A stretch of DNA of 64,000 nucleotides from contig NC_092345.1 in the NCBI RefSeq assembly GCF_963676685.1, forward strand, positions 22,258,001 through 22,322,000. The letters run 5' to 3'. The first letter of the stretch is position 1; every line of letters begins with the position of its first letter. Positions 1 through 64,000 of this stretch are shown here, piece by piece. This DNA is from Mytilus edulis. Lineage: Eukaryota. Position numbers and translations under genes: made by a program. The notes beneath the pieces were generated by a model. The model was given only the letters and a program-made list of their open reading frames with translations, did not search any database and had not been told where the DNA came from.

Positions 1-1
1 A

Positions 2-1150
2 TTGTGTTCGTATTTTATGAAGACGGCTTTATTCTGGGTCTCAGAGGAAGTGGACATTGACACATTTCAAATACCTAAATTATATACTTGTTTTTTTCTC
101 TGCTTGAATAAATTGATATCATGGGTAAAAAACTGTTACTGTCCAAATTATTTTATACCTGAACACAACATGTTCCTTGAAAAGATCACGCCGGAAAACA
201 ATAAAATGGTACTACGTGTACTTAACACCATACAGTCTGGCGGAATTGAAAGATTGACGAGGAATTTATTTCTGCCGCATGATGGAAATCCTCTTTTTGT
301 AAGTACAAAGAGTGAATCTTCGTTCATTACGCTAGACTTATTATTTTTCAGGATAAGTGGATATTGGGTTGCGACTCATATTTCACAGTGTTATAAAGCA
401 ATGGCACTAATTGAATCTTTAATTAAGTCAGAATCGTCTCCGTTCATTATTGGTGTATGTAAACATGAATACGCTATATTTAGTACATTAGCAGTACAAC
501 TTCTATTACCACCAACCATATTAAATAAAATGTACAAACGTTATCATAAACATTTACAAGACTGTATCAAGACAGATGCTGTTTCGGGTTGGTTGTTATA
601 TGCGTCTTTTTATTATGTGACAGGACAATACAACGTAACACTCAAACTGATAGATTATGTTCTATCAAGATGTTCACCTGATTTAGTGTATAAGGACTGT
701 ATCTATTGGGAGCAATGTATAAACCGTTACAGGCATAATGTCCATTACAAAAGGACATCAAATGAGAGGATGAAAATAGCCACTATAGATCTAATTTATT
801 ACTTGCAGCACTCTTCATTAATACCAAAAGAACTACAACTTGAGGTGGAATACGGAGACTTTTCTATACCGCCAATTACAATGTCTCATTGCCTTAGATT
901 TCTATGCTACCACCATCAGGGCAATACTTTAAACAGACAACACGCTTTACGTGATTTATACTCAGCAGTGAAAGACGATTTTGTCAAAGGACTTAAAAAG
1001 ATATCTGATTCATTAACAGTACTTGGAGTATGTATGGAGTTGTCAGGAGATAAAAACAAAGCGTATAATTGTTATCAAAATGCATTACAGTGTGAGTTTA
1101 TTATATGTTCTTCAGCAAAAGTTAGGATATCAAAGCTTTTCGGCTTATAA
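2..1150 (+). CDS. Mab-21/cGAS-like receptor (cGLR) family protein, C-terminal part (Mab-21 C-lobe plus TPR-like helical tail); 5'-truncated by the window edge
   Basis: Open frame from the window start. The motif SYFMKTALFW...CLNKLISWVKNCYCPNYFIPEHNMF is typical of the Mab-21 C-terminal helical lobe. TPR-like segments LYASFYYVTGQYNVTLKLI and LGVCMELSGDKNKAYNCYQNAL. The nucleotidyltransferase catalytic residues would lie upstream of the window. Confidence 0.85.
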   Translation: MCSYFMKTALFWVSEEVDIDTFQIPKLYTCFFLCLNKLISWVKNCYCPNYFIPEHNMFLEKITPENNKMVLRVLNTIQSGGIERLTRNLFLPHDGNPLFVSTKSESSFITLDLLFFRISGYWVATHISQCYKAMALIESLIKSESSPFIIGVCKHEYAIFSTLAVQLLLPPTILNKMYKRYHKHLQDCIKTDAVSGWLLYASFYYVTGQYNVTLKLIDYVLSRCSPDLVYKDCIYWEQCINRYRHNVHYKRTSNERMKIATIDLIYYLQHSSLIPKELQLEVEYGDFSIPPITMSHCLRFLCYHHQGNTLNRQHALRDLYSAVKDDFVKGLKKISDSLTVLGVCMELSGDKNKAYNCYQNALQCEFIICSSAKVRISKLFGL

Positions 1151-2489
1151 CGTGAGTTTTGACGTAGTATCGACAAAGTCACTATGACACAGTTGTTCAG
1201 TAAATGGCGACCGTTCGGTGTGAACATACACGAGCTTAATGTATCAACTGATATACGCTATCGTCATACTCTGGGGCAGATGGTATGGTAAAGCGGTTAA
1301 ACAGGAAATTGACAATTAGAAAATTAAATAACTCATACTTCAATTACAATTAATGATCATAGTTCATTTAGAAAACAGAAGGAATATACCAAGGGACAAC
1401 TAGAACTCGTAAGAGAAAATGACAATGTCATATCAAAATCAAATCGCGACGAAATGAAAACACATCAACACATAACTGCATTACACATTTAACACACAAA
1501 TATGGATACCACAACCTATCAATAAGTTGACACTGCATTTAAATGCTACATGAACTACGTGACTTATACATGGAATAATATCCAACCACTGACTCAGGCT
1601 TCTAATCAAGTGAGCTTCAAAATACTAGAAGTATACGGTAAATCATTACTGCTGCCACATGTGTCATTGGCTTGACAAATCTAAGTAATGTTCAAAGGAA
1701 TTACACTAATTTCATTAGCTGACAAGAAGTAGTGCGTCAAGAGACAAAAACCCGACCGAAGAGCAGACAACATTGTTCATTGTAAAGACATTTTGTATTT
1801 ATAGAATGTTTTGCATGTTGTGATAATGGTAGACTTTTGACAAATCTAATCATAAATTTAAAACTTTTACAGTCAACTGACTTTACCTATGACCCTCGTA
1901 TTCATTTATACATATGATGTCTTGATACTAAATCTAAACAAATATATCAATGTTGATTTGAATTACATTTTATATGCATATATTACATTAAGAAAGAGAA
2001 GGAAAATCATATCAATCGAGGCGACAGATACTGTAGTTTACCGATGTTCAAATCTCGTTAATGGATTAACAAATGACTCATAAAGGGATTGATTGAACTG
2101 TAAATAAAAGCGAGACTGTTTCGTCCGACATAATAAGCGTCTCCTGCTACATATGGATCACCCTTCATACAAATTCACACTTAGTCATATTATCACAATC
2201 AATAATTTTGCAGATCCTACGACTTTCATCCAGGTATAAAACCATTTTTAACCAATCATATTTCTCAGAACATGCTTGTACCAAGTCAGAAATCTAACAG
2301 TTGTTTTCCTTCTGTTGTACTGCTTGAAATGATAAACATTTGATTTTGCCTAGTATTATAGACTTCCCTATGTCCAATTTTTAATTTATATACTATACCT
2401 CGGGGTTGGTTATTTCTGTACATACAAGACACTAAACTGGTATCGTAAAATCTTACACTGCGAAACAATTTGTGAATAAAGACATCGAC

Positions 2490-2985
2490 CAGAGGGACAT
2501 TCAAACTCATAGATAGAACATAACTGCCAAAGTCATGGCATAAAAAGAAAGACAAACAGACAATTAATAGTACGCAAGACAAAACATAGAAAGCTAAAAA
2601 AATAAGCAACGCGAACCCATCAAAATCTGGGGATGATTTCAGGTGCTCCGGAAAGTTAAACAGATCCTGCATCTGTCGTGTTGGTCATTTTATTACAAAC
2701 CCGGTAAATAGTTTAATTCGGTCGGTCTCATTCGTGAAAAGGGGACGGGATTGTAGTTACGACATACGGAACAAAGCTGATATCATCTGTGAAAAGGATA
2801 CGCCGCGTATTCCACAACGGTAAACCAACTCGTGATGGAGTCCGTAAAATATACGAAGGGATGATTTCAACTTCACCATTTGGAACTCTTGGTTTAATAC
2901 TTGTAGCTTAGTTGTGAGAAGCAACCCTTTATTATGGAAATCCTGATCTAAAAAACAAGCCCGGGAATAACGGTCAACCAATACG
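2490..2985 (-). mobile_element. Penelope-like retroelement 3' fragment plus high-copy 3' tail
   Basis: Degenerate peptide YSRAC..DF..KGLLLTTKL..LNQEFQMVKLKSSLRIFYG.HHELV resembles the post-RT region of PLE-type elements. The adjoining tail (ggtgctccgga...agatcctgc) recurs at ~8000-8200, 22219-22375, 27770-27970, 28200-28460, 30871-31204 and 34109-34310. Confidence 0.6.
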
Positions 2986-3829
2986 TAATGGTGTCTAGAC
3001 CGTCATGTTGTGTCGATCTCAGTCGTCATTCCTCCAAGGGTTTTTGGAATTGTTTTGGACCTCATGCACATGCACATGCACTACCGTATCGTATTGAAAT
3101 AGTGTAATCATATTAATTTATAGTGGATTGGGAATCAAGTTCTTGCAACTTATGTTAATCCTTTATCACTTCACGGTGCGACTGCTGCCATTATCCTGCT
3201 CTTTTTCGAAATCTACAAGGGTGTCTTTTACGTGCAAGATAAACACAGCCATTTATCGTCCCCTCACAACGGACTATCGTCGATTTTTTTAAGACCATAC
3301 TCGCTAATGGTATCGTTTGGATTAAGATGTGTAAACGCTATATGAAGAATCAATTATGGCGACCATTGATGACTGATAACTACGTACTGATAGTTCCGTA
3401 CATTGGGGGCACCTGGCAGGAATTACAGGAAGATCCTCTTTTAAGAAATAAGAATAAATTCAAGCCCCCTTCGAAAGACACACATAGATATTATCCCCCA
3501 CTCCCTCCTCCATCGTCCTCACCAACATTTATTTTTAAACACCTTTATGTGTTAACAGAACATATGACTGATATTTTCTTCATATTCCCCAATGTTTCTC
3601 TTTTTGACTCTGTTGTTCTATATTCCGCATCAAAAAATACTTTTCGTTTTCTCACTGAACGGAGCGTGATATAAATAAGTGATACAACAAATGGGTTAAT
3701 ATGGATAACCCATTTGTTTTATCATGCAAAAATACTCATTTATTATCATATTAAAATTAAATGACCATCCAGTTGATACATTTATGTGAAAAAGAATGTA
3801 CCATACATAACCTATCACATTCTGCCTGC

Positions 3830-4735
3830 AGGTCACCTGAATATTTAACTATAGTTTTGCGCTTTAAAGTAGGCTGCAGGTCCAATAACCATATATATAT
3901 ATATGTATCTTAGGGCATGAAGGTTGAATCCTATAATGGTATATAGATAAAAACCATAGTGACTTATATGCACCTATGACAGATCAAAAGAAAATAATAC
4001 GGTGAGCTACAGACACCAATGAAAAGATATGTAAAATAACAGGGTGACCTACAGGCAAAAATGAAAGGATATGTAAAATAACAGGGTGACCTAGAGTCCC
4101 CTATAATATGATATGGATAAACACCATTATGATCTACAGGCACCTAAGTATGATATGTAATGTAACAGGATGACATATAGGCGCCGTTGACATGATTTGT
4201 CACATGGTAAACAACAGGGTGTGGTAAAGGCATTGTTGAAATTATTGGTAAATGTCAAAAGCATAGTGACATACAGAAACCTAGAAATTGATATGGTACA
4301 AATCAATTACAGGGTGACCTGAAGACACTTTTGACAATTAAATACCGGTAGATTATGGTAAAGATGAACATAAATATAATCTGCAGCAACTTTGATAGGC
4401 TACAGTAGAAATATATATGGTGGAGATACGGTAGAGAATAATAATAGATTACTAAGCACTTTCGATAGGATATGGTACAGATCAACAACAAGGTGACCTA
4501 TATGCACTTTTGAAAGGGTATGATACAGATCAATAGCAGGATGAACTACCGGCACCTCAGATAATTATGGTCCATATCAATAGCAGGGTGACCTACAGAC
4601 ACCGCAGATAATTATGGTACAAATCGATAGCAGGGTGACCTACAGGAACCGCAGATAATTATGGTGCAGATCAATACGATTATGGTGCAGATCAATAGCA
4701 GGGTCAACTACATGCTCTTCAGAAAATTATGGAAC
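3830..4735. repeat. Degenerate ~47-bp tandem repeat array
   Basis: The core cagggtgacctacag...attatggtac recurs at ~47-bp spacing, best preserved at 4540-4730. Confidence 0.75.
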
Positions 4736-7700
4736 AGAATGATAACCAGTAAACTGTCATTTGGCGAGAAGAAAGACATCTACATTTTAGTGCATTTTAT
4801 GCAATGAACAAAGTAATTCTTATGACTAGTATTCAGTGTCAACTGCATTTTGCCTGGTACAATGTTACAAAATTATACCAGTTCCACATTGATGAAGATG
4901 CAGGTACTGTGATGCTGTTATCTGGTTGTTGTTTCTGGAAATTGCCCTAGCAGTAAATGTTAACCCGGCATGTTTACAAGTATACAGCACAGAACAGACA
5001 AGTTGTTCGGATCGGGCTATGTTTACAAGAGCCTTGATACAATGCAGTTTTACAAATTCAAATGTAGTTCAAAACAGAACGACAATTAGATTGAAAAAAA
5101 ACGAAATCTAATTAAAATTAAAAATATAAATGATACCCCAACGTACAAGTCATGCCACAATCAGTTCAATAAAAAAAAACCGGTGTACCTTCTCGGTCCC
5201 TATTAGTAGTTGAATATTCAACAAAATAATAAATGACTTGCATGTACGTGTCGCTTAGACTCCTACCATTTACCAAAAAGTAAAATTAGCAACAGCGAAG
5301 AAAATTCGAAACCGATATCCCAAAGCAAATGGCAAAAATCAAAAGCTCGAACGAACAACAACAATCATATTTGGGCTTGATACAGGCATTTCTCATGTAG
5401 AAAACGGCGGACTACACCTGGTTCTATAGTAAGCTAAACCTCTCACTTGTATGGCAGTTGAATAAAATTCCATCATATTGACAATGATGTGTGAAAAAAC
5501 AAACACACGAAAATTTTTTATTCTGTTTAAGCTATGGCGTTGTCAATTTATTTTACGATCTATGAGTATTAGTGTCCCTTTTGGTGTCTTTCGTCCCTCT
5601 TTCAGAAATAACATTTAATCAAATTTAAAAGTCCTATTACACGACGACACTCTTTGACACCAGGAATTACCAAAAAAAAGGGGAAAACACTGCAACACTC
5701 AAAGAAGGAAATGGAAACTAGATTCCACTAAAACAACATTTGAACTAAGACGAAAGTCACTGTTGATTCAGTTAACTTCCTAAATATGCCCCATCGTGTA
5801 GATTTTTTTTTAATTCCAAATTCGGATGCTGTAAAGTAAATACATGTCTATTTTCACGAAATGAATACGAACACATTTGATTTTGTTGATTTTTAAAAGT
5901 CCAAGAAGTAGAGAAAAAATGAAATCTTTATTATCTAGCAGATTAAACGACAGAATAAACTGCCAAAAACAGAGCAAAAAAGGATGCATGCAGAAATGGA
6001 TTTTTTAGGAGATCACATACATGGGTTATGTATAGACTTTAAGCTAATACCACTCCAAACGATGCCTAGTTCGGGCCCCATTTCTGAAAACCCTGGATTT
6101 GCATGTTGCATGATCAAATAAAACAAATGTGTGATGTCGTGACATTTATGGCAATCATAAGTCGTGTCAATTACTGACAGCTAGATTAAAGCCAATAACA
6201 ACAACGAAAAACGTGTATCTAAGACTAAAATATCAATCAGTACACATCCAACATCACATTGATTTATTGTAATGATGTCATTAACCGTTAACAGTAGTGC
6301 CAAAATAAAGGTATCGACAGACTGTAGTACCGTTTAGGTGCATATGTGTTTAACAACACTATTAAGTATGATTTTAATTTACTGATTACTGTAACAGATA
6401 AAACAAATACCAATAAAAACAGCATGCAAAGATCTAGTTAGAGTGTTGAATTGGCGAGTTTTAGAATACATTTACATAGATCGAATACAAACTTTAAAAT
6501 TCGGTAAACATCATCGAAAAATCTTAAGGTGCGCTATTCTGTCGAAAATAGTTTTTTACAGCTAGGTATACACTCAGATAAATTTGCACACTAAATATTT
6601 GTATCTATGGAAGTATAAGATAAAGATTTTAAGTAATATAAGCAAATCAAAGATGTTACATTTACCTACATACTCAAGTGAATGTGCTGTAAGTCGCGTA
6701 ATTTTTTGTATTCGAATGGTTTTCTTCAAATGATGTTCTTTTTGCTATGCCTGAAGTTTACACTACTCAATCCTTAGAGTATTTTGTATATTTTATGTGT
6801 CTCATTCGTTTTCAATCGTAAAGCTCACATAATTAATCCTAATTTTATGTTTAGCAATTTACAACTGAATGTTGAATATTGCTCCTGCTTCTCACATTGT
6901 GCCTATAAAGCTAAAACATCAATTTTCCACTGAGTTCAGTATATTTGTGATTTTCATTTAGGTGGAGTGTCAATTATTATAGTTAAGTAGAAAACCAATT
7001 AAAGGTGCATAAACATTGTGATACCAGTTTAGAAATATGTGTTCAATATATTAAGCTAATTAGTAATTGAAAACCAATTTGTTGGTCTGTTTGATTTGTC
7101 AATTTCATTTTATTGAAATCAAGACTATGTACAATTTTTACAATAACATGGTGAGAGGAGCGCCTCAAAGATTTGACCCGACTAAGTTGATTTTTCACAT
7201 TATGTTGCTCTCCTCCAAAACAATATACATATTAAAATCGAAGATAATGATATCTTCATTACAATTTTATATATTAACATTTTTTTAAATCAATTAAATC
7301 ATAATGTTTTACAGAATTACACTTACAAACAATAATATATAAATGAACACAGGTAATAATTGATTGAAAACCTGAAAACATATTTTAAAACTTACCTATA
7401 AAACTGGTTTCCCAATAATATATACGTTTCCTACTTTTGGTTGGTTTCCTGCCTACCGATTGACTCCGCCCAAAAAGAAGGTAGCACCTTAGCTAATAAT
7501 GAATTTATGGTTCAGCCGATATGACAAGCAAGGTAGCAAAAAAATTAAATATACAATACAATATTAGGTCAATGTCAGAAAAATACAAACCTTTTTTGTA
7601 TGAGGCAAAGAAAAAGTGAAGGGCAAGGTTCATCCGAGCCCTTTCCCAGTTTTGTGCCGAAATCCAAAAAAGTTTATATTTCTATGACATTGACCTAATA

Positions 7701-8889
7701 TGTTTATAACATTGATAGCTTTTTAAATCGTTTAATGTCAAACTTATTTTTATCCATCAATAATGAACCCCTGATTGTGGAGAAAGTGTTCAATCATGAA
7801 ATTGACATTGCACAAAATATAGCTGTGTTACTATATTCAGGAAATAAACACAACTAGTTGCAGTATAATTACTTTATCTGCATAATCTAGTCAATATGCT
7901 GTAAATGTCTTGAAATTTGTCATTTAAACATGTGTAGCATTATCAAATAATGTGATGTATACCCAACAACAATTTAAAAAGCGAGGCGAATGACATCAAA
8001 TGAAATTCAATCTCAAAAGTCGCATATAAACTGACAACACCATGGGACAAAAGAAAAAGACCAAAAGACAAAATTAAGTACCCTTAACACAACATAGTAA
8101 ACACAACATAGAAAAGACTGAGCAACATGAACCCAACCGAAATAGGGGATGATCTCATGTGTTCCGAAAGGGTAGCAGATCATGTTATAAATGACACCAG
8201 CGTTATATTGCTTATGTAAGTACAGTCAAACCCAGTACAGGAAACTCAAGTGATGGCATCTATCTGTAAGATTTGAATGAAGCAGCATATATTGCAACAC
8301 TGTAAAATTCTGTACAGTTATATTCCGCTTGCAAATTTCATGTGTATGCTACAAACTTTTACAAATAAAGGCACACACGAAAATGACAATTCTGTTTAAT
8401 CATATCAATAAATTAGTTAGCTAAAGTTATTTACTGTTATTAAAGCACACCATACATTTATTTATAAATAGAAATAATACATATTCCCACGTAGAACATG
8501 TAAGTAAACAAAGCAAGTCCAACCGTTTTAATTTAGCTATTTAAAAAATAAGTCATTGAAATACAAGGGATTTACTAATTATAAAACTCTCAAACGCTTT
8601 AAATTCATCATCATATGTAATAAGCATGCCTATACATACATAATGACTTAATATAACCATCTTTAGTATGCTTAGGTTCATCAGAACAAATATGGCTGTA
8701 TTTACATGCCAAAAATTACTCTGAGTACAGACTTACACGTGAAGTTGGAAAAGTTTTAATGCCTGGCATCCACTAGATATAAAAAAGTTAAATGCATTTT
8801 GTGTTTCAGAAAGATAAAATCTCTTCTGGATTTTGATGGGCATTTTTTTTTCCTTCATGCAAAATGTGTGAAAATCAACTAAGTTGTGA

Positions 8890-10015
8890 TATGTATAAAA
8901 GGGATGATTTTTCATTTCCTATCGTTAATTATCCGTTTTTAGATGGTGACGTTCCCTTGTCACCATCTTACGGTGTTTATATATCTCAACTTGTACGATT
9001 CGCTCGTGTATGTAACAATGTTTTAGATTTTAACGAGAGAAATTTATGTATTACTGAAAAATTATTACACCAGGGTTTTCGATATCACAAACTAGTCAAA
9101 ACATTTACTAAATTTTATCATCGGTATAAAGACATTATTCGTAAATATAGCTCAACATGCAGACTTTTTTAATACGTTCAGGTATTTCACATCCAATTTT
9201 TTATGGTAATATTCTTTATAAAGCACAAAGGTGTCAGTATTCACCTCAGAAACTTACAAAACCTTTGAATAGACTTATTAAGAAGGGATATAATTACGAT
9301 ACTGTTGTCAAGTCATTAAAGATTGCATATTTTGGCGTTAATATTGAGTCATTGATAAGGTCTTTGCATCGGAACTAAACACATTTATTCTAAAAACAGT
9401 TGTTGGCATGACACGGGTTATGTTCTTCTCATATATGTTATGATGGTATGATACTAAACCCCTAACGGGAAGGATTGTGCCTGATGTTCATATGATGAAA
9501 TCATAATCTTTCAGTCAGTTTAGTTGAAGTCTGGAGCTGGCATGTCAGTTAACTGCTAGTAGTCTGTTGTTATTTATGTATTATTGTCATTTTGTTTATT
9601 TTCTTTGGTTACATCTTCTGACATCAGACTCGGATTTCTCTTGAACTGAATTTTAATGTGCGTATTGTTATGCGTTTACTTTACTACATTGGTTAGAGGT
9701 ATAGGGGGAGGGTTGAGATCTCACAAACATGTTTAACCCCGCCGCATTTTTGCGCCTGTCCCAAGTCAGGAGCCTCTGGCCTTTGTTAGTCTTGTATTAT
9801 TTTAATTTTAGTATCTTGTGTACAATTTGGAAATTAGTATGGCGTTCATTATCACTGGACTAGTATATATTTGTTTAGGGGCCAGCTGAATAACGCCTCC
9901 GGGTGCGGGAATTTCTCGCTACATTGAAGACCTGTTGGTGACCCTCTGCTGTTGTTTTTTATTTGGGCGGGTTGTTGTCTCTTTGACACATTCCCCATTT
10001 CCATTCTCAATTTTA
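8890..10015 (+). mobile_element. Penelope-like retroelement 3' end (RT C-terminal region, frameshifted) plus 3' UTR
   Basis: YKRDDFSFPIVNYPFLDGDVPLSPSYGVYISQLVRFARVC...; frameshift near 9165 and stop at 9378. The following tail is partly repeated at 37625-37745. Confidence 0.75.
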
Positions 10016-10133
10016 TAACTATGAGATGTTCCCTCAGGTAAAAAAAAAACGGTTTGTATTGTTTTGATTGTCATTAATTGACATGGACAAGAGGTATCTA
10101 CACAACTATAGGTGTAAAGAGTTTATCTGAGTC

Positions 10134-10295
10134 CAGAGGCGGATTAAAGGGGGGGGCAGGGGGCCCGCCCCCCCCCCTTTTTGGGAAAAAAAATTGGTTG
10201 CTTATATAGGGAATCACTGAAGCGTGACTGGAGCGGGCCCCATCTTCAGTCAGTCAGTTGGCCCCCACTTAAGAAAATTTCTGGATCCGCCACTG
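10134..10295. mobile_element. MITE with CAG(A/T)GGCGGAT TIRs and 5-bp TSD gagtc
   Basis: The TSD gagtc flanks both ends. A near-identical copy lies in opposite orientation at 53656-53811. Confidence 0.85.
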
Positions 10296-11039
10296 GAGTC
10301 AGTGAGTGAACAGTATCAGAATAATACAGGTGTTTGTTTATTTTTACACCTTCTGCAGAAAAGGATAAAAATGCCCATCAAAAACAAAGAAAGATTATAT
10401 CTTTCTTAAACACAAAATGCATTTAACTTTTATATATCTAGTATCCATTAAAAATTTCAAAACAGCACAGGTAAGCCTGTACACAGAGTAGTTTTTGAGG
10501 TGAAAATACGGCCATATTTGTCCATTTGTTATGATGAACCTTAAAATATGATCTTATCGGTATCGGATTCGTTGAATAGGTCACATATATCACAGTGACA
10601 TATATAAGGCAGCAACCATTTGATTGCTATGGATTCGTTTTTTTTGGAGAAAAAAATGTGTTTTTGACCCTGAGAAGAAAAAAGATTGTTTGTTTCACCC
10701 TCATCTGCCACTATAATTTTTTTTATGTAAGGCTAAAATTGAAATAAAAAAATGGCGAAGGCGCAAAAAAAGTGAGTCTAGACAAAAAATCTATAGCCCC
10801 ACCCACGAAAATCAAGTGGTTGTTGCCTTTATATATATATTCTTGCATTGTTCAGACATGTCTAGTATTCGGCTGCGGCGGCTATAATGCCTTCAAGTGT
10901 TTCTTAAAAGCTCGGTTAAAAGCTTTATATTTCAGAAGGAAGTAGAACTGAACACCATATCTTGGTAACAGATGCTGCGATGTTTCCAATTGTACAAGGA
11001 TTTTATACCTACTATACTTACTATAAAAATCGTTGATCT

Positions 11040-11790
11040 GTCATAATGAGTTCCCTACCGACGAAGTCGAAGGGGACTTTAGGTTTGCTCTCCGTCTGTC
11101 AGTCTGTCTGTCCATCTGTCAGTCCGAGAAATCAGTTTTCCAGACTTTTTTCTTCATGCTTGAAGATGTTGATTTAATGTTTGGTGTATTGTTTTATCAT
11201 GACAAGTTACAGGTCAAGATCAATTTTCACGATTTTAACTTTTCTCTTTGTTCAGTTAAATCCCTTTCCCTGATTTTTTTTTTTTCATATTAGAAATAAT
11301 TCATGGCAGGCTTAGATTTGTTTGAAATTTACAAATGGCATTGGCCATGGTATCCAAATTCATCCTGAGTGTTAGCGATGGATAAAATTAACGAATTCCA
11401 TTGCCCAGGCCATGTGTAAATATAAAAAAAAAGATGTGGTATGATTGACAATTATTAAATATTAAGTAAAAATATTAAAATCATCAGTTTTCCACACTTT
11501 TTGTCATTCTTGAAGATATGGATTTGATGATTAGTATATAGTTGTATCATGACACGTTAAAGATCAAGTTCGAATTGTTTTCCGGTCTGGTGATTGTGTG
11601 CAGAGTTATGGTCTTTGCACATAAAAAAATCAACAGTTTTTTTTTACGTCATGACTCAAAATTCATATTGACTTAATATTTTATACATCATGACAAGATA
11701 TAGATCAAGTTAGAATGTGGTCCCATTATAATGAATTTTTAACCGGTAGTGAACTATGTATTGCCGTGCAATACTCTCAGAATGCTTGTT
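11040..11790 (+). mobile_element. Helentron/HINE-like non-autonomous element with internal repeats
   Basis: Short 5' hairpin, (tctg)n-like microsatellite, internal repeats (catgac..gttacag.tcaag), 3' end cttgtt. Confidence 0.5.
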
Positions 11791-12434
11791 ATATTCAGTG
11801 TTCTCGGCCTCGTTTCCGTGGTTCAGTAACCGCGTGCTTGAAAAAAATATACTGATTAGTCTCGGTTTTCTTCACATGAGTTTCTAATCTTACTTATTCT
11901 ATAAAATTTATCATATATAAAGTAATCCTCACGTGTCCGTTATAACGATTGTCGAAATTGTAACAGAAGCATCAGATTTCATATAAAGAATATTCATACA
12001 TTGTAGTTGCAAATTTAGCCGTGTTAAATCAATTAATATTTTAACACATTTTTACGTTGTGTTTCCGTTGTGTCGTTTATTTTCTCCTTTTTTTTGAGTG
12101 TGAATTCACATTACTATAAGACGTGTCACGGTACTTTTCTATCCCAAATTCATGTATTTGGTTTTGATGTTATATTGGTTAAAATTTATTCTCATCGGAT
12201 GTTGTCTAATGCTTAGTCCGTTGCTGTGTGTGTTACATTTTAATGTTGTGTCGTTGTTCTCCTCTAGTATTTAATGCTTTTCCCTCAGTTTTAGTTTGTT
12301 ACCCCGATTTAGTTTTTTGTCCATAGATTTATGACTTTTGAACAGCGGTTTACTACTGTTGCCTTTATTTAGTATACTTAATATCTAAAATTGATAATTA
12401 TTATTATTATTGATATTATTAAGCATATACTGGA

Positions 12435-15400
12435 ATGCAGAAGAATGATGATTTTGACCAAAGTGTCTATATACCAGAAGCTGAAATACCGTCCGAGGAT
12501 GAGGGAATCATTAGTAGTGCACGCATGACAACAGCTGATGCAATACCTGAAAATGATTTTGACCAACATGTATGTTTATCATCAGCTGAAATACCGTCCG
12601 ACGATGATGAACTCATTAGAAGTGCACGCATGGCACCATCTGGTGCAATACCCGAACGAAATGTATTAATTGACAATGACATAAAAAATCAAGAAGATGA
12701 TGCAACAACAAATACAAAACAGTCATTAAAGGAGAGACTTGTGAAAGATGACATTTTCAGACGTAAATTTATATTATGGATTTTCCTGTGTATGTCTAAC
12801 GGCATTCTGGTGAGTTTTTACTATATGAATTCTTTATTTACAACACTATTAGACTAAAATTGTTAACTTTAATTAACAGTTGAAAATATTGGGAAAATAT
12901 AATATAGTGACCCAAATAATGGTAATTATCTCATTAGAATTTCTAAGGGATGAATTCCAAAAATAAGTCATAAGATTTGTATTTATTGTAGATCTGTAAA
13001 ACTGATTAATATATAGTTCATGTGCCTTGTACATTAAAAGAACAAAATTGGACGAGCAATATCCTCTCCTCAATTTGTATTTATAGGTTGCAGGTGATAA
13101 ATGTATCTTAGAATCTGAAATCAAAAAGAACCTTCACAGAAAATTAAAAGAATGTCTTAAGCTTAAAAAGGAGTAGGTCCGGTAAGGGCTGATTTTGGCC
13201 TCAAATTTCAGGTTCATCTAACGAAAGTTTTTGGACACTTTTTAAACACTTAAGTGTCTATTTCAATTGATTCGATTAGTTAATGTGACAGATTTTAACT
13301 GATTTAATCATTAAAAACGCTCTGATTCAAGCTTAAATATGAAAAATCTATCAAATATCCCCAAAAACGTCACTTTTCAGATGGTTTTTGTCAAAAATGA
13401 AAGTGGCCGCATCCGTGTTCATCCTCAACCTTTATATATGTTTTGTATTATCATCAAATACAACTTACATTTCAATATTATGAATGAACACGAATGCGGC
13501 CACTTTCATTTTAGACGGAAACCGTCTAAAAATGAACAAAAATGCTAAAATTTTGAAGACTTCAGTAATTTAGCATGACTTATTGATGCAAGAACGCGAT
13601 ATTTGTGCATAGTATTGTCAAAAACAGCTCATATTCATGTAGCAGAAGCATTTTACTTTCCAAAATATAGCTTAAAGATTACATTTTCATAATTTTCGAA
13701 AACTGCTATATTTTGGGGCCAAAAAGGGGTCTTACTGAACCTACTCCTTAACTTTGACAGATGAAATTTTAATGTAGTTACTAAACCATGCAAGTAACGA
13801 AACAGTCTATGCAATACAATGTACCGTCTTTTGTGTTAACAGTTTGTCGAATAATTTCCCTACATTTGATAAAGCAAACAAGAAGTCATTAGAGACTGGA
13901 ATGAACTGTATTTTAGGGTTGCCGTCTTTTGTGTTAACAGTTTGTCGAATAATTCCCCTACATTTGATAGAGCAAACAAGAAGTCATTAGAAACTGCAAT
14001 GAACTGTATTTTAGGGTTGGGTTATTGGACAATTAGGTCCTTCGCTGCTGGACCTGAAAGAGATAACTAATTGTAGACTAGAAGAAGCTTCGTTTTTTCT
14101 GACGTCGGTGTTTATTGGCTATCTGATGGGAACAATTGTGAGTGGAGCTATTTACCAGCGGATGAACCCGTTCTTGCTAATTTTCATTGGAATTACCACT
14201 CTCGGTGTCACGTCTGCGGCGATTCCATGGTGCTCTCTTTATGGAATAATGATTTCTATGCATATACTGAAGGGTTTTGGTTTTGGCGTTCTCGATACAG
14301 GTGAGAATTCGAGTTTACTATTATAGAATTATTATATTGTCCCCTTAATTTTATATAGCTAGGAAACTTCTTCAAATGTTACCTATTTTTAAAATTAACA
14401 TCATCTTTTAAAACATTTTAATTGTTTGTGATATACCGTCAAAGCGCTTACTTATAGGTTGTACTGTCAAATCAATCATCCTTAATAAGAACGAGAGTTG
14501 TATGTGTGAGTGTATGTGTGAGTGTATGCGAGTGGGAGAGAAAGGCTTTTTATTTTTACTTTATGTGATTACATGTTTGTTATGAGCCCTATGATTAGGA
14601 ACTAAAATATCTTTATCTTTATAGGGAGAAAGTTATGTTATTCTTCATATAAAAATTCATTTTCCCTAATGACCGTTTCCCATTTTATTCGACGCATGTA
14701 ATATCGTACTTTTTTAAAATATAATTATATGCATTACAACGCCTACAACTCATTTGTTACCGCTTTCTACATAAGGAAATGTCTGTACTAATTCATGGAT
14801 ATAACAGTTGATATCCATTTCAATTTCCATTTCCATTCCATTATGCTTTTGTCATTTGATTAAGGACTTTCTGTTTTGAGTTTCCGACTTTTTGCTATTC
14901 AACTTTTTGTTTGTTTTACTTGCAGCCGGAAATTCTGTGTTCATTTCCAACTTTAAAAACGAAAAGGGAATACAGTCCTATCTACATGCTATACATCTTA
15001 TGTTTGCTGTTGGTGGGTTTTTGTCTCCAATAGCAACAGCGCCGTTTTTAATGCAGGACCTTCCTAGCACAAAAGTGGACGAAAATCTAAATTTATCTGT
15101 CTACCAAAATACTAGTTTGTTAGTAACATCGAGTTTACCCTCTATTGTATTCCTAGAGAACAACACGGGTTTTTCAACATTGCAATATACTTTACAGACG
15201 TCAAAGTTTCCCAACCTGACAGATTATAATGACATACATGATAGAAACAATACTAAAGATACTCAAAGACTCTCAGTACTGTACAAAGCATATCTGATTT
15301 CAGCAGGCTTGTGTTTTATGCTTTCGATACCATTTTTGTTCATGTGTTTTACCAACAATAAAACAAACAAGGAAGAGAAATCGAAACAAATTAACAAAAA

Positions 15401-16043
15401 ATTGAAACTACCTATCCGTGTGAAATTAAGCATTCTTTTTTTAATGTGCCTTTTCTTGGGAATCGATAACGGAATGGAAGATACATTTTTTGGACTATTT
15501 ACGACATTCGTTGTGGTTCAGTTTGGATGGACGAAGAAGAGCGGATCATATATAACTTCACTATATTGGGCATCATTTGCCTGTGGTCGTCTTAGTGCTA
15601 TTTTTATCGGTCGAAGATTGAAGGCTTCAAAATTATTACGTTATTACATAAACGTTTTTCTTTTAGCTATGATCGGACTTTTTGTTTCTACAATGTTTGC
15701 TTTTGATATAGGAATTTGGATATTTTTTCCAGTGATGGGATTTACAGTATCTGTTTTCTTTCCATCAATATTTATATGGACGCAAGATTTTCTTACTGTG
15801 GCGGGAAAAGTGTCATCCGTTTTATTAGTTGCTGCGTCATTAGGATCCATGCTTAACCCGATTTTGATTGGTTATTTAATGGATAATTACAATTCAATGT
15901 GGTTTGCTTATATTACATTAGCGGATGGTATAGTAATGTGGATTATGGTGTGGATAGCTACTTATGTTTCTCATTATGTAAAAACATATCGTGTTGAAGG
16001 ACCTAATGATGAATGTATTGAAATTCAAGAAAATAATTCATAA
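12435..16043 (+). CDS. MFS transporter A, MFSD4/NaGLT1 (FucP/FHS)-like; exons 12435-12809, 14015-14300, 14926-16043; ~592 aa
   Basis: GT-AG junctions join in frame (CTG|gtgagt; ttttag|GGT; ACAG|gtgag; ttgcag|CC). Motifs GPSLLDL, GVLDTAGN, LHAIHLMFAVGGFLSP, YWASFACGR, SVFFP; many hydrophobic helices. Confidence 0.9.
13170..13747. mobile_element. Kolobok-like MITE in intron 1 of transporter A
   Basis: TIRs ggagtaggtccggtaag / cttactgaacctactcc, followed by TTAA. Confidence 0.7.
13824..14019. repeat. 98-bp tandem duplication that includes the exon-2 splice acceptor of transporter A
   Basis: 13824-13921 is nearly identical to 13922-14019; both copies end gaactgtattttagggttg. Confidence 0.9.
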
Positions 16044-17654
16044 TATTAAGTTAGGGTTTAAATCAATGCGACATGTATGCTTGTATTGTCGTGTTCTAGA
16101 AAACTTCATCTAGAACGTTCCGAGCCAATATGTATGGCAGCCAAAGGGGGATAACACATGGAAAAAATAGTAACTATTAAATTCACTGAAACCATCAGAG
16201 GGCAACCCCCGTTTGCCTATGACAGTTCCTAACAATAGTTTTTTTTTAAATATTTTATTTGATTTTTAACGTTTACTTTTGAATTAAAAAAAAGTTTAAA
16301 CAAAAGAAATAGAAATAAGTTGCTCACATATGTTAAAAGCACATTTTTTTTTATGTATAGCTGCATTGTATCTAGCAATATTACTACTCTGATAAGTCGT
16401 AGCGAAGAATTGAATTTTATTTCGTTCTTTACATATGGGATTATTTTTTTATGCATTTTTTTAAAAATACGAAACAATTGATGTGGCGTTGTTTTACATC
16501 GAAGGGGTTGCCATTAATAAATTAATGTTTCTTCTTTTCTGTGAATTCGATCTAAAGATTATTTGAAATGTGTAATGTGTAAACATAATAATGTCTTGAT
16601 AAAAAATTGGGTTATTTTCATATATTTTATTTGCAGGAAATTCAAAAAGCCTAGTTACGGCATCCCCCTCCCCGGTTCTGAATGTAGTCGAAGAAAATGA
16701 CTTCCAAGTTTTGTAAAGAAATGCTTGCTCTGATCCTACGATTTTACAGTATAAAATGAAAATAAAGGGGCATGATACATGTATATACTAATGTTATTGT
16801 AAAATGGTGTGGATTACATCAAAAACGCAAGGAATAAATGGAAATCTGTTAAAAAACAAAAAGTATTTACTAAAAATCATTCAAAAACAACAATAATATA
16901 TGGAAAAAGGTGTTCCAAACGTCAAACAACGGCCGCTTTATTAATTTTATATTGCTATTTCTAAATCTATATTATTAGTACAATTTCATTATTTTTTAAA
17001 TAGGGAACATTATTGTCGTGTAAGTGCGCCATTAAACATTTATTAGCAATTGATTTAGATATTTATACACATGTCATTACGCAATGTAAATTGACCGAGA
17101 GGAATTTCAACCTGCATGTACATGTAAATAAACTAATGACCCGAATAAACGTGTACACTGTATGTGTACAACATGTATTGTTAAGTACAAGAGAAATCAA
17201 AATGTAAGTATTTAATATAATTTTTAATGATTAATCGACGTATGTGGGATAAACATCCAGTGGCAAATATTTCAGAATGATATTAAGGAGGAGAACACAT
17301 TTTATGTCACTTACTACAACTGTTGACAATGCTGCTAAAATTTTGTATCTTGTTTTTGAACTTTTTGAAAAGAATATTTTTTATTTTTTTTAATAACTGT
17401 ATGTTTTAATTGTTGTTCGAAAATCTCGTTTCTATAAATCAAACGTAGCAAGCTTATTTTAAATGTTCTGAAGTTCTTTCTTCAGTGAGAGATATGTAAT
17501 GAACTGACAATATCCGCCAAAGTTTTAAATATAACGATGTATTCCATCCTAATATCATTGAATTGTTATCTCCTGCATATGACTTGTGTCTTAATCTACC
17601 ATGGGGTTCTAAGGCACAACATTAGGGCTTTGACTTTGACTTTGACCTACACAG

Positions 17655-18055
17655 CTACTTTTGCATATGTACTATTTCTGTACTTGTATTGTGTAGTACT
17701 GGAAATTTACTTTTAATATTTTGTACTATTTCTTTACTTTAAAAATTATTGTAATATTTAGGTGCCTGTATTTTATAGTACTTGATTTGTACCTAAAATT
17801 TTGGTACAGAAATAATATCAAAAATATTCCATGTTTGGAAATTATAACTTTAAGAGATTTGAAATAGACAAACGGTCAAAATGCAGAAAATGTAACGGTG
17901 TAACTAAAAACCTGTCGTACGTAAATTTCAAGTACAAATCAAGTACTGTAAAATGCAGGTACCAAAATATTACAATTATTTTAACGTAACATCATAGAAC
18001 TGAATATTAAAAATACTACATATTTTTGCTACAGAAATAGTACCTATGCAAAACT
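17655..18055. mobile_element. Foldback/MITE-like long inverted repeat
   Basis: ttttgcatatgtactatttctgta...tagtacttgatttgtac is mirrored by gtacaaatcaagtact...acagaaatagtacctatgcaaaa. Confidence 0.65.
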
Positions 18056-18348
18056 CTGCAACTGTTTGTAATGCATCCCGCTATCGCCAGTTTCTCGGTT
18101 TTATAGTTATGAGAAATGCCGCTTTGTAATTGAACATAGGGATACGGAGTTTTAAAATGTTGAATCAAAAAAATTTCGTAGACTATAAGACAATATGTCA
18201 TGAATCGAATTTGTAAGGTTCAATTAATGGAGTTGAATGCTAGAAACTTAGGGCCGATATATATACATATCAAACCAGAATACTAGACACATTAGAACTG
18301 TTTTACCTGCGTTGCCGAAGGCGGAAGTAGATTACGCATCTACTCGAC

Positions 18349-18383
<35 letters not shown>

Positions 18384-19297
18384 GACTTTTCGTCCGTCCG
18401 TCCGTTAGAAAACTTTTGTCAAAATTTTCTCGACGTCTATGAAAGGGAATGATTTAGTGTTCAACTTAATGCATCTGCCGACCATATAATTATCCTTTTT
18501 CTGTTTGCCGATAGTTTGAAATTTTATAACACTTATTATACAAGGAGATTGTTCATCAATGTTTTCTTGGCACTTATGATACGGGAAAGTTAAATATTAT
18601 TAATTCAGATTGTCATCAGGAATTTTATATACATGTTAATTATTTAAATATAAGTGTTGTCTGCGGTTGTAAATGAATGTTCTAAGTATCGAGCTGTTTT
18701 TCGAGGATATTCTGACAATAATAACTTTTCTCTGTTATTTAAACTAAATACGGTTTCACTAAGTCCAAAGAATAATTGATTGCGTAGTCCATTGTAAAAT
18801 TGGCATTCAATCAGAAAGTGTAGTTCATTTTCAACATGTCTGGAGTCGCACATTCTACATATCCGTTGATATTCCGGCTCACCAGCAAAACGTCCTGTTT
18901 CTAATCTTAGCGGAAGAATGCCACATCTAAACTGGACCAGTACTGATCTTTCTCTACGTTCTAAATTTTGTTTAACGTATGTTTCTGTTGAATATGTAGA
19001 TTTAAAAGTTATGGAAAAGTTCGGAAAGTTAGATAAGCTTGTATGCCATTTTGTTGCACATATATCCATAAGATTGTTTCTGACGCTATTGACATAACAT
19101 TTTAGCATTTGTTGAAAGTTATCATCCATACCAACTAAAGACATTATTGTTCTTACACTAGATGACCAATTTCTTGTAGATAGTTCGTAGTCCCATAGGA
19201 ACACCCTTTTACAAAGTCTACTATTTTCCATATCCATCAATCGGTTCCAATATCTAACCATATTACACCAGCGACGTTCTTTTGAAGGTAACCATCC

Positions 19298-19737
19298 CAA
19301 GGGGTACAATCAAAATCACGTGATGGATATACACACACCGGAAGTAACAGTCGAGCAGACCGCTTGAAAGGTAAGTAGTCGTATTTACTTGTTTATATCA
19401 ATAAAATTTAATAAATAAGATAGTGCACCGAATGTAGGATACTACCTAGTTTTGAAATACACAATTATCCTTGCTGGAAAGCGTGCAGTTAATGCGAACA
19501 CTTCGACACAGTTCCAAAATTTCACCGTCGAAGTGTTTGCAATAACTGCACGCTTTCTAGCAAAAACAATTGTGTATTTTAAAACTACATACTATCCGAC
19601 ATTCGGTGTGCCAACTTATTAGTCAAAATTTAATTGATATAAACAAGAAAATGCAACTACTAACCTTTCAAGCGGCGAGTTCGACTGTAACTTCCGGTGT
19701 GTGTATATCCGTCACGTGATTTTGATTGTACCCCTTG
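19298..19737. mobile_element. Palindromic MITE inserted in the LINE, 5-bp TSD catcc
   Basis: TIR caaggggtacaatcaaaatcacgtga. Removing the element restores the LINE peptide GDVGWLPSKERR. Confidence 0.9.
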
Positions 19738-21076
19738 CATCCAACATCTCCATTGATAGCCAGCTTTGGAGCAAACTTGTGAACTCCCAAAAAGAATCTT
19801 ATGGCCCCATACTGAAGAACAGTTGTCGAGTATAGGTACAATACAAGAGACATACAGTTTTTCATAAGTCTTTATACCGAATTTTTTTAAACTGTGTATC
19901 TTCGATATAATAGCTCTTCCACCAGCTGCAGAAAGATTTTCAGCATTCGATGTATAATCTTTTTTCTCGTTGAAAATAACTCCAAGATACTTATATTTGT
20001 CTGTTATTTGCAAAATGTTCCCTCCGATTCTAAACTGAAATTCACTCCTTTTTTTTGCGAGATGCTCTGAAGTGTACAACTTTTGATTTGTCTGTATTAA
20101 TTAAGACTCTCCATTTTTTTTACACCAATCATGTAATTTATCTAGCATCTTTTGCATGTCACATTCATTCTCGGCCATCAAAACAATATCGTCCGCATAT
20201 AGAAGTAAAGACAATTTCGATTCTCCAATATTAATACCAAGTCCAAGTTGGTTGATTTTATCTACAAGATCATCAATAAAAACAGAAAATTATGTCGGAG
20301 ATAAATTATCACCTTGTTTTACATTAGAGTTACATAAAAACTAACCGGACATTTTATTGTTTAATCGAATACTTGCGGTTGTTTGAACATATAAACTTTT
20401 AATAGAGTTATATATTTTCCCATCAATAGTATTAAGCAACGGTTTGTACAGAAACATATCACGATCTACGAAATCAAAAGCCTTTTTTAGATCAATAAAT
20501 GTGGCAGTAACATTAGGATTTATAGATTATCGTTGTTCATCTCAACGAGATTGATTTTCTCGCGTGAGCCGGGACGGCGAGTAGAGATGATCAATGATAA
20601 TCTATTTATCGCTATTTTACCTGTGACGAGTCGTCAATTTCATGGCAATTTCGTTAGCAACGCCAAGTGCCTGCTTAGTTTCTAGCGATAATTTTCCATC
20701 TCAAGCGAGTACCTTGATATGAAAATTAACACAAAAAAAAGATCAAAGGAAAAATGCACAAAATAGCGATAATGTTTTTTTATTATGCTGGTAAGGGTGA
20801 ATATATGATCCTCACACGAACGATTTTTACGAAAGTCGTTTTGATCCTGAGAAAGTAAATCATTATCCTCCAGATATGAAGACACTCTATTGTTTATAAA
20901 TCCACTGTACAGCTTCGAAACACACGACAAGAAACTGATTCCTCAATAGTGTAGTGGAATGCGTTTATCTGGTGATTTATCTTTAAGTATCGGACAGATA
21001 ATAGCCTGGTCCAATAATGATGGTACAATGCTCGTGTCGAACACTGGTTGAAACATAGAATATAGGATAGGACGGC

Positions 21077-21303
21077 GATAACCATGCCAAGAAATCCAAG
21101 CTAAAAATTCCGGTCGACCCCCTACGGCAGTCATTAGTAGCTAAAGATTTGATTTCATTCAAGAAATTAATGTATGACCTTCATGTACGTGTCGCTTAGA
21201 ACACGGCCATATACCAAATGGTCAAAATTAATCATCCATGTAATTTGCTCTATGGGGTGTTTGCAGAATTTCAACGGAGGCAATTTCTTGGCATGGTTTT
21301 CTG
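21077..21303. mobile_element. Small MITE inserted in the LINE
   Basis: TIRs aaccatgccaagaaat / atttcttggcatggtt. The internal catgtacgtgtcgcttaga segment also occurs at ~5240. Confidence 0.65.
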
Positions 21304-22793
21304 TCTTCAATACTTCATAAGGGATATTATCAATTCCACACGATTTACCGTTTTTTGTTCTTGAGACAAGTCGCCTTATTTTATCTATAGTTATAGCTGA
21401 ATTCAACTCTTCATTTTCAATAAACAAAGGATCGAACATTCTTTCTTCTAATAAGACTTTATGACTAGAGGCGTATTTTTTAAAATTACCATCGAAATCG
21501 TCCGCTGAATTATCCATATTATATATATTTTGAAAATCAGTTTTCCATTTTTCTAAAACAACCTTTTCATCAGTATAGACTGTGAATTAACAAATTGTTT
21601 TTAATCAGCTTTTAAATTTTGATCAATCATGTATTCACTGAGTGTACGAGGACCCTTTATAAATTTTTATTTCTGACACCGTACAATTGTAACATTTAGG
21701 TTCTTGACGTAAATGATATTGCTTTAGTATTTATATAATTTGTCTGGTTGGGGGATAAATCGACAAATTTGGGAATACAATTAAGAGAAACGAAATGTTC
21801 AGTTTTAATATCTAGTGACCATATAAATATACACCTGAAGTATATGAACCCTTGGTGATTTGAAAGAAAAGTTTGCCATTAAAAAAACCCAAATACTTTC
21901 TAACAAATTGAATATTGATATAGTGTGTCTAAAGGAAGAAGATGTTGTTGATTATGTATGTTCAGCTTCTAACCCGTGTTACCTTTCAACTTTTACTCTT
22001 TATACAAAAGTCTCATTTGTTTACGATGTAATTAACAAAAACTTCCCCGACTTATATAACATTACTGACACTAACAAGTTTCAAACATAATGTTATAGAT
22101 TTAAGGCCGTTGAGATGTCATAGAGTTTGAGACCTCAAAGGGGGTATTACAAACATGAAGATATCTTCGATTTGATGGTCTCAAGTGTCTGGGCCAACAC
22201 TTTGGTCCAATTTGATAGAAAAGAGGGACGAAAGATACCAAAGGGACAGTCAAACTCATAAATCTAAAACAAACTGACAACGCCATGGCTAAAAATGAAA
22301 AAAAGACAAACAGAAAAACAATAGTACACATGACACAACATAGAAAACTAAAGAATAAACAACACGAACCCCAACAGTGTAGCAATATTCCAGTGGTAAT
22401 TGCATATATTTTTTTTTGTATGGAGAATGTATCTTTCAATATTATTACGATATTTTAGGGCTTGCGTTTCCTATGATAATTTCCTAGATAGAGAATTATC
22501 GCTTTCAAGGAATCTATTCAACCTCGAGGCTCTAATGGAAAAGTTGAAATCCCTCCGAAGGTTTTGTGGATAATCATGATTTGGATGGCTATAATGGGAT
22601 GTACATGTAATCCTGAAGAGGCTCCATAGCTTGTAGATACAACCTCGTTCTCTTTTCGGTTGTGATATCACAAGACCGATGTTAGTAACCGTCTGAACTC
22701 TATTTCTCTTATTTTTTTCTGTTCTTTTATCATGGCAAAATAATATATAGGGAAGTTGTCTCACTGCCTCAATAGAAGTTACGACGCCGCACT

Positions 22794-23577
22794 TACGGGG
22801 CGCCGAATGGGACTCTTGTAGTTTTGTACTCAAAATTCAATTTTGTACGGACAAAAGTGACTTTTGTTCAACAAAAATAAGTTCAGTTTAACAAAATTTG
22901 TATCATACTACAAATTTAAAATTTTGTCATACAAAATTATCTATCAGCGAACAAAATCACTTTTGTCATGACAAAATTCATTTTTGTTACACAGACTTGA
23001 ATTTTGTTACCTAATTTGAAAATTGGGCGACAAAAGTCAATTTTGTATTCAAATTAGTTTAGTTTGGTTTCTGTGAACTAATTTGCATACAAAATCGACT
23101 TTTGTTACACAAAATTGACAAAAATGAATTTTGTCTCAACAAAATTGGCAAAATTGAATTTTTTCTCACAAAATTGAATTTTGTCTCACAAAAATCAATT
23201 TTGTCTCACAAAAGTTAATTTTGTCTCACAAAAGTAAATTTTGTCTCACAAAGTTGAATCTTACCTCACACAATTGACTTGTGTGATTTAATTTCCATAT
23301 CAGGTAACAAAAGTCAATTTTGTATGCAAATATGTTTATATTTGCATACCTTTTAGACAAAATTGACTTTTGTCATGACAAATATGAATTTTGTCTACAA
23401 AAATGAATTTTGTCATGACAAAAATTAATTTTGTCTACACAAATGAATTTTGTCATCACAAAATTGAAGTTCTCACAAAACAAGTCTGTAGCACATAGTT
23501 TTGTAAGACAAAATTTTTTTGTTATGACAGAATTGAATTTTGTACAAAACCACAAGAGTCCCATTCGGCGCCCCGTA
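22794..23577. mobile_element. TIR element with internal ~20-bp repeats, 5-bp TSD gcact
   Basis: TIR tacggggcgccgaatgggactcttgt at both ends; internal arrays of aaaattgaattttgtctcac. Confidence 0.9.
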
Positions 23578-24539
23578 GCACTGTCTAATACATTAACTTA
23601 TAGTTGTGGAACAGGATCTGCTTACCTTTCCAAAGCACAGGAGGTTTTTGGTGGGGTTTGTGCTGCTCGGTCTTTGATTTTGTTATGTTTTATTATGTGT
23701 ATAGAGTTGTTTTTTGTTTTGTATTTGGCCTGGCATAGTCAGTTTCTAGAGTAATGTGTTTGAGTGTCCGTTTGGTACCTTTCGCTTCTCAGGCTTTTCG
23801 TGTAGTATGAATGTAGTATTGGAAGGTGAAAAAAGGAAGAGATTTACCATTGAAAGTAGCGAATTAGTAATAAAAATGAAAATTTACCGATAAACAAAAT
23901 ATGCAACCAGGGAATTAAAATGATTATTAGCAAAAATATTTGTTGAACCAAATGGTACACCATACATTGTCGTCACTGAATACTTACGATACTTCCTTTG
24001 GTGACAGCAATACGCTTCCGTAGTTGTTAAGTCCTATCAATAAGTTAGTTTATATACATGTTCTATAAATAAATAAATCATTGATTTAAAGTGTGTTTAC
24101 CGTCATTTTTCCTTTTTCACAGTATATAAAATGCCATGACGATTGGGAAATACGTCAGGACATTTCAGGTAAGAAAAAATGCTGCAAGTTAATACATTAA
24201 TTTTGTAGTAATTTCCATGAAGCATGGAAAACATACACGCTCAGAAAACGGATAAACTATATGTCATTTTAACCAAAGATTAATGTAAATCAAATAAATC
24301 AATACACGCTCATAAGACGGATTGAAAAGAAAAGTTTTAAGTAAATCAATACACGTGTTATTTCACAGACGATATTAGATAATATTAAAAATTATTGTAT
24401 GGCGCGCCTAGTTCACAAGTAGATAAAAAATTCACACGTCATTTGTCAAGTACAGTTGTATACTAGTACTTTAATCTGAAATAAACGAATATAACTTCAC
24501 TTACATGATATACAGTTCACAGTCAGTATGCTTTATAAA

Positions 24540-24657
24540 TGAAAAGTGATAGATAAATGTGAGCCAATTCCGTTTGTATGAAAAGTGAAAGATAAATGTT
24601 AGCCAATTACGTTTGTATGAAAAGTGAAAGATAAATGTGAGCCAATTACGTTTGTAT
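24540..24657. repeat. 3 x 39-bp tandem repeat upstream of the transporter B start
   Basis: Unit tgaaaagtgaaagataaatgtgagccaattacgtttgta. Confidence 0.9.
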
Positions 24658-24747
24658 CCTCATAATTATATATATATATACATTATATTTTAAAGGATTG
24701 CATAATAACTCATCGAGGTGTTGAGCATCCAAAACAGAGACATAGAC

Positions 24748-27700
24748 ATGTGTGAATCAGTGATGAATAGAACTGGATCACTGCTACATCGGCTTAAAAC
24801 AGAACCAGAATTCAGATTAAGATTTTTGACATTCCTGTGTTTGGTCTGGTCATTCTTCATTTTAGTGAGTATTAATTTAATCTTAGAAACATCAAATACA
24901 GTAACATGGGTAATAGAACACGTATTAGCCTTTAAAAAAAAAGGCTAGCCGTCTCTTAGCTGATGAAAATGGAAAGTGTTCTTGCTTTGTAGATTAATTC
25001 ATTTAGAATAGCCTTGCATATCGTTTAATGTTGTGTGCGTTTACAAAACTCCAAAAGATTCGGCTATTTATAGATAAAAGTTACCTGTGTTCCAATATCA
25101 TGAATATGCATGATAAATGACCAGGCACAATCTAATTGCTAAAATAGAGAGGACAAATCCGATATTCTACGGGATTGAAAGACATTTACTAGGTTTGGAT
25201 TTTCATAACCAATCAACAAACTTTGATTATTCACGTCTCATAATATCTTCCAATCAGGTAGTAAGAAGCATTCACGCACTGACTGTCCATCGTTCAATTC
25301 TTAATAACGTCTCCGAGGAGACGTTAACAAAAAAAAAACCGGCCAGTAATTCCCTATTCAAATACATGGTTTTCGTCAATAAAAGGTCTAATTACTGGCG
25401 TCATGATCAGGAATAATTCTGTTGGAAGTTCTGTTGGTTATACGAATCTACTTGGTGTGAACGTCAATATATCAGCAATCTTACAAAAATCAAATAGGAA
25501 TCAGTTTTAACTTCCTTTGTGTAAGTTGTACAACTCAGGAAGTATTGAAAGGCCGAGAAAAAAATGTTGGGAATACAAAATATATAAAACAACCAGAAAC
25601 AATTGTAATATCACCTTCGCCGCAAAATACACTAGCCATTTGAAAAGAAAACAATATACATATATATATACGAAATGCATATTCACCAAACATGCAGAGG
25701 AAACCGAGATCCAATATGATACAAGGAAATAACCAGGGTAAATATTGGAAAAGCACTTTTTGCTATATCTCATCAAGACAGTTTCTGATAGGGTTTTCAA
25801 TAATGAAAAAATGAATCGTTCCACCTTCAGCAAGATTAAACATGTTTAAAGAAGATAGTCAGATTTTATGGCCCCTAATGTCTATCTTATTCAAGTTTTC
25901 TTTGCAAAACCTGGACTAGTTGAAAAACGCGAACGTTTTAATTGTATTATATGTTCTAAAAGCTTTCATATGTTATTAAAATAAGCTAGACGTATTAATC
26001 AAATGCACACGTGTTATTGCAAATAAAAAGAAAAATTGAAATAATTGGATGTTATTGCACTCTTATAAAAAAAAAAACAGGTATGCACTCTTAATAAAAC
26101 CAAAGACAGATTGAAAAAATCACAACAGGACGTATGCAAAACGGTTGACTAGCTATTTCTGCTTTAATGAATCGTGAACGTCATATTGTCAATAGTCCCA
26201 CACTGTATCGCCAGGTTTTATTATATTTAAGTTAATGTACCCGACTACCTGTATATATGATAACTGTAAGAAGTTTTAAATTTAAACTGTCAGATAAGAA
26301 GTTTCAGGTAGTAGTTATGAATATCTAATGCATTTACAAATCCTGTTTTATTGCTATATGGTATAAACTTAATGCTGTTGAACATGATTTTGAGATAAGT
26401 CCCTGTAGTAACTCGGCAAACCTAGTTATGGTCTTCCTTCATTTGGGATTTTGAGGTAGCAGATAACAACTGGTCTAGATCTTTAATGAAATGTACAAAT
26501 TTTGAGAGTAGTATGTAATTCATGTGTAAGACTGTTCATGTAAATATAGATAAATTTGTGGAATTTTTTTACGACTATATTTTCAACAACAAAAAAATCA
26601 ACAATATTCTTGGTGGATTATTTTTTTTTTTAATTTTGCCACATAAAGGGAGATAACTCACATAGTAGGGGATATAACTCAGATACAGTAATTTTATAAA
26701 AGAAAGTGTTGTGAATTTACCTATTTTAATATGAACATGTAGCAAGAAAACAAGTTCGGTGGCCCCATTTTCATTTTCCTATCTGAAAGCATGTTATAAG
26801 AGCTTTTTTCTCTTGTGTTATCTTAACATTCTATGGTGAAGTTTTCTTTTTAGTCCCACACAATTGAATTTTCGATGCAAAATCTACACAGATCTGACAA
26901 TTTCGTAAAACCTGTAGCGTATAAAAAAGGACCCGGTGACCTATACTTTTTATTATATTTTTGAAATATTATAATAAAACTACATTTTGACAAACTGTAA
27001 TATAATCTCTATGTTTTTTTTATTAAGACGCCACAACCACCTTAAACTAAAGTGCATAGTGCCATAAATCAAGAAATTATGTTTAGAATGTGAAATACGT
27101 CATTGTATAAAATTAGAAATAATTTGTAAATTTTCTGTGTCTCTTTTGAACTAGTTGCACATAATTAGACATAAGCATAATCATATTCATTGATAATTTC
27201 TTAAGTAATGTATTTTGTTGTATTTAGGGATGGATTCTTGGACAATTTGGGCCATCAATTTTCGATTTACAGTACATTACTAATACAGATTTGGAGGGAG
27301 CATCATTTTACTACATATCACATAATGTAGGATATCTGATTGGTTCGTTGATCAGCGCGGTTCTGATTGGTAGATGTGATTGCAATTTTCTCTTATTTGT
27401 GACAATGTGTATCTATGGTATTTCTGTATTCGCAATACCGTGGTGTTACCTGCCACCAGCCATGTTAGTAGCGCAGGCAATTAGGGGCCTCTCAGGAGGT
27501 CTTCTAGATACAGGTAAGTCATCCAAAAGTATATATCTAGAAGAATTGTTACTAAGTGACTAATACCGATTGCGAACGACACTTGTTTTAATTAAGGTAA
27601 AATTATGTTTTTTGTTGTCTTGACAACCACACTCATACGGCATTTCAAACCTAAAAAGGCGTCAAGATGGGATATAGAGGTGAACTTTGCACGATGGAGA

Positions 27701-29958
27701 AACAACCGTATACTTTGAAATTAAAAGTCGTGCTCACGTCTATGTATTCACATAAAAGAGAGGTGAACGTTACCAAAAGGGATATTCAACCATTATATGT
27801 TGAAAACAAACGGTCAATGAAGTAGTCGAAAATCTATCAACAAACGATCAAAAGACAAATAACAGTATACAAAAAAAAAACCCGAAAGACTGAACACGGA
27901 CCCTACCAAAAACTGGTGTTGATCTCAGAGCGGTACTTAGACCCTGCTCCACATGTGACACCCGTCATGTTAATTCTATAAGATACGTTGATAATGTATA
28001 TCATGTAATAACTTTAAGACATCCTGCAATAACGGACCGGTAATTGATTCTTTTCTAATACGAAATAGCGATGTAAATATTTTCTTAACCTTGAGATTTT
28101 TTTTTTAATTGAATCACGTTTTTATGACAAAGGATACACGAGACTGTTACCAGTATAAACAACTCAAACATTGAAAAAGCACTAAGAACAAAAATAATTA
28201 AAGCAAGAGCAACATGAAACCCTATTAAAACAAAACTAAGGGGCGGTAGCAGGTGCTCCCGAGGGGAAAGATGATCCTGCTTGACAATGTGACATGAGGT
28301 ACCATCGTGTTGCTCGTAAAATCCCGGTGATCCGTGTATTTTTGGTAGGTCACATTCGAAAAGAAAATGACGCTATTGTAGATACAACAATTGGAATATA
28401 TCTGTCATCATCTTCGAACAGATATTTCATAACAGTCAACCAACTCGTGATGGCGTCCGGAGCGTCACTGATGAGTCTTATGTAGACGAAACGCGCGTCT
28501 TGCGTTCTAAATTATAATTCTGGTACCTTTGATAACTAATTAACCGCTTGGAACTCATGGTTTAATGAACTTACGGACATACATAAATTATGACATAACA
28601 TCATAGAGCATCTAACGACGTCCAAAAAAGTAGAAGACTAAACGAAAGTCTAATATATGTTTCTCTTACAACTGATATAATAAAAGTTCTTACATAATCT
28701 GTTCGCACGAACGTAAACTGACGTCGGTCTTCATCTATTGGATAAACCTATAATTTCTAACCGATATCGAGTATATTTCCAGTGAAAATTAAATATTGTC
28801 AAAAGGGTCATTATAAATAAATTGTGCTAAGAATTTAATGAATCGCTTTACTTTTCAGTTGCAAATTCGGAGCTCTTGAGTCTATTTGGAAATCAAGTCA
28901 GTCCTTATATGCAGGCCATGCATTTTGCATTTGCTACAGGAGGAATAATCAGTCCTTTGGTCACAGCACCATTTCTCACAGAACAGTATGATAATGGTGG
29001 CAATTCGTCGATAATAAACCAATCATCGTTAGTTATGCAAACTGGAAATATACAATTAGATAACATTTCATATCATTTGAATAATCTAACAACTGTGGAA
29101 AGAAATACCACGTACCATACGTCGAAGGATTCACATATATTCATTCCGTACACAATATCAGGTGTTCTCGCCATGTCTTCATCTGTATCGTTTTTACTTG
29201 TTTATATCAAATCCAGAAGACTAGCCAAACGACAAATCGATGAGGTAAAAATTGATCGAAATGAACGTCGATTATCTTTCCTTGTCAAACTGGTAATTTT
29301 GACAATAATGTCCATTATATTTCTACTATACACTGCGATGGAAGACACAATAGGTGCTTATGTTGCAACATTTTGTGTGGAACAGATGGCCATGACTAAG
29401 GAAGATGGATCTTATGTGACCGCCGTATTCTGGACTTTCTTTGCTTTTGGGAGATTAACAGGAATCCCAATTAGTAATATAGTTAAGTCAATACCCTTAG
29501 TTGGTATATATTCATCTTTACTTGTGATATCTTTTCTGTTGTTATCATTTTCACCTATGATAAATTCTTCTGTTACCGTATGGATTTCTACTGCTGTAAC
29601 TGGATTTGCTATGTCTATATTATTCCCGACTTTGTTCACGTGGGCAGAAGCAGACTTTTTATTGGTTACCGGTAAAATTGCGTCATTGTTCATTATGACA
29701 TCAACTTTAGGATCTATAACAAGTCCAGCGGCATTAGGATATTTGATTGAAGAAGTCAGTCCGATGTGGTATTCATATATACTTCTTGGAGAAAGTGTAG
29801 GAGTAATAATTTTCTTCGTGATAGCCATTATTCTTAAAAAGAAGCTTCCACAATTAGATGATAATAATGACAGGTTTAATATAGAAATCAAAATTGATGC
29901 AGATTCTAGTCCTGAACGGTCTGTACTTATGGATGTACCAGAAAATAAAGTCTCATAA
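24748..29958 (+). CDS. MFS transporter B, MFSD4/NaGLT1-like; exons 24748-24864, 27228-27513, 28859-29958; ~500 aa
   Basis: In-frame GT-AG junctions with the same phases (0, 1) and the same 286-nt exon 2 as A. Motifs GWILGQFGPSIFDL, GLLDT, PYMQAMHFAFATGGIISP, FWTFFAFGR. An in-frame stop upstream of ATG 24748 fixes the start. Confidence 0.9.
28460..28507 (+). ncRNA. Minimal type I hammerhead ribozyme (retrozyme/PLE-type)
   Basis: gagcgtca-CTGATGA-gtc ttatgta gac-GAAA-c gcgc GTC-ttgcgttc: full catalytic core, 3-bp stem II, palindromic loop III, stem I with one mismatch. Predicted cleavage after C28499. Confidence 0.85.
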
Positions 29959-30870
29959 AACTTACTTTGTAAAGAATTATACGACGAAGGAATCAATAAA
30001 ACATAGATTAGTGAACTACTCCCTTCACTTGAGATCTCTTAACCTATCTACTTAAATACTCATGTGATAATTTAACCTATATGATAATTTTTTCTACATT
30101 TATCAGCATGAACATTTATTATGTTTAATGCCTGGTCAGAAGTTTTCTATGAAAAAAGCTATATTTATCAAAAATTATATTCAATAGTATTTTCGAATGA
30201 TTGTAAGCAGTCAAAAACTGTTGAGTTTTCATCTGAATAACAAGCGACTATCAAAATCTATTTTTTGTTGATGCAAACTGTAGAAATATTAGTCTTGTTT
30301 TCATCTAAATTGTCTATCCATAACACTGTTTGGTCAGGACAGATTAAATACTCTTTCTCAGTTATTATCCTTCTTGAAAAATCATTGTTCTTCAGATATT
30401 AACCTTGTTGTCAGTTGAAAATAGTTGACTCGAAGCTAAATTGCTTTCAATATTTTAGGCTTGATTCTTATGGAGGTAACTTCAGACGTTTGACACACTC
30501 AGAATTCTAGGTCACGAACAAGCTTCCCTTAACTAGAGCATGGCATTTCAGACGCACCAGGTTGTAGCACAGGTAAACTAATGACACTTGCAATTGATAC
30601 TCTGAAAATAAAGATAACAGATTGGAATCGACTGCTAAAAAAGTGTACACAATAACTGAAAGACTTATAAGTGTCTACATTTTAACATTATTTTGATTAA
30701 AATGGTCGTGAAAATTGGAAATGCGGGTCATAATATTATTAAACCCAATTATGCTTAAAAACTTTCCAAAGTCAAATAACTCTAATCGAAGCATTTTTTA
30801 AAAACTAGATCTGTTCAGAAACAATACACGAGTATTTACATTTCTCGACTATAAATGCGAACAAAGTAAT

Positions 30871-31204
30871 AAAAGAGGGACGAAAGATACCAAAGGGACA
30901 GTCAAACTCATAAATCTAAAACAAACTGACAACGCCATGGCTAAAAATGAAAAAGACAAACAGAAAAACAATAGTACACATGACACAACATAGAAAACTA
31001 AAGAATAAACAACATGAACCCCACCAAAAACTAGTGGTGATCTCAGGTGCTCCGGAAGGGTAAGCAGATCCTGCTCCACATGTGGCACCCGTCGTGTTGC
31101 TTATGTGATTACAAATCCGGTAAATAGTCTAATTCGGTAGGTCACATTCATGAAAGGGAAGGGGATTGTAGTTACGACGTAAGGAACATATCCGATATCA
31201 TTTG
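30871..31204. repeat. High-copy interspersed repeat (PLE-associated tail), best-preserved copy
   Basis: The first ~150 bp are nearly identical to 22219-22372; an inverted copy lies at 34109-34310. Confidence 0.85.
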
Positions 31205-32959
31205 TAATAAAATATGTTTGAATTCATTTTTATAAAGGTGGACATAACCTCTGCATAAAAGGGATATATATACTAGTTAAAGATATTTTTTAACAGTAAA
31301 GTTATAGAATTTTCTTCCTTTGTTTAAGTTTGAATGTGTGTATTTCATATGTGTAATATACTATTATTTCATTTATTCCAATCAGTCAATCAGTCAACGG
31401 GAACCGTTCGGTAACTCGATTTTTACCGACTGTAAAGTTTTATGCATATTCATTCAATTGTATCTGTTAAGTTGTCAATGTCTATCTTTTATTAGGGCAT
31501 AAACAAAATGCTTTCCAAACATATTGATATAAAATAGTACGACTGTTTATTTTGTTTTTATGTCATTTTTTAAGTTTGTTTTTCTATTTATACAAGAACG
31601 TATATCACTGGTTTAATTTATTTTTTAAAAGCGTACACTGTATTAGATCGTATAATTGTTTTTTTATCTTTAATAAACTGGATGTCGATATAAAAATAAC
31701 ATCGTGTATTTTGATTAAAAAATCAAACAGTCACTAAATCTTAGGAAATTGCTGAATCGTTGTAAGATTTGTCAGACTTCGTATGGAGAAAAAAGACGAA
31801 AGACATCACAGTGACAATAGTGTTGTATTGTGGTTTACATATGCATGTTTTGTCGTCTTTATTTGTTTATGCGTTTCTCTGTTATGAATGTGTGTGTGTG
31901 TTGTATTTCTGTCACTTAGTGTTTGAGTGATATTTTGTAACATTGTTATAAAGTGGGAGGTTTGGCTTGTCAGTAAACCAGGTTCAACACACCGTTTTTA
32001 CACTAAAATGCCCTTTACCAAGTCAGGAATATTGCAGTTGTAATCAAATAGTTCTTTTCTAGTATGTGAGTTGGCGAGTTTCTGTTGAATTCCGAAGGTT
32101 CTGTGGTTCCTTTCTTTTCCTCTTATAGTTGATGTGGTTCCCTCGATTTTGTTTGTAACCTGGAGTTGTCTTTCTCAATCTATTTATGAGATTTGAAAAG
32201 CGGTTTACTGCTGTTGCATTTAAATTAAAAGTCGACGAAAAAGATGTCTGTAAATTTTAGGATTTTTTAAATTTTGAACTGCCATCTGCTTGTTACCTAT
32301 TGAAATTCAATCGTGCTGGCCAATAGTAGTACATGTAAATGAACTTTGCCATCCTACCCGATTTATACGCGCTCATCACTGACGAACGAATAAAAAAAAT
32401 AGATACTAAAGTAATTCACGTCAAGGCAGAAGCGATGCTACCAGGCTGTCGAAACCTCTTGTATTGCCATTGATTCAGTTATTAAAAATGAACTCATCAT
32501 AGATTCAGGCATTAAAATTGTGTCTGTATAAGACTCATCAGTGACTCTTGAATGAAGAAAGTTAAACCAAAAAAAAGGTCAAATATTAAACGCACTAAAA
32601 AGTATACAAGATGTCTTTATAAATTAAATGCATATGCATCGGGGTCAGTCATGTTACGAGAGCTCAACCCTCCCCTTGTCTAAAGCACTTGTGAATCACC
32701 ACAGTAAATCAAGGTCGACTGAACTGTAAAAACTAGTGAAGTAGGGTTCTCATTGGATTGGCACGATGCACATGAATGCTTAACATAAAGGAAAAGGAAC
32801 CGATCTTGGGGTACTTGATGTAACTGAAATCTTCTTCAAAGCAAAAAAAAAACTGCTGATGAATAAATGATATTTTCCTAGAGTAAAAGTTCATTTCATA
32901 TAGTCTCTTTAATGTCCACACGTCATGCGTCATTGAAACTAATGCTAAGTATATTGTAC

Positions 32960-35900
32960 TCACCTCCTAGATTTCCTGTTTTCTTCTGATTCAACACTCA
33001 TTTGAATTTCGTTTTCAAACGAATATGTATTTGCTTGTCTGGACACAAATGTAATAGTCCAAACTAAAACAAGCAAGACAATAGTTTGACCCAATGTTAT
33101 ATAAATGAACCATTTAGGAGACAGGTTATCCATTAAGTACCCTATCATTATCGGATTAATCATCGATCCAAGTGAAGCAGAAAACATTAGAAGAGAGGCT
33201 ACTTTTCCAGTTACAGGAACAAAGTCCTCTTCTGTCCAGAGAAGTATCGACGGAAAGAACACAGATATTGAAAATCCTACTACTGGTGAAAATATCCAAA
33301 TTCCAGTGGGGAATCCAAACTTTGTAGAAAGAAATATTCCAATTGTGCCTGCCAATACGATATTGATATAAACTCGTAACAATGTTGATGGCTTAAAATG
33401 TTTTGCAATGAAAATTGCAGTAAAGCGTCCAAATGCATACGCCGCCCAGTAAACAGAGACAAGATATGAGCCTGTTTGCTTCGTCCATTGAAACTGATTA
33501 ACAGTGAACGCTGTAAAAAAACCAAAGTACGTGTCTTCAAGTCCATTATCCACTCCTATAAATAAACTCATTAAAACGAGTATGAGTAATTTAAATGGTA
33601 GAGGTAGTTTTCTATGTCTATATTCCATTCCATCCGGGTTCTTGGTATCCATACGATATTCGGATCTGCTTTGCCAACATAAACATAAAAAGGGAATCGC
33701 TGCAGTTAGACACAAACCTGTTGATATCAGGTAAGCTTGGTAAAGAATTGACTCTTGTCCTCCAATTTCTGATTTGTTATCATTGTAAGCAGTTGAATCG
33801 TTAATAGTCGTATTGGTAAAATTTAGACCATTGCTGTTTGTTGTTAATATACCAGACATTCCAGCATTGGAAAACATTGCGTCATATGATTTAGTTGTCG
33901 ATTGCCACTGTGTTTCATTGTTTTCATTTGAGGGCGTTGGCAGAAGAAATGGCGATGTAGCAATTGGTGATAAAATTCCACCTACTGCATAAATGAAATG
34001 TAGCGTTTGCATGTACGACCGGGCAGATTCTTCTTCTCGGAACTTCAGAATAAAGACAGAATGTCCAGCTAAAAGTTAGCAGTGATATAAAAAAACAATA
34101 ATGTAGATATGGATCTGCTTACCCTTCCGGAGCACTGAGATCACCCCCAGTTTTTGGTGGGATTCGTGTTGCTTAGTCTTATGTTTTCTATGGTGTTTCT
34201 TGTGAACTGTTATTTGTCTGTTTGTCTTTTTCATTTTTAGCCATGGTGTAGTCATTTTGTTTTCAATTTATGAGTTTGACTGTTCCTCTAGTATCTTTCA
34301 CCCCTCTTTTGCAACACTTTCACGTAAGATTATTTTAACAGAACACTTCGTCTTTTTTTTGCAGCAGGTAAGTCAAAAGGACATAATTGTTGCCCTCGTT
34401 TTGAGAAATTCATATATTTGTTCTGATATCCAAAAGGGACACACTTTCGGAAATGTTAAAAGACATTTACATTTATTTTTTTCTACATATATTACATAAT
34501 GGCACACGCTACAATAAAGTTTTACTCTATGAAATGAAACTTTGAAGAACTTTTTTTCCAAATTGTCTAGAATATGAAAATAAGCTAAAATATATGATTT
34601 GCATATACACCACGAGTTTAAGATACTATTTAAATCGTTTAAACAAAAGTTCATGGGTAGATGCAAAATATATGAAATATAAGGCGAACAAATTTTCGGT
34701 TACTTAAATACGAAACAAATTAAGATCAACAACGAATTTTAATACCCTCGAAATATTTTTTTCTCAGTCAATCACTAAAAATCGATACAAGAAAAACATG
34801 AATCCATAGTAATCTTATAAAGATTTATATAACACTGCTTAAAGAGTTTGAAGTTGCACATTCGTGTTGATTATAAACGTTTACATGTATGCCTTAGGTG
34901 TGACATGGAATGTGGTAAAAAATATATCTACATAGCAATTGACTCTGTTAAAATTGTATCATGTTGATAATTATACAAACCTGCATCCAATAAGCCACCT
35001 CCTATTCCCTTAAAAATGTGCATTAATACCATTACTTCATATATTACAGAAAAAGGAATCGCAGCTGATGTAGACGCCAGCATGAAAAGGCCAATTAAAA
35101 TGATTCGATTTGCATTCATTCGTCCAAACAGTCCGCCACTGATCACTGAACCACATAAATAACCAATGAAAGTTGCTGTTACAAACCAAGAAGCTTCCTC
35201 TAACGTACTGTCTGTTAATTTCTCGAGATCCAACAAGGAAGGTCCAAGCTGGCTCATAACCCATCCCTAATCATACAAAATTAAAGTCAGTCAGGCAATA
35301 AAGACAATAACAATCAAAACCAAGGAGTAAACAAAGACTCACAAAATAAAATATCAAAGTTTCCATGTAAAAAAGAATCCAATGGCATTTGCTTCCAGAA
35401 CGGTTCAAAGTTAGTTTTAATGCCATTTGCTGCGTTTAATATACGGTATCAGAATCATTACGAATCACATTTATATCAGCTAGAATTGAAATATTAGTTA
35501 ATCCACGATTCAATAAACGTTCTCATTTTTAAAACTGTCAACTTGTAATTCCTCAGAAATTTAACAATGAAACATTTACATTTTACAGCGTTTTCGGTCC
35601 ATTATTTAACTTTTTTTTTTAACCTTGACTAAAAATTGATCCACGTAATGCATATAAAGATAAAAGGGTCAAAAGTACATTGATTCCTGTTTTTATTTCA
35701 CTCTTCACTGTAACAGATGTCATTGTCGACATTGACAATCCATGCAAACAGTTAATATAGTACTCCAGGACCTGCGTACAACCATCATCTTTTAGGGGTT
35801 GTGTTTTTTTTTTGGGAAAATGCTTCATGTTTAAAATATTCGCACTATAAACGCTTACAACCATATAAAACTATTACAAGAAGCATTCATTACATGTTTT

Positions 35901-38900
35901 ATGCTTCATGAATGCATTTATGAATTATATCAAGCTTTTTAATGTGTTTTCCATGCATTGTTTTAAAATTGTCGACATTTAACTTCTGCATTCCTAGCTG
36001 TTATATTTTATACAGAAATATAATTTAATATTCACTATTGACAAGCGCATGATGGTAACTGAAGTTACCACGATCCCAATATGTCGAAGGGGAATCCCGT
36101 TAAGATCTTTCACTCTTAATTTCTTTGTGTTTACAGATCTATACGGGGTCAGTAAATTCCATATAGGGTTCCAAGCTCTCATCCCATATGGAATTTACTG
36201 ACCCCGTATATATCGTATTAGGTCACTAACACACTATGTAACTAATAATACGCCTTTGGATCAAATGATATGTAAACATTGTATTGATAACAAAATTGAA
36301 GATGAGTTTCATGTTATATGTGAATGTAACCTCTATCAAGAGGATAGGAAAAAGTTTAGTGTAATGTTGACATTGTTAATATTATGCCATGTTTTCGTAA
36401 TTAATACAGTTTTGATAAATTTAGATATTTAATTAACTGTTCGGAGACTGATGTTTTCAACAGATTTCTTTTACATATAGAAAAATGTATTTTGATGTGG
36501 GAATAATTGCATAATATTGATGAGGATATTTTGTCTATTGTTTGTTAATAGTGTCACAATTGCTGTCTCTATGTTTAATTCTGTATTTATATTTGCATGT
36601 ACTAGTTAGTTAGTTACATTTTTATTTATTTATTCAAATGATTTGAATTTATTTTGAAAATATTAAATATAATTTGATGTATACTTTATTTTTTCTCCAG
36701 CTTGAAAACATGTGATAGATTTTTTTTAAATTTTATTTAATAATGATAAAGTTCTTGAAAGTGTCGCTAGAACCTGCTAAAACATTTTAATCAGAAGATT
36801 TTTTTTCATATATATAATTAATTATTGTGTGTTTTATTGATATTCATAAGCAAATGTATATTATATATAATATGTACAATATCAAATTGTATTTTAATAA
36901 TATTGTTTGTACAGTCTCTCATAATTTTTGTAAGATTGGTACATACAATGTGCATTTAAAGTTTGTTGTTATGTACGGAAGCCGTAAGGGGACACACAAA
37001 ACATAAGGGGACACACAAAACATAAGAAAATATATTTGTAATTCGAGATCACGATAAAACATTACCGTTTTACCGAGATCTCGATAAAAAATATATCGTT
37101 ATCTCGTTAAAACGAAATTGTTATATCGAGATCTCGGATTTTAAAAAGTTATCTCGGATTATTAAATCGTTATCTCGATTTATTATATCGTTATCTCGAT
37201 TTATTATATCGAGATCTCGGATTATTATATCGTGATCTCGGATTATTATATTGTTATCTCGGTTTAATATATCGTTATCTCGAGAAAATGAAACTGTTAT
37301 TATTTTTAAATTAATGTGGTGAGACTTTAATAAAATACTAAATCTAAATCTAGATAGATAATAACATGTCATTTCCCATATTGGTAGTGGTATCAGCCCA
37401 CGACCCATATCAAGCCCTCGGCCTAAGGCTCTCTGGTTTGATATGAGAGTCTAAGGCTGATACCAGGGTTAATATGGAAAATGACATGTCATAATCTAGT
37501 ATCTTGCCATATATAACGTTGTACACAAAGAAAACTTTAACCTTTTGCATTATAAACATGTAGATCCAATAGAGATATGCATATTAAAAGAAACAAAACC
37601 AAAAAAGTGAGAATTTTTTCAAGTTTCTCCGGGTGCGCGATTCTTTCGCTGTGTTGAAGACCCATTGGTTGCATCCGGCTGTTTACTGCTCTATGGTCGG
37701 GTTGTTGTCTCTTTGACACATTCCCTATTTTAATTCTAAATTTTATTTTATTCTGGAACTATTTTTTTTTAAAACACAGCCGAAGGGAGAGGAATATAAA
37801 TGCAAAACAAAAACAAAAAAGACTCAAAACATTTTAATATTGGTGTTAAATGATTTATGAATACTGTAATATAGTAAAATCACTTTGAACAGTTAATTTT
37901 TTTTTTTAAGTCTCAAATATGTCATCATTTGGATATTTGACATTAATTGTCATCTAGGAAATAAACTCATCATAGATACCAGAATTAAATTTTGTATTTC
38001 CGCCAGACGCGCGTTTTGTCTACAAAAGACTCATCAGTGACGCTCGAATCCAAAAAAGTTTAAAAGACCAAATAAAGTACGAAGTTGAAAAGCAGTGAGG
38101 ACCAAAATTACTAAAAGTTTTGCCAAATACAGCTGAGATAATCTATTCCTGAGGTAGAACAGCCTTAGTATATCAAAAATTCAAATTCAAGCAGTTAATT
38201 TTATTAATATGACCATAGCAATGATAACGCATGTAAGCACAGAAGTGCTCACTACTGGGCTGGTAATACCCTCGGGGAATTAAAACTCCACCAGCAGTGG
38301 CATCGACCCAGTGGTTGTAAATAAACTTATCATAGAAACCAGGATTAAATTTTGTATTCCCGCCGGACGCACACGAATTGAATATTACTTCGTCGTTTTA
38401 TAAATTTTAAGTGTAAAGCAGATCATTATGAGTAACTTTAATTTGAAAATTCAATTAAAAAAAAGTTGATAATGATTTCTTTCGCATCAGTTTCCGCAAG
38501 GTAGACAGAAACATAAAAAAAAAGACCTTGTCCATATAACATAGAATTTATATTTACCAATACAATAAATGCCCAGCATAGGAATATCCATATTAAAAAA
38601 CGTTGTTTGAAATCTTTGTCTGTTGATAACCTCTCCATCAAAGAATCCGGAATAGTCTTTGCTATGTTACCTTCCATCATTCCAGTTGTTTCACTTTCGT
38701 CAGTTACCCTCTGTTTATTTGAGGTATAATAGTTGTGGTTCTTATGATCTAAAATCCACGTTATGGATCACGCCATGATTGGCTTATTTATTTTTCATTT
38801 TGTTATCTATCATACAATTGGTTCTCAATGCTATTCGGATTTATTCTACTCTTTTTCGTACAATAAATCTCGTATGATAGATAACAAAATTTAAAAATAA

Positions 38901-38991
38901 ATAAGCCAATCAGAGCGTGGTCCATAACGTGTTTTTTGGATCATATGAACCATTACTATTATACCTCTTTATTTTGTATCTGCTCATCCAT
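32960..38991 (-). CDS. MFS transporter C, MFSD4/NaGLT1-like; exons 38710-38558, 35266-34981, 34068-32960; start at ATG 38680 (~505 aa) or at ATG 38991 via mini-exon 38991-38965 (~524 aa)
   Basis: In-frame GT-AG junctions and a 286-nt exon 2. Motifs GWVMSQLGPSLLDL, GLLDAAGH, YMQTLHFIYAVGGILSP, YWAAYAFGR. Closest paralogue is A. Confidence 0.9.
36268..36360 (+). mobile_element. LINE ORF2 C-terminal relic
   Basis: Translates ICKHCIDNKIEDEFHVICECNLY, the same motif class as the C-terminus of the LINE at ~18800. Confidence 0.55.
37040..37290. repeat. 21-bp tandem repeats (gttatctcgatttattatatc) within a probable TIR element relic
   Basis: Direct 21-bp periodicity; explains the spurious RDNDII ORF at 37121-37408. 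Confidence 0.75.
37959..38370 (-). mobile_element. Non-LTR retrozyme monomer (360-bp unit with terminal direct repeat) carrying a hammerhead at ~38001-38046
   Basis: 37959-38010 is repeated at 38319-38370. The minus strand reads gagcgtcaCTGATGAgtcttttgtagacAAAAcgcgcGTCtggcg (GAAA mutated to AAAA). Confidence 0.8.
38721..38967. mobile_element. MITE with ~95-bp TIRs (gaggtataatagt...) and 7-bp flanking duplication tttattt, inserted in coding exon 1 of transporter C
   Basis: The TIRs and the duplication (38714-38720 and 38968-38974) are directly visible. Removing the element restores a continuous ORF from ATG 38991. Confidence 0.9.
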
Positions 38992-41900
38992 ATCATCACA
39001 TGTGTTCCTTGTGACTTCAGAATTTCCCGTCGGTTATCACGTTTTCGTTTTATTACGTTAAAAATGATAAAACATTATCCTGAAGATATATATTAGATTA
39101 TTAAATTATTTAACATAACTTTAATATTACTAAATTTAGGTACCCTCATGTTAGATCATAGTCTGGAACTTTAATGAGGTAGATATATAAAAAAAAAAAA
39201 GAAAAAAAAAAAAAGTACCACGAAATCTTAGATTATGCCATTTTTGCCCTATTAAAGATATAACGTCACGGTATCCAAATTGCACCGGTTACCCAAATTG
39301 TAGCGGAAATCTTATATGTTTTCTTAGAGACAAAACAATTTGTATTTTTGTTTTTATTATTTGACATTATGCACATCTTTCAACATAAGTAAATATATTC
39401 AAATATGCACAAAACATTATTAGTATACATCAACAGATGATGTATCACTGCAAAAGGTAAAATGTACGGAAACTTTTAAAAATGAACAAATAAAACATGT
39501 TACAAGCCTCCATTTATTCAGAAATGAATAGTGAGCATGGATTAGTAATGATAAATTGTTCTAAATATTTGAAAAAAACTAAAAACAAATTTTAAAGGAT
39601 GTGAATTTAAGTTTGGCAGAAATTTGGGAAATCTGCATTCCAGAATCATGGATAGTTTGGAGGTCTGTTGAGACTAATTTTTTAATAATTCAGTATGGAT
39701 TCAAAATTAAATTGGTGAAACCATACAGTGAGTAATTATAGTTCTACAAAATAAACATAGAAAGGGAACTTTTGTTTGGATCATGAATAATAGTAGGTGA
39801 AAGAACTGTCAAAATAGGTGAAATTTTGGTACCCTCATGTTAGATAATGAATGTCATTTCTTCTTTCATTGCAAAATAAATAAAAATTTGAGAAATAACT
39901 ACTTCTCTAAAATTGCTTCTCAAAATATTGACTTTATGAGTTGCACTAACAATAAAAAAGAAATACAATATATACTCAATCCATCAAATTTAAACAGGTA
40001 TAAAGTTTAGTTTCCTGTTTAAAACAGTCAATGGAACTCAGGACAGGGGACTCTTGCTTTGCCAATGTTTTGTGGTATATTAATATGATATAATTTGTAT
40101 TTTGATTTGTCACTATATACCAAACTTGCTACAATTGATATATAGAGAATAATACATGGCAAAATCCGTATCATATGTCGTATCATCCCGAGACATCAAT
40201 ATCAGCCCAAGGGCCTTGAGGCCCGAGGGATGATATTGGTCGAGGGTGATACGGCATGTGATACGGATTTTGTCATGTATTATACACTTTATCATATATT
40301 TCAACAGAAGAGTATTATATTATATGAACTGTTTTCTGATCCATAGCACTGGGTTACCTTCAGTTCTACTTTTGTCTTGTTTCAAAGGCCTTAAAAGAAC
40401 TGCTCAATTACTTATCCGAAGCACCTGGGTTACCTTACAATTTGCGTGCTGTTGTTTTAAAAATATTTTGTTTATTATTGTATTAATTTGTGTGTTTTGT
40501 AGTTTTCATAGTTGCATTTAGTGTGCCAAAAAATATGAAAACTTGACGTTCGTGACGTCACATACAATATGAAAACTCGACGTTCGTGAACGTCACATAA
40601 CGATGACGTCATTCAAAAAATTTACCTATTTTGAGGAAAATTTTTCTTCAAGCCAAAAAAAAAAACCAAAACTGACTTTATGTAAAAAAATTAAAAAAAA
40701 AAAAAAAGTAGGGGTGTGATAAAGGGTATGCGATAGAGGGTAGGGGTGTGATAAAGGGTATGCGATAAAGGGTGCGCATCAAAGTTACGCGATATGGATT
40801 TAACAACAGGCTATTTATCACATATGCAAAACTACTGTATTTACTACTAAACATATGATAAATACATATATACTATATCTGGGACTATTATACTTAAGTT
40901 TTTGTTTTTCAGTTTGTCACAAACATGTTTAATTTTTTTACATGACAATAAAGATTATTATTATTATTCAAATGTTTGATGCTCTCTGCTTTTAGTGTGA
41001 CAGTATTTAGATACAAAGTCATGCCATTGTGTGCTTTACTCTTTCCGATTTTTGCTTGAATGATTGACATTTCTGTGTACTTTTTTTAGCTTCTTAGGAC
41101 AGGCACTTGTCTCAGAATTTGTTTCCTATATCCCTTAATATAATAGTAAGGTATATAAGGGGGGGGGGATCTGAGACAAGTGCCTGTGCTACTTAACATG
41201 ATTTAAGTTCTTTATAAATGTACTTTGAATATCAAATGTCCTTTACGTTGTTTATTTGTGCTTTGTATGATTTGTGTGTCTTGCATACTTTATTCGTGCG
41301 AAATTGCATTAAATGTAGTCATTAGAATCCGTAATTTGATTGGCTGACAGCAACCGCGGAGCTCACCAATATTCTGTATTTGTACGGGTACGTCGAAGTT
41401 ACCGATACTGTCTTTTATTTCCGTTTAAAATAAAAATAACTATGACTGCACGTGCTATCCGGGACAATATTAAAACAATAGATATAAAACCTAACGAAAA
41501 GCTTCATATTTAACTCTTAATTGTATTTTTGTAGCTTGAAAAAGTAATTATAACTTGAAGAATTGAAGGCTTCTTATTATAACTTTACAGGGATGTAAAA
41601 GCGTTGATCGTGTGCAATAGTGTTCATTTTGTTTTTAACTCTAATGTATAGTTCATTTTTAGTAATAGACTTTTGGCGTGGTTCGGTATTTTCATTTTGC
41701 CATTTGATTAGGGACTTTCCGTTTGGAATTTTCCTCGGAGTTCAGTATTTTTGTGATACTACTTTTTCGTAACATAAGAAGTGGTTCTTTACTTATACTT
41801 CTCTTCATTGTAAATCTTTGTTTACATATTTGTTTGATTTTATATGGATAAAGATAATAACACACTTTTGAAGACTGTACCCCTATTTGTGACATTTTTA

Positions 41901-42860
41901 CCTATTATTTCTGTTTATTTTTTTCACACATCGTTGTCAATATAATGAAATTTTATGCGACTGACATGCAAGGGAGAGGTTTAGCTAGCTATAAAATCAA
42001 TTTTAATTCACCATTTTATAACTAAAAAATGTCTGTACCAAGTCAGGAATATGACAGTTGTTATCTATTTGTTTGATGTGTGAGTTTTTGATTTTGCCAT
42101 TTGGATTGGGGAATTTTCGTTTTGAATTTTTTCTCGGAGTTCAGTATTTTTGTGATTTTACTCTTTATACATCCCCCTATTGTGTTATTGTGATATGGTT
42201 TATTTATTATGTTGACTTTCATTTTTCTTATGTACATTTTGACCTTTTACGTCGTATTGTTTTAGTCACTAGTTTTGTCGATATTATAGAATGCAAGTTG
42301 CTATTGTCATAAAAGTGAGAGGAATATTGAGAGGAATATACCTATATCTACCTATAAAACCAGGTGTAAAAGTAGGATACCAAACCTTCACAAAACTCCG
42401 TATAAAGAACGATACATAGCTGGATCATCCAGATGTTCGACTTAACATATTTCTAATGTGCAGACTACTATATTTTCTACATAAAAAGATGACATCTAAA
42501 AATATTGTGATGAGATATATTCAACCAGTGCTGTTTATCAAGTGTGGATACTCAAAAATTCTAAACATCTACTGCTAAATCTTATATCACAATCTCTGCA
42601 ATTTTGCAGTAACATTAAGACCTTTGATTTTTCGTAGCTTTACACTTCTATTCCCCATGCTCAATTGAAATATCGACTTTACCATCTAATTAAACAGAGC
42701 TTTTTCTGTAAAAAAGGGAATCGTAGATATATATTTCTTGTTTTTGGGTTATTATAATTCTTATTTTGTGAAAAACCACACTGGTTCTATTTGAAAATAC
42801 ACTGAAGATGATATTATCAAAATGCTGGACTTTTTTTTATCGGCAATAAATATGTTCGTT

Positions 42861-43149
42861 TTGCTGACATGAATTATCATTGATATAGTCATATTAATAA
42901 ATTAAGTGTTAACAAAACTTTTGAAAATTTGAAATACTAAGCTAGGCTTCTCTACCTCAGGAATAGATGACCTTAGCTGTATTTGGCAAAACTTTTAGGA
43001 ATTTTGGTCCTCAATGCTCTTCAACTTTGTACTTTATTTGGCCTTTTAAACTTGTTTGGATTCTAGCATCACTAATTAGTCTTTTGTATACGAAACGCGC
43101 GTCTGGCGTATGTACAAAATTAAATCCTGGTATCTATGATGAGTTTATT
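42861..43149 (+). mobile_element. Second, truncated copy of the retrozyme with a degenerate hammerhead (~43066-43108)
   Basis: Reverse complement of 37960-38240. The core reads CTAATTA instead of CTGATGA; GAAAcgcgcGTC is intact. Confidence 0.8.
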
Positions 43150-46061
43150 CTATGTATGATGACGTTTGGTTTTGTTGCACTAAAGTGTTTCTGTTGTTCC
43201 GTTGTTTACCTCTTATAGTTGATATGTTTCCCTCGGGTTTTTTTATTTGTTAACCGGATCTGTTTTCTCTAAATCGACGTTTGAACAGCAGCATACTACT
43301 GTTGTCTTTATTAATCCACTATATTTCAAAAGAAAATGCCTGAAGCTCCAAGTCAGGAATATGACAGTTTGATTTTCATTCGTTTGGTATATTTGAGCTT
43401 TAGATTTTGACATATGATAAAAGAAGATTCCGTTTTTTTTCCCTTTGAGTTTGGTATTTTCGTTATTTTACTTTTTACATGAATTTTAGTATTTTGAGAA
43501 AAAAAATTGTAATGGTTTTCATCGATTATAAGGGGCAACCATTTAACTCCAAGTGAGGAACAACTGGGGGTCATGGTTTTTTTTTCGGAATCAGAATATT
43601 CTTTTTACTAGTTTTTCGACGCTATCAACCAAATTTTTTTCTTCAAAATTTAACACTATAAAAAAACCAGCGAAAATCTAGCTTAGAGACGAAATAATTT
43701 GTATTTCTATAATTGGCAATTAAGCACGTCTTTCGACATAACTTAATATATTTCATTGGGCACAAAACAGTCGATTTTACACCAACAGATGAATTATCTG
43801 TCAAAGTTAAATCTACGGAAACGTCGCATACATTTAAAAGCTAAAAACTTCTAAAGATACATCAACAGAACAAAACCTGTCTAAATGTATATATGATTAA
43901 ATTTGCCAGTTGAAATTACAAGCCAAGTTGAAGTGCAATTACATATTCTCCTCGAACATGTTTGCTTCCAACCGCCACCACAATTACCAATTCGAGAAAG
44001 GCAAACTTCGAAGAGAATACTCAGAGCTGCTCAAATTAATGAAATGTGATAACCATTAATATAACGCCATTATAAATCAAAATCAGAAAATTGATATCCG
44101 TTGAAATTGATATCATCTAAACGGTTACATTTAATTACTTACTCATAAACGTGTTCCATGATCAAAAGTTTGTATATATATGTTAATTAAAATAAGTCAG
44201 TTCTCATTGTTGGTAGAGTTATATGTGTGCAGATAACAAGGTTCAAAGTATAAAACCTGTTTATCCTTGTATGTTTACACTGGTTACCATGTAGTGTGAA
44301 ATGATGTATCAACGTTAATTTTGAGCTGTTGGTTGTATACTTTAAAATCACCTAAATAACTTGATTGTCTATACAGGAATCTGGGTGGACAGTTTCTATT
44401 TATATTATTCTGTTTAACACAATTTAACATATAAGATATATCTATCAAAATGTATCGCCGTTCATCAAAGGCCATTCCACTTGTGGTGACAAAATAGTAT
44501 GAACAAGTTGTTTCATGTTATATTAAGATATCTTTATAGTATAAAATGTATCTTTATGACAGCAATATCACATAATAGTTTAGTTAAATGACAAAGCAGT
44601 ATGAAAATGTAGCTCTATGTTATATCAAGATGTCTTCATAGTATGAAATATTATCTTCATAACAAAGTGAAATGACAGAATAGTATGAAAAGGTAGCTAG
44701 CTCCATGTTGTATCAAAGTGTCTTTATAGTATATAAATATATCTTAGCGATATAGCAATATGACAGAGTATCATAGTCAAATGTCGTTATAGTATAGAAC
44801 ATTTGCTTCATGATATATCTTTACCCATAATGATAAGGTTATTGTAATATAAGGCAGATGTGGCGTTCCATATAATTGATCTATGAACATTTTATATTAT
44901 TTGGCATTTGCTCTCGCCATGGAAGTAATACTTCGATGCTGTCGCTATTAAAATTGCGTCTTCAACTATAATAGTTCATGTTGCATATGCCAATTAAAGT
45001 AAATATAATTCTTAAAGACGCAAACATCCAACATTCAACATACTGAATAGTGTTATGTGTCAGGTCAGGAATTATACCACAGCAAGTCGCAACTTCCTAT
45101 TTATTCATATGACTTTTAGAAGTCATAGATTTAGAAGCGGTTAATTTTTTGTGTGACAATATTATATTGAGTGTCAACATTACGATAAAGTAGTCTCATT
45201 CTAATTTAAATACACTACTGGAAAAAGATAAAATCACAAAAATACTAAACTCCGAGGAAAATTCAAAACGAAAAGTCCTTAATCCGGCAAATTGCAAAAT
45301 CAAACGCTCAAACACAGCAACGAATGGCAAACAAGAACTTGAAACGACATAGAGAAATCACGAGACAAAGAAACTGTCCCAAATCTAATAAGAAAAACCA
45401 ACAAATTAAAAACAAAACCAACAAATTAAAAACAAAACCACCAACTAAAGCAGTATGCATAAAGAAAGACGACCTCTTTAAGATTTAAGACTCCGTGTGG
45501 TTGTCGATTATAGTTATAAACAACCAGTTACAGTACATTAAATTATATAAATATGAAGATGTGATACGACTCCAATGAGACATATCCTTACCAGAGACCA
45601 AATGAAGTATAAAAACTAACAACTATAGGTAAACCTACGGCTTCAAAGATTAGCAAAACCCAAAACCAATATCGCATAGTTAACTACAAGAGATCTCGAA
45701 ATGACAATTGTAAAATAATCAAAACAAAAAAGAACTAACGACTTGATACGTGTACAAAAAATAAACGAAATAAATGTGTATTTTAGGTAATGCAAAGATC
45801 TGAAGCTTCTACATGTCAATTGTCAATGCTCTTTTTGGCATCATCCATGTACATAATCTCAAAATATCGTTTAAGTTCAGATCAAACCATCTTTACATTT
45901 TTTATTAATTGAATGTCTAAGACACCATACCTTCATTATGTAAAGTAGTGTTTGAACTTTAACAGACTATAGTTATTTGTATCTATTATAGACATTTGTA
46001 CGTTGTATTAAATGTACAGTTGTTTCTAATGACAAAAGTGCAGTCTATAGGGAAATTGTAT

Positions 46062-48440
46062 TTACACAGTACTTCCTAAGTCCGGGTTCAAAGTATCATA
46101 GACTTCGTACAGTGAAATGTAGCCGTTCCCATGACCAACTGCCATTTTAGGAAAAGAACCAGGCGAAAAGTCAATAAATCTCGGAGTTTTTTCCAGTAAC
46201 GAATGCTGCCTTACTTCATCGACTACTACTGAAGATGAGTCAACAAAGTATATGTGATTCTTTCTTGTGTCTGCTACAACAAATAAGTTTTTATATAATC
46301 CTATCCCTTGTGGATCCCCTAAATTTCTACTAATCGAACCGTCAAAAACACCTTCATGAGCTCCTTCCATGGTCATGAAAATTACACGCGACGTTTTGTA
46401 ATCAGAAATACCTATTATTCCGTCCTTGCTTACTCTAATAGATCTTGGGTAACCTAGTCGAACAGCGTCCGACCCATTAAATGTCCGTAGAAAGTTTCCT
46501 TGGTGATCGAGAATATCTACTGCGGGCAAAGAAAACGGGTTAGTTGTACCACAAACAAACTGATTGGTATTCTCATTAAACGTTAAACAAGTGTAGCCTT
46601 TCTGTGTTACTATAGTACTTATGACATTGATTTGGTAATTATTCATTGGGTCGATTGCGTATGTAATAAGGTATCTCTGTTTAGGAAAAGTCACTGCCAT
46701 ATATACACACGGCTGTCGTGGCAGTCTATATACTGTACACCCATGTGGATCGACGGGTAATTCATAGGCATTTAAACAAGATCTAAATCCCCTCGTATTA
46801 AAAACTTTGGCTGTTTTATTTCTTTTATCTATTGCAAGCAATGCCCTTTCATCTATCCAGCATAAATCTGTTAAAGTAGGATTCTTTCGGTCTCTTCCCC
46901 TTAATTCTGCATTAAATTTAGTAAGAGGATTTAATCTTAACCTGTTGTCATCATTTGGCGTTCCTGGTGGCGTTATTGATCCTGAGGATACACCATGCGT
47001 TAAACCTCTGGGTACTAATGGCGTTGTAAAAAAGTCATCCACGTTAGGAGCAGATGGTAGAGATTGAGCCGAAGAATTATTACTTCCGGAATTATTGGAG
47101 TTTGGTTGTGGAAAGGTAAAGTGTTCACGTGACACCGGTGAATTACTAGTATTTCCTATAGAATTGTTAAAGTTTGGTGGTGGAAAACGATATGGATTCT
47201 GAGTTACTGGTGAAGTATTTTGTCTATTTGAATATGTCGTGCTACTACTTGAGGTTAATTCTTGGTATGATGGAGGTGGTTCGTCTTCCGGTTGATAATC
47301 ACTGTCTGTATCAGGAGGTGAAACGCTTATCACTATTCCTGGTGATTGTTCATTCCTATTAGCAACATTAGCCGCTGTTGGTGTAACATCAGATGATCCA
47401 GTATTTTCATTGATTACGGAATGATTATCGATTCTGGTGTGGTTGCTTTGTGAATCATTGCTTTCATTGGATATCACCGCACCAGGCGATCTTGTACTAG
47501 AATTGATAAGCTCAATATTTATAAGATCACCCTCGGTCAACATATCTTCGAATTCTGTGTTTATAACAAAACGAATTTCATTTTCATCCTGAACATACTG
47601 TTTGATTGTTGTAGCTTTAGCGGTAAAATCTTCCAAGGTTGATAGCAAAGCATCAAAGTTCAAGTAACTTGCAAAAGAATTCAATATATCGCTATCATTA
47701 AAGATTCTGTTCACAGATGGAAAACATGGACCGAGGCTTTCCAACAACGAAAAACTTAGTTTTGTGTATTGTGTGATTGTTGCCATTTCAGTATCAGTGA
47801 ATAATTGAAGTTTGTCTAAGACATCTTTTTCATGTTTTGTTAAATAATCTAATAGCTGCATTTTTAAATCTGCAAAATACTTCATGATGCCCAATACAGT
47901 TTCGTCTTTCTTGGACAAATTCTGACGTTCACGAGATTTCAAAGATTCACAAATTTCAGTCAATTCTCGATTAGTAGTTGACAACGATTCTTTAACTCTT
48001 GTCTGTTGCCTATTCCGAACTTCTTTCATTGCCTCTTCGGTAATCAATTGACACAACGGTTTGTTTACTTTGCAGACTTCACATGCAAGATCAAAACTAT
48101 CTGCATAAAAATACTCGCACAAATAATTCGGATGTTCCTTACAGGCTACCATCCCAGATTCTTGAAAAGTGGGAATTCTTTTATCAGTAAACACAGAAGC
48201 TGTTCCTAAAGATTCTAAACCCGAATTATTAATAGAAGAACCAGACGACATAATTTTGCATTTACACGTCGGACAAGACACGTCCCCTTGGTTTGAGTTC
48301 CGGTCGATTAGTCCCTTCAAACATTCAAAACACAAACTGTGCATACATTCGAGAGTCCGCGGATCAAAACACTCTCGTTTACAAATACCACATGTTCGTA
48401 GTGACGATATAATGTCAGAAATAGGATCAGCTGATGCCAT
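46062..48440 (-). CDS. TRIM-like E3 ubiquitin ligase: C3HC4 RING, degenerate B-box, coiled coil, S/N/P-rich linker, NHL-like beta-propeller; single coding exon, 792 aa
   Basis: RING CGIC...CMHSLCFEC...CPTC; B-box-like CKEH...CEVC; propeller repeats YPRSIRVSKDGIIGISD and DPQGIGLYKNLFVVAD. Probable 5'UTR acceptor ttccag at 48474-48475. Confidence 0.88.
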   Translation of the reverse strand: MASADPISDIISSLRTCGICKRECFDPRTLECMHSLCFECLKGLIDRNSNQGDVSCPTCKCKIMSSGSSINNSGLESLGTASVFTDKRIPTFQESGMVACKEHPNYLCEYFYADSFDLACEVCKVNKPLCQLITEEAMKEVRNRQQTRVKESLSTTNRELTEICESLKSRERQNLSKKDETVLGIMKYFADLKMQLLDYLTKHEKDVLDKLQLFTDTEMATITQYTKLSFSLLESLGPCFPSVNRIFNDSDILNSFASYLNFDALLSTLEDFTAKATTIKQYVQDENEIRFVINTEFEDMLTEGDLINIELINSSTRSPGAVISNESNDSQSNHTRIDNHSVINENTGSSDVTPTAANVANRNEQSPGIVISVSPPDTDSDYQPEDEPPPSYQELTSSSSTTYSNRQNTSPVTQNPYRFPPPNFNNSIGNTSNSPVSREHFTFPQPNSNNSGSNNSSAQSLPSAPNVDDFFTTPLVPRGLTHGVSSGSITPPGTPNDDNRLRLNPLTKFNAELRGRDRKNPTLTDLCWIDERALLAIDKRNKTAKVFNTRGFRSCLNAYELPVDPHGCTVYRLPRQPCVYMAVTFPKQRYLITYAIDPMNNYQINVISTIVTQKGYTCLTFNENTNQFVCGTTNPFSLPAVDILDHQGNFLRTFNGSDAVRLGYPRSIRVSKDGIIGISDYKTSRVIFMTMEGAHEGVFDGSISRNLGDPQGIGLYKNLFVVADTRKNHIYFVDSSSVVVDEVRQHSLLEKTPRFIDFSPGSFPKMAVGHGNGYISLYEVYDTLNPDLGSTV

Positions 48441-49677
48441 GATAATCGTCTTTGTGCTTTAATACGTCTTATCCTGGAAGAAATACCAAAGTTCAATCTT
48501 TATGTTATTATACTAAATGTTGTTTCCAAAACAAAAAAAAGAATTTAACTGAGACACAACTATTCAAACAAATAATTTTTTTTAAAAGCTTAGTGTGATT
48601 AAAAATCAAACTAATTTGGAAACAGATGAGACCTTTAAATTTCTTAAACTAAGTGTATTAGGTAAAACATAGTTGACCCAAAGTAATTATGGTCTATATG
48701 TTTTCCGTGAAAAGAACTAAAACCTAAACGTTATGTAACACTGTTATGATGCTGTTATCCATGGCGATTCATTACCCTCTATACACGTACTTCTATAAAG
48801 ATTTACGACCATAATTATAATACTGTAAGACGCTAGAAATCGTCCAGAGTCTAAAAAGTTGCGAATTATTCGTTACACAGGATATAATATCTGCCACGAA
48901 CTTTTGACAGTTATGAAATTTTATCTAATTATAATTATGCAAAGGACTTGAACGTTTTCATGTTGGCGCCAAATGATGCCAAAAGGATCTAAAAGTAACA
49001 CCAAGTTGAACATTATATGTGTATGGAATGTCCGAAACAAAGAAAGTAATTTAATAGTATCCATACCCAACTAGATCAGTCCCATTCATATGTCGATAGA
49101 TATTATCAGGCGTACAACATTAAACACATTTGAAATTTATTTATCTAGGGCATGCTATGCCTGAAATTTTTTACAGATGCGCAGGTTTGTCTGTACTCAG
49201 AGTAAATTTTGAGGTGAAAATACGGCCATTTTAGCCAAAGGCTCCACATGAACCTTAACTGCATTTTCAATTAATAGTTTTACCGTATATAATATATAGC
49301 AGTTACATGACATCCTAGTGTTTATACATTTATTTTTATTTGAATTCAATACTAAAACGCTAACAAATATTATAAACACAATACAGAAAGTATAACATAC
49401 CTGTTGTTTATGTGTCAATCAGTAAACAATAATATACACAATTTATAAAGGCTACTAGGTCAAGTCAGGTAAAATTGTGGTTGCCTCCCTTATAATATGT
49501 ATACTTATAGGTTACCTGTGTAATTTAAAGCAAGCTTCACTGCATTAAAGGTTTAAAGTAACATATACATTGCTTTAATATTTTAAAAATAAGTTGATGT
49601 TAATTTTATTTCTTACTTGTATATGATTTTCCAATGGAGTTATACATCTTCAATCATACAATAAAGCGGTTTTATAC

Positions 49678-51075
49678 AACGTCTCTGTAGTCCTATACAA
49701 CACTGCAATTTTAACGTCTCTGTAGTCCTATACAACACTGTAATTTTAACGTCTCTGTAGTCCTATACAACACTGCAATTTTAACGTCTCTGTAGTCCTA
49801 TACAACACTGCAATTTTAACGTCTCTGTAGTCCTATACAACACTGTAATTTTAACGTCTCTGTAGTCCTATACAACACTGCAACTTTAACGTCTCTGTAG
49901 TCCTATACAACACTGCAATTTTAACGTCTCTGTAGTCCTATACAACTCTGTAATTTTAACGTCTCTGTAGTCCTACACAACTCTGTAATTTTAACGTCTC
50001 TGTAGTCCTACACAACTCTGTAATTTTAACGTCTCTGTAGTCCTATACAACTCTGTAATTTTAACGTCTCTGTAGTCCTACACAACTCTGCAATTTTAAC
50101 GTCTCTGTAGTCCTACACAACTCTGTAATTTTAACGTCTCTGTAGTCCTACACAACACTGTAATTTTAACGTCTCTGTAGTCCTACACAACACTGCAATT
50201 TTAACGTCTCTGTAGTCCTACACAACACTGTAATTTTAACGTCTCTGTAGTCCTACACAACTCTGTAATTTTAACGTCTCTGTAGTCCTACACAACTCTG
50301 CAATTTTAACGTCTCTGTAGTCCTACACAACTCTGTAATTTTAACGTCTCTGTAGTCCTACACAACTCTGTAATTTTAACGTCTCTGTAGTCCTATACAA
50401 CACTGCAATTTGTACGTCTCTGTAGTCCTATACAACTCTGTAATTTTAACGTCTCTGTAGTCCTATACAACTCTGTAATTTTAACGTCTCTCTAGTCCTA
50501 TACAACTCTGTAATTTTAACGTCTCTCTAGTCCTATACAACTCTGTAATTTTAACGTCTCTGTAGTCCTATACAACTCTGCAATTTTAACGTCTCTGTAG
50601 TCCTACACAACACTGTAATTTTAACGTCTCTGTAGTCCTACACAACTCTGTAATTTTAACGTCTATGTAGTCCTATACAACACTGTAATTTTAACGTCTC
50701 TGTAGTCCTATACAACTCTGTAATTTTAACGTCTCTGTAGTCCTATACAACTCTGCAATTTTAACGTCTCTGTAGTCCTATACAACACTGTAATTTTAAC
50801 GTCTCTGTAGTCCTACACAACTCTGCAATTTTAACGTCTCTGTAGTCCTATACAACTCTGCAATTTTAACGTCTCTGTAGTCCTACACAACTCTGCAATT
50901 TTAACGTCTCTGTAGTCCTACACAACTCTGTAATTTTAACGTCTCTGTAGTCCTACACAACTCTGTAATTTTAACGTCTCTGTAGTCCTACACAACTCTG
51001 CAATTTTAACGTCTGTGTAGTCCTACACAACTCTGCAATTTTAACGTCTCTGTAGTCCTACACAACACTGCAATT
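49678..51075. repeat. Minisatellite, ~40 x 35 bp (aacgtctctgtagtcctaYacaacWctgYaatttt)
   Basis: Strict 35-bp period, no unique spacers, variation almost only at three biallelic positions. Confidence 0.97.
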
Positions 51076-51098
51076 CTATATATACAACACTTTAACTC

Positions 51099-51446
51099 CA
51101 GGGGCGGATCCAGGATTTTGGAAAGGGGGGTGCAGAAATAAATTTCGGCGTGCGGAGCTAGGAGAAAAATTTTGGGGGACCTTTTTTTTTGCTAAAAAAA
51201 AACATAAAATAAGTGTAACTTGAATGCATTTTAGTTTAAGTGTAGGGCTGGACATTTTTGGTGCTGTATTCTCTACATTGATTGTCTATTATAATATGAT
51301 TTAATGGATCCAAAGCTGTGGAGAACTGTCGCATTAAAATTAAATACACAGCAAAATTCACGAATTCTAGGCTGATTATTTATCATTTTATATATAAAAA
51401 AAAAGTGCCAGCAAAGGGTGTGGGTACGCCCACTACGCCCCCTCTG
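51099..51446. mobile_element. MITE of the CAGGGGCGGATCC type, 5-bp TSD aactc
   Basis: The TSD aactc flanks both ends; the terminus is related to the 10134 and 53656 elements. Confidence 0.75.
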
Positions 51447-52444
51447 AACTCTATATAACACTGCAACTCTATACAACATTGCAATTCTATACCACGCTGT
51501 AATGTATATACAGCACTGCAATGTCTATACAACACTACACTACAATTATATATAACACTCTATACAACATTGTAGTTCTATCTCTATACAACACTTTGCC
51601 AAATAAAGTGTTGCACCACCAAAATAGACTTGTTAGTAAATTGAAATTGCAAATGGAAAGATAGGCAAAATATTGAAATTGCGCTTCATGCGACGAAAAC
51701 ATAACAGTAACACTAAGATCCAGTGAATTAGTACTAAATCCTTTGTCACAAATATAAACATATTAATTTAGTTTTATTGCTAATTGTATACTTTTGATTT
51801 CCACTATCATATGAGACAGTATATATAGCTCTGCTATTCCTTAAAACAATGCAATTGTGAATGTCTTAAATGGAAGTGACAAGCTACGACTAGCGGATAA
51901 AACTGTATATATCTCAGTATAGAATTACAGTGTTGTATATAGTTGCAAAGGTGTTTAATATAGAGCTACAAACTTGTACAGAATTATACAAGCTGTATAG
52001 AATTGTTGCATTGTTGTGTAGGATTTCAGAGTTGTATCAAATCGCTATGTCGAATAGAATTAAAACTACGATTAGCAGAGGAACGTAGGGATGAGGAGTT
52101 GATAAAACGTGATAAAACTGCATATCTCTGTGGCGACATTTGATATATAGAAGAACTGCCCCAACTGGTGTTAACATGCCCATTGTTAAATTGTAAAATG
52201 TATACTGCTCTTTTGCTGTATGATTTTTAAAAATTAAAACTTTGCCTTGACCATTTATATAACTTTTCGTCTGTTTTTCCCGTTAAGCTGCAGTAAAGTA
52301 CGTTTTATGGATATGTACCCTGTCCGAATACTGATAACTTTGTTAAACATACGAATCACTACTATTTATAGATAATAAACCGTTGAACATTTGGTGAACT
52401 TGAAATGTAAACATTGACATAAATTATCTTTACAAGGGTGAAAA

Positions 52445-54557
52445 ATGGTTTCCTTTTATACAGTTGGTTGTATGTCTGGTTCATCTCTGGATGGAATAGA
52501 CTTATGTTATGTTGAATTTACTGGGGATATCGAAACTGATAAATGGCAATACCGGATACTGAAAGCTATTACTGTCTCATATGATACTGACTGGAAATCA
52601 AAACTACGATCAGCTAAGGAACTTATGGGTGAAGATTTAATAAAACTGCATTTAGAGTATGGACATTTCATAGGTAAAACGGTAAAAGACTTTGTTGAGC
52701 ATGAAGATATAAAAAATCTCGATTGTGTTGCATCGCACGGACACACAATTTTCCACCAACCTAACCTTGGATACACGTTCCAGCTTGGAGAAGGAGAAAC
52801 GTCAGCCCATTACCTTAAACAACCTTTTGTATGCAACTTCCGGAACAAAGATGTAGCTCTCGGGGGACAAGGCGCACCTCTGGTCCCAAATGGAGAAAAA
52901 TTCTTGTTTAGCGACAACGAGATATGCATTAATCTTGGTGGGATTGCTAATATCGGTTTGAAAGGTTTACAAGGATATGATATTTGCCCGTGTAACTATG
53001 TGTCAAACAAGCTGGCAGCTATTCACGATCCGAAATTAGAATACGACCCAAACGGCATAATATCGGAGACAGGAACTGTTATAAAAGAGATACTGGGTAA
53101 ATTAGACGCTTTGCATTTCTATGAACAACTTCCACCAAAGTCTCTAGATGCTGAGTGGATTGAAGCTCAAGTATTACCTATCTTAGATGTAAGTTTGGTA
53201 CATGTAATAGCCTTACATTATTATAAATGTTTGTACAAATAACTATTATATAAGTTAGATTTGTCATCAGTGTTAGAATACTGTATTGGTAGCCTAATAA
53301 CTCGAATTATTTTTGTTCAAATTCTTACATCAAAGTATAACAAGAATGGGTAAAATCCTTTGTAGCTTCTTACATATAAATGTAAATGTAAAAAAAAAAA
53401 CTCACTCTATATAGGTATAACATCAGAATTTTTAGAAATCTTACACGAATGAATGGTGGTCCAATGTTTTAAGATAAAAGACTATAAATAAGGGGATAGC
53501 ACCACGGAGACAGAGAGAGCAAAACAGATTCTTCTAGGACTGGGCCTAAAAGCGAAATTAAGAGATAAATCTGTAATGCACGTTGTCTCACTTGATATTG
53601 AAGTAAACATTTATTGTGTTTCAAATATGAAAGAGAAATTTTAGACAAGCTCCATCAGTGGCGGATCCAGAAATTTTCATAAGTGGGGCCCACTTTCTGA
53701 CCCAAGAGGAGGCCCGCTCCAGTCACGCTTCAGTGATTCCCTATATAAGCAACCAAATTTTTTCCCAAAATGGGGGGTCCGGGCCCCCTGCCCCCCCTAA
53801 ATCCGCCTCTGTCCATAAAATAAAATAACATTTAAGTCTGAAAATTTACCAATTTAGCGACATAGAAATTTCTTACATAATTACATGTCTTCGCAAGTTG
53901 TTATTTCTGGTAGGTTTCGTGCGGCTTGTTTATCTTTAATTTTTATAGCAAGATATTTTCAAAAAAATTCCAGGCTACATTCATCTTATACAGTTGATAT
54001 CGTTTAAAAGTTATGTTTTATTCTATCAGTATAAAAAATATGTGTTTAAAGAAGTTTTAGAAATTATAATGAAGAAATGATATACAGTATAGACCATATT
54101 TATTTTCCAGACAACACAGAATAGTATTCCAGATCTTCTAATGACTTACACAGAGCATGTAACCAATAGATTAACTGAAGCATGCAAGCTCGCACGTGAT
54201 TCACTTCATGCTGAAAATAAACTCAAACCTGAACACGTGTTAAAGGTTCTGGTAACAGGCGGTGGTGCTTTTAATAAACACCTTATCAGATTGCTTGAAG
54301 GTAAACTGCAAGATCAGGGATTTATTTTAGAACAGGTCGACGAAGTTACTATTGCCTTCAAAGAAGCTTTGATATTTGCATTCCTTGGTTTACGTTGTCT
54401 GTTGAATCAAACAAATGTTTTCCATTCTGTGACCGGAAGTAAAGCAGATTCCGTTTCTGGAAGCATTCATCGACCAGCACACTTTGTTAACAGTGATTCT
54501 AGGATCATCCGATATCTTTTGGAGAAGAACAAAGATAGGCAAACATCGTGTACATAA
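52445..54557 (+). CDS. anmK: Anhydro-N-acetylmuramic acid kinase (AnmK family), Bacteroidetes-like; exons 52445-53188 and 54111-54557; ~396 aa
   Basis: AnmK signatures in order: GCMSGSSLDGID, ASHGHTIFHQP, FRNKDVALGGQGAPLVP, INLGGIANI, YDICPCN, PPKSL, VTGGGAFN, KEALIFAFLG, SVTG. A phase-0 intron (GAT|gtaagt...ttccag|ACA) joins the two ORFs without stops. Confidence 0.95.
53656..53811. mobile_element. MITE in the anmK intron, 5-bp TSD tccat
   Basis: Inverted near-copy of 10134-10295. Confidence 0.88.
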
Positions 54558-55884
54558 ACACCTTTTAATCAGTGTATTTGTTCTTTGTTTGTTGCTGTAA
54601 ATTTTGAATTAAAGCACATAATTTAAATGATTTCAACAACTAAGCATTATTCGTGGTTACTAAGTAAAGATATTAAAATGTACAAGATGTCAATTAGCCT
54701 CTTTCACATTCAAAACTGTCAAGCCAGTTTGCTTTGAAAAAATATAATATGCAGTATGACTTAGCTGTGTAGTGGGATAATCCCTCATTTTTACAGAAAA
54801 TACAATGGTAATATACTTGTTAAAGCATAGGATACTCAAGACTTAGCAACAGTTTGTTGTTGCCTTTGTTTGAGAGAGTTAGTTACGGGTACTTTGTGCA
54901 GATTGTGGTGAAGTTCATTACTTGTTGTGATGTTTTAAAATACATACAAGAAAAGAACAAAGAACTTATTTCGTACATATGTTATGCTGATACCTTGCAA
55001 GGTCGTCATGGGTCTACTTGTCTTTGACTTCATTTCATGGATCAATGTACAAAGTGAAGTTTTAGTGGTTAAGTCCATATTTCAGATACTATAAGCAATA
55101 GGTCTTCTTTATTGGGTGTATGTAATGATTGGAAGGTGTAGGTATCCAACTGGCAGTTGTCATCTGACCTTGACCTCATTTTTATGGTTCAGTGGTTTAA
55201 TTTAAGTCTGTCTTTTTAATACTGTATGCAATAGGTCAACTTTATTTGGCATTGAGAAATATTTTATGCTATACATGTCCGTTTGGTAGGTTTTACTTGA
55301 CCTCATTTTTACCGTTCATTGCTCAATACTATTTTTTTTTGATTTCATGTTTTCTCAAACTATAAGCAATAAATTAACTACTTCAGGTGTATGGACTGAT
55401 TGCAAGGTGTATAACTCTATATGTCTGTCTGGCAGTTTGTTTCTTAGGTAATTTGATACATTCAAGTGTACTAAAAAAATCATGTCAGGAACAGTGATCT
55501 GACATTATACAGTTAAGACCTATATTTGAATTCAGGTTGACCAAAAGTTAGTAAGGCTTATTGCAAAATTATTAGAATGTTTGCTTAAGCATTGTATAAT
55601 ATCTTATTGTGAATGAATAAGTGAAACATGCATTATTTAGAAGGGAAAAGGATAAATGAAATGGTTTGTTATATATTAACTTATAAAACAAGCTGTGAAA
55701 ATCATTTTTTTAGGGCCATTATTCCTATCAGGAGGTAAAGAAACCATTTTGGCGATAATAACTTATTTCTATATCTTATTTTGCTGAAAATTTTTGACAT
55801 CTCAGTTTTTCTCCCCATGACTTATTTGTACATGTACATCTTGCAGGAAATTAAAGAAGATTTAGATCATGCAGACTATTGTCA

Positions 55885-56965
55885 TTTTTGTCGAGCCTGC
55901 CATTTTAGTTGCAGAAAGCTCGACATAGGGATAGTGATCCGGCGGCAGCGGCGTTAGGTAACTCTTAAAAGCTTTATATTTTAGAAGGTAGAAGACCTGG
56001 ATGCTTCATACTTGGTATATAGATGCCTCATGTTACAAAATTTTGTCAGTCACATGTCCAATTTCCTTGACCTCATTTTCATGGTTCATTGACTACTTGA
56101 AAAAAAAGTTAAGATTTTTTTATGTTAAATTCTCTCTTATTATAAGTAATAGGATAACTAAATTTGGTATGTGCGTACCTTGCAAGGTCCTCATCCCCAT
56201 CAGACAGTTTTCACTTGACCTACACCTCATTTCATGGATCAGTGAACAAGGTTAAGTTTTGGTGGTCAAGTCCACATCTCAGATACTATAAGCAATAGGT
56301 CTAGTATATTCGGTGTATGGAAGGCCTGTAAGATGAACATGATCAACTGGCAGGTGTCATTTGACCTTTACCTCATTTTCATGGTTCAGTGGTTATAGTT
56401 AAGTTTTTGTGTTTTGGTCTGTTTTTCTCATACTGAAAGCAATAGGTCTACTATATTTGGTGTATGATATGATTGTAAGGTGTACATGTCTAGCTGGCAG
56501 GTGTCATCTGACCTTGACCTCATTGTCATGGTTCAGTGGTCAAAGCTAAGTTTTCAAGTTTTGGTAATTATTTTCTAATAATATGTGCAATAGGTCAACT
56601 ATATTTGGTGTATGGAAATATTTTATGATCTTTATGTCAGCCTTGCAGATTAAATTTGACCTTGACCTCATTTTCACAGTTCATTGTTCAGTGTTAAGTT
56701 TTTGTGTTTTGGTCTGTTTTTCTTAAATCATAAGCAATAGGTCAACTATTTTTGTTGTATGGAAGAATTGTTAACTGTACATGCCTGCCTGGCATGGTTT
56801 ATCTGACCTTGATCTGATTTTCATTGTTCATTGGTCAATGTTTAGTTTTCTTGGTAAATGTTAAGTTTATGTGACAGTTGTATAAAAGCTTTATATTTAG
56901 GACTGTTAACATAATATCAATGATTAGTAAAGAAGGGGAGACATTTCAGTGTGTGCACTCTTGTT
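55885..56965 (+). mobile_element. Helentron/HINE-like element with ~150-bp internal tandem repeats; partial related copy at ~54990-55440
   Basis: T-rich 5' end with hairpin (gtcgagc...gctcgac), ggc microsatellite, repeated gaccttgacctcattttcatggttca units, 3' cttgtt. Confidence 0.75.
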
Positions 56966-57952
56966 AATGATTAATTTTTCTCTCTATGTATTGTAAGCCA
57001 GTAACTTAAATTTAAAAAAAAAGATATTTCAAAGGCAATAACTTCTTAATAGGTTGTTTCAAAATTCTGCTGACCTTTTTTCACACACACCAATTTTCTC
57101 TAACTGCAATAGTTTTTAATGTGTATGTCGACAACTTCACTTAAATCTATCTTCTTTTTTTGCAACATAAGCTATGTTTGTTCGAGGGATAAAAACACCA
57201 GATATATAAATTATTTAAACTACATTCTCTACGAAAAATTCAGATGAAGTTTAGTAAAATTTGGCACAGTAGTTTCAGGAGACAATGTTTTCCTCTAACA
57301 AATTACAATGCTTGACTAAACATCTGTGATTCAGTTAAACAGTGCGTAGAAAAGTTCAAAGTTAACCTTTAGAATGAAGATGATTTCTGCAGATCCTACA
57401 AACAATTGATATAGTGACGAAACTCTCAAAATGCTTGAATAAAAAGTCATAAAGGTTTATCTGAAATTTATTTGCTATATGTTTATTATAAATATAAATT
57501 TGTCAATCTAAAATTGCACTTAGTTATTAGTGATACACAACACGTATCAAAATACAAATCATTTTATTCTAATTGCTTACTTGATGGAACTATAGCTATG
57601 TTCAAACATTTTAAACAACAATTTAATAAATAAATACCAAAATGAATTAATTCTCCTGCAAACATTGCAAGATGTCAACATGTTGAAAGTCAAGAATCTT
57701 ACCCAGCTTGCGACAATGATTAAACCTGACTAATTTTACAATTAATTAAGCTAAGTCCATTTTTAAGGTCTCCTGCTATTGGTCCCTACAAAAGTTTTCC
57801 TTTCATGTAAGATAAATGGTATTAAACTTAATCCAAACTATAATATCTGCCATAATATTACACCGGCCTAATTTTTATTCAATTATGTTATAACACCTGC
57901 TGGATGTATTTTTCATCTCAAATTGATTTTATGCTAAATAAAAGTATTTTAA

Positions 57953-60900
57953 TTATTCATAATAATCTTCTATGTGTTCTTGCTCTAATATAGGCTCAGT
58001 CTCTGATATTTTAAATGATGTTCCAGCAGCTCCATGTTCATCATTGCTGGTATCTAGGTCATCTAATAACACAGAAGTCAAATTAACTGACCCTTTACCT
58101 TTGCCTCTTGATTTTGTCTTTCTTAAGTTACGTTTAATCTGTGCACTACTAGCTTTCCCGTGAATGGCATCTTGTTCTGATCCTGAACTAGATTCAGTGG
58201 TAACACTGCTTCCACTCTCCCCTTTAAATGAATGTCTGTCTCTTTCTATTGCTTGCAGACTTGACCGTAATTGTCTTAGAGCTGGACTATTCAACACACT
58301 TGACTTTGCAGTATTAATATTTGGCTTTGCAGTCTCTTGGGACTGCACATCCCTTAATCCAGGATGATGAAATGTAGGTTTGTGTGGTGGTTCAGGCTTT
58401 TTTATTTTTGATGAGGTGTTTTTATCCTGGCAGATATTTTCATCCACCTTTGAAGTAGATTTTTTACCACCTTTATCTTTTAACAGTCTGACCCGATCTG
58501 CATTTCTTAATTGTTCATCAGGAGAGTCTGGATTAGAAGATGAACTGGTTGTATCTCTTCTTGTTTGATGTGGTGAATCTTTTACATCATTTACAGGTGA
58601 GATGTCAGCATGGTGAACAAAGGTATGGTGCTGCAGTCCTGAAACACCTACAGAAAAAAAGATACATTCAACTTACATTTCTTCTTGAAGAATCAGATTT
58701 TACAAAAATTATTTTAATCTCAGACTCAACATCTAAACTGTTAATAATCCTGGTACTTTTGATAACTATTAATATATACACAATAAGAAAGGTTGTATCT
58801 GTTAATAATGATTGAGTAAGGGCCAATGCTTCAATAAATACATTTATCATATATATTTATAGAAAATAATGGTATAATTGTACCCCATGATAAAACTAAC
58901 TTTTACATATATTTATTCGCTAAATTTGAAGAATGGCTTGAACCGTGTGATATGACTTTTGTTATCAACTGCTTTCGGTTTATATCAACTGCTTCTGTTT
59001 CATATCAACTGCTTCCTGTTATTATTGCATGCTTTTCTATAATGTTATTGCATGACATTTCGACGTCATTCAGAAAATTCCGGAAAATACAACTCAATGG
59101 TACGTTTTTGTGTGTAAAACATAACAAAGTTGGATAAAATAATTTTCAGAATGAAGAAATGTATAATTATTAAAAACTGCAAAGTAATATTAAAATACTG
59201 AAATGCATTGATTCAAAGTTTATAAAATAGCTTTAGTCTGCATGTCTTCTGCTGAAATATATGATAACAAGAATGTGTCCATAGTACACAGATGCCCCAC
59301 TCACACTATCATTTTCTTTGTTTAGTGGAACGTAAAATTGGGGTAAAAACTCTAATTTGGCATTAAAATTAGAAAGATCATATCATAGGGAACATGTATA
59401 CTAAGTTTCAAGTTGTTTGGACTTCAACTTCATCAAAAACAACCTTGACCAAAAACTTTAACCAAAAACTTTAACCTGAAACTTTAACCTGAAACTTTGA
59501 CTATCATTTTCAGTGTTCAATTGACCGTGAAATTGGGGTCAAAACTATAATTTGGCATTAAATTTAGAAAGATCATATCATAAGGACCATGTGTACTAAG
59601 TTTCAAGTTGATTGGACTTAAACTTCATCAAAAACTACCTTGCCCAAAACTTCAACCTGAAGCAGGACAGACAGACAAACCAACAGACGGACGCACAGAC
59701 CAGAAAACATAATGCCCCTCTACTATCGTAGGTGGGGCATAAAAAGAACATAATATTTCATTTTTCATATCAGACCCCTTATCAGCTGATGGTCAAAATC
59801 ATCTCTCGAGCCTGTCAGCTCTCTGGCAGATATCATGACCTAGGGCTGATAAGGGGTCTGATATGAAAAATGACATGTTATAAATCTATATTTAACCTAT
59901 TTTTAAGACTTCTATAGGACCCTCACTGCTTCTTGTGTACAGGCTTGAAGTATTACTTTTATAAACTGGCAATTCAAGAAAATAAATGAATACTTTCTAT
60001 TTTAATACAAATTTTCAGAGTGTTTGTTAATGTTTATAAAATTGAAAGCTTAATAAAAAATAAATGTGTAATTAAAATCAGTTTTATCTAAACATTTGGG
60101 TCTTCTTTCATTTTTTAAATATTTACACTCAATGTAAATTGTAATAGATGTTTTATGGTTATGACGAGTATAAACACTGTAGACTGCAGCGGACTGTCAA
60201 AATCACAAAGGCTAACATATAGCCTTTTATCTATAAATTGTACCTAGTACTGGTTTCCTTATTGTCTCCCCTGATTTCCTGTCCCCAAACGGTGTTGTCA
60301 TTTCTGAACTGGTACCAGATGTATTTGTTGATGACTTTGAACTGTCCCCTGTAACTTTATCTGGCATACTGTGTCTCTGTTTTTGAAGCTGTCTGATAAT
60401 TTCCATCTCTAAATTGGTCCTGAAATTGAAAGTCAAATTCTTAGATGGTCACAATGATAATAACATCAATGACAAAGTGAACTCAAAAGTCAGAATCTGA
60501 TGGAAAGCTTACACTTTTTTGGTAACTATAAGAGATTTTTAGCATTTAAAACACTATGTAAGGATTTTATGAGTCTTGCACAGATTTAATTTTCAAAATT
60601 AAAATACCTAACAATGCTCACCTAAAAAATAAGAAGAAACAGTAGAAAGTATTCTAATTCATTGACATGAGAATCTAGAGGCTTTAAAGAGCCTGTGTCT
60701 CTTACCTTGGTCTATGTGCATATTAAACAATGGACAAATGGATTTATGACAAAATTGTGTTTTGGTGATGTTGATGTGTTTGTAGATCTTACTTTACTGA
60801 ACATTCTTGATGCTTACAATTATCTCTATCTATAATGAACTTGGCACAGTAGTTTCAGGGGAAAATATTTTGCAAAAATTTACAAAATTTATGAAAATTG

Positions 60901-63311
60901 TTAATAAACAGCTGCGCCATGAGCGAATGATACGCCTGACGTCTTGTGTGGAAGTTTTATGCAATAATCATAAATAGTTTCTAAGAAAGTTTTAAGCAAT
61001 AACCACATATTGTTTTTGAGACACAGGGGGACATGTGAAACCCCCCCCACCCTGTTTTTTTTTTTACAAAAAACTAAATATCACTAAAATAATTTTTGAA
61101 TCAAAACCAAAAAGTATACAGATCTTTAGATTAATATAACAAAGAAGTGTGTAAAGTTTTAAGCAATAATCATAAATTGTTTTTGAGATACGGCACAACA
61201 TGTAAAAAAAAACCCTCCCCCTTTTTTACAAAATACTCAATAACTCAAAAATGAAATTTTGAATCATCACCAAAAAGAATACAGATCTTCAGATTAATAT
61301 AACAAAGACATGTGTAAAGTTTTAAGCAATAATCATAAATCGTTTTTGAGATATTGTGTGACATGTAAAAAAAACCCTCCCCCTTTTTTACAAAATACTC
61401 AATAACTCAAAAATAAAATTTTGAATCATCACCAAAAAGTATACAGATATTAGGATTAATATAACTAAGAAGTGTTTAAAGTTTTAAGCCATAATCAAGA
61501 ATCGTTTTTGAGATACGGTGTGACATGTGAAAAAAACACACCCCTGTTTTAGTTTCAAAGTGCCGTAACTCAAAAAGTTTTAATCTCATTTTCACCAAAA
61601 AGTATACAGATCATTTGACCATCATAAGAAACAACTATTTTAAGTTTCATGAAATTTGGATAAGTCGTTCTCAAGTTACGGTGCGACATGTTTACGCCGC
61701 ACAGACAGACGGACGGACACCGAACATTTGTATACCATAATATGTCCCGTCAAAATTTTGACGGGCGTATAAAAATTGACTATAAAGGGCAATAACTCCT
61801 TAATAAGGGGTCAATTGACAATTTTGGTTAAGTAGACTTTTTTGTAGGTCTTACTTTGCTGTACATGATTGCTCTTTACATTTTATTTCTATCTATAATA
61901 ATATTCAAGATAATAACCAAAAGCTGCAAAATTTTCTTAAAATTACCAATTCAGGGGCAGCAACCCAACAACCAGTTATCCGATTCATCTAAAAATTTCA
62001 GGGCAGATAGATCTTGACTTGATAAACAATTTTACACCACATCAGATTTGCTCTAAATGCTTTAATTTCAGAGTTATAAGCCAAACTCTACATTTTAACC
62101 TATGTTCTATTTTTAGACATGGCGACCATCTTAGTTGGTTGGCTCGGCTACCAGACACATTTTTTAAACTAGATACCTCAATGATGATTGTGGCCAAGTA
62201 TGGTTTAATTTGGCCAAGTAGTTTCAGAGGAGAAGATTTTTGTAAAAGTAAATGACACAGACAACGAACGACGAACGCCAAGTGATGAGAAAAGCTCACT
62301 TGGTCCTTTGGGCCAGGTGAGCTTAAAACAACTGTCTTTTGTATTTTAAATCTTAAAATAATGGGGATGATTATTAATCATAGAAACAATATTTCACTTC
62401 TTATCTTCATACTGACATGTACCATGTATACCAGTTTTTCTTACCTTATCTGTTTTTCTCTTTCTTTTGTCATTCCATCTGCTGGACTAAGTTTAAACAA
62501 TTGAGCCAGGTTAGGTTCATGTGAACAAAGACTGTCTTCTATCTTGTGTAATTGGTTGTCTAGCCTTTCATCATCTTCTAAATTCACCTGCAGAGTAAAC
62601 GTTTTGAAACTTTTGACAACAACAAAAGAGCAGAAAACAGCTGAAGACCACCAATGGGGTCTTTAAAACAGCGAGAAAATCCTGCGGTGCACTTGGAGGC
62701 GTATATATTCACATTTCGGAAATTAAACATTGGTAAATTATTTGAATCAAAAGAAGTGCAATTCATTGGAACTTATTTACCTTATTTTCAAGAGTATTTT
62801 AACTCAGACCCACCACTTGATATCCCAGCTTCCGAATTTATAGAAATTTAAATCCCAACATCCCGAGATTTGAAAAAGGAATTCAGACATCCGAAAAATA
62901 TCAATCCTGAAATCCGGAGCTTAAAAACACCCCATCCAAACGTCCAGAAAAAGGTCTCCCCCCCCCCTCACATATGTTCCATCAGAATCAGTAAAGTATG
63001 AGGTTGCTTATTTACCTTATTTCTAAGAGTTTTTCTGACCTCAGACCTGCCACTTGATATCCCATCATCCGCTAGTCCGCATGTTCCATCAGAATCAGTA
63101 AAGTATGATGTGGGTTATTTACCTTATTTCTAAGTATTTATCTTACCTCAGACCCACCACTTGATATCCCATCATCCCCTAGTCCATAAGTTCCATCAGA
63201 ATCAGTAAAGTATGAGGTTGGCTTTTCTGGTAACCCATGAGAACCAGTCAATGTGTTTATGCGGAAAAATAATTCATCTACTTGATACTCAACTTCAGCC
63301 ATAGTAAACTC
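57953..63311 (-). CDS. 3' exons of an unidentified gene (S/T-rich, probably disordered C-terminus); exons 63311-63147, 62587-62445, 60419-60244, 58647-57953; likely continues upstream beyond the window
   Basis: Four GT-AG exons join with compatible phases (0, 2, 1) into one open frame: EFTMAEVEYQVDELFFRINTLT...GGSE|VNLEDDERL...KQIR TNLEME...PVLG VSGLQHH...EDYYE*. No family recognised. Confidence 0.8.
59266..59745 (-). mobile_element. Helentron/HINE-like element (intronic)
   Basis: aacaag terminus, two internal repeats, (gaca/gacg)n microsatellite, terminal hairpin atgcccc...ggggcat plus aaaaa. Confidence 0.75.
60673..62328 (-). mobile_element. HINE-like element with a second HINE-like element (60906-61775, ~162-bp repeats x4) nested inside
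   Basis: The outer end has an (acga)n microsatellite and hairpin agctcac...gtgagct. The inner element has repeated ttttaagcaataatcataaat units and hairpin cccgtcaaaattttgacggg. Confidence 0.75.
62770..63221. repeat. ~107-bp tandem triplication of an exon end plus splice donor; one copy interrupted by a ~140-bp insertion
   Basis: ctcagacccaccacttgatatccca and gttccatcagaatcagtaaagtatga each occur three times. Confidence 0.85.
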
Positions 63312-64000
63312 CTGAAAAGAAACAAGTTCAGCTATAGAAAGAAGTAAAAAAAGTGACAACATATGAACAGATAACAATGTACAAAAGTCAATCCCCCTGC
63401 CCTACTCCAGAATTGTGAATTTTTGTCGAAAAAAAATAACTCCTTTTCTTAGGTAACATTTTTTTACTAGGTAAATGTATTACATGTATGAGGCAATTTA
63501 TGTTTTTATAGTGTGTTTCTAAATGTTAATTAATCCTATAAAAACACAAAAAACTAAAATAAAACATGACTTTTTTTGTGTGAACTCTGTCTGACAGACA
63601 TGTATAATTTGTAAGGATCCCATAATAATATACCAAATACAGTGATTCTATTATTCATACATCAACTTTTTCTGCTTTTTAAAATAAAAAGATTTATAAA
63701 TAGTGCTTGAGTGCCACTAAATAAGCTTCCAAATTGTCTCATATTTATTAGGTTTTGTCTCCATTTTGACAAAACTCCAGAAGTAGAGACAGAAACCAAC
63801 TTATTTTCAACAGAAATTATTTTATATTCCCCTAAAAAAATTAACAAAACTTTCCTGACTTTTAGCAGATAAACATGCATATGTTCCAGACCATATGAGT
63901 ATTTGGACCGTACGCGTACGGTCGGACCGTATGAGTATACACGTACGGTCCAGTATGAGCTGACCATACATGTTATTTGATCATATGGGTTAAATTGAAA

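Follow-up and report, generated by a model that had tools for sequence, protein, structure and literature searches.

The first coding exon of an NAGLT1-like MFS gene of Mytilus edulis, on the minus strand of the 64,000-nt stretch of contig NC_092345.1 analysed here (the window), is interrupted by a 247-nt palindromic element (38967-38721). It is probable that this element is a single transposon-derived intron, likely young and inefficiently spliced, that is removed from some transcripts and retained in others. The origin of introns and their path to efficient splicing in animals is a standing question, and surveys detect only families of at least four copies. This locus keeps the full footprint of the event readable, with the duplication, the terminal-repeat donor and the co-opted acceptor in the DNA and both isoforms in RNA.

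The first 13 nt of the element, GAGGTATAATAGT, recur at its end as an exact reverse complement, and a 7-nt direct repeat, AAATAAA, lies on both sides of it (38974-38968 and 38720-38714). The palindromic element with a 7-bp duplication in a coding exon, described in the initial annotation, is borne out by the sequence. The reading frame begins at 38991 with an ATG (minus strand), and the element comes after its eighth codon. Without splicing the frame meets a stop after 10 codons; removal of 38964-38711 (254 nt, GT..AG) gives the in-frame MDEQIQNKERVTDESETTGMMEG, which is open up to the next donor at 38557. The segment 38995-38690 folds as one hairpin of -131.3 kcal/mol (z = -19.4), and none of 100 shuffled sequences is equally stable. 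Upstream of the acceptor CAG 9/18 positions are pyrimidines, against 11/18 at the acceptor of the same exon, a weak tract that had already been pointed out. An alternative in-frame acceptor is present in the sequence at 38741, and no joint in the runs examined uses it.

It is suggested, from the 7-bp duplication, that the element inserted after codon 8 and that AAATAAA was duplicated at this step. The terminal repeat (GAG|GT) supplies a donor three bases inside the element and the host CAG, three bases past the duplication, the acceptor, such that three bases gained replace three lost and splicing restores the length, with one Q-to-E change, at any element length and in either orientation. With the donor placed 3 nt into the terminus and 7 bp duplicated, the frame is set only by the position of the first AG. 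Insertions simulated with these two values at 5,987 sites in five coding exons of the window, splice-site strength being ignored, were in frame and stop-free at 916 (15.3%) and kept the exact length at 175 (2.9%). Such an in-frame fit is uncommon, yet it is what survival of an exonic insertion would select for.

Table 1. Features of the element-bearing locus, numbered from the first letter of the window, and the large relatives of the element.
Feature	Position or size	Strand	Basis or remark
Palindromic non-autonomous DNA transposon, two head-to-head foldback-type TIR termini	38721..38967	.	Long single hairpin; arms align with large-element termini
Target-site duplication, upstream copy AAATAAA, exonic	38968..38974	-	Sequence
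Target-site duplication, downstream copy, within the new intron	38714..38720	-	Sequence
GAG, first three element bases, staying in the spliced mRNA; Glu at codon 9	38965..38967	-	Sequence, X2 joint, RefSeq model
254-nt GT..AG intron; terminal-repeat donor, host CAG (38713-38711) acceptor	38711..38964	-	X2 contig 24, joint 38710/38965, shared letters = 2
12 listed A-to-G changes in one contig with the element kept; likely hyper-editing by ADAR in the 3' arm	38742..38789	-	X2 contig 23
Alternative non-coding first exon, 3' end; donor GT at 44142	44143..44168	-	Joined to exon 2 in run X1
Second alternative first exon, 3' end; donor GT at 42385	42386..42411	-	Spliced X2 contig joins it to exon 2a
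Exon 2a: 5' UTR and codons 1-9, ATG at 38991	38965..39079	-	Contigs end at 39079-39081 and go on into upstream exons
Exon 2b: codons 10-60, in-frame ATGs 38680/38677, first transmembrane segment	38558..38710	-	Single copy in the assembly
Exon 3, NAGLT1-like MFS gene	34981..35266	-	Sequence and contigs
Exon 4, NAGLT1-like MFS gene	32962..34068	-	Four-exon chain = P0022, 524/524 residues
Large element 1	78,378 bp, contig C1		7-bp duplication perfect
Large element 2	about 17.1 kb, contig C1		7-bp duplication perfect
Large element 3	31,362 bp, contig C1		Duplication matches at 5/7 bases

An MFS_1 transporter is encoded by the downstream exons, and among named proteins it is closest to the NAGLT1-like proteins of Mytilus. 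When spliced, the four-exon chain of the window is identical at 524 of 524 residues, Glu at codon 9 included, to the M. edulis RefSeq protein XP_071154883.1, which begins with MDEQIQNKERVT, the same spliced N-terminus. The public model already treats the element as an intron, perhaps on the basis of similar cDNA reads or of prediction. It also has a short additional 3' exon, which was not located. Three other annotations place the start further downstream: at exon 3 in P0001 and P0023, and at the second Met in P0021. The initial annotation had stated that paralogues A and B lack an intron in coding exon 1, and both exons are indeed single open frames (for A, residues 1-110 of P0009 match 12435-12764 at 100%; for B, about 24748-24864). 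However, the N-terminal tails of both paralogues align with the element-bearing protein only from residue 32 onward, and they therefore say little on the insertion site.

Eight runs were examined: the contig sets X1, X2, X4, X6 and X14, guessed to be RNA (5/14 of that kind), the raw-read RNA run X24 (1/4), and X18 and X19, of unknown kind (2/6), with miRNA runs and the DNA runs X15-X17 left out. X18 and X19 bear a second species label (organism B), behave as DNA and both carry the element, while X24 (19 in 100 of the run read) gave five reads, none of them on exons, and hence no information. A joint across the element is found in one of the five covering RNA-type runs: contig 24 of X2 joins 38710 to 38965 at depth 3, skipping 254 nt with GT..AG on the sense strand, with 28 letters on the short side of the joint, below the 31 asked for bridging. 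Given that this contig also runs into the exon ending at 42386, 3.3 kb upstream, it is RNA-derived, and since the element-bearing exon is single-copy in the assembly, no intronless paralogue explains the joint.

Splicing and an empty allele would both remove 254 nt and would differ in one base, GAG against CAG, and this one-base test separates splicing from both an empty allele and reverse-transcriptase slippage. Two letters are shared at the X2 joint, as splicing predicts, where an empty site would give seven. Contig 22 of the same run ends at 38712, the spliced and the retained contig both start at 38683, and with an overlap of 30 letters the graph branches at 38713. From the shared-letter count and the position of this branch, the junction base is the G of GAG and not the C of CAG; one of the three other differing letters of contig 24 in exon 2a is without a listed position. 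GT..AG ends joined in an RNA-type contig are those of a U2 spliceosomal intron, and on this one contig, which the RefSeq model matches, a spliceosomal cut of the element probably occurs. The splice of 38964-38711 (254 nt) forecast in the initial annotation, neutral in length with a single Q-to-E change, recurs in the X2 joint and at the N-terminus of XP_071154883.1, with GAG (Glu) at codon 9 in both. Its derivation of the donor from the terminal repeat and of the acceptor from the host CAG agrees with the sequence and with the same joint. The RNA check of the junction that it recommended had a divided outcome, with the joint in one of the five covering RNA-type runs and retention in all five.

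A joint of this kind could also have been produced by reverse transcriptase slipping across the hairpin, a real artefact with hairpins that carry direct repeats, for which the available text on CD19 provides a precedent with 8-nt repeats (PMC8240250). The present hairpin, at -131 kcal/mol, is flanked by a near-perfect 10-nt repeat, the pyrimidine tract is weak and the joint was seen at depth 3 in a single run of five. Nevertheless, slippage is improbable here for two reasons: first, reasoning from the fold, a slip at the base of the stem should re-anneal on the single-stranded 7-nt duplication and leave CAG, whereas the contig has GAG, and to produce GAG the enzyme would have to jump into the stem with 2 nt of homology. 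Second, a CAG-type joint is listed in none of the eight runs, and the cut falls on GT..AG. The jump at a flanking direct repeat by which a falsitron is recognised is not what the contig records, as GAG is kept and two letters are shared.

Contigs that retain the element are present in all five covering RNA-type runs. In X1, a contig spliced to exon 3 continues from 38557 to 38726 without a difference and passes the acceptor by 16 nt; a second contig, spliced to the first exon ending at 44143, reaches 38958, 7 nt past the donor. X6 and X14 have contigs joined to exon 3 that run into the element as far as 38741 and 38738, respectively; the X4 contig also runs into it but shows no downstream splicing, and could be pre-mRNA or DNA. 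X2 holds both forms, the spliced at depth 3 and the retained at depth 2, although contigs yield no ratio of spliced to retained message. An unbroken contig through the acceptor would mean that the spliced branch was absent from that assembly or had been removed from it as rare. Transcripts that retain the element had been named in the initial annotation as the result that would speak against a spliced intron, and this is seen in part: retention occurs in 5/5 runs, but the joint is present in 1/5.

These contigs, which give no proportion, show many transcripts already spliced at a flanking intron that still hold the element, and the retained forms may be nuclear intermediates. Poor splicing could result from the position of the donor, the branch region and the weak pyrimidine tract in or against a very stable stem. 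In the retained message 11 ATGs, six of them within the element, precede the next in-frame start at 38680, and given these upstream ATGs and the hairpin it would be translated poorly. The stop after 10 codons and the six extra upstream ATGs would leave little full-length protein, and any protein from this message would begin at the ATG at 38680/38677, about 19 residues short at its N-terminus. It is suggested that the insertion survived since partial splicing, a dispensable N-terminal tail and the neighbouring paralogues would make its cost low.

Contig 23 of X2 (38683-38820, depth 2), which retains the element and is anchored in unique exon sequence, has 14 differences from the window, and all 12 of those listed are T>C on the plus strand, A-to-G in the sense of the gene, out of 26 adenosines in range. 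These changes all lie in the 3' arm of the stem, and two are opposite a C. Eight of the 12 sites are without T>C in either DNA-type run (X18 and X19, of the second species label); the change at 38745 gives the letter usual in other genomic copies, and a further three are found in some DNA contigs of other copies. The neighbours of the changed sites are 5 U, 4 A, 2 C and 1 G against 8, 8, 6 and 4 available, a sample too small to count. It is likely, from one contig of depth 2 compared with DNA of other animals, that the retained hairpin is hyper-edited by ADAR, and such editing of retained hairpins is taken as the last step of the proposed pathway. ADAR enzymes are present and active in molluscs according to the accessible part of PMC6651903, and links between editing and splicing are reported in mouse in the portions available of PMC6724681 and PMC7462079.

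This raises the possibility that the locus is an intron caught at birth whose splicing is gated by editing: the hairpin would hide the splice signals, ADAR would melt or mark the stem, and the balance would set transporter output across two mussel species. This wider reading is quite doubtful; were it true, any member of the foldback family described below, up to 78 kb, with the same donor could act likewise. The retained, edited form might also be a regulated state, with the stem opened or closed by ADAR editing or by temperature and the output of full-length transporter set accordingly. X2 contains both isoforms together with the likely edited hairpin, contigs of the spliced form are missing from the four other runs and the insertion is common to two species labels. 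Contigs give no ratios, however, and selection cannot be read from an insertion that close or hybridising mussels share; regulation of this kind is unlikely. Partial splicing of a single transposon-derived intron remains the preferred reading, and with a likely ADAR target on the same molecule, early leaky intron gain and the interplay of editing with splicing are testable in a farmed animal.

The two 13-nt ends occur 241-256 nt apart once in the 1.37-Gb assembly, a search for short copies that gives a lower bound for diverged ones. An arm is carried by 122 of the 133 loci examined, and two inward-facing arms are found at this site only; terminus-pattern matches were inspected at 30 loci of 486 in one scan and at 29/29 in another, with termini after C or G incompletely listed. 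Arm matches number in the thousands, and most are a one-armed module within a different, high-copy repeat, which presumably has a Helitron-like start. True termini bound three large elements of 17-78 kb on a single contig. Tandem repeats of 33 bp and 61-64 bp make up their mirrored arms, and the long inverted tandem-repeat arms and target-site duplication of a foldback-type element are found in them, the 7-bp duplication being perfect in two of the three. The 247-bp element corresponds to two such termini, each represented by its outer 120-130 nt, in head-to-head fusion, and is most simply an internal deletion derivative of a foldback-type element.

A cognate transposase bounded by these termini was not found among the large relatives. 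The hAT-type ORFs (PF05699 and PF14291, below cut-off) occur in one of the three, the 31-kb copy, in a segment that the other copies lack; a hAT-type transposase as parent was set aside, as that segment is absent elsewhere and likely nested. A genome search for the P-type transposase PF12017 gave no match, but its controls also gave none. The 247-bp element is short and non-coding, with TIRs and a TSD, as a MITE would be, and the MITE label of the initial annotation proved overstated: a uniform short element at high copy number is not seen, the short form being found once in the assembly. A high-copy MITE reading is rejected. The relatives found with the same ends are large and non-coding.

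The intron gain had been called introner-like, and this holds for the mechanism, which works like that of an introner, but not for a family. In the sources as available, an introner family requires at least four sequence-similar introns in unrelated genes (PMC12130899; bioRxiv 10.1101/2022.06.06.494994), and here one short copy is found. The scan for further copies at intron boundaries that the initial annotation had proposed recovered no second short copy and no second intron-forming copy in the assembly, and the flanks of the three large copies contain no evident coding frame in an ORF listing. That the element is nevertheless a true introner, one member of a family spreading as ready-made, efficiently spliced introns, is very unlikely. 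The terminal GAG|GT would give a donor in both orientations, the arithmetic of length is net-zero, about 15% of exonic sites would be in frame and RefSeq models the spliced form as the protein of the gene; one contig and one RefSeq model describe an exonic transposon removable by splicing. Against this stand the single short copy in 1.37 Gb, large relatives without evident coding flanks, retention in all five runs and, in the accessible text of a 2025 survey, no introner family in any of five Mytilus assemblies (PMC12130899).

The insertion is present in both species labels and in all covering runs. Sharing of this kind among close or hybridising mussels does not show selection. The empty-site allele or orthologue reading NKQRVT anticipated in the initial annotation was not recovered: no empty site occurs at the locus in the eight runs, and neither protein searches (residues 1-62) nor metagenome contigs gave such an orthologue. 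The pre-insertion state is therefore reconstructed from the duplication only. Database proteins of M. californianus, M. coruscus and M. trossulus are without a usable first exon. P0030 has a homologous first exon and aligns unbroken over residues 4-60 at 37% identity, and it may give weak support, at the level of sequence, to an uninterrupted ancestral exon starting upstream of the insertion site. P0028, P0029 and P0031 were dropped as first-exon homologues, being repeats or unaligned matches (only P0031 was read). It is scarcely credible that the joined form is a second DNA allele without the element, whether an excision footprint or an empty site in which C became G. Exon 2a does vary among the mussel samples, with 3-5 differences from the window in X1, X2 and X18, and the X2 joint is read against DNA of other animals only; yet such an allele needs one specific base change recreating the exact GT..AG cut, the two DNA-type runs of organism B carry the element and give no joint, and no empty allele occurs in the other runs.

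Among known systems, the large relatives are like the foldback element Galileo (P superfamily; PMC4168063, as far as its available text goes) in their kb-long tandem-repeat arms, nested insertions, 7-bp TSDs and, in most, the lack of a transposase, while for the mussel elements a cognate transposase was not found. Repbase also has hAT families with 7-bp TSDs (PMC4455052), and the parts available of PMC12905397 and PMC4455052 do not settle the superfamily of the element. Like MITEs, the mussel element is short, non-coding and AT-rich, with TIRs, a TSD and a hairpin; unlike them, it has no uniform high-copy form. With the falsitrons and exitrons of PMC8240250, as described in its accessible text, it shares an exonic hairpin with flanking direct repeats that is skipped in cDNA. 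In contrast to falsitrons, its joint lies at GT..AG, off the 7-nt repeat, with GAG kept, and the retained form has stops and is not a coding exitron.

TIR-derived introners, such as Micromonas IE1 and the Chrysochromulina type, bring the 5' site and co-opt the 3' site, according to the text available of bioRxiv 10.1101/2022.06.06.494994, PMC11282704 and PMC12130899. As in these, a non-autonomous TIR element with a TSD lies in an exon, the element end gives the donor, the host gives the acceptor and the frame is restored. Unlike these, the mussel element is single copy, its acceptor lies 3 nt beyond the TSD and not in it, its splicing is leaky and the whole element is one hairpin, likely edited. 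The literature searched, outside which lay the bioRxiv supplements and files 13-14 of PMC12130899, contained no description of this locus, nor of any bivalve intron of transposon origin that is leaky and edited. Singular transposon-derived introns are reported in many eukaryotes (PMC11282704, in the part available), and the locus shows no new class of element, single introns of this origin being already known. In summary, the mussel element, as one insertion turned intron, belongs to that class and differs from its reported members in that both isoforms and a likely edited retained form are seen at one locus, in a mollusc.

The large foldback-type elements on contig C1 are relatives of the 247-bp fragment and have the same termini. 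Between the arms of the 78-kb element there are approximately 17 near-identical tandem units of 3.1 kb each, and many of these agree at every position (100%) across 1.65 kb. The same interval includes a gap of 100 N. The units could represent a macrosatellite borne by the transposon or, in part, an assembly effect. The 31-kb copy holds nested internal inverted repeats and a frameshifted hAT/ZNF862-like transposase (L038:4036-6194), which is apparently itself nested. In the 17-kb copy the left arm is broken by a 169-bp tandem array, and the left end is repeated on an unplaced contig (C1856:2730-3842, L076) that is perhaps a haplotig.

The 110-nt terminal module, a one-armed match to the fragment's arm, is contained in a very high-copy repeat of 290-360-bp tandem units (L007-L029, L077-L106). 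Given that the module ends at the same base throughout, in at least two subfamilies of this repeat, it is suggested that a transposon terminus was captured by another repeat.

Features of the window and foldback-type elements of the searched assembly (G000)
Feature	Location	Strand	Remarks
Non-LTR retroelement ORF	8837-9172	+	reverse-transcriptase-like, broken; judged by eye
Non-LTR retroelement ORF	18644-21586	minus	as above
NAGLT1-like MFS paralogues (three, clustered)	12435-16043, 24748-29958, 32962-44168
RING ... NHL (TRIM-NHL-like) protein	46062-48458	minus	single ORF, 798 codons
Anhydro-N-acetylmuramic acid kinase (AnmK)	52442-54557	+	two exons; PF03702, E 3e-36
17-kb foldback-type copy	G000:C1:52816879-52834017 (L068, L073-L074)		perfect 7-bp duplication
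31-kb foldback-type copy	G000:C1:36579099-36610460 (L038-L041)
78-kb foldback-type element	G000:C1:124748570-124826947 (L030-L037)		perfect 7-bp duplication

The later intron positions are common to all three NAGLT1-like paralogues, the third of which has two alternative non-coding first exons, ending at 44143 and 42386. The N-terminus of P0027, an M. coruscus database protein, derives from a homologue of intronic window positions 35377-35575 (minus strand), where a stop and frame shifts interrupt the homologous stretch; it is likely either that this N-terminus is mis-annotated or that the window holds a decayed exon. The RING ... NHL frame has no intron. AnmK is an enzyme found mostly in bacteria, and its presence in a mussel genome raises the possibility of an old horizontal transfer or of peptidoglycan recycling.

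Follow-up and report, generated by a model that had tools for sequence, protein, structure and literature searches.

We report that the mussel Mytilus edulis carries, within a chromosome, a transcribed and correctly spliced gene of the AnmK family. We consider it likely that this gene stems from one ancient transfer of anmK from a bacterium to an animal, that it was then domesticated and that it encodes a cytosolic anhMurNAc kinase, as the sequence comparisons below suggest. According to the scenario we favour, a Bacteroidota-type anmK would have entered the germ line of a mollusc/annelid ancestor, most likely once, after which an intron (spliceosomal, phase 0) arose behind codon 248 and a short eukaryote-style tail was added at the C-terminus; its base composition would have drifted to that of the host under vertical inheritance, with a duplication in the mussel lineage.

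Gene structure and splicing

The gene encodes a protein of 396 amino acids, to which the two exons contribute 248 and 148 (Table 1). A first-pass annotation had described an AnmK of about this length split by a canonical 922-bp GT-AG intron, and the open reading frames, the profile matches and the spliced RNA contigs all agree with it; the motifs that it had named (MSGSSLDGID, HGHTIFHQP, GGQGAPL, YDICPCN and KEALIFAFLG) are all found in the sequence.

Table 1. Positions of the AnmK gene and its features, numbered from the first letter of the window
Feature	Position	Strand	Remarks
Exon 1, AnmK gene	52445..53188	+	744 nt, codons 1-248, ATG at 52445
Phosphate-binding loop MSGSSLDGID	52472..52501	+	residues 10-19; Asp16 = PaAnmK Asp14
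YDICPCN motif	52976..52996	+	catalytic Asp179 = PaAnmK Asp182 = E. coli Asp187
Intron, 922 bp, phase-0 GT-AG	53189..54110	+	GTAAGT donor; polypyrimidine tract and TTTTCCAG acceptor
MITE-like host repeat within the intron	53656..53811	.	terminal inverted repeats CAGTGGCGGAT / ATCCGCCTCTG
Exon 2, AnmK gene	54111..54557	+	codons 249-396 (148), then TAA stop at 54555-54557
KEA motif	54360..54368	+	Glu333 = PaAnmK Glu326; predicted gamma-phosphate and sugar binding
C-terminal tail, animal-specific	54474..54554	+	residues 370-396; predicted helix, then basic-x-x-Ser motif
ATTAAA, possible polyadenylation signal	54608..54613	+	suggested by the sequence, as contigs cannot prove the transcript end

In RNA-library contigs of two runs, which come from two studies and bear two organism labels (X3 record 16 and X1 record 2), position 53188 is joined exactly to 54111 and the intron is absent, which is the splice that had been proposed. 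DNA contigs (X15 records 12 and 13) retain the intron and bridge it to the exon. The RNA contigs cover 52442-53188, 54111-54558 and 54400-54638, the last limit being reached by X1 record 6, which extends past the ATTAAA. No exon reads were found in the roughly 6% of raw RNA-seq run X21 that was read, so expression may be low or tissue-restricted.

The repeat within the intron is 156 bp long, ends in 11-nt inverted repeats that pair at 10 of 11 positions and is flanked by TCCAT on both sides. A genome-wide search returned at least 2277 candidate copies, on all large contigs, and 39 other copies that were scored are 92-95% identical; its depth in one DNA run is about 1e6. Its earlier description as a host MITE thus stands, on the terminal inverted repeats and the copies throughout the genome.

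Family membership and predicted activity

The two exons were searched separately, while the Mytilus galloprovincialis protein P0001, from which the window protein differs at 7 of 396 residues (98% identical), stood in as the full-length sequence for folding, PDB comparison and trees. Against Pfam PF03702 (AnmK; cut-off 24 bits), exon 1 scores 125.5 bits (3.4e-36) and exon 2 scores 32.9 bits (4.9e-8), the two covering profile positions 2-242 and 285-365 of 367; against NCBIfam NF007144 their matches are contiguous (1.7e-85, profile 6-249; 2.2e-22, profile 251-357). As whole proteins, P0001 reaches 386 bits with NF007144, the Mytilus paralogue P0004 363 and the bacterial neighbour P0074 381, all of them below the curated cut-off of 436 bits for this Bacteroidota-type AnmK equivalog. 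Because the bacterial P0074 also falls below it, the shortfall is a trait of the subclade rather than an animal-specific decay.

The residues D16, D179 and E333 and the GGQGAPL loop are present and correspond to the catalytic and nucleotide-binding set of PaAnmK (D14, D182, E326), the Asp of the phosphate loop being conserved in 358 of the 363 homologues aligned. Likewise present are the anhMurNAc contacts T101, R133 and N163/N169, which match those of PaAnmK, where T97 contacts the N-acetyl group, R129 the lactyl carboxylate and N168 makes a third contact; in E. coli numbering, D16, T100, R134, N167, N173, D187, N192 and E330 are all kept in the window copy. The catalytic role of the Asp179 equivalent is treated in section 2.4 of a preprint on tick AnmK (10.64898/2026.03.13.711553).

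The AlphaFold model of P0001 (pLDDT 90, pTM 0.89) retrieved only AnmK among its top Foldseek matches (3cqy, 3qbx, 4mo5 and 8bre; E 1e-27 to 1e-25), with target-normalised TM-scores of 0.80-0.83 against the solved enzymes, and on this model the window protein fits the two-domain AnmK fold. The C-terminal tail is without counterpart in bacterial homologues, and its form is preserved across bivalves, gastropods and the Owenia-like P0061; within it, the model predicts a helix at 379-394 with low to moderate pLDDT.

From these features we infer the enzyme activity, substrate, cell location and physiological role of mussel AnmK as follows. The protein is probably cytosolic, because its 396 residues include no N-terminal extension. 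It would phosphorylate anhMurNAc at O6 with opening of its 1,6-anhydro ring, yielding MurNAc-6-phosphate. The substrate would be supplied by lytic transglycosylases of ingested or invading bacteria, with trimming by host amidases and hexosaminidases. Mussels would thus probably process a cell-wall sugar exclusive to bacteria, which fits a filter-feeding animal that digests bacteria.

The alternative that survives best, which we give a small though real chance, is that the domesticated kinase has shifted its substrate or role, to another 1,6-anhydro sugar, to anhydro-muropeptides or to a regulatory, non-catalytic function. Such a shift was proposed by the authors for the tick enzyme, which has weak activity and an altered pH optimum (10.64898/2026.03.13.711553, section 2.4). 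Some molluscan copies have Arg134 or Asn173 replaced; the carboxylate-binding Arg has become Gly in the Mytilus paralogue on contig C8, Val in Aplysia, Ser in Babylonia, whose copy also has N173C as in ticks, and Gln in Candidula, so the ancestral substrate may not be conserved in every mollusc copy. The tail with its basic-x-x-Ser motif, added in the animal copies, would also suit a new role, as would the lack of an evident MurQ etherase: no clear gene for it was found in the mussel genome, and the one candidate was rejected, since its weak exon-wise matches belong to a multi-exon GKRP-like gene. Although the fold is equally common to fungal levoglucosan kinase, the sequence search of solved structures ranks AnmK (8e-27) well before that enzyme (3.5e-19). 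Against a shift in the window copy itself speak the retained Thr (N-acetyl) and Arg (lactyl carboxylate) contacts together with all catalytic residues, and the NF007144 score of P0001, which is about that of its bacterial neighbours.

A related proposal, to which we give somewhat less weight still, is that animal AnmK is a cytosolic innate-immune "licensing" kinase acting on anhMurNAc peptides of the tracheal cytotoxin (TCT) type. Ring opening and 6-phosphorylation would then create 6-phospho-MurNAc ligands for sensing or disarming, and the basic-x-x-Ser tail would serve as a site of regulatory phosphorylation. Mammalian NAGK supplies NOD2 with 6-phospho-MDP in such a way, and anhydro-muropeptides are, to our knowledge, the one class of peptidoglycan fragments that lysozyme does not yield.

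Origin, distribution and host integration

Database protein searches returned annotated orthologues, already labelled AnmK or AnmK-like in public databases, from many bivalves, gastropods and two annelids (Capitella and Owenia). The gene that had been flagged as not a standard animal gene is real in this genome, though not peculiar to the mussel: it is old, and bivalves and gastropods have it in common with two or more annelids. Among the matches listed there was no named protein of a brachiopod, nemertean, flatworm or cephalopod, nor, in one protein search, any of an arthropod or rotifer; cluster look-ups of long or unusual representatives yielded metagenome proteins only. The Mytilus paralogue on contig C8, which is another chromosome, has its intron at the same codon. 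In at least 20 shortened ORF-type homologues from unannotated contigs the homology stops at that codon and continues as Val-Ser, which suggests read-through of GTnAGT and a shared intron site; conservation of the intron is thus read from the paralogue in the mussel's own genome and from these shortened proteins.

Trees were built in a quick version of 93 rows and in smaller careful versions. In the careful IQ-TREE PMSF tree without a long outgroup, 13 named animal proteins group with 7 exon-1 ORFs in a single clade (UFBoot 98 / SH-aLRT 93), whose internal branching broadly matches taxonomy. Together with 18 bacterial proteins, this clade splits from typical Bacteroidota AnmK at 100/99; depending on where the family is rooted, it is sister to, or nested within, AnmKs from uncultured Bacteroidia and from a few MAGs with a Verrucomicrobiota label, and all of these fall within the AnmK radiation of Bacteroidota type. 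Of the 80 best loci from species genomes of bacteria and archaea, 78 bear a Bacteroidota label. Cys is the commonest residue at the two DICPxN positions in the Bacteroidota-type set, so the resemblance of this motif to Bacteroidetes sequences, noted in the first-pass annotation, proved correct. The animal clade does lie within the Bacteroidota-type radiation, but with proteins of Verrucomicrobiota- or Opitutales-labelled MAGs in the sister group the sequences do not allow the donor to be assigned to Bacteroidota alone. Verrucomicrobiota as home of the subfamily was rejected, a close copy occurring in 1 of 151 sampled genomes and the other four matches being 28-31% identical; an Opitutales MAG protein and an Atlas cluster leave that home a slight chance.

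Two or more separate transfers from similar bacteria, for instance into molluscs and annelids, are in our judgement very improbable. The E. coli-rooted tree does set Capitella apart from other animals, and a single animal clade appears in 21% of its bootstrap trees; that root was discarded, as its branch of 4.5 substitutions drew Capitella away. AnmK has also entered ticks, rotifers and ciliates independently (10.64898/2026.03.13.711553; PMC13198582), which marks anmK as a transfer-prone gene, and the absence of the lophotrochozoan groups named above from the matches listed could be read in the same way. Against this, all animal sequences form one clade once the long outgroup is left out, the AU test does not reject animal monophyly even in the E. 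coli-outgroup case (p = 0.325), and homology ends at the molluscan intron codon in those exon-1 ORFs which cluster with Capitella and Owenia.

Vertical inheritance of an ancient eukaryotic AnmK/levoglucosan kinase, lost in most lineages, has a negligible probability: fungi do have family members, but the fungal enzyme is 21-23% identical (structural alignment) vs 38-45% for Bacteroidota-type AnmK, and the careful tree places the animal clade among bacterial sequences.

The gene is, moreover, well embedded in its host. The window, that is, the whole stretch of 64,000 nucleotides analysed (C2:22258001-22322000 of a 1.37-Gb assembly), places it 22 Mb into a Mytilus contig of chromosome scale, which by the genome-wide repeat search reaches beyond 106 Mb. 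On both sides the flanking ORFs encode RING/NHL (TRIM-like), Mab-21-domain (one) and NaGLT1-like MFS proteins (three, with 99% identity to a Mytilus edulis protein), in keeping with the ordinary metazoan neighbours noted earlier. The MFS neighbours were considered as AmpG- or SLC46-like muropeptide transporters and rejected, being homologues of NaGLT1/MFSD4-like sugar transporters. The base composition of the AnmK coding sequence is host-like and AT-adapted (GC 0.389, GC3 0.312; window 0.33), and with 9 synonymous vs 2 non-synonymous variants in read-derived contigs the gene looks to be under purifying selection. Bacterial contamination or an assembly chimera, which the typically bacterial nature of the family might suggest, is refuted by a spliceosomal intron carrying a host MITE, spliced RNA contigs, DNA contigs bridging exon and intron, chromosomal position, host-like GC3 and a second copy on another chromosome. 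The horizontal origin and domestication put forward at the outset are thus upheld by a chromosomal, intron-bearing, spliced and AT-adapted gene whose nearest non-animal relatives are bacterial.

Comparison with known systems and significance

Mussel AnmK shares with the bacterial enzymes (3QBX, 4MO5 and 8CPB from P. aeruginosa; 3CQY from Shewanella) the two-domain ASKHA-type fold, the core length and all residues contacting ATP/Mg and anhMurNAc. It differs in lying on an animal chromosome with a spliceosomal intron and host codon composition, and in about 27 extra C-terminal residues; it has no adjacent recycling genes, and the animal has no peptidoglycan for it to recycle. Levoglucosan kinase of the fungus Lipomyces starkeyi (LGK, 4YH5/4ZLU) is a eukaryotic member that shares this fold and likewise opens an anhydro ring as it phosphorylates its sugar, yet it is about 50 residues longer and comes after AnmK in sequence searches and fold searches alike.

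The closest parallel is the transfer of AnmK to ticks (Ixodes ricinus IrAnmK) and rotifers reported in 2026 (10.64898/2026.03.13.711553), where an anmK of Bacteroidota origin likewise became fixed in animals, with introns, codon adaptation, vertical inheritance and catalytic residues kept. In that report the tick enzyme has measurable anhMurNAc kinase activity, about 500-fold below that of E. coli AnmK, its intron lies in the 5'UTR whereas that of the mussel lies in the coding region, and its nearest relatives are Chitinophagaceae and rotifers, not molluscs (10.64898/2026.03.13.711553); it has N173C where the mussel window copy keeps Asn173. Because gene structures and nearest relatives differ, we infer, by comparison with the preprint's description, that the mollusc/annelid transfer was probably both independent of the tick's and much older. 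Our literature search turned up no publication on the transfer in molluscs and annelids, which would be an independent and much older addition to the tick and rotifer transfers; with several such independent transfers, this bacterial gene seems repeatedly useful to animals.

Molluscs and annelids split about half a billion years ago, and an anhydro-sugar kinase has apparently been kept intact in both phyla since before their divergence, which suggests that bacterivorous filter and deposit feeders have a dedicated handling of this anhydro sugar. As far as we know, anhydro-muropeptides are made by bacterial lytic transglycosylases only. They are potent signals or toxins for animal epithelia, as with the tracheal cytotoxin of Bordetella, in Neisseria and in the squid-Vibrio symbiosis. 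If the licensing proposal were true, lophotrochozoans would sense or disarm fragments that lysozyme does not produce. Mussels, oysters and Capitella offer a tractable entry to peptidoglycan-fragment metabolism or sensing in invertebrates.

A spliced AnmK gene in host DNA

The first-pass annotation had described here an anhydro-N-acetylmuramic acid kinase (AnmK) interrupted by a GT-AG intron of 922 bp, and our reading of the sequence matched this model exactly, with two phase 0 exons giving 248 + 148 = 396 residues. When the exons were queried singly, Pfam profile PF03702 (AnmK) was matched by exon 1 (3.4e-36, profile positions 2-242) and by exon 2 (4.9e-8, positions 285-365), and NF007144 was the top NCBIfam model for both, at profile positions 6-249 and 251-357, respectively, so that no profile segment is lost at the exon junction. 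The closest database protein, P0001 from M. galloprovincialis (98% identical over exon 1, 7 of 396 residues different overall), scored 386 bits on NF007144, under the NCBI equivalog cut-off of 436 bits; since its bacterial neighbour P0074 also reaches only 381 bits, the low score reflects the subclade.

Contigs of RNA-labelled libraries were aligned over 51800-55300. One of 1195 nt (run X3, record 16) joins 52442-53188 directly to 54111-54558, and another of 684 nt, from a different study and organism label (run X1, record 2), covers 52813-53188 and then 54111-54418; the predicted 53188>54111 junction is thus found exactly in two RNA contigs from two studies. Intron sequence other than the repeat is missing from both RNA runs, and contigs of a DNA run span both exon 1/intron (53001-53679) and intron/exon 2 (53784-54241). 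A raw-read RNA run from 2026, sampled at about 6%, gave no exon reads, so that expression is neither ubiquitous nor high. Of 11 single-base variants of the coding sequence in read-derived contigs, 9 are synonymous and 2 non-synonymous, a pattern of purifying selection in a small sample.

The gene is a host gene and not a contaminant. The window occupies positions 22,258,001-22,322,000 of C2, a contig of a Mytilus genome assembly of 1.37 Gb, and the element within the intron is, as had been proposed, a host MITE: besides its inverted repeats, it has at least 2277 candidate copies in the genome, the 39 other copies scored being 92-95% identical and located on all large contigs, with a read depth near 1e6 in a DNA run. 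GC content of the coding sequence is 0.389 (GC3 0.312), close to the values for the intron (0.324) and for the whole window (0.33). The flanking genes, described earlier as ordinary metazoan ones, are indeed all of animal type (RING/NHL, MFS and Mab-21 ORFs).

All three MFS ORFs share 99% identity with a protein of Mytilus edulis named "sodium-dependent glucose transporter 1B-like"; being NaGLT1/MFSD4-like, they were ruled out as AmpG-like transporters. Their copies are tandem or inverted, a local family expansion 18-37 kb upstream of AnmK. A second extremely abundant repeat lies at 55076-55300, with DNA depth above 3e6; in a raw RNA-seq run one of its strands is heavily covered (about 900x), and sharp loose ends fall at 55152 and 55197.

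Features of the AnmK gene, its neighbourhood and related loci elsewhere in the mussel genome (positions without a contig name refer to the window)
Feature	Position	Strand	Description
AnmK exon 1	52445-53188	+	ATG at 52445, open frame, 248 residues
AnmK intron	53189-54110	+	922 bp, donor GTAAGT at 53189, T-rich tract, AG ending 54110
MITE-like repeat in AnmK intron	53656-53811		156 bp, 11-nt terminal inverted repeats, TCCAT both sides
AnmK exon 2	54111-54557	+	148 residues, stop TAA 54555-54557
C-terminal tail	54474-54554	+	about 27 residues after GSIH motif; predicted helix, then basic-x-x-Ser
RING/NHL (TRIM-like) ORF	46062-48440	-	intronless, 792 aa, N-terminal RING finger, weak NHL repeat; nearest upstream neighbour of AnmK
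NaGLT1/MFSD4-like MFS ORF, copy 1	14892-16043	+	long exon of transporter gene
NaGLT1/MFSD4-like MFS ORF, copy 2	28876-29958	+	long exon of transporter gene
NaGLT1/MFSD4-like MFS ORF, copy 3	32960-34012	-	long exon of transporter gene
Mab-21 HhH/H2TH-like domain ORF (cGAS/Mab21 family)	2-1150	+	runs past window start
Second mussel AnmK gene	C8:40802490-40804843		97-98% identical to M. edulis "anmK" P0004
GKRP/MurQ-like SIS-domain gene	C1:93442774-93451189	-	multi-exon; sole candidate MurNAc-6-P etherase homologue found in genome

Distribution and origin

Querying 5.8 billion proteins with exon 1 retrieved full-length animal homologues labelled AnmK or AnmK-like, at 53-67% identity, from bivalves (Mytilus, Mizuhopecten, Ylistrum, Pinctada, Saccostrea, Tegillarca, Sinanodonta, Potamilus, Mercenaria, Dreissena), gastropods (Haliotis, Patella, Lottia, Gigantopelta, Biomphalaria, Lymnaea, Bradybaena, Aplysia and, lower at 47%, Babylonia) and two annelids (Owenia, Capitella), with bacterial proteins starting at about 49%. 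The Capitella protein as query added Candidula, Batillaria and Arion; no further animal phylum was among its best 120 matches, which is not evidence of absence. The second mussel gene, a paralogue 67% identical in protein over exon 1, has its intron at the same donor (…PLLD|GTAAGT) and its acceptor at the same codon. Moreover, in at least 20 proteins of 240-300 aa from unannotated contigs, homology ends at the equivalent of residue 248 and is followed by Val-Ser or a similar pair and then junk; such endings look like read-through of a phase-0 GTnAGT donor, which together with the paralogue suggests that the intron site is widely shared.

Among the best 80 loci in bacterial and archaeal contigs (one genome per species), 78 carried a Bacteroidota label, one a Verrucomicrobia label and one no name. 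A quick IQ-TREE analysis (LG+C20 PMSF, 93 rows) grouped 19/19 animal rows as a single clade (SH-aLRT 95), within a 43-row clade (99) with uncultured Bacteroidia proteins. When a careful tree of 46 rows was rooted on E. coli AnmK, this outgroup, on a branch of 4.5 units, joined next to the long Capitella branch and only 21% of bootstrap trees contained a single animal clade, animal monophyly not being rejected by the AU test (p = 0.325). A later careful tree, from which the E. coli outgroup was dropped and to which seven exon-1 ORFs were added to break the annelid branches, united 20/20 animal-type rows (UFBoot 98 / SH-aLRT 93, 96% of bootstrap trees) as sister to 18 bacterial proteins (93/95), the two together being split (100/99) from typical AnmK of Flavobacteriales, Bacteroidales, Cytophagales and Chitinophagales. 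Branching within the animal clade follows taxonomy for the most part, both among pteriomorph and other bivalves and among gastropod groups, with annelid-grade sequences basal. Taken with the intron, its splicing and the host DNA context, the horizontal origin and domestication proposed at first are well supported, and the gene is likely to have a single origin, an ancient one, in the common ancestor of molluscs and annelids.

As to the donor, the Bacteroidetes origin first suggested agrees with the best loci, but the sister group also includes an AnmK on a Verrucomicrobia-labelled MAG contig (C204), 42% identical to the mussel protein. The matches of the Capitella protein included one from an Opitutales MAG, and most of the nearest ESM-Atlas cluster bears a Verrucomicrobiota label. 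Across 151 sampled genomes of the Verrucomicrobia-labelled phylum, one close copy (the same MAG) and four others at 28-31% identity were found, which points to mis-binning or inter-phylum transfer; among 301 from the phylum labelled Bacteroidota, matches were obtained in 205, roughly 55 of these of the close type. We conclude from these comparisons that the donor carried a Bacteroidota-type AnmK, and may itself have belonged to Bacteroidota or to another lineage.

One preprint reports that anmK passed from Chitinophagaceae to an ancestor of the ticks and, independently, to rotifers; it describes the gene as "normally absent in Eukaryota" and leaves molluscs and annelids unmentioned (10.64898/2026.03.13.711553). 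AnmK is also listed among prokaryote-to-ciliate transfers (PMC13198582). In ticks, recombinant AnmK has weak kinase activity on 1,6-anhydro-MurNAc (anhMurNAc) and silencing of the gene harms reproduction (10.64898/2026.03.13.711553). The tick gene has its intron in the 5′UTR and a single coding exon (10.64898/2026.03.13.711553), whereas the mussel intron lies within the coding region. This differing structure and the nearest relatives reported in the preprint suggest that the mollusc and annelid AnmK stems from an independent and apparently much older transfer. None of the openly accessible papers listed in our literature search gives an account of lophotrochozoan AnmK, which, as far as we found, is visible as automatic database annotation and otherwise undescribed.

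Protein features and putative function

Residues were checked in an alignment of 363 homologues with E. coli AnmK (E. coli numbering), their roles following P. aeruginosa structures as summarised in 10.64898/2026.03.13.711553. D16 (Mg, phosphates), D187 (attack on C1) and E330 (gamma-phosphate and sugar), which lie in motifs noted at first, are all retained; so are R134, the contact of the lactyl carboxylate, T100, that of the N-acetyl group, and N167, N173 and N192. The Bacteroidetes look noted for DICPxN was apt, as most of the Bacteroidota-type set has the Cys-Pro-Cys form of DxGPGN. P0001, modelled with AlphaFold (pLDDT 90, pTM 0.89), had only AnmK structures as best PDB matches (3cqy, 3qbx, 4mo4/5, 8bre; E 1e-27 to 1e-25, target-normalised TM-score about 0.8), fungal levoglucosan kinase ranking next. 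Alignment to the bacterial start from residue 4 leaves no room for a signal peptide, thus the protein is presumably cytosolic.

Two traits are animal-specific, the coding intron and the C-terminal tail. The tail consists of a predicted helix, hydrophobic/aromatic in character, and after it [KR][KR]-x-S or R-x-x-S, a motif that resembles a basophilic kinase site. It is common to bivalves, gastropods and an Owenia-like sequence (seen in P0004, P0010, P0012, P0014, P0021, P0023, P0030, P0045 and P0061). Mercenaria and Dreissena have a shorter form, and the tail is lacking in Capitella and in bacteria.

Judged by its sequence, the window protein is a probable anhMurNAc kinase, which would use ATP, open the 1,6-anhydro ring and phosphorylate O6. 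Its substrate would come from bacteria only and, in a bacterivorous filter feeder, from digested cell walls, muropeptides being presumably trimmed upstream by host amidases (PGRP-type) and hexosaminidases. Searching the mussel genome for MurQ gave only exon-wise matches to one GKRP-like gene, GKRP being the animal homologue of MurQ. The paralogue has Gly (NFGNKD) in place of the carboxylate-binding Arg, with TTGPSLDG as its P-loop, and its substrate may have changed. The same Arg134 is lost in Aplysia (P0059), Babylonia (P0073) and Candidula (P0132), and Babylonia also carries N173C, as described for ticks, in what looks like convergence. These losses and the Babylonia replacement suggest that part of the animal AnmK family may have shifted to other substrates.
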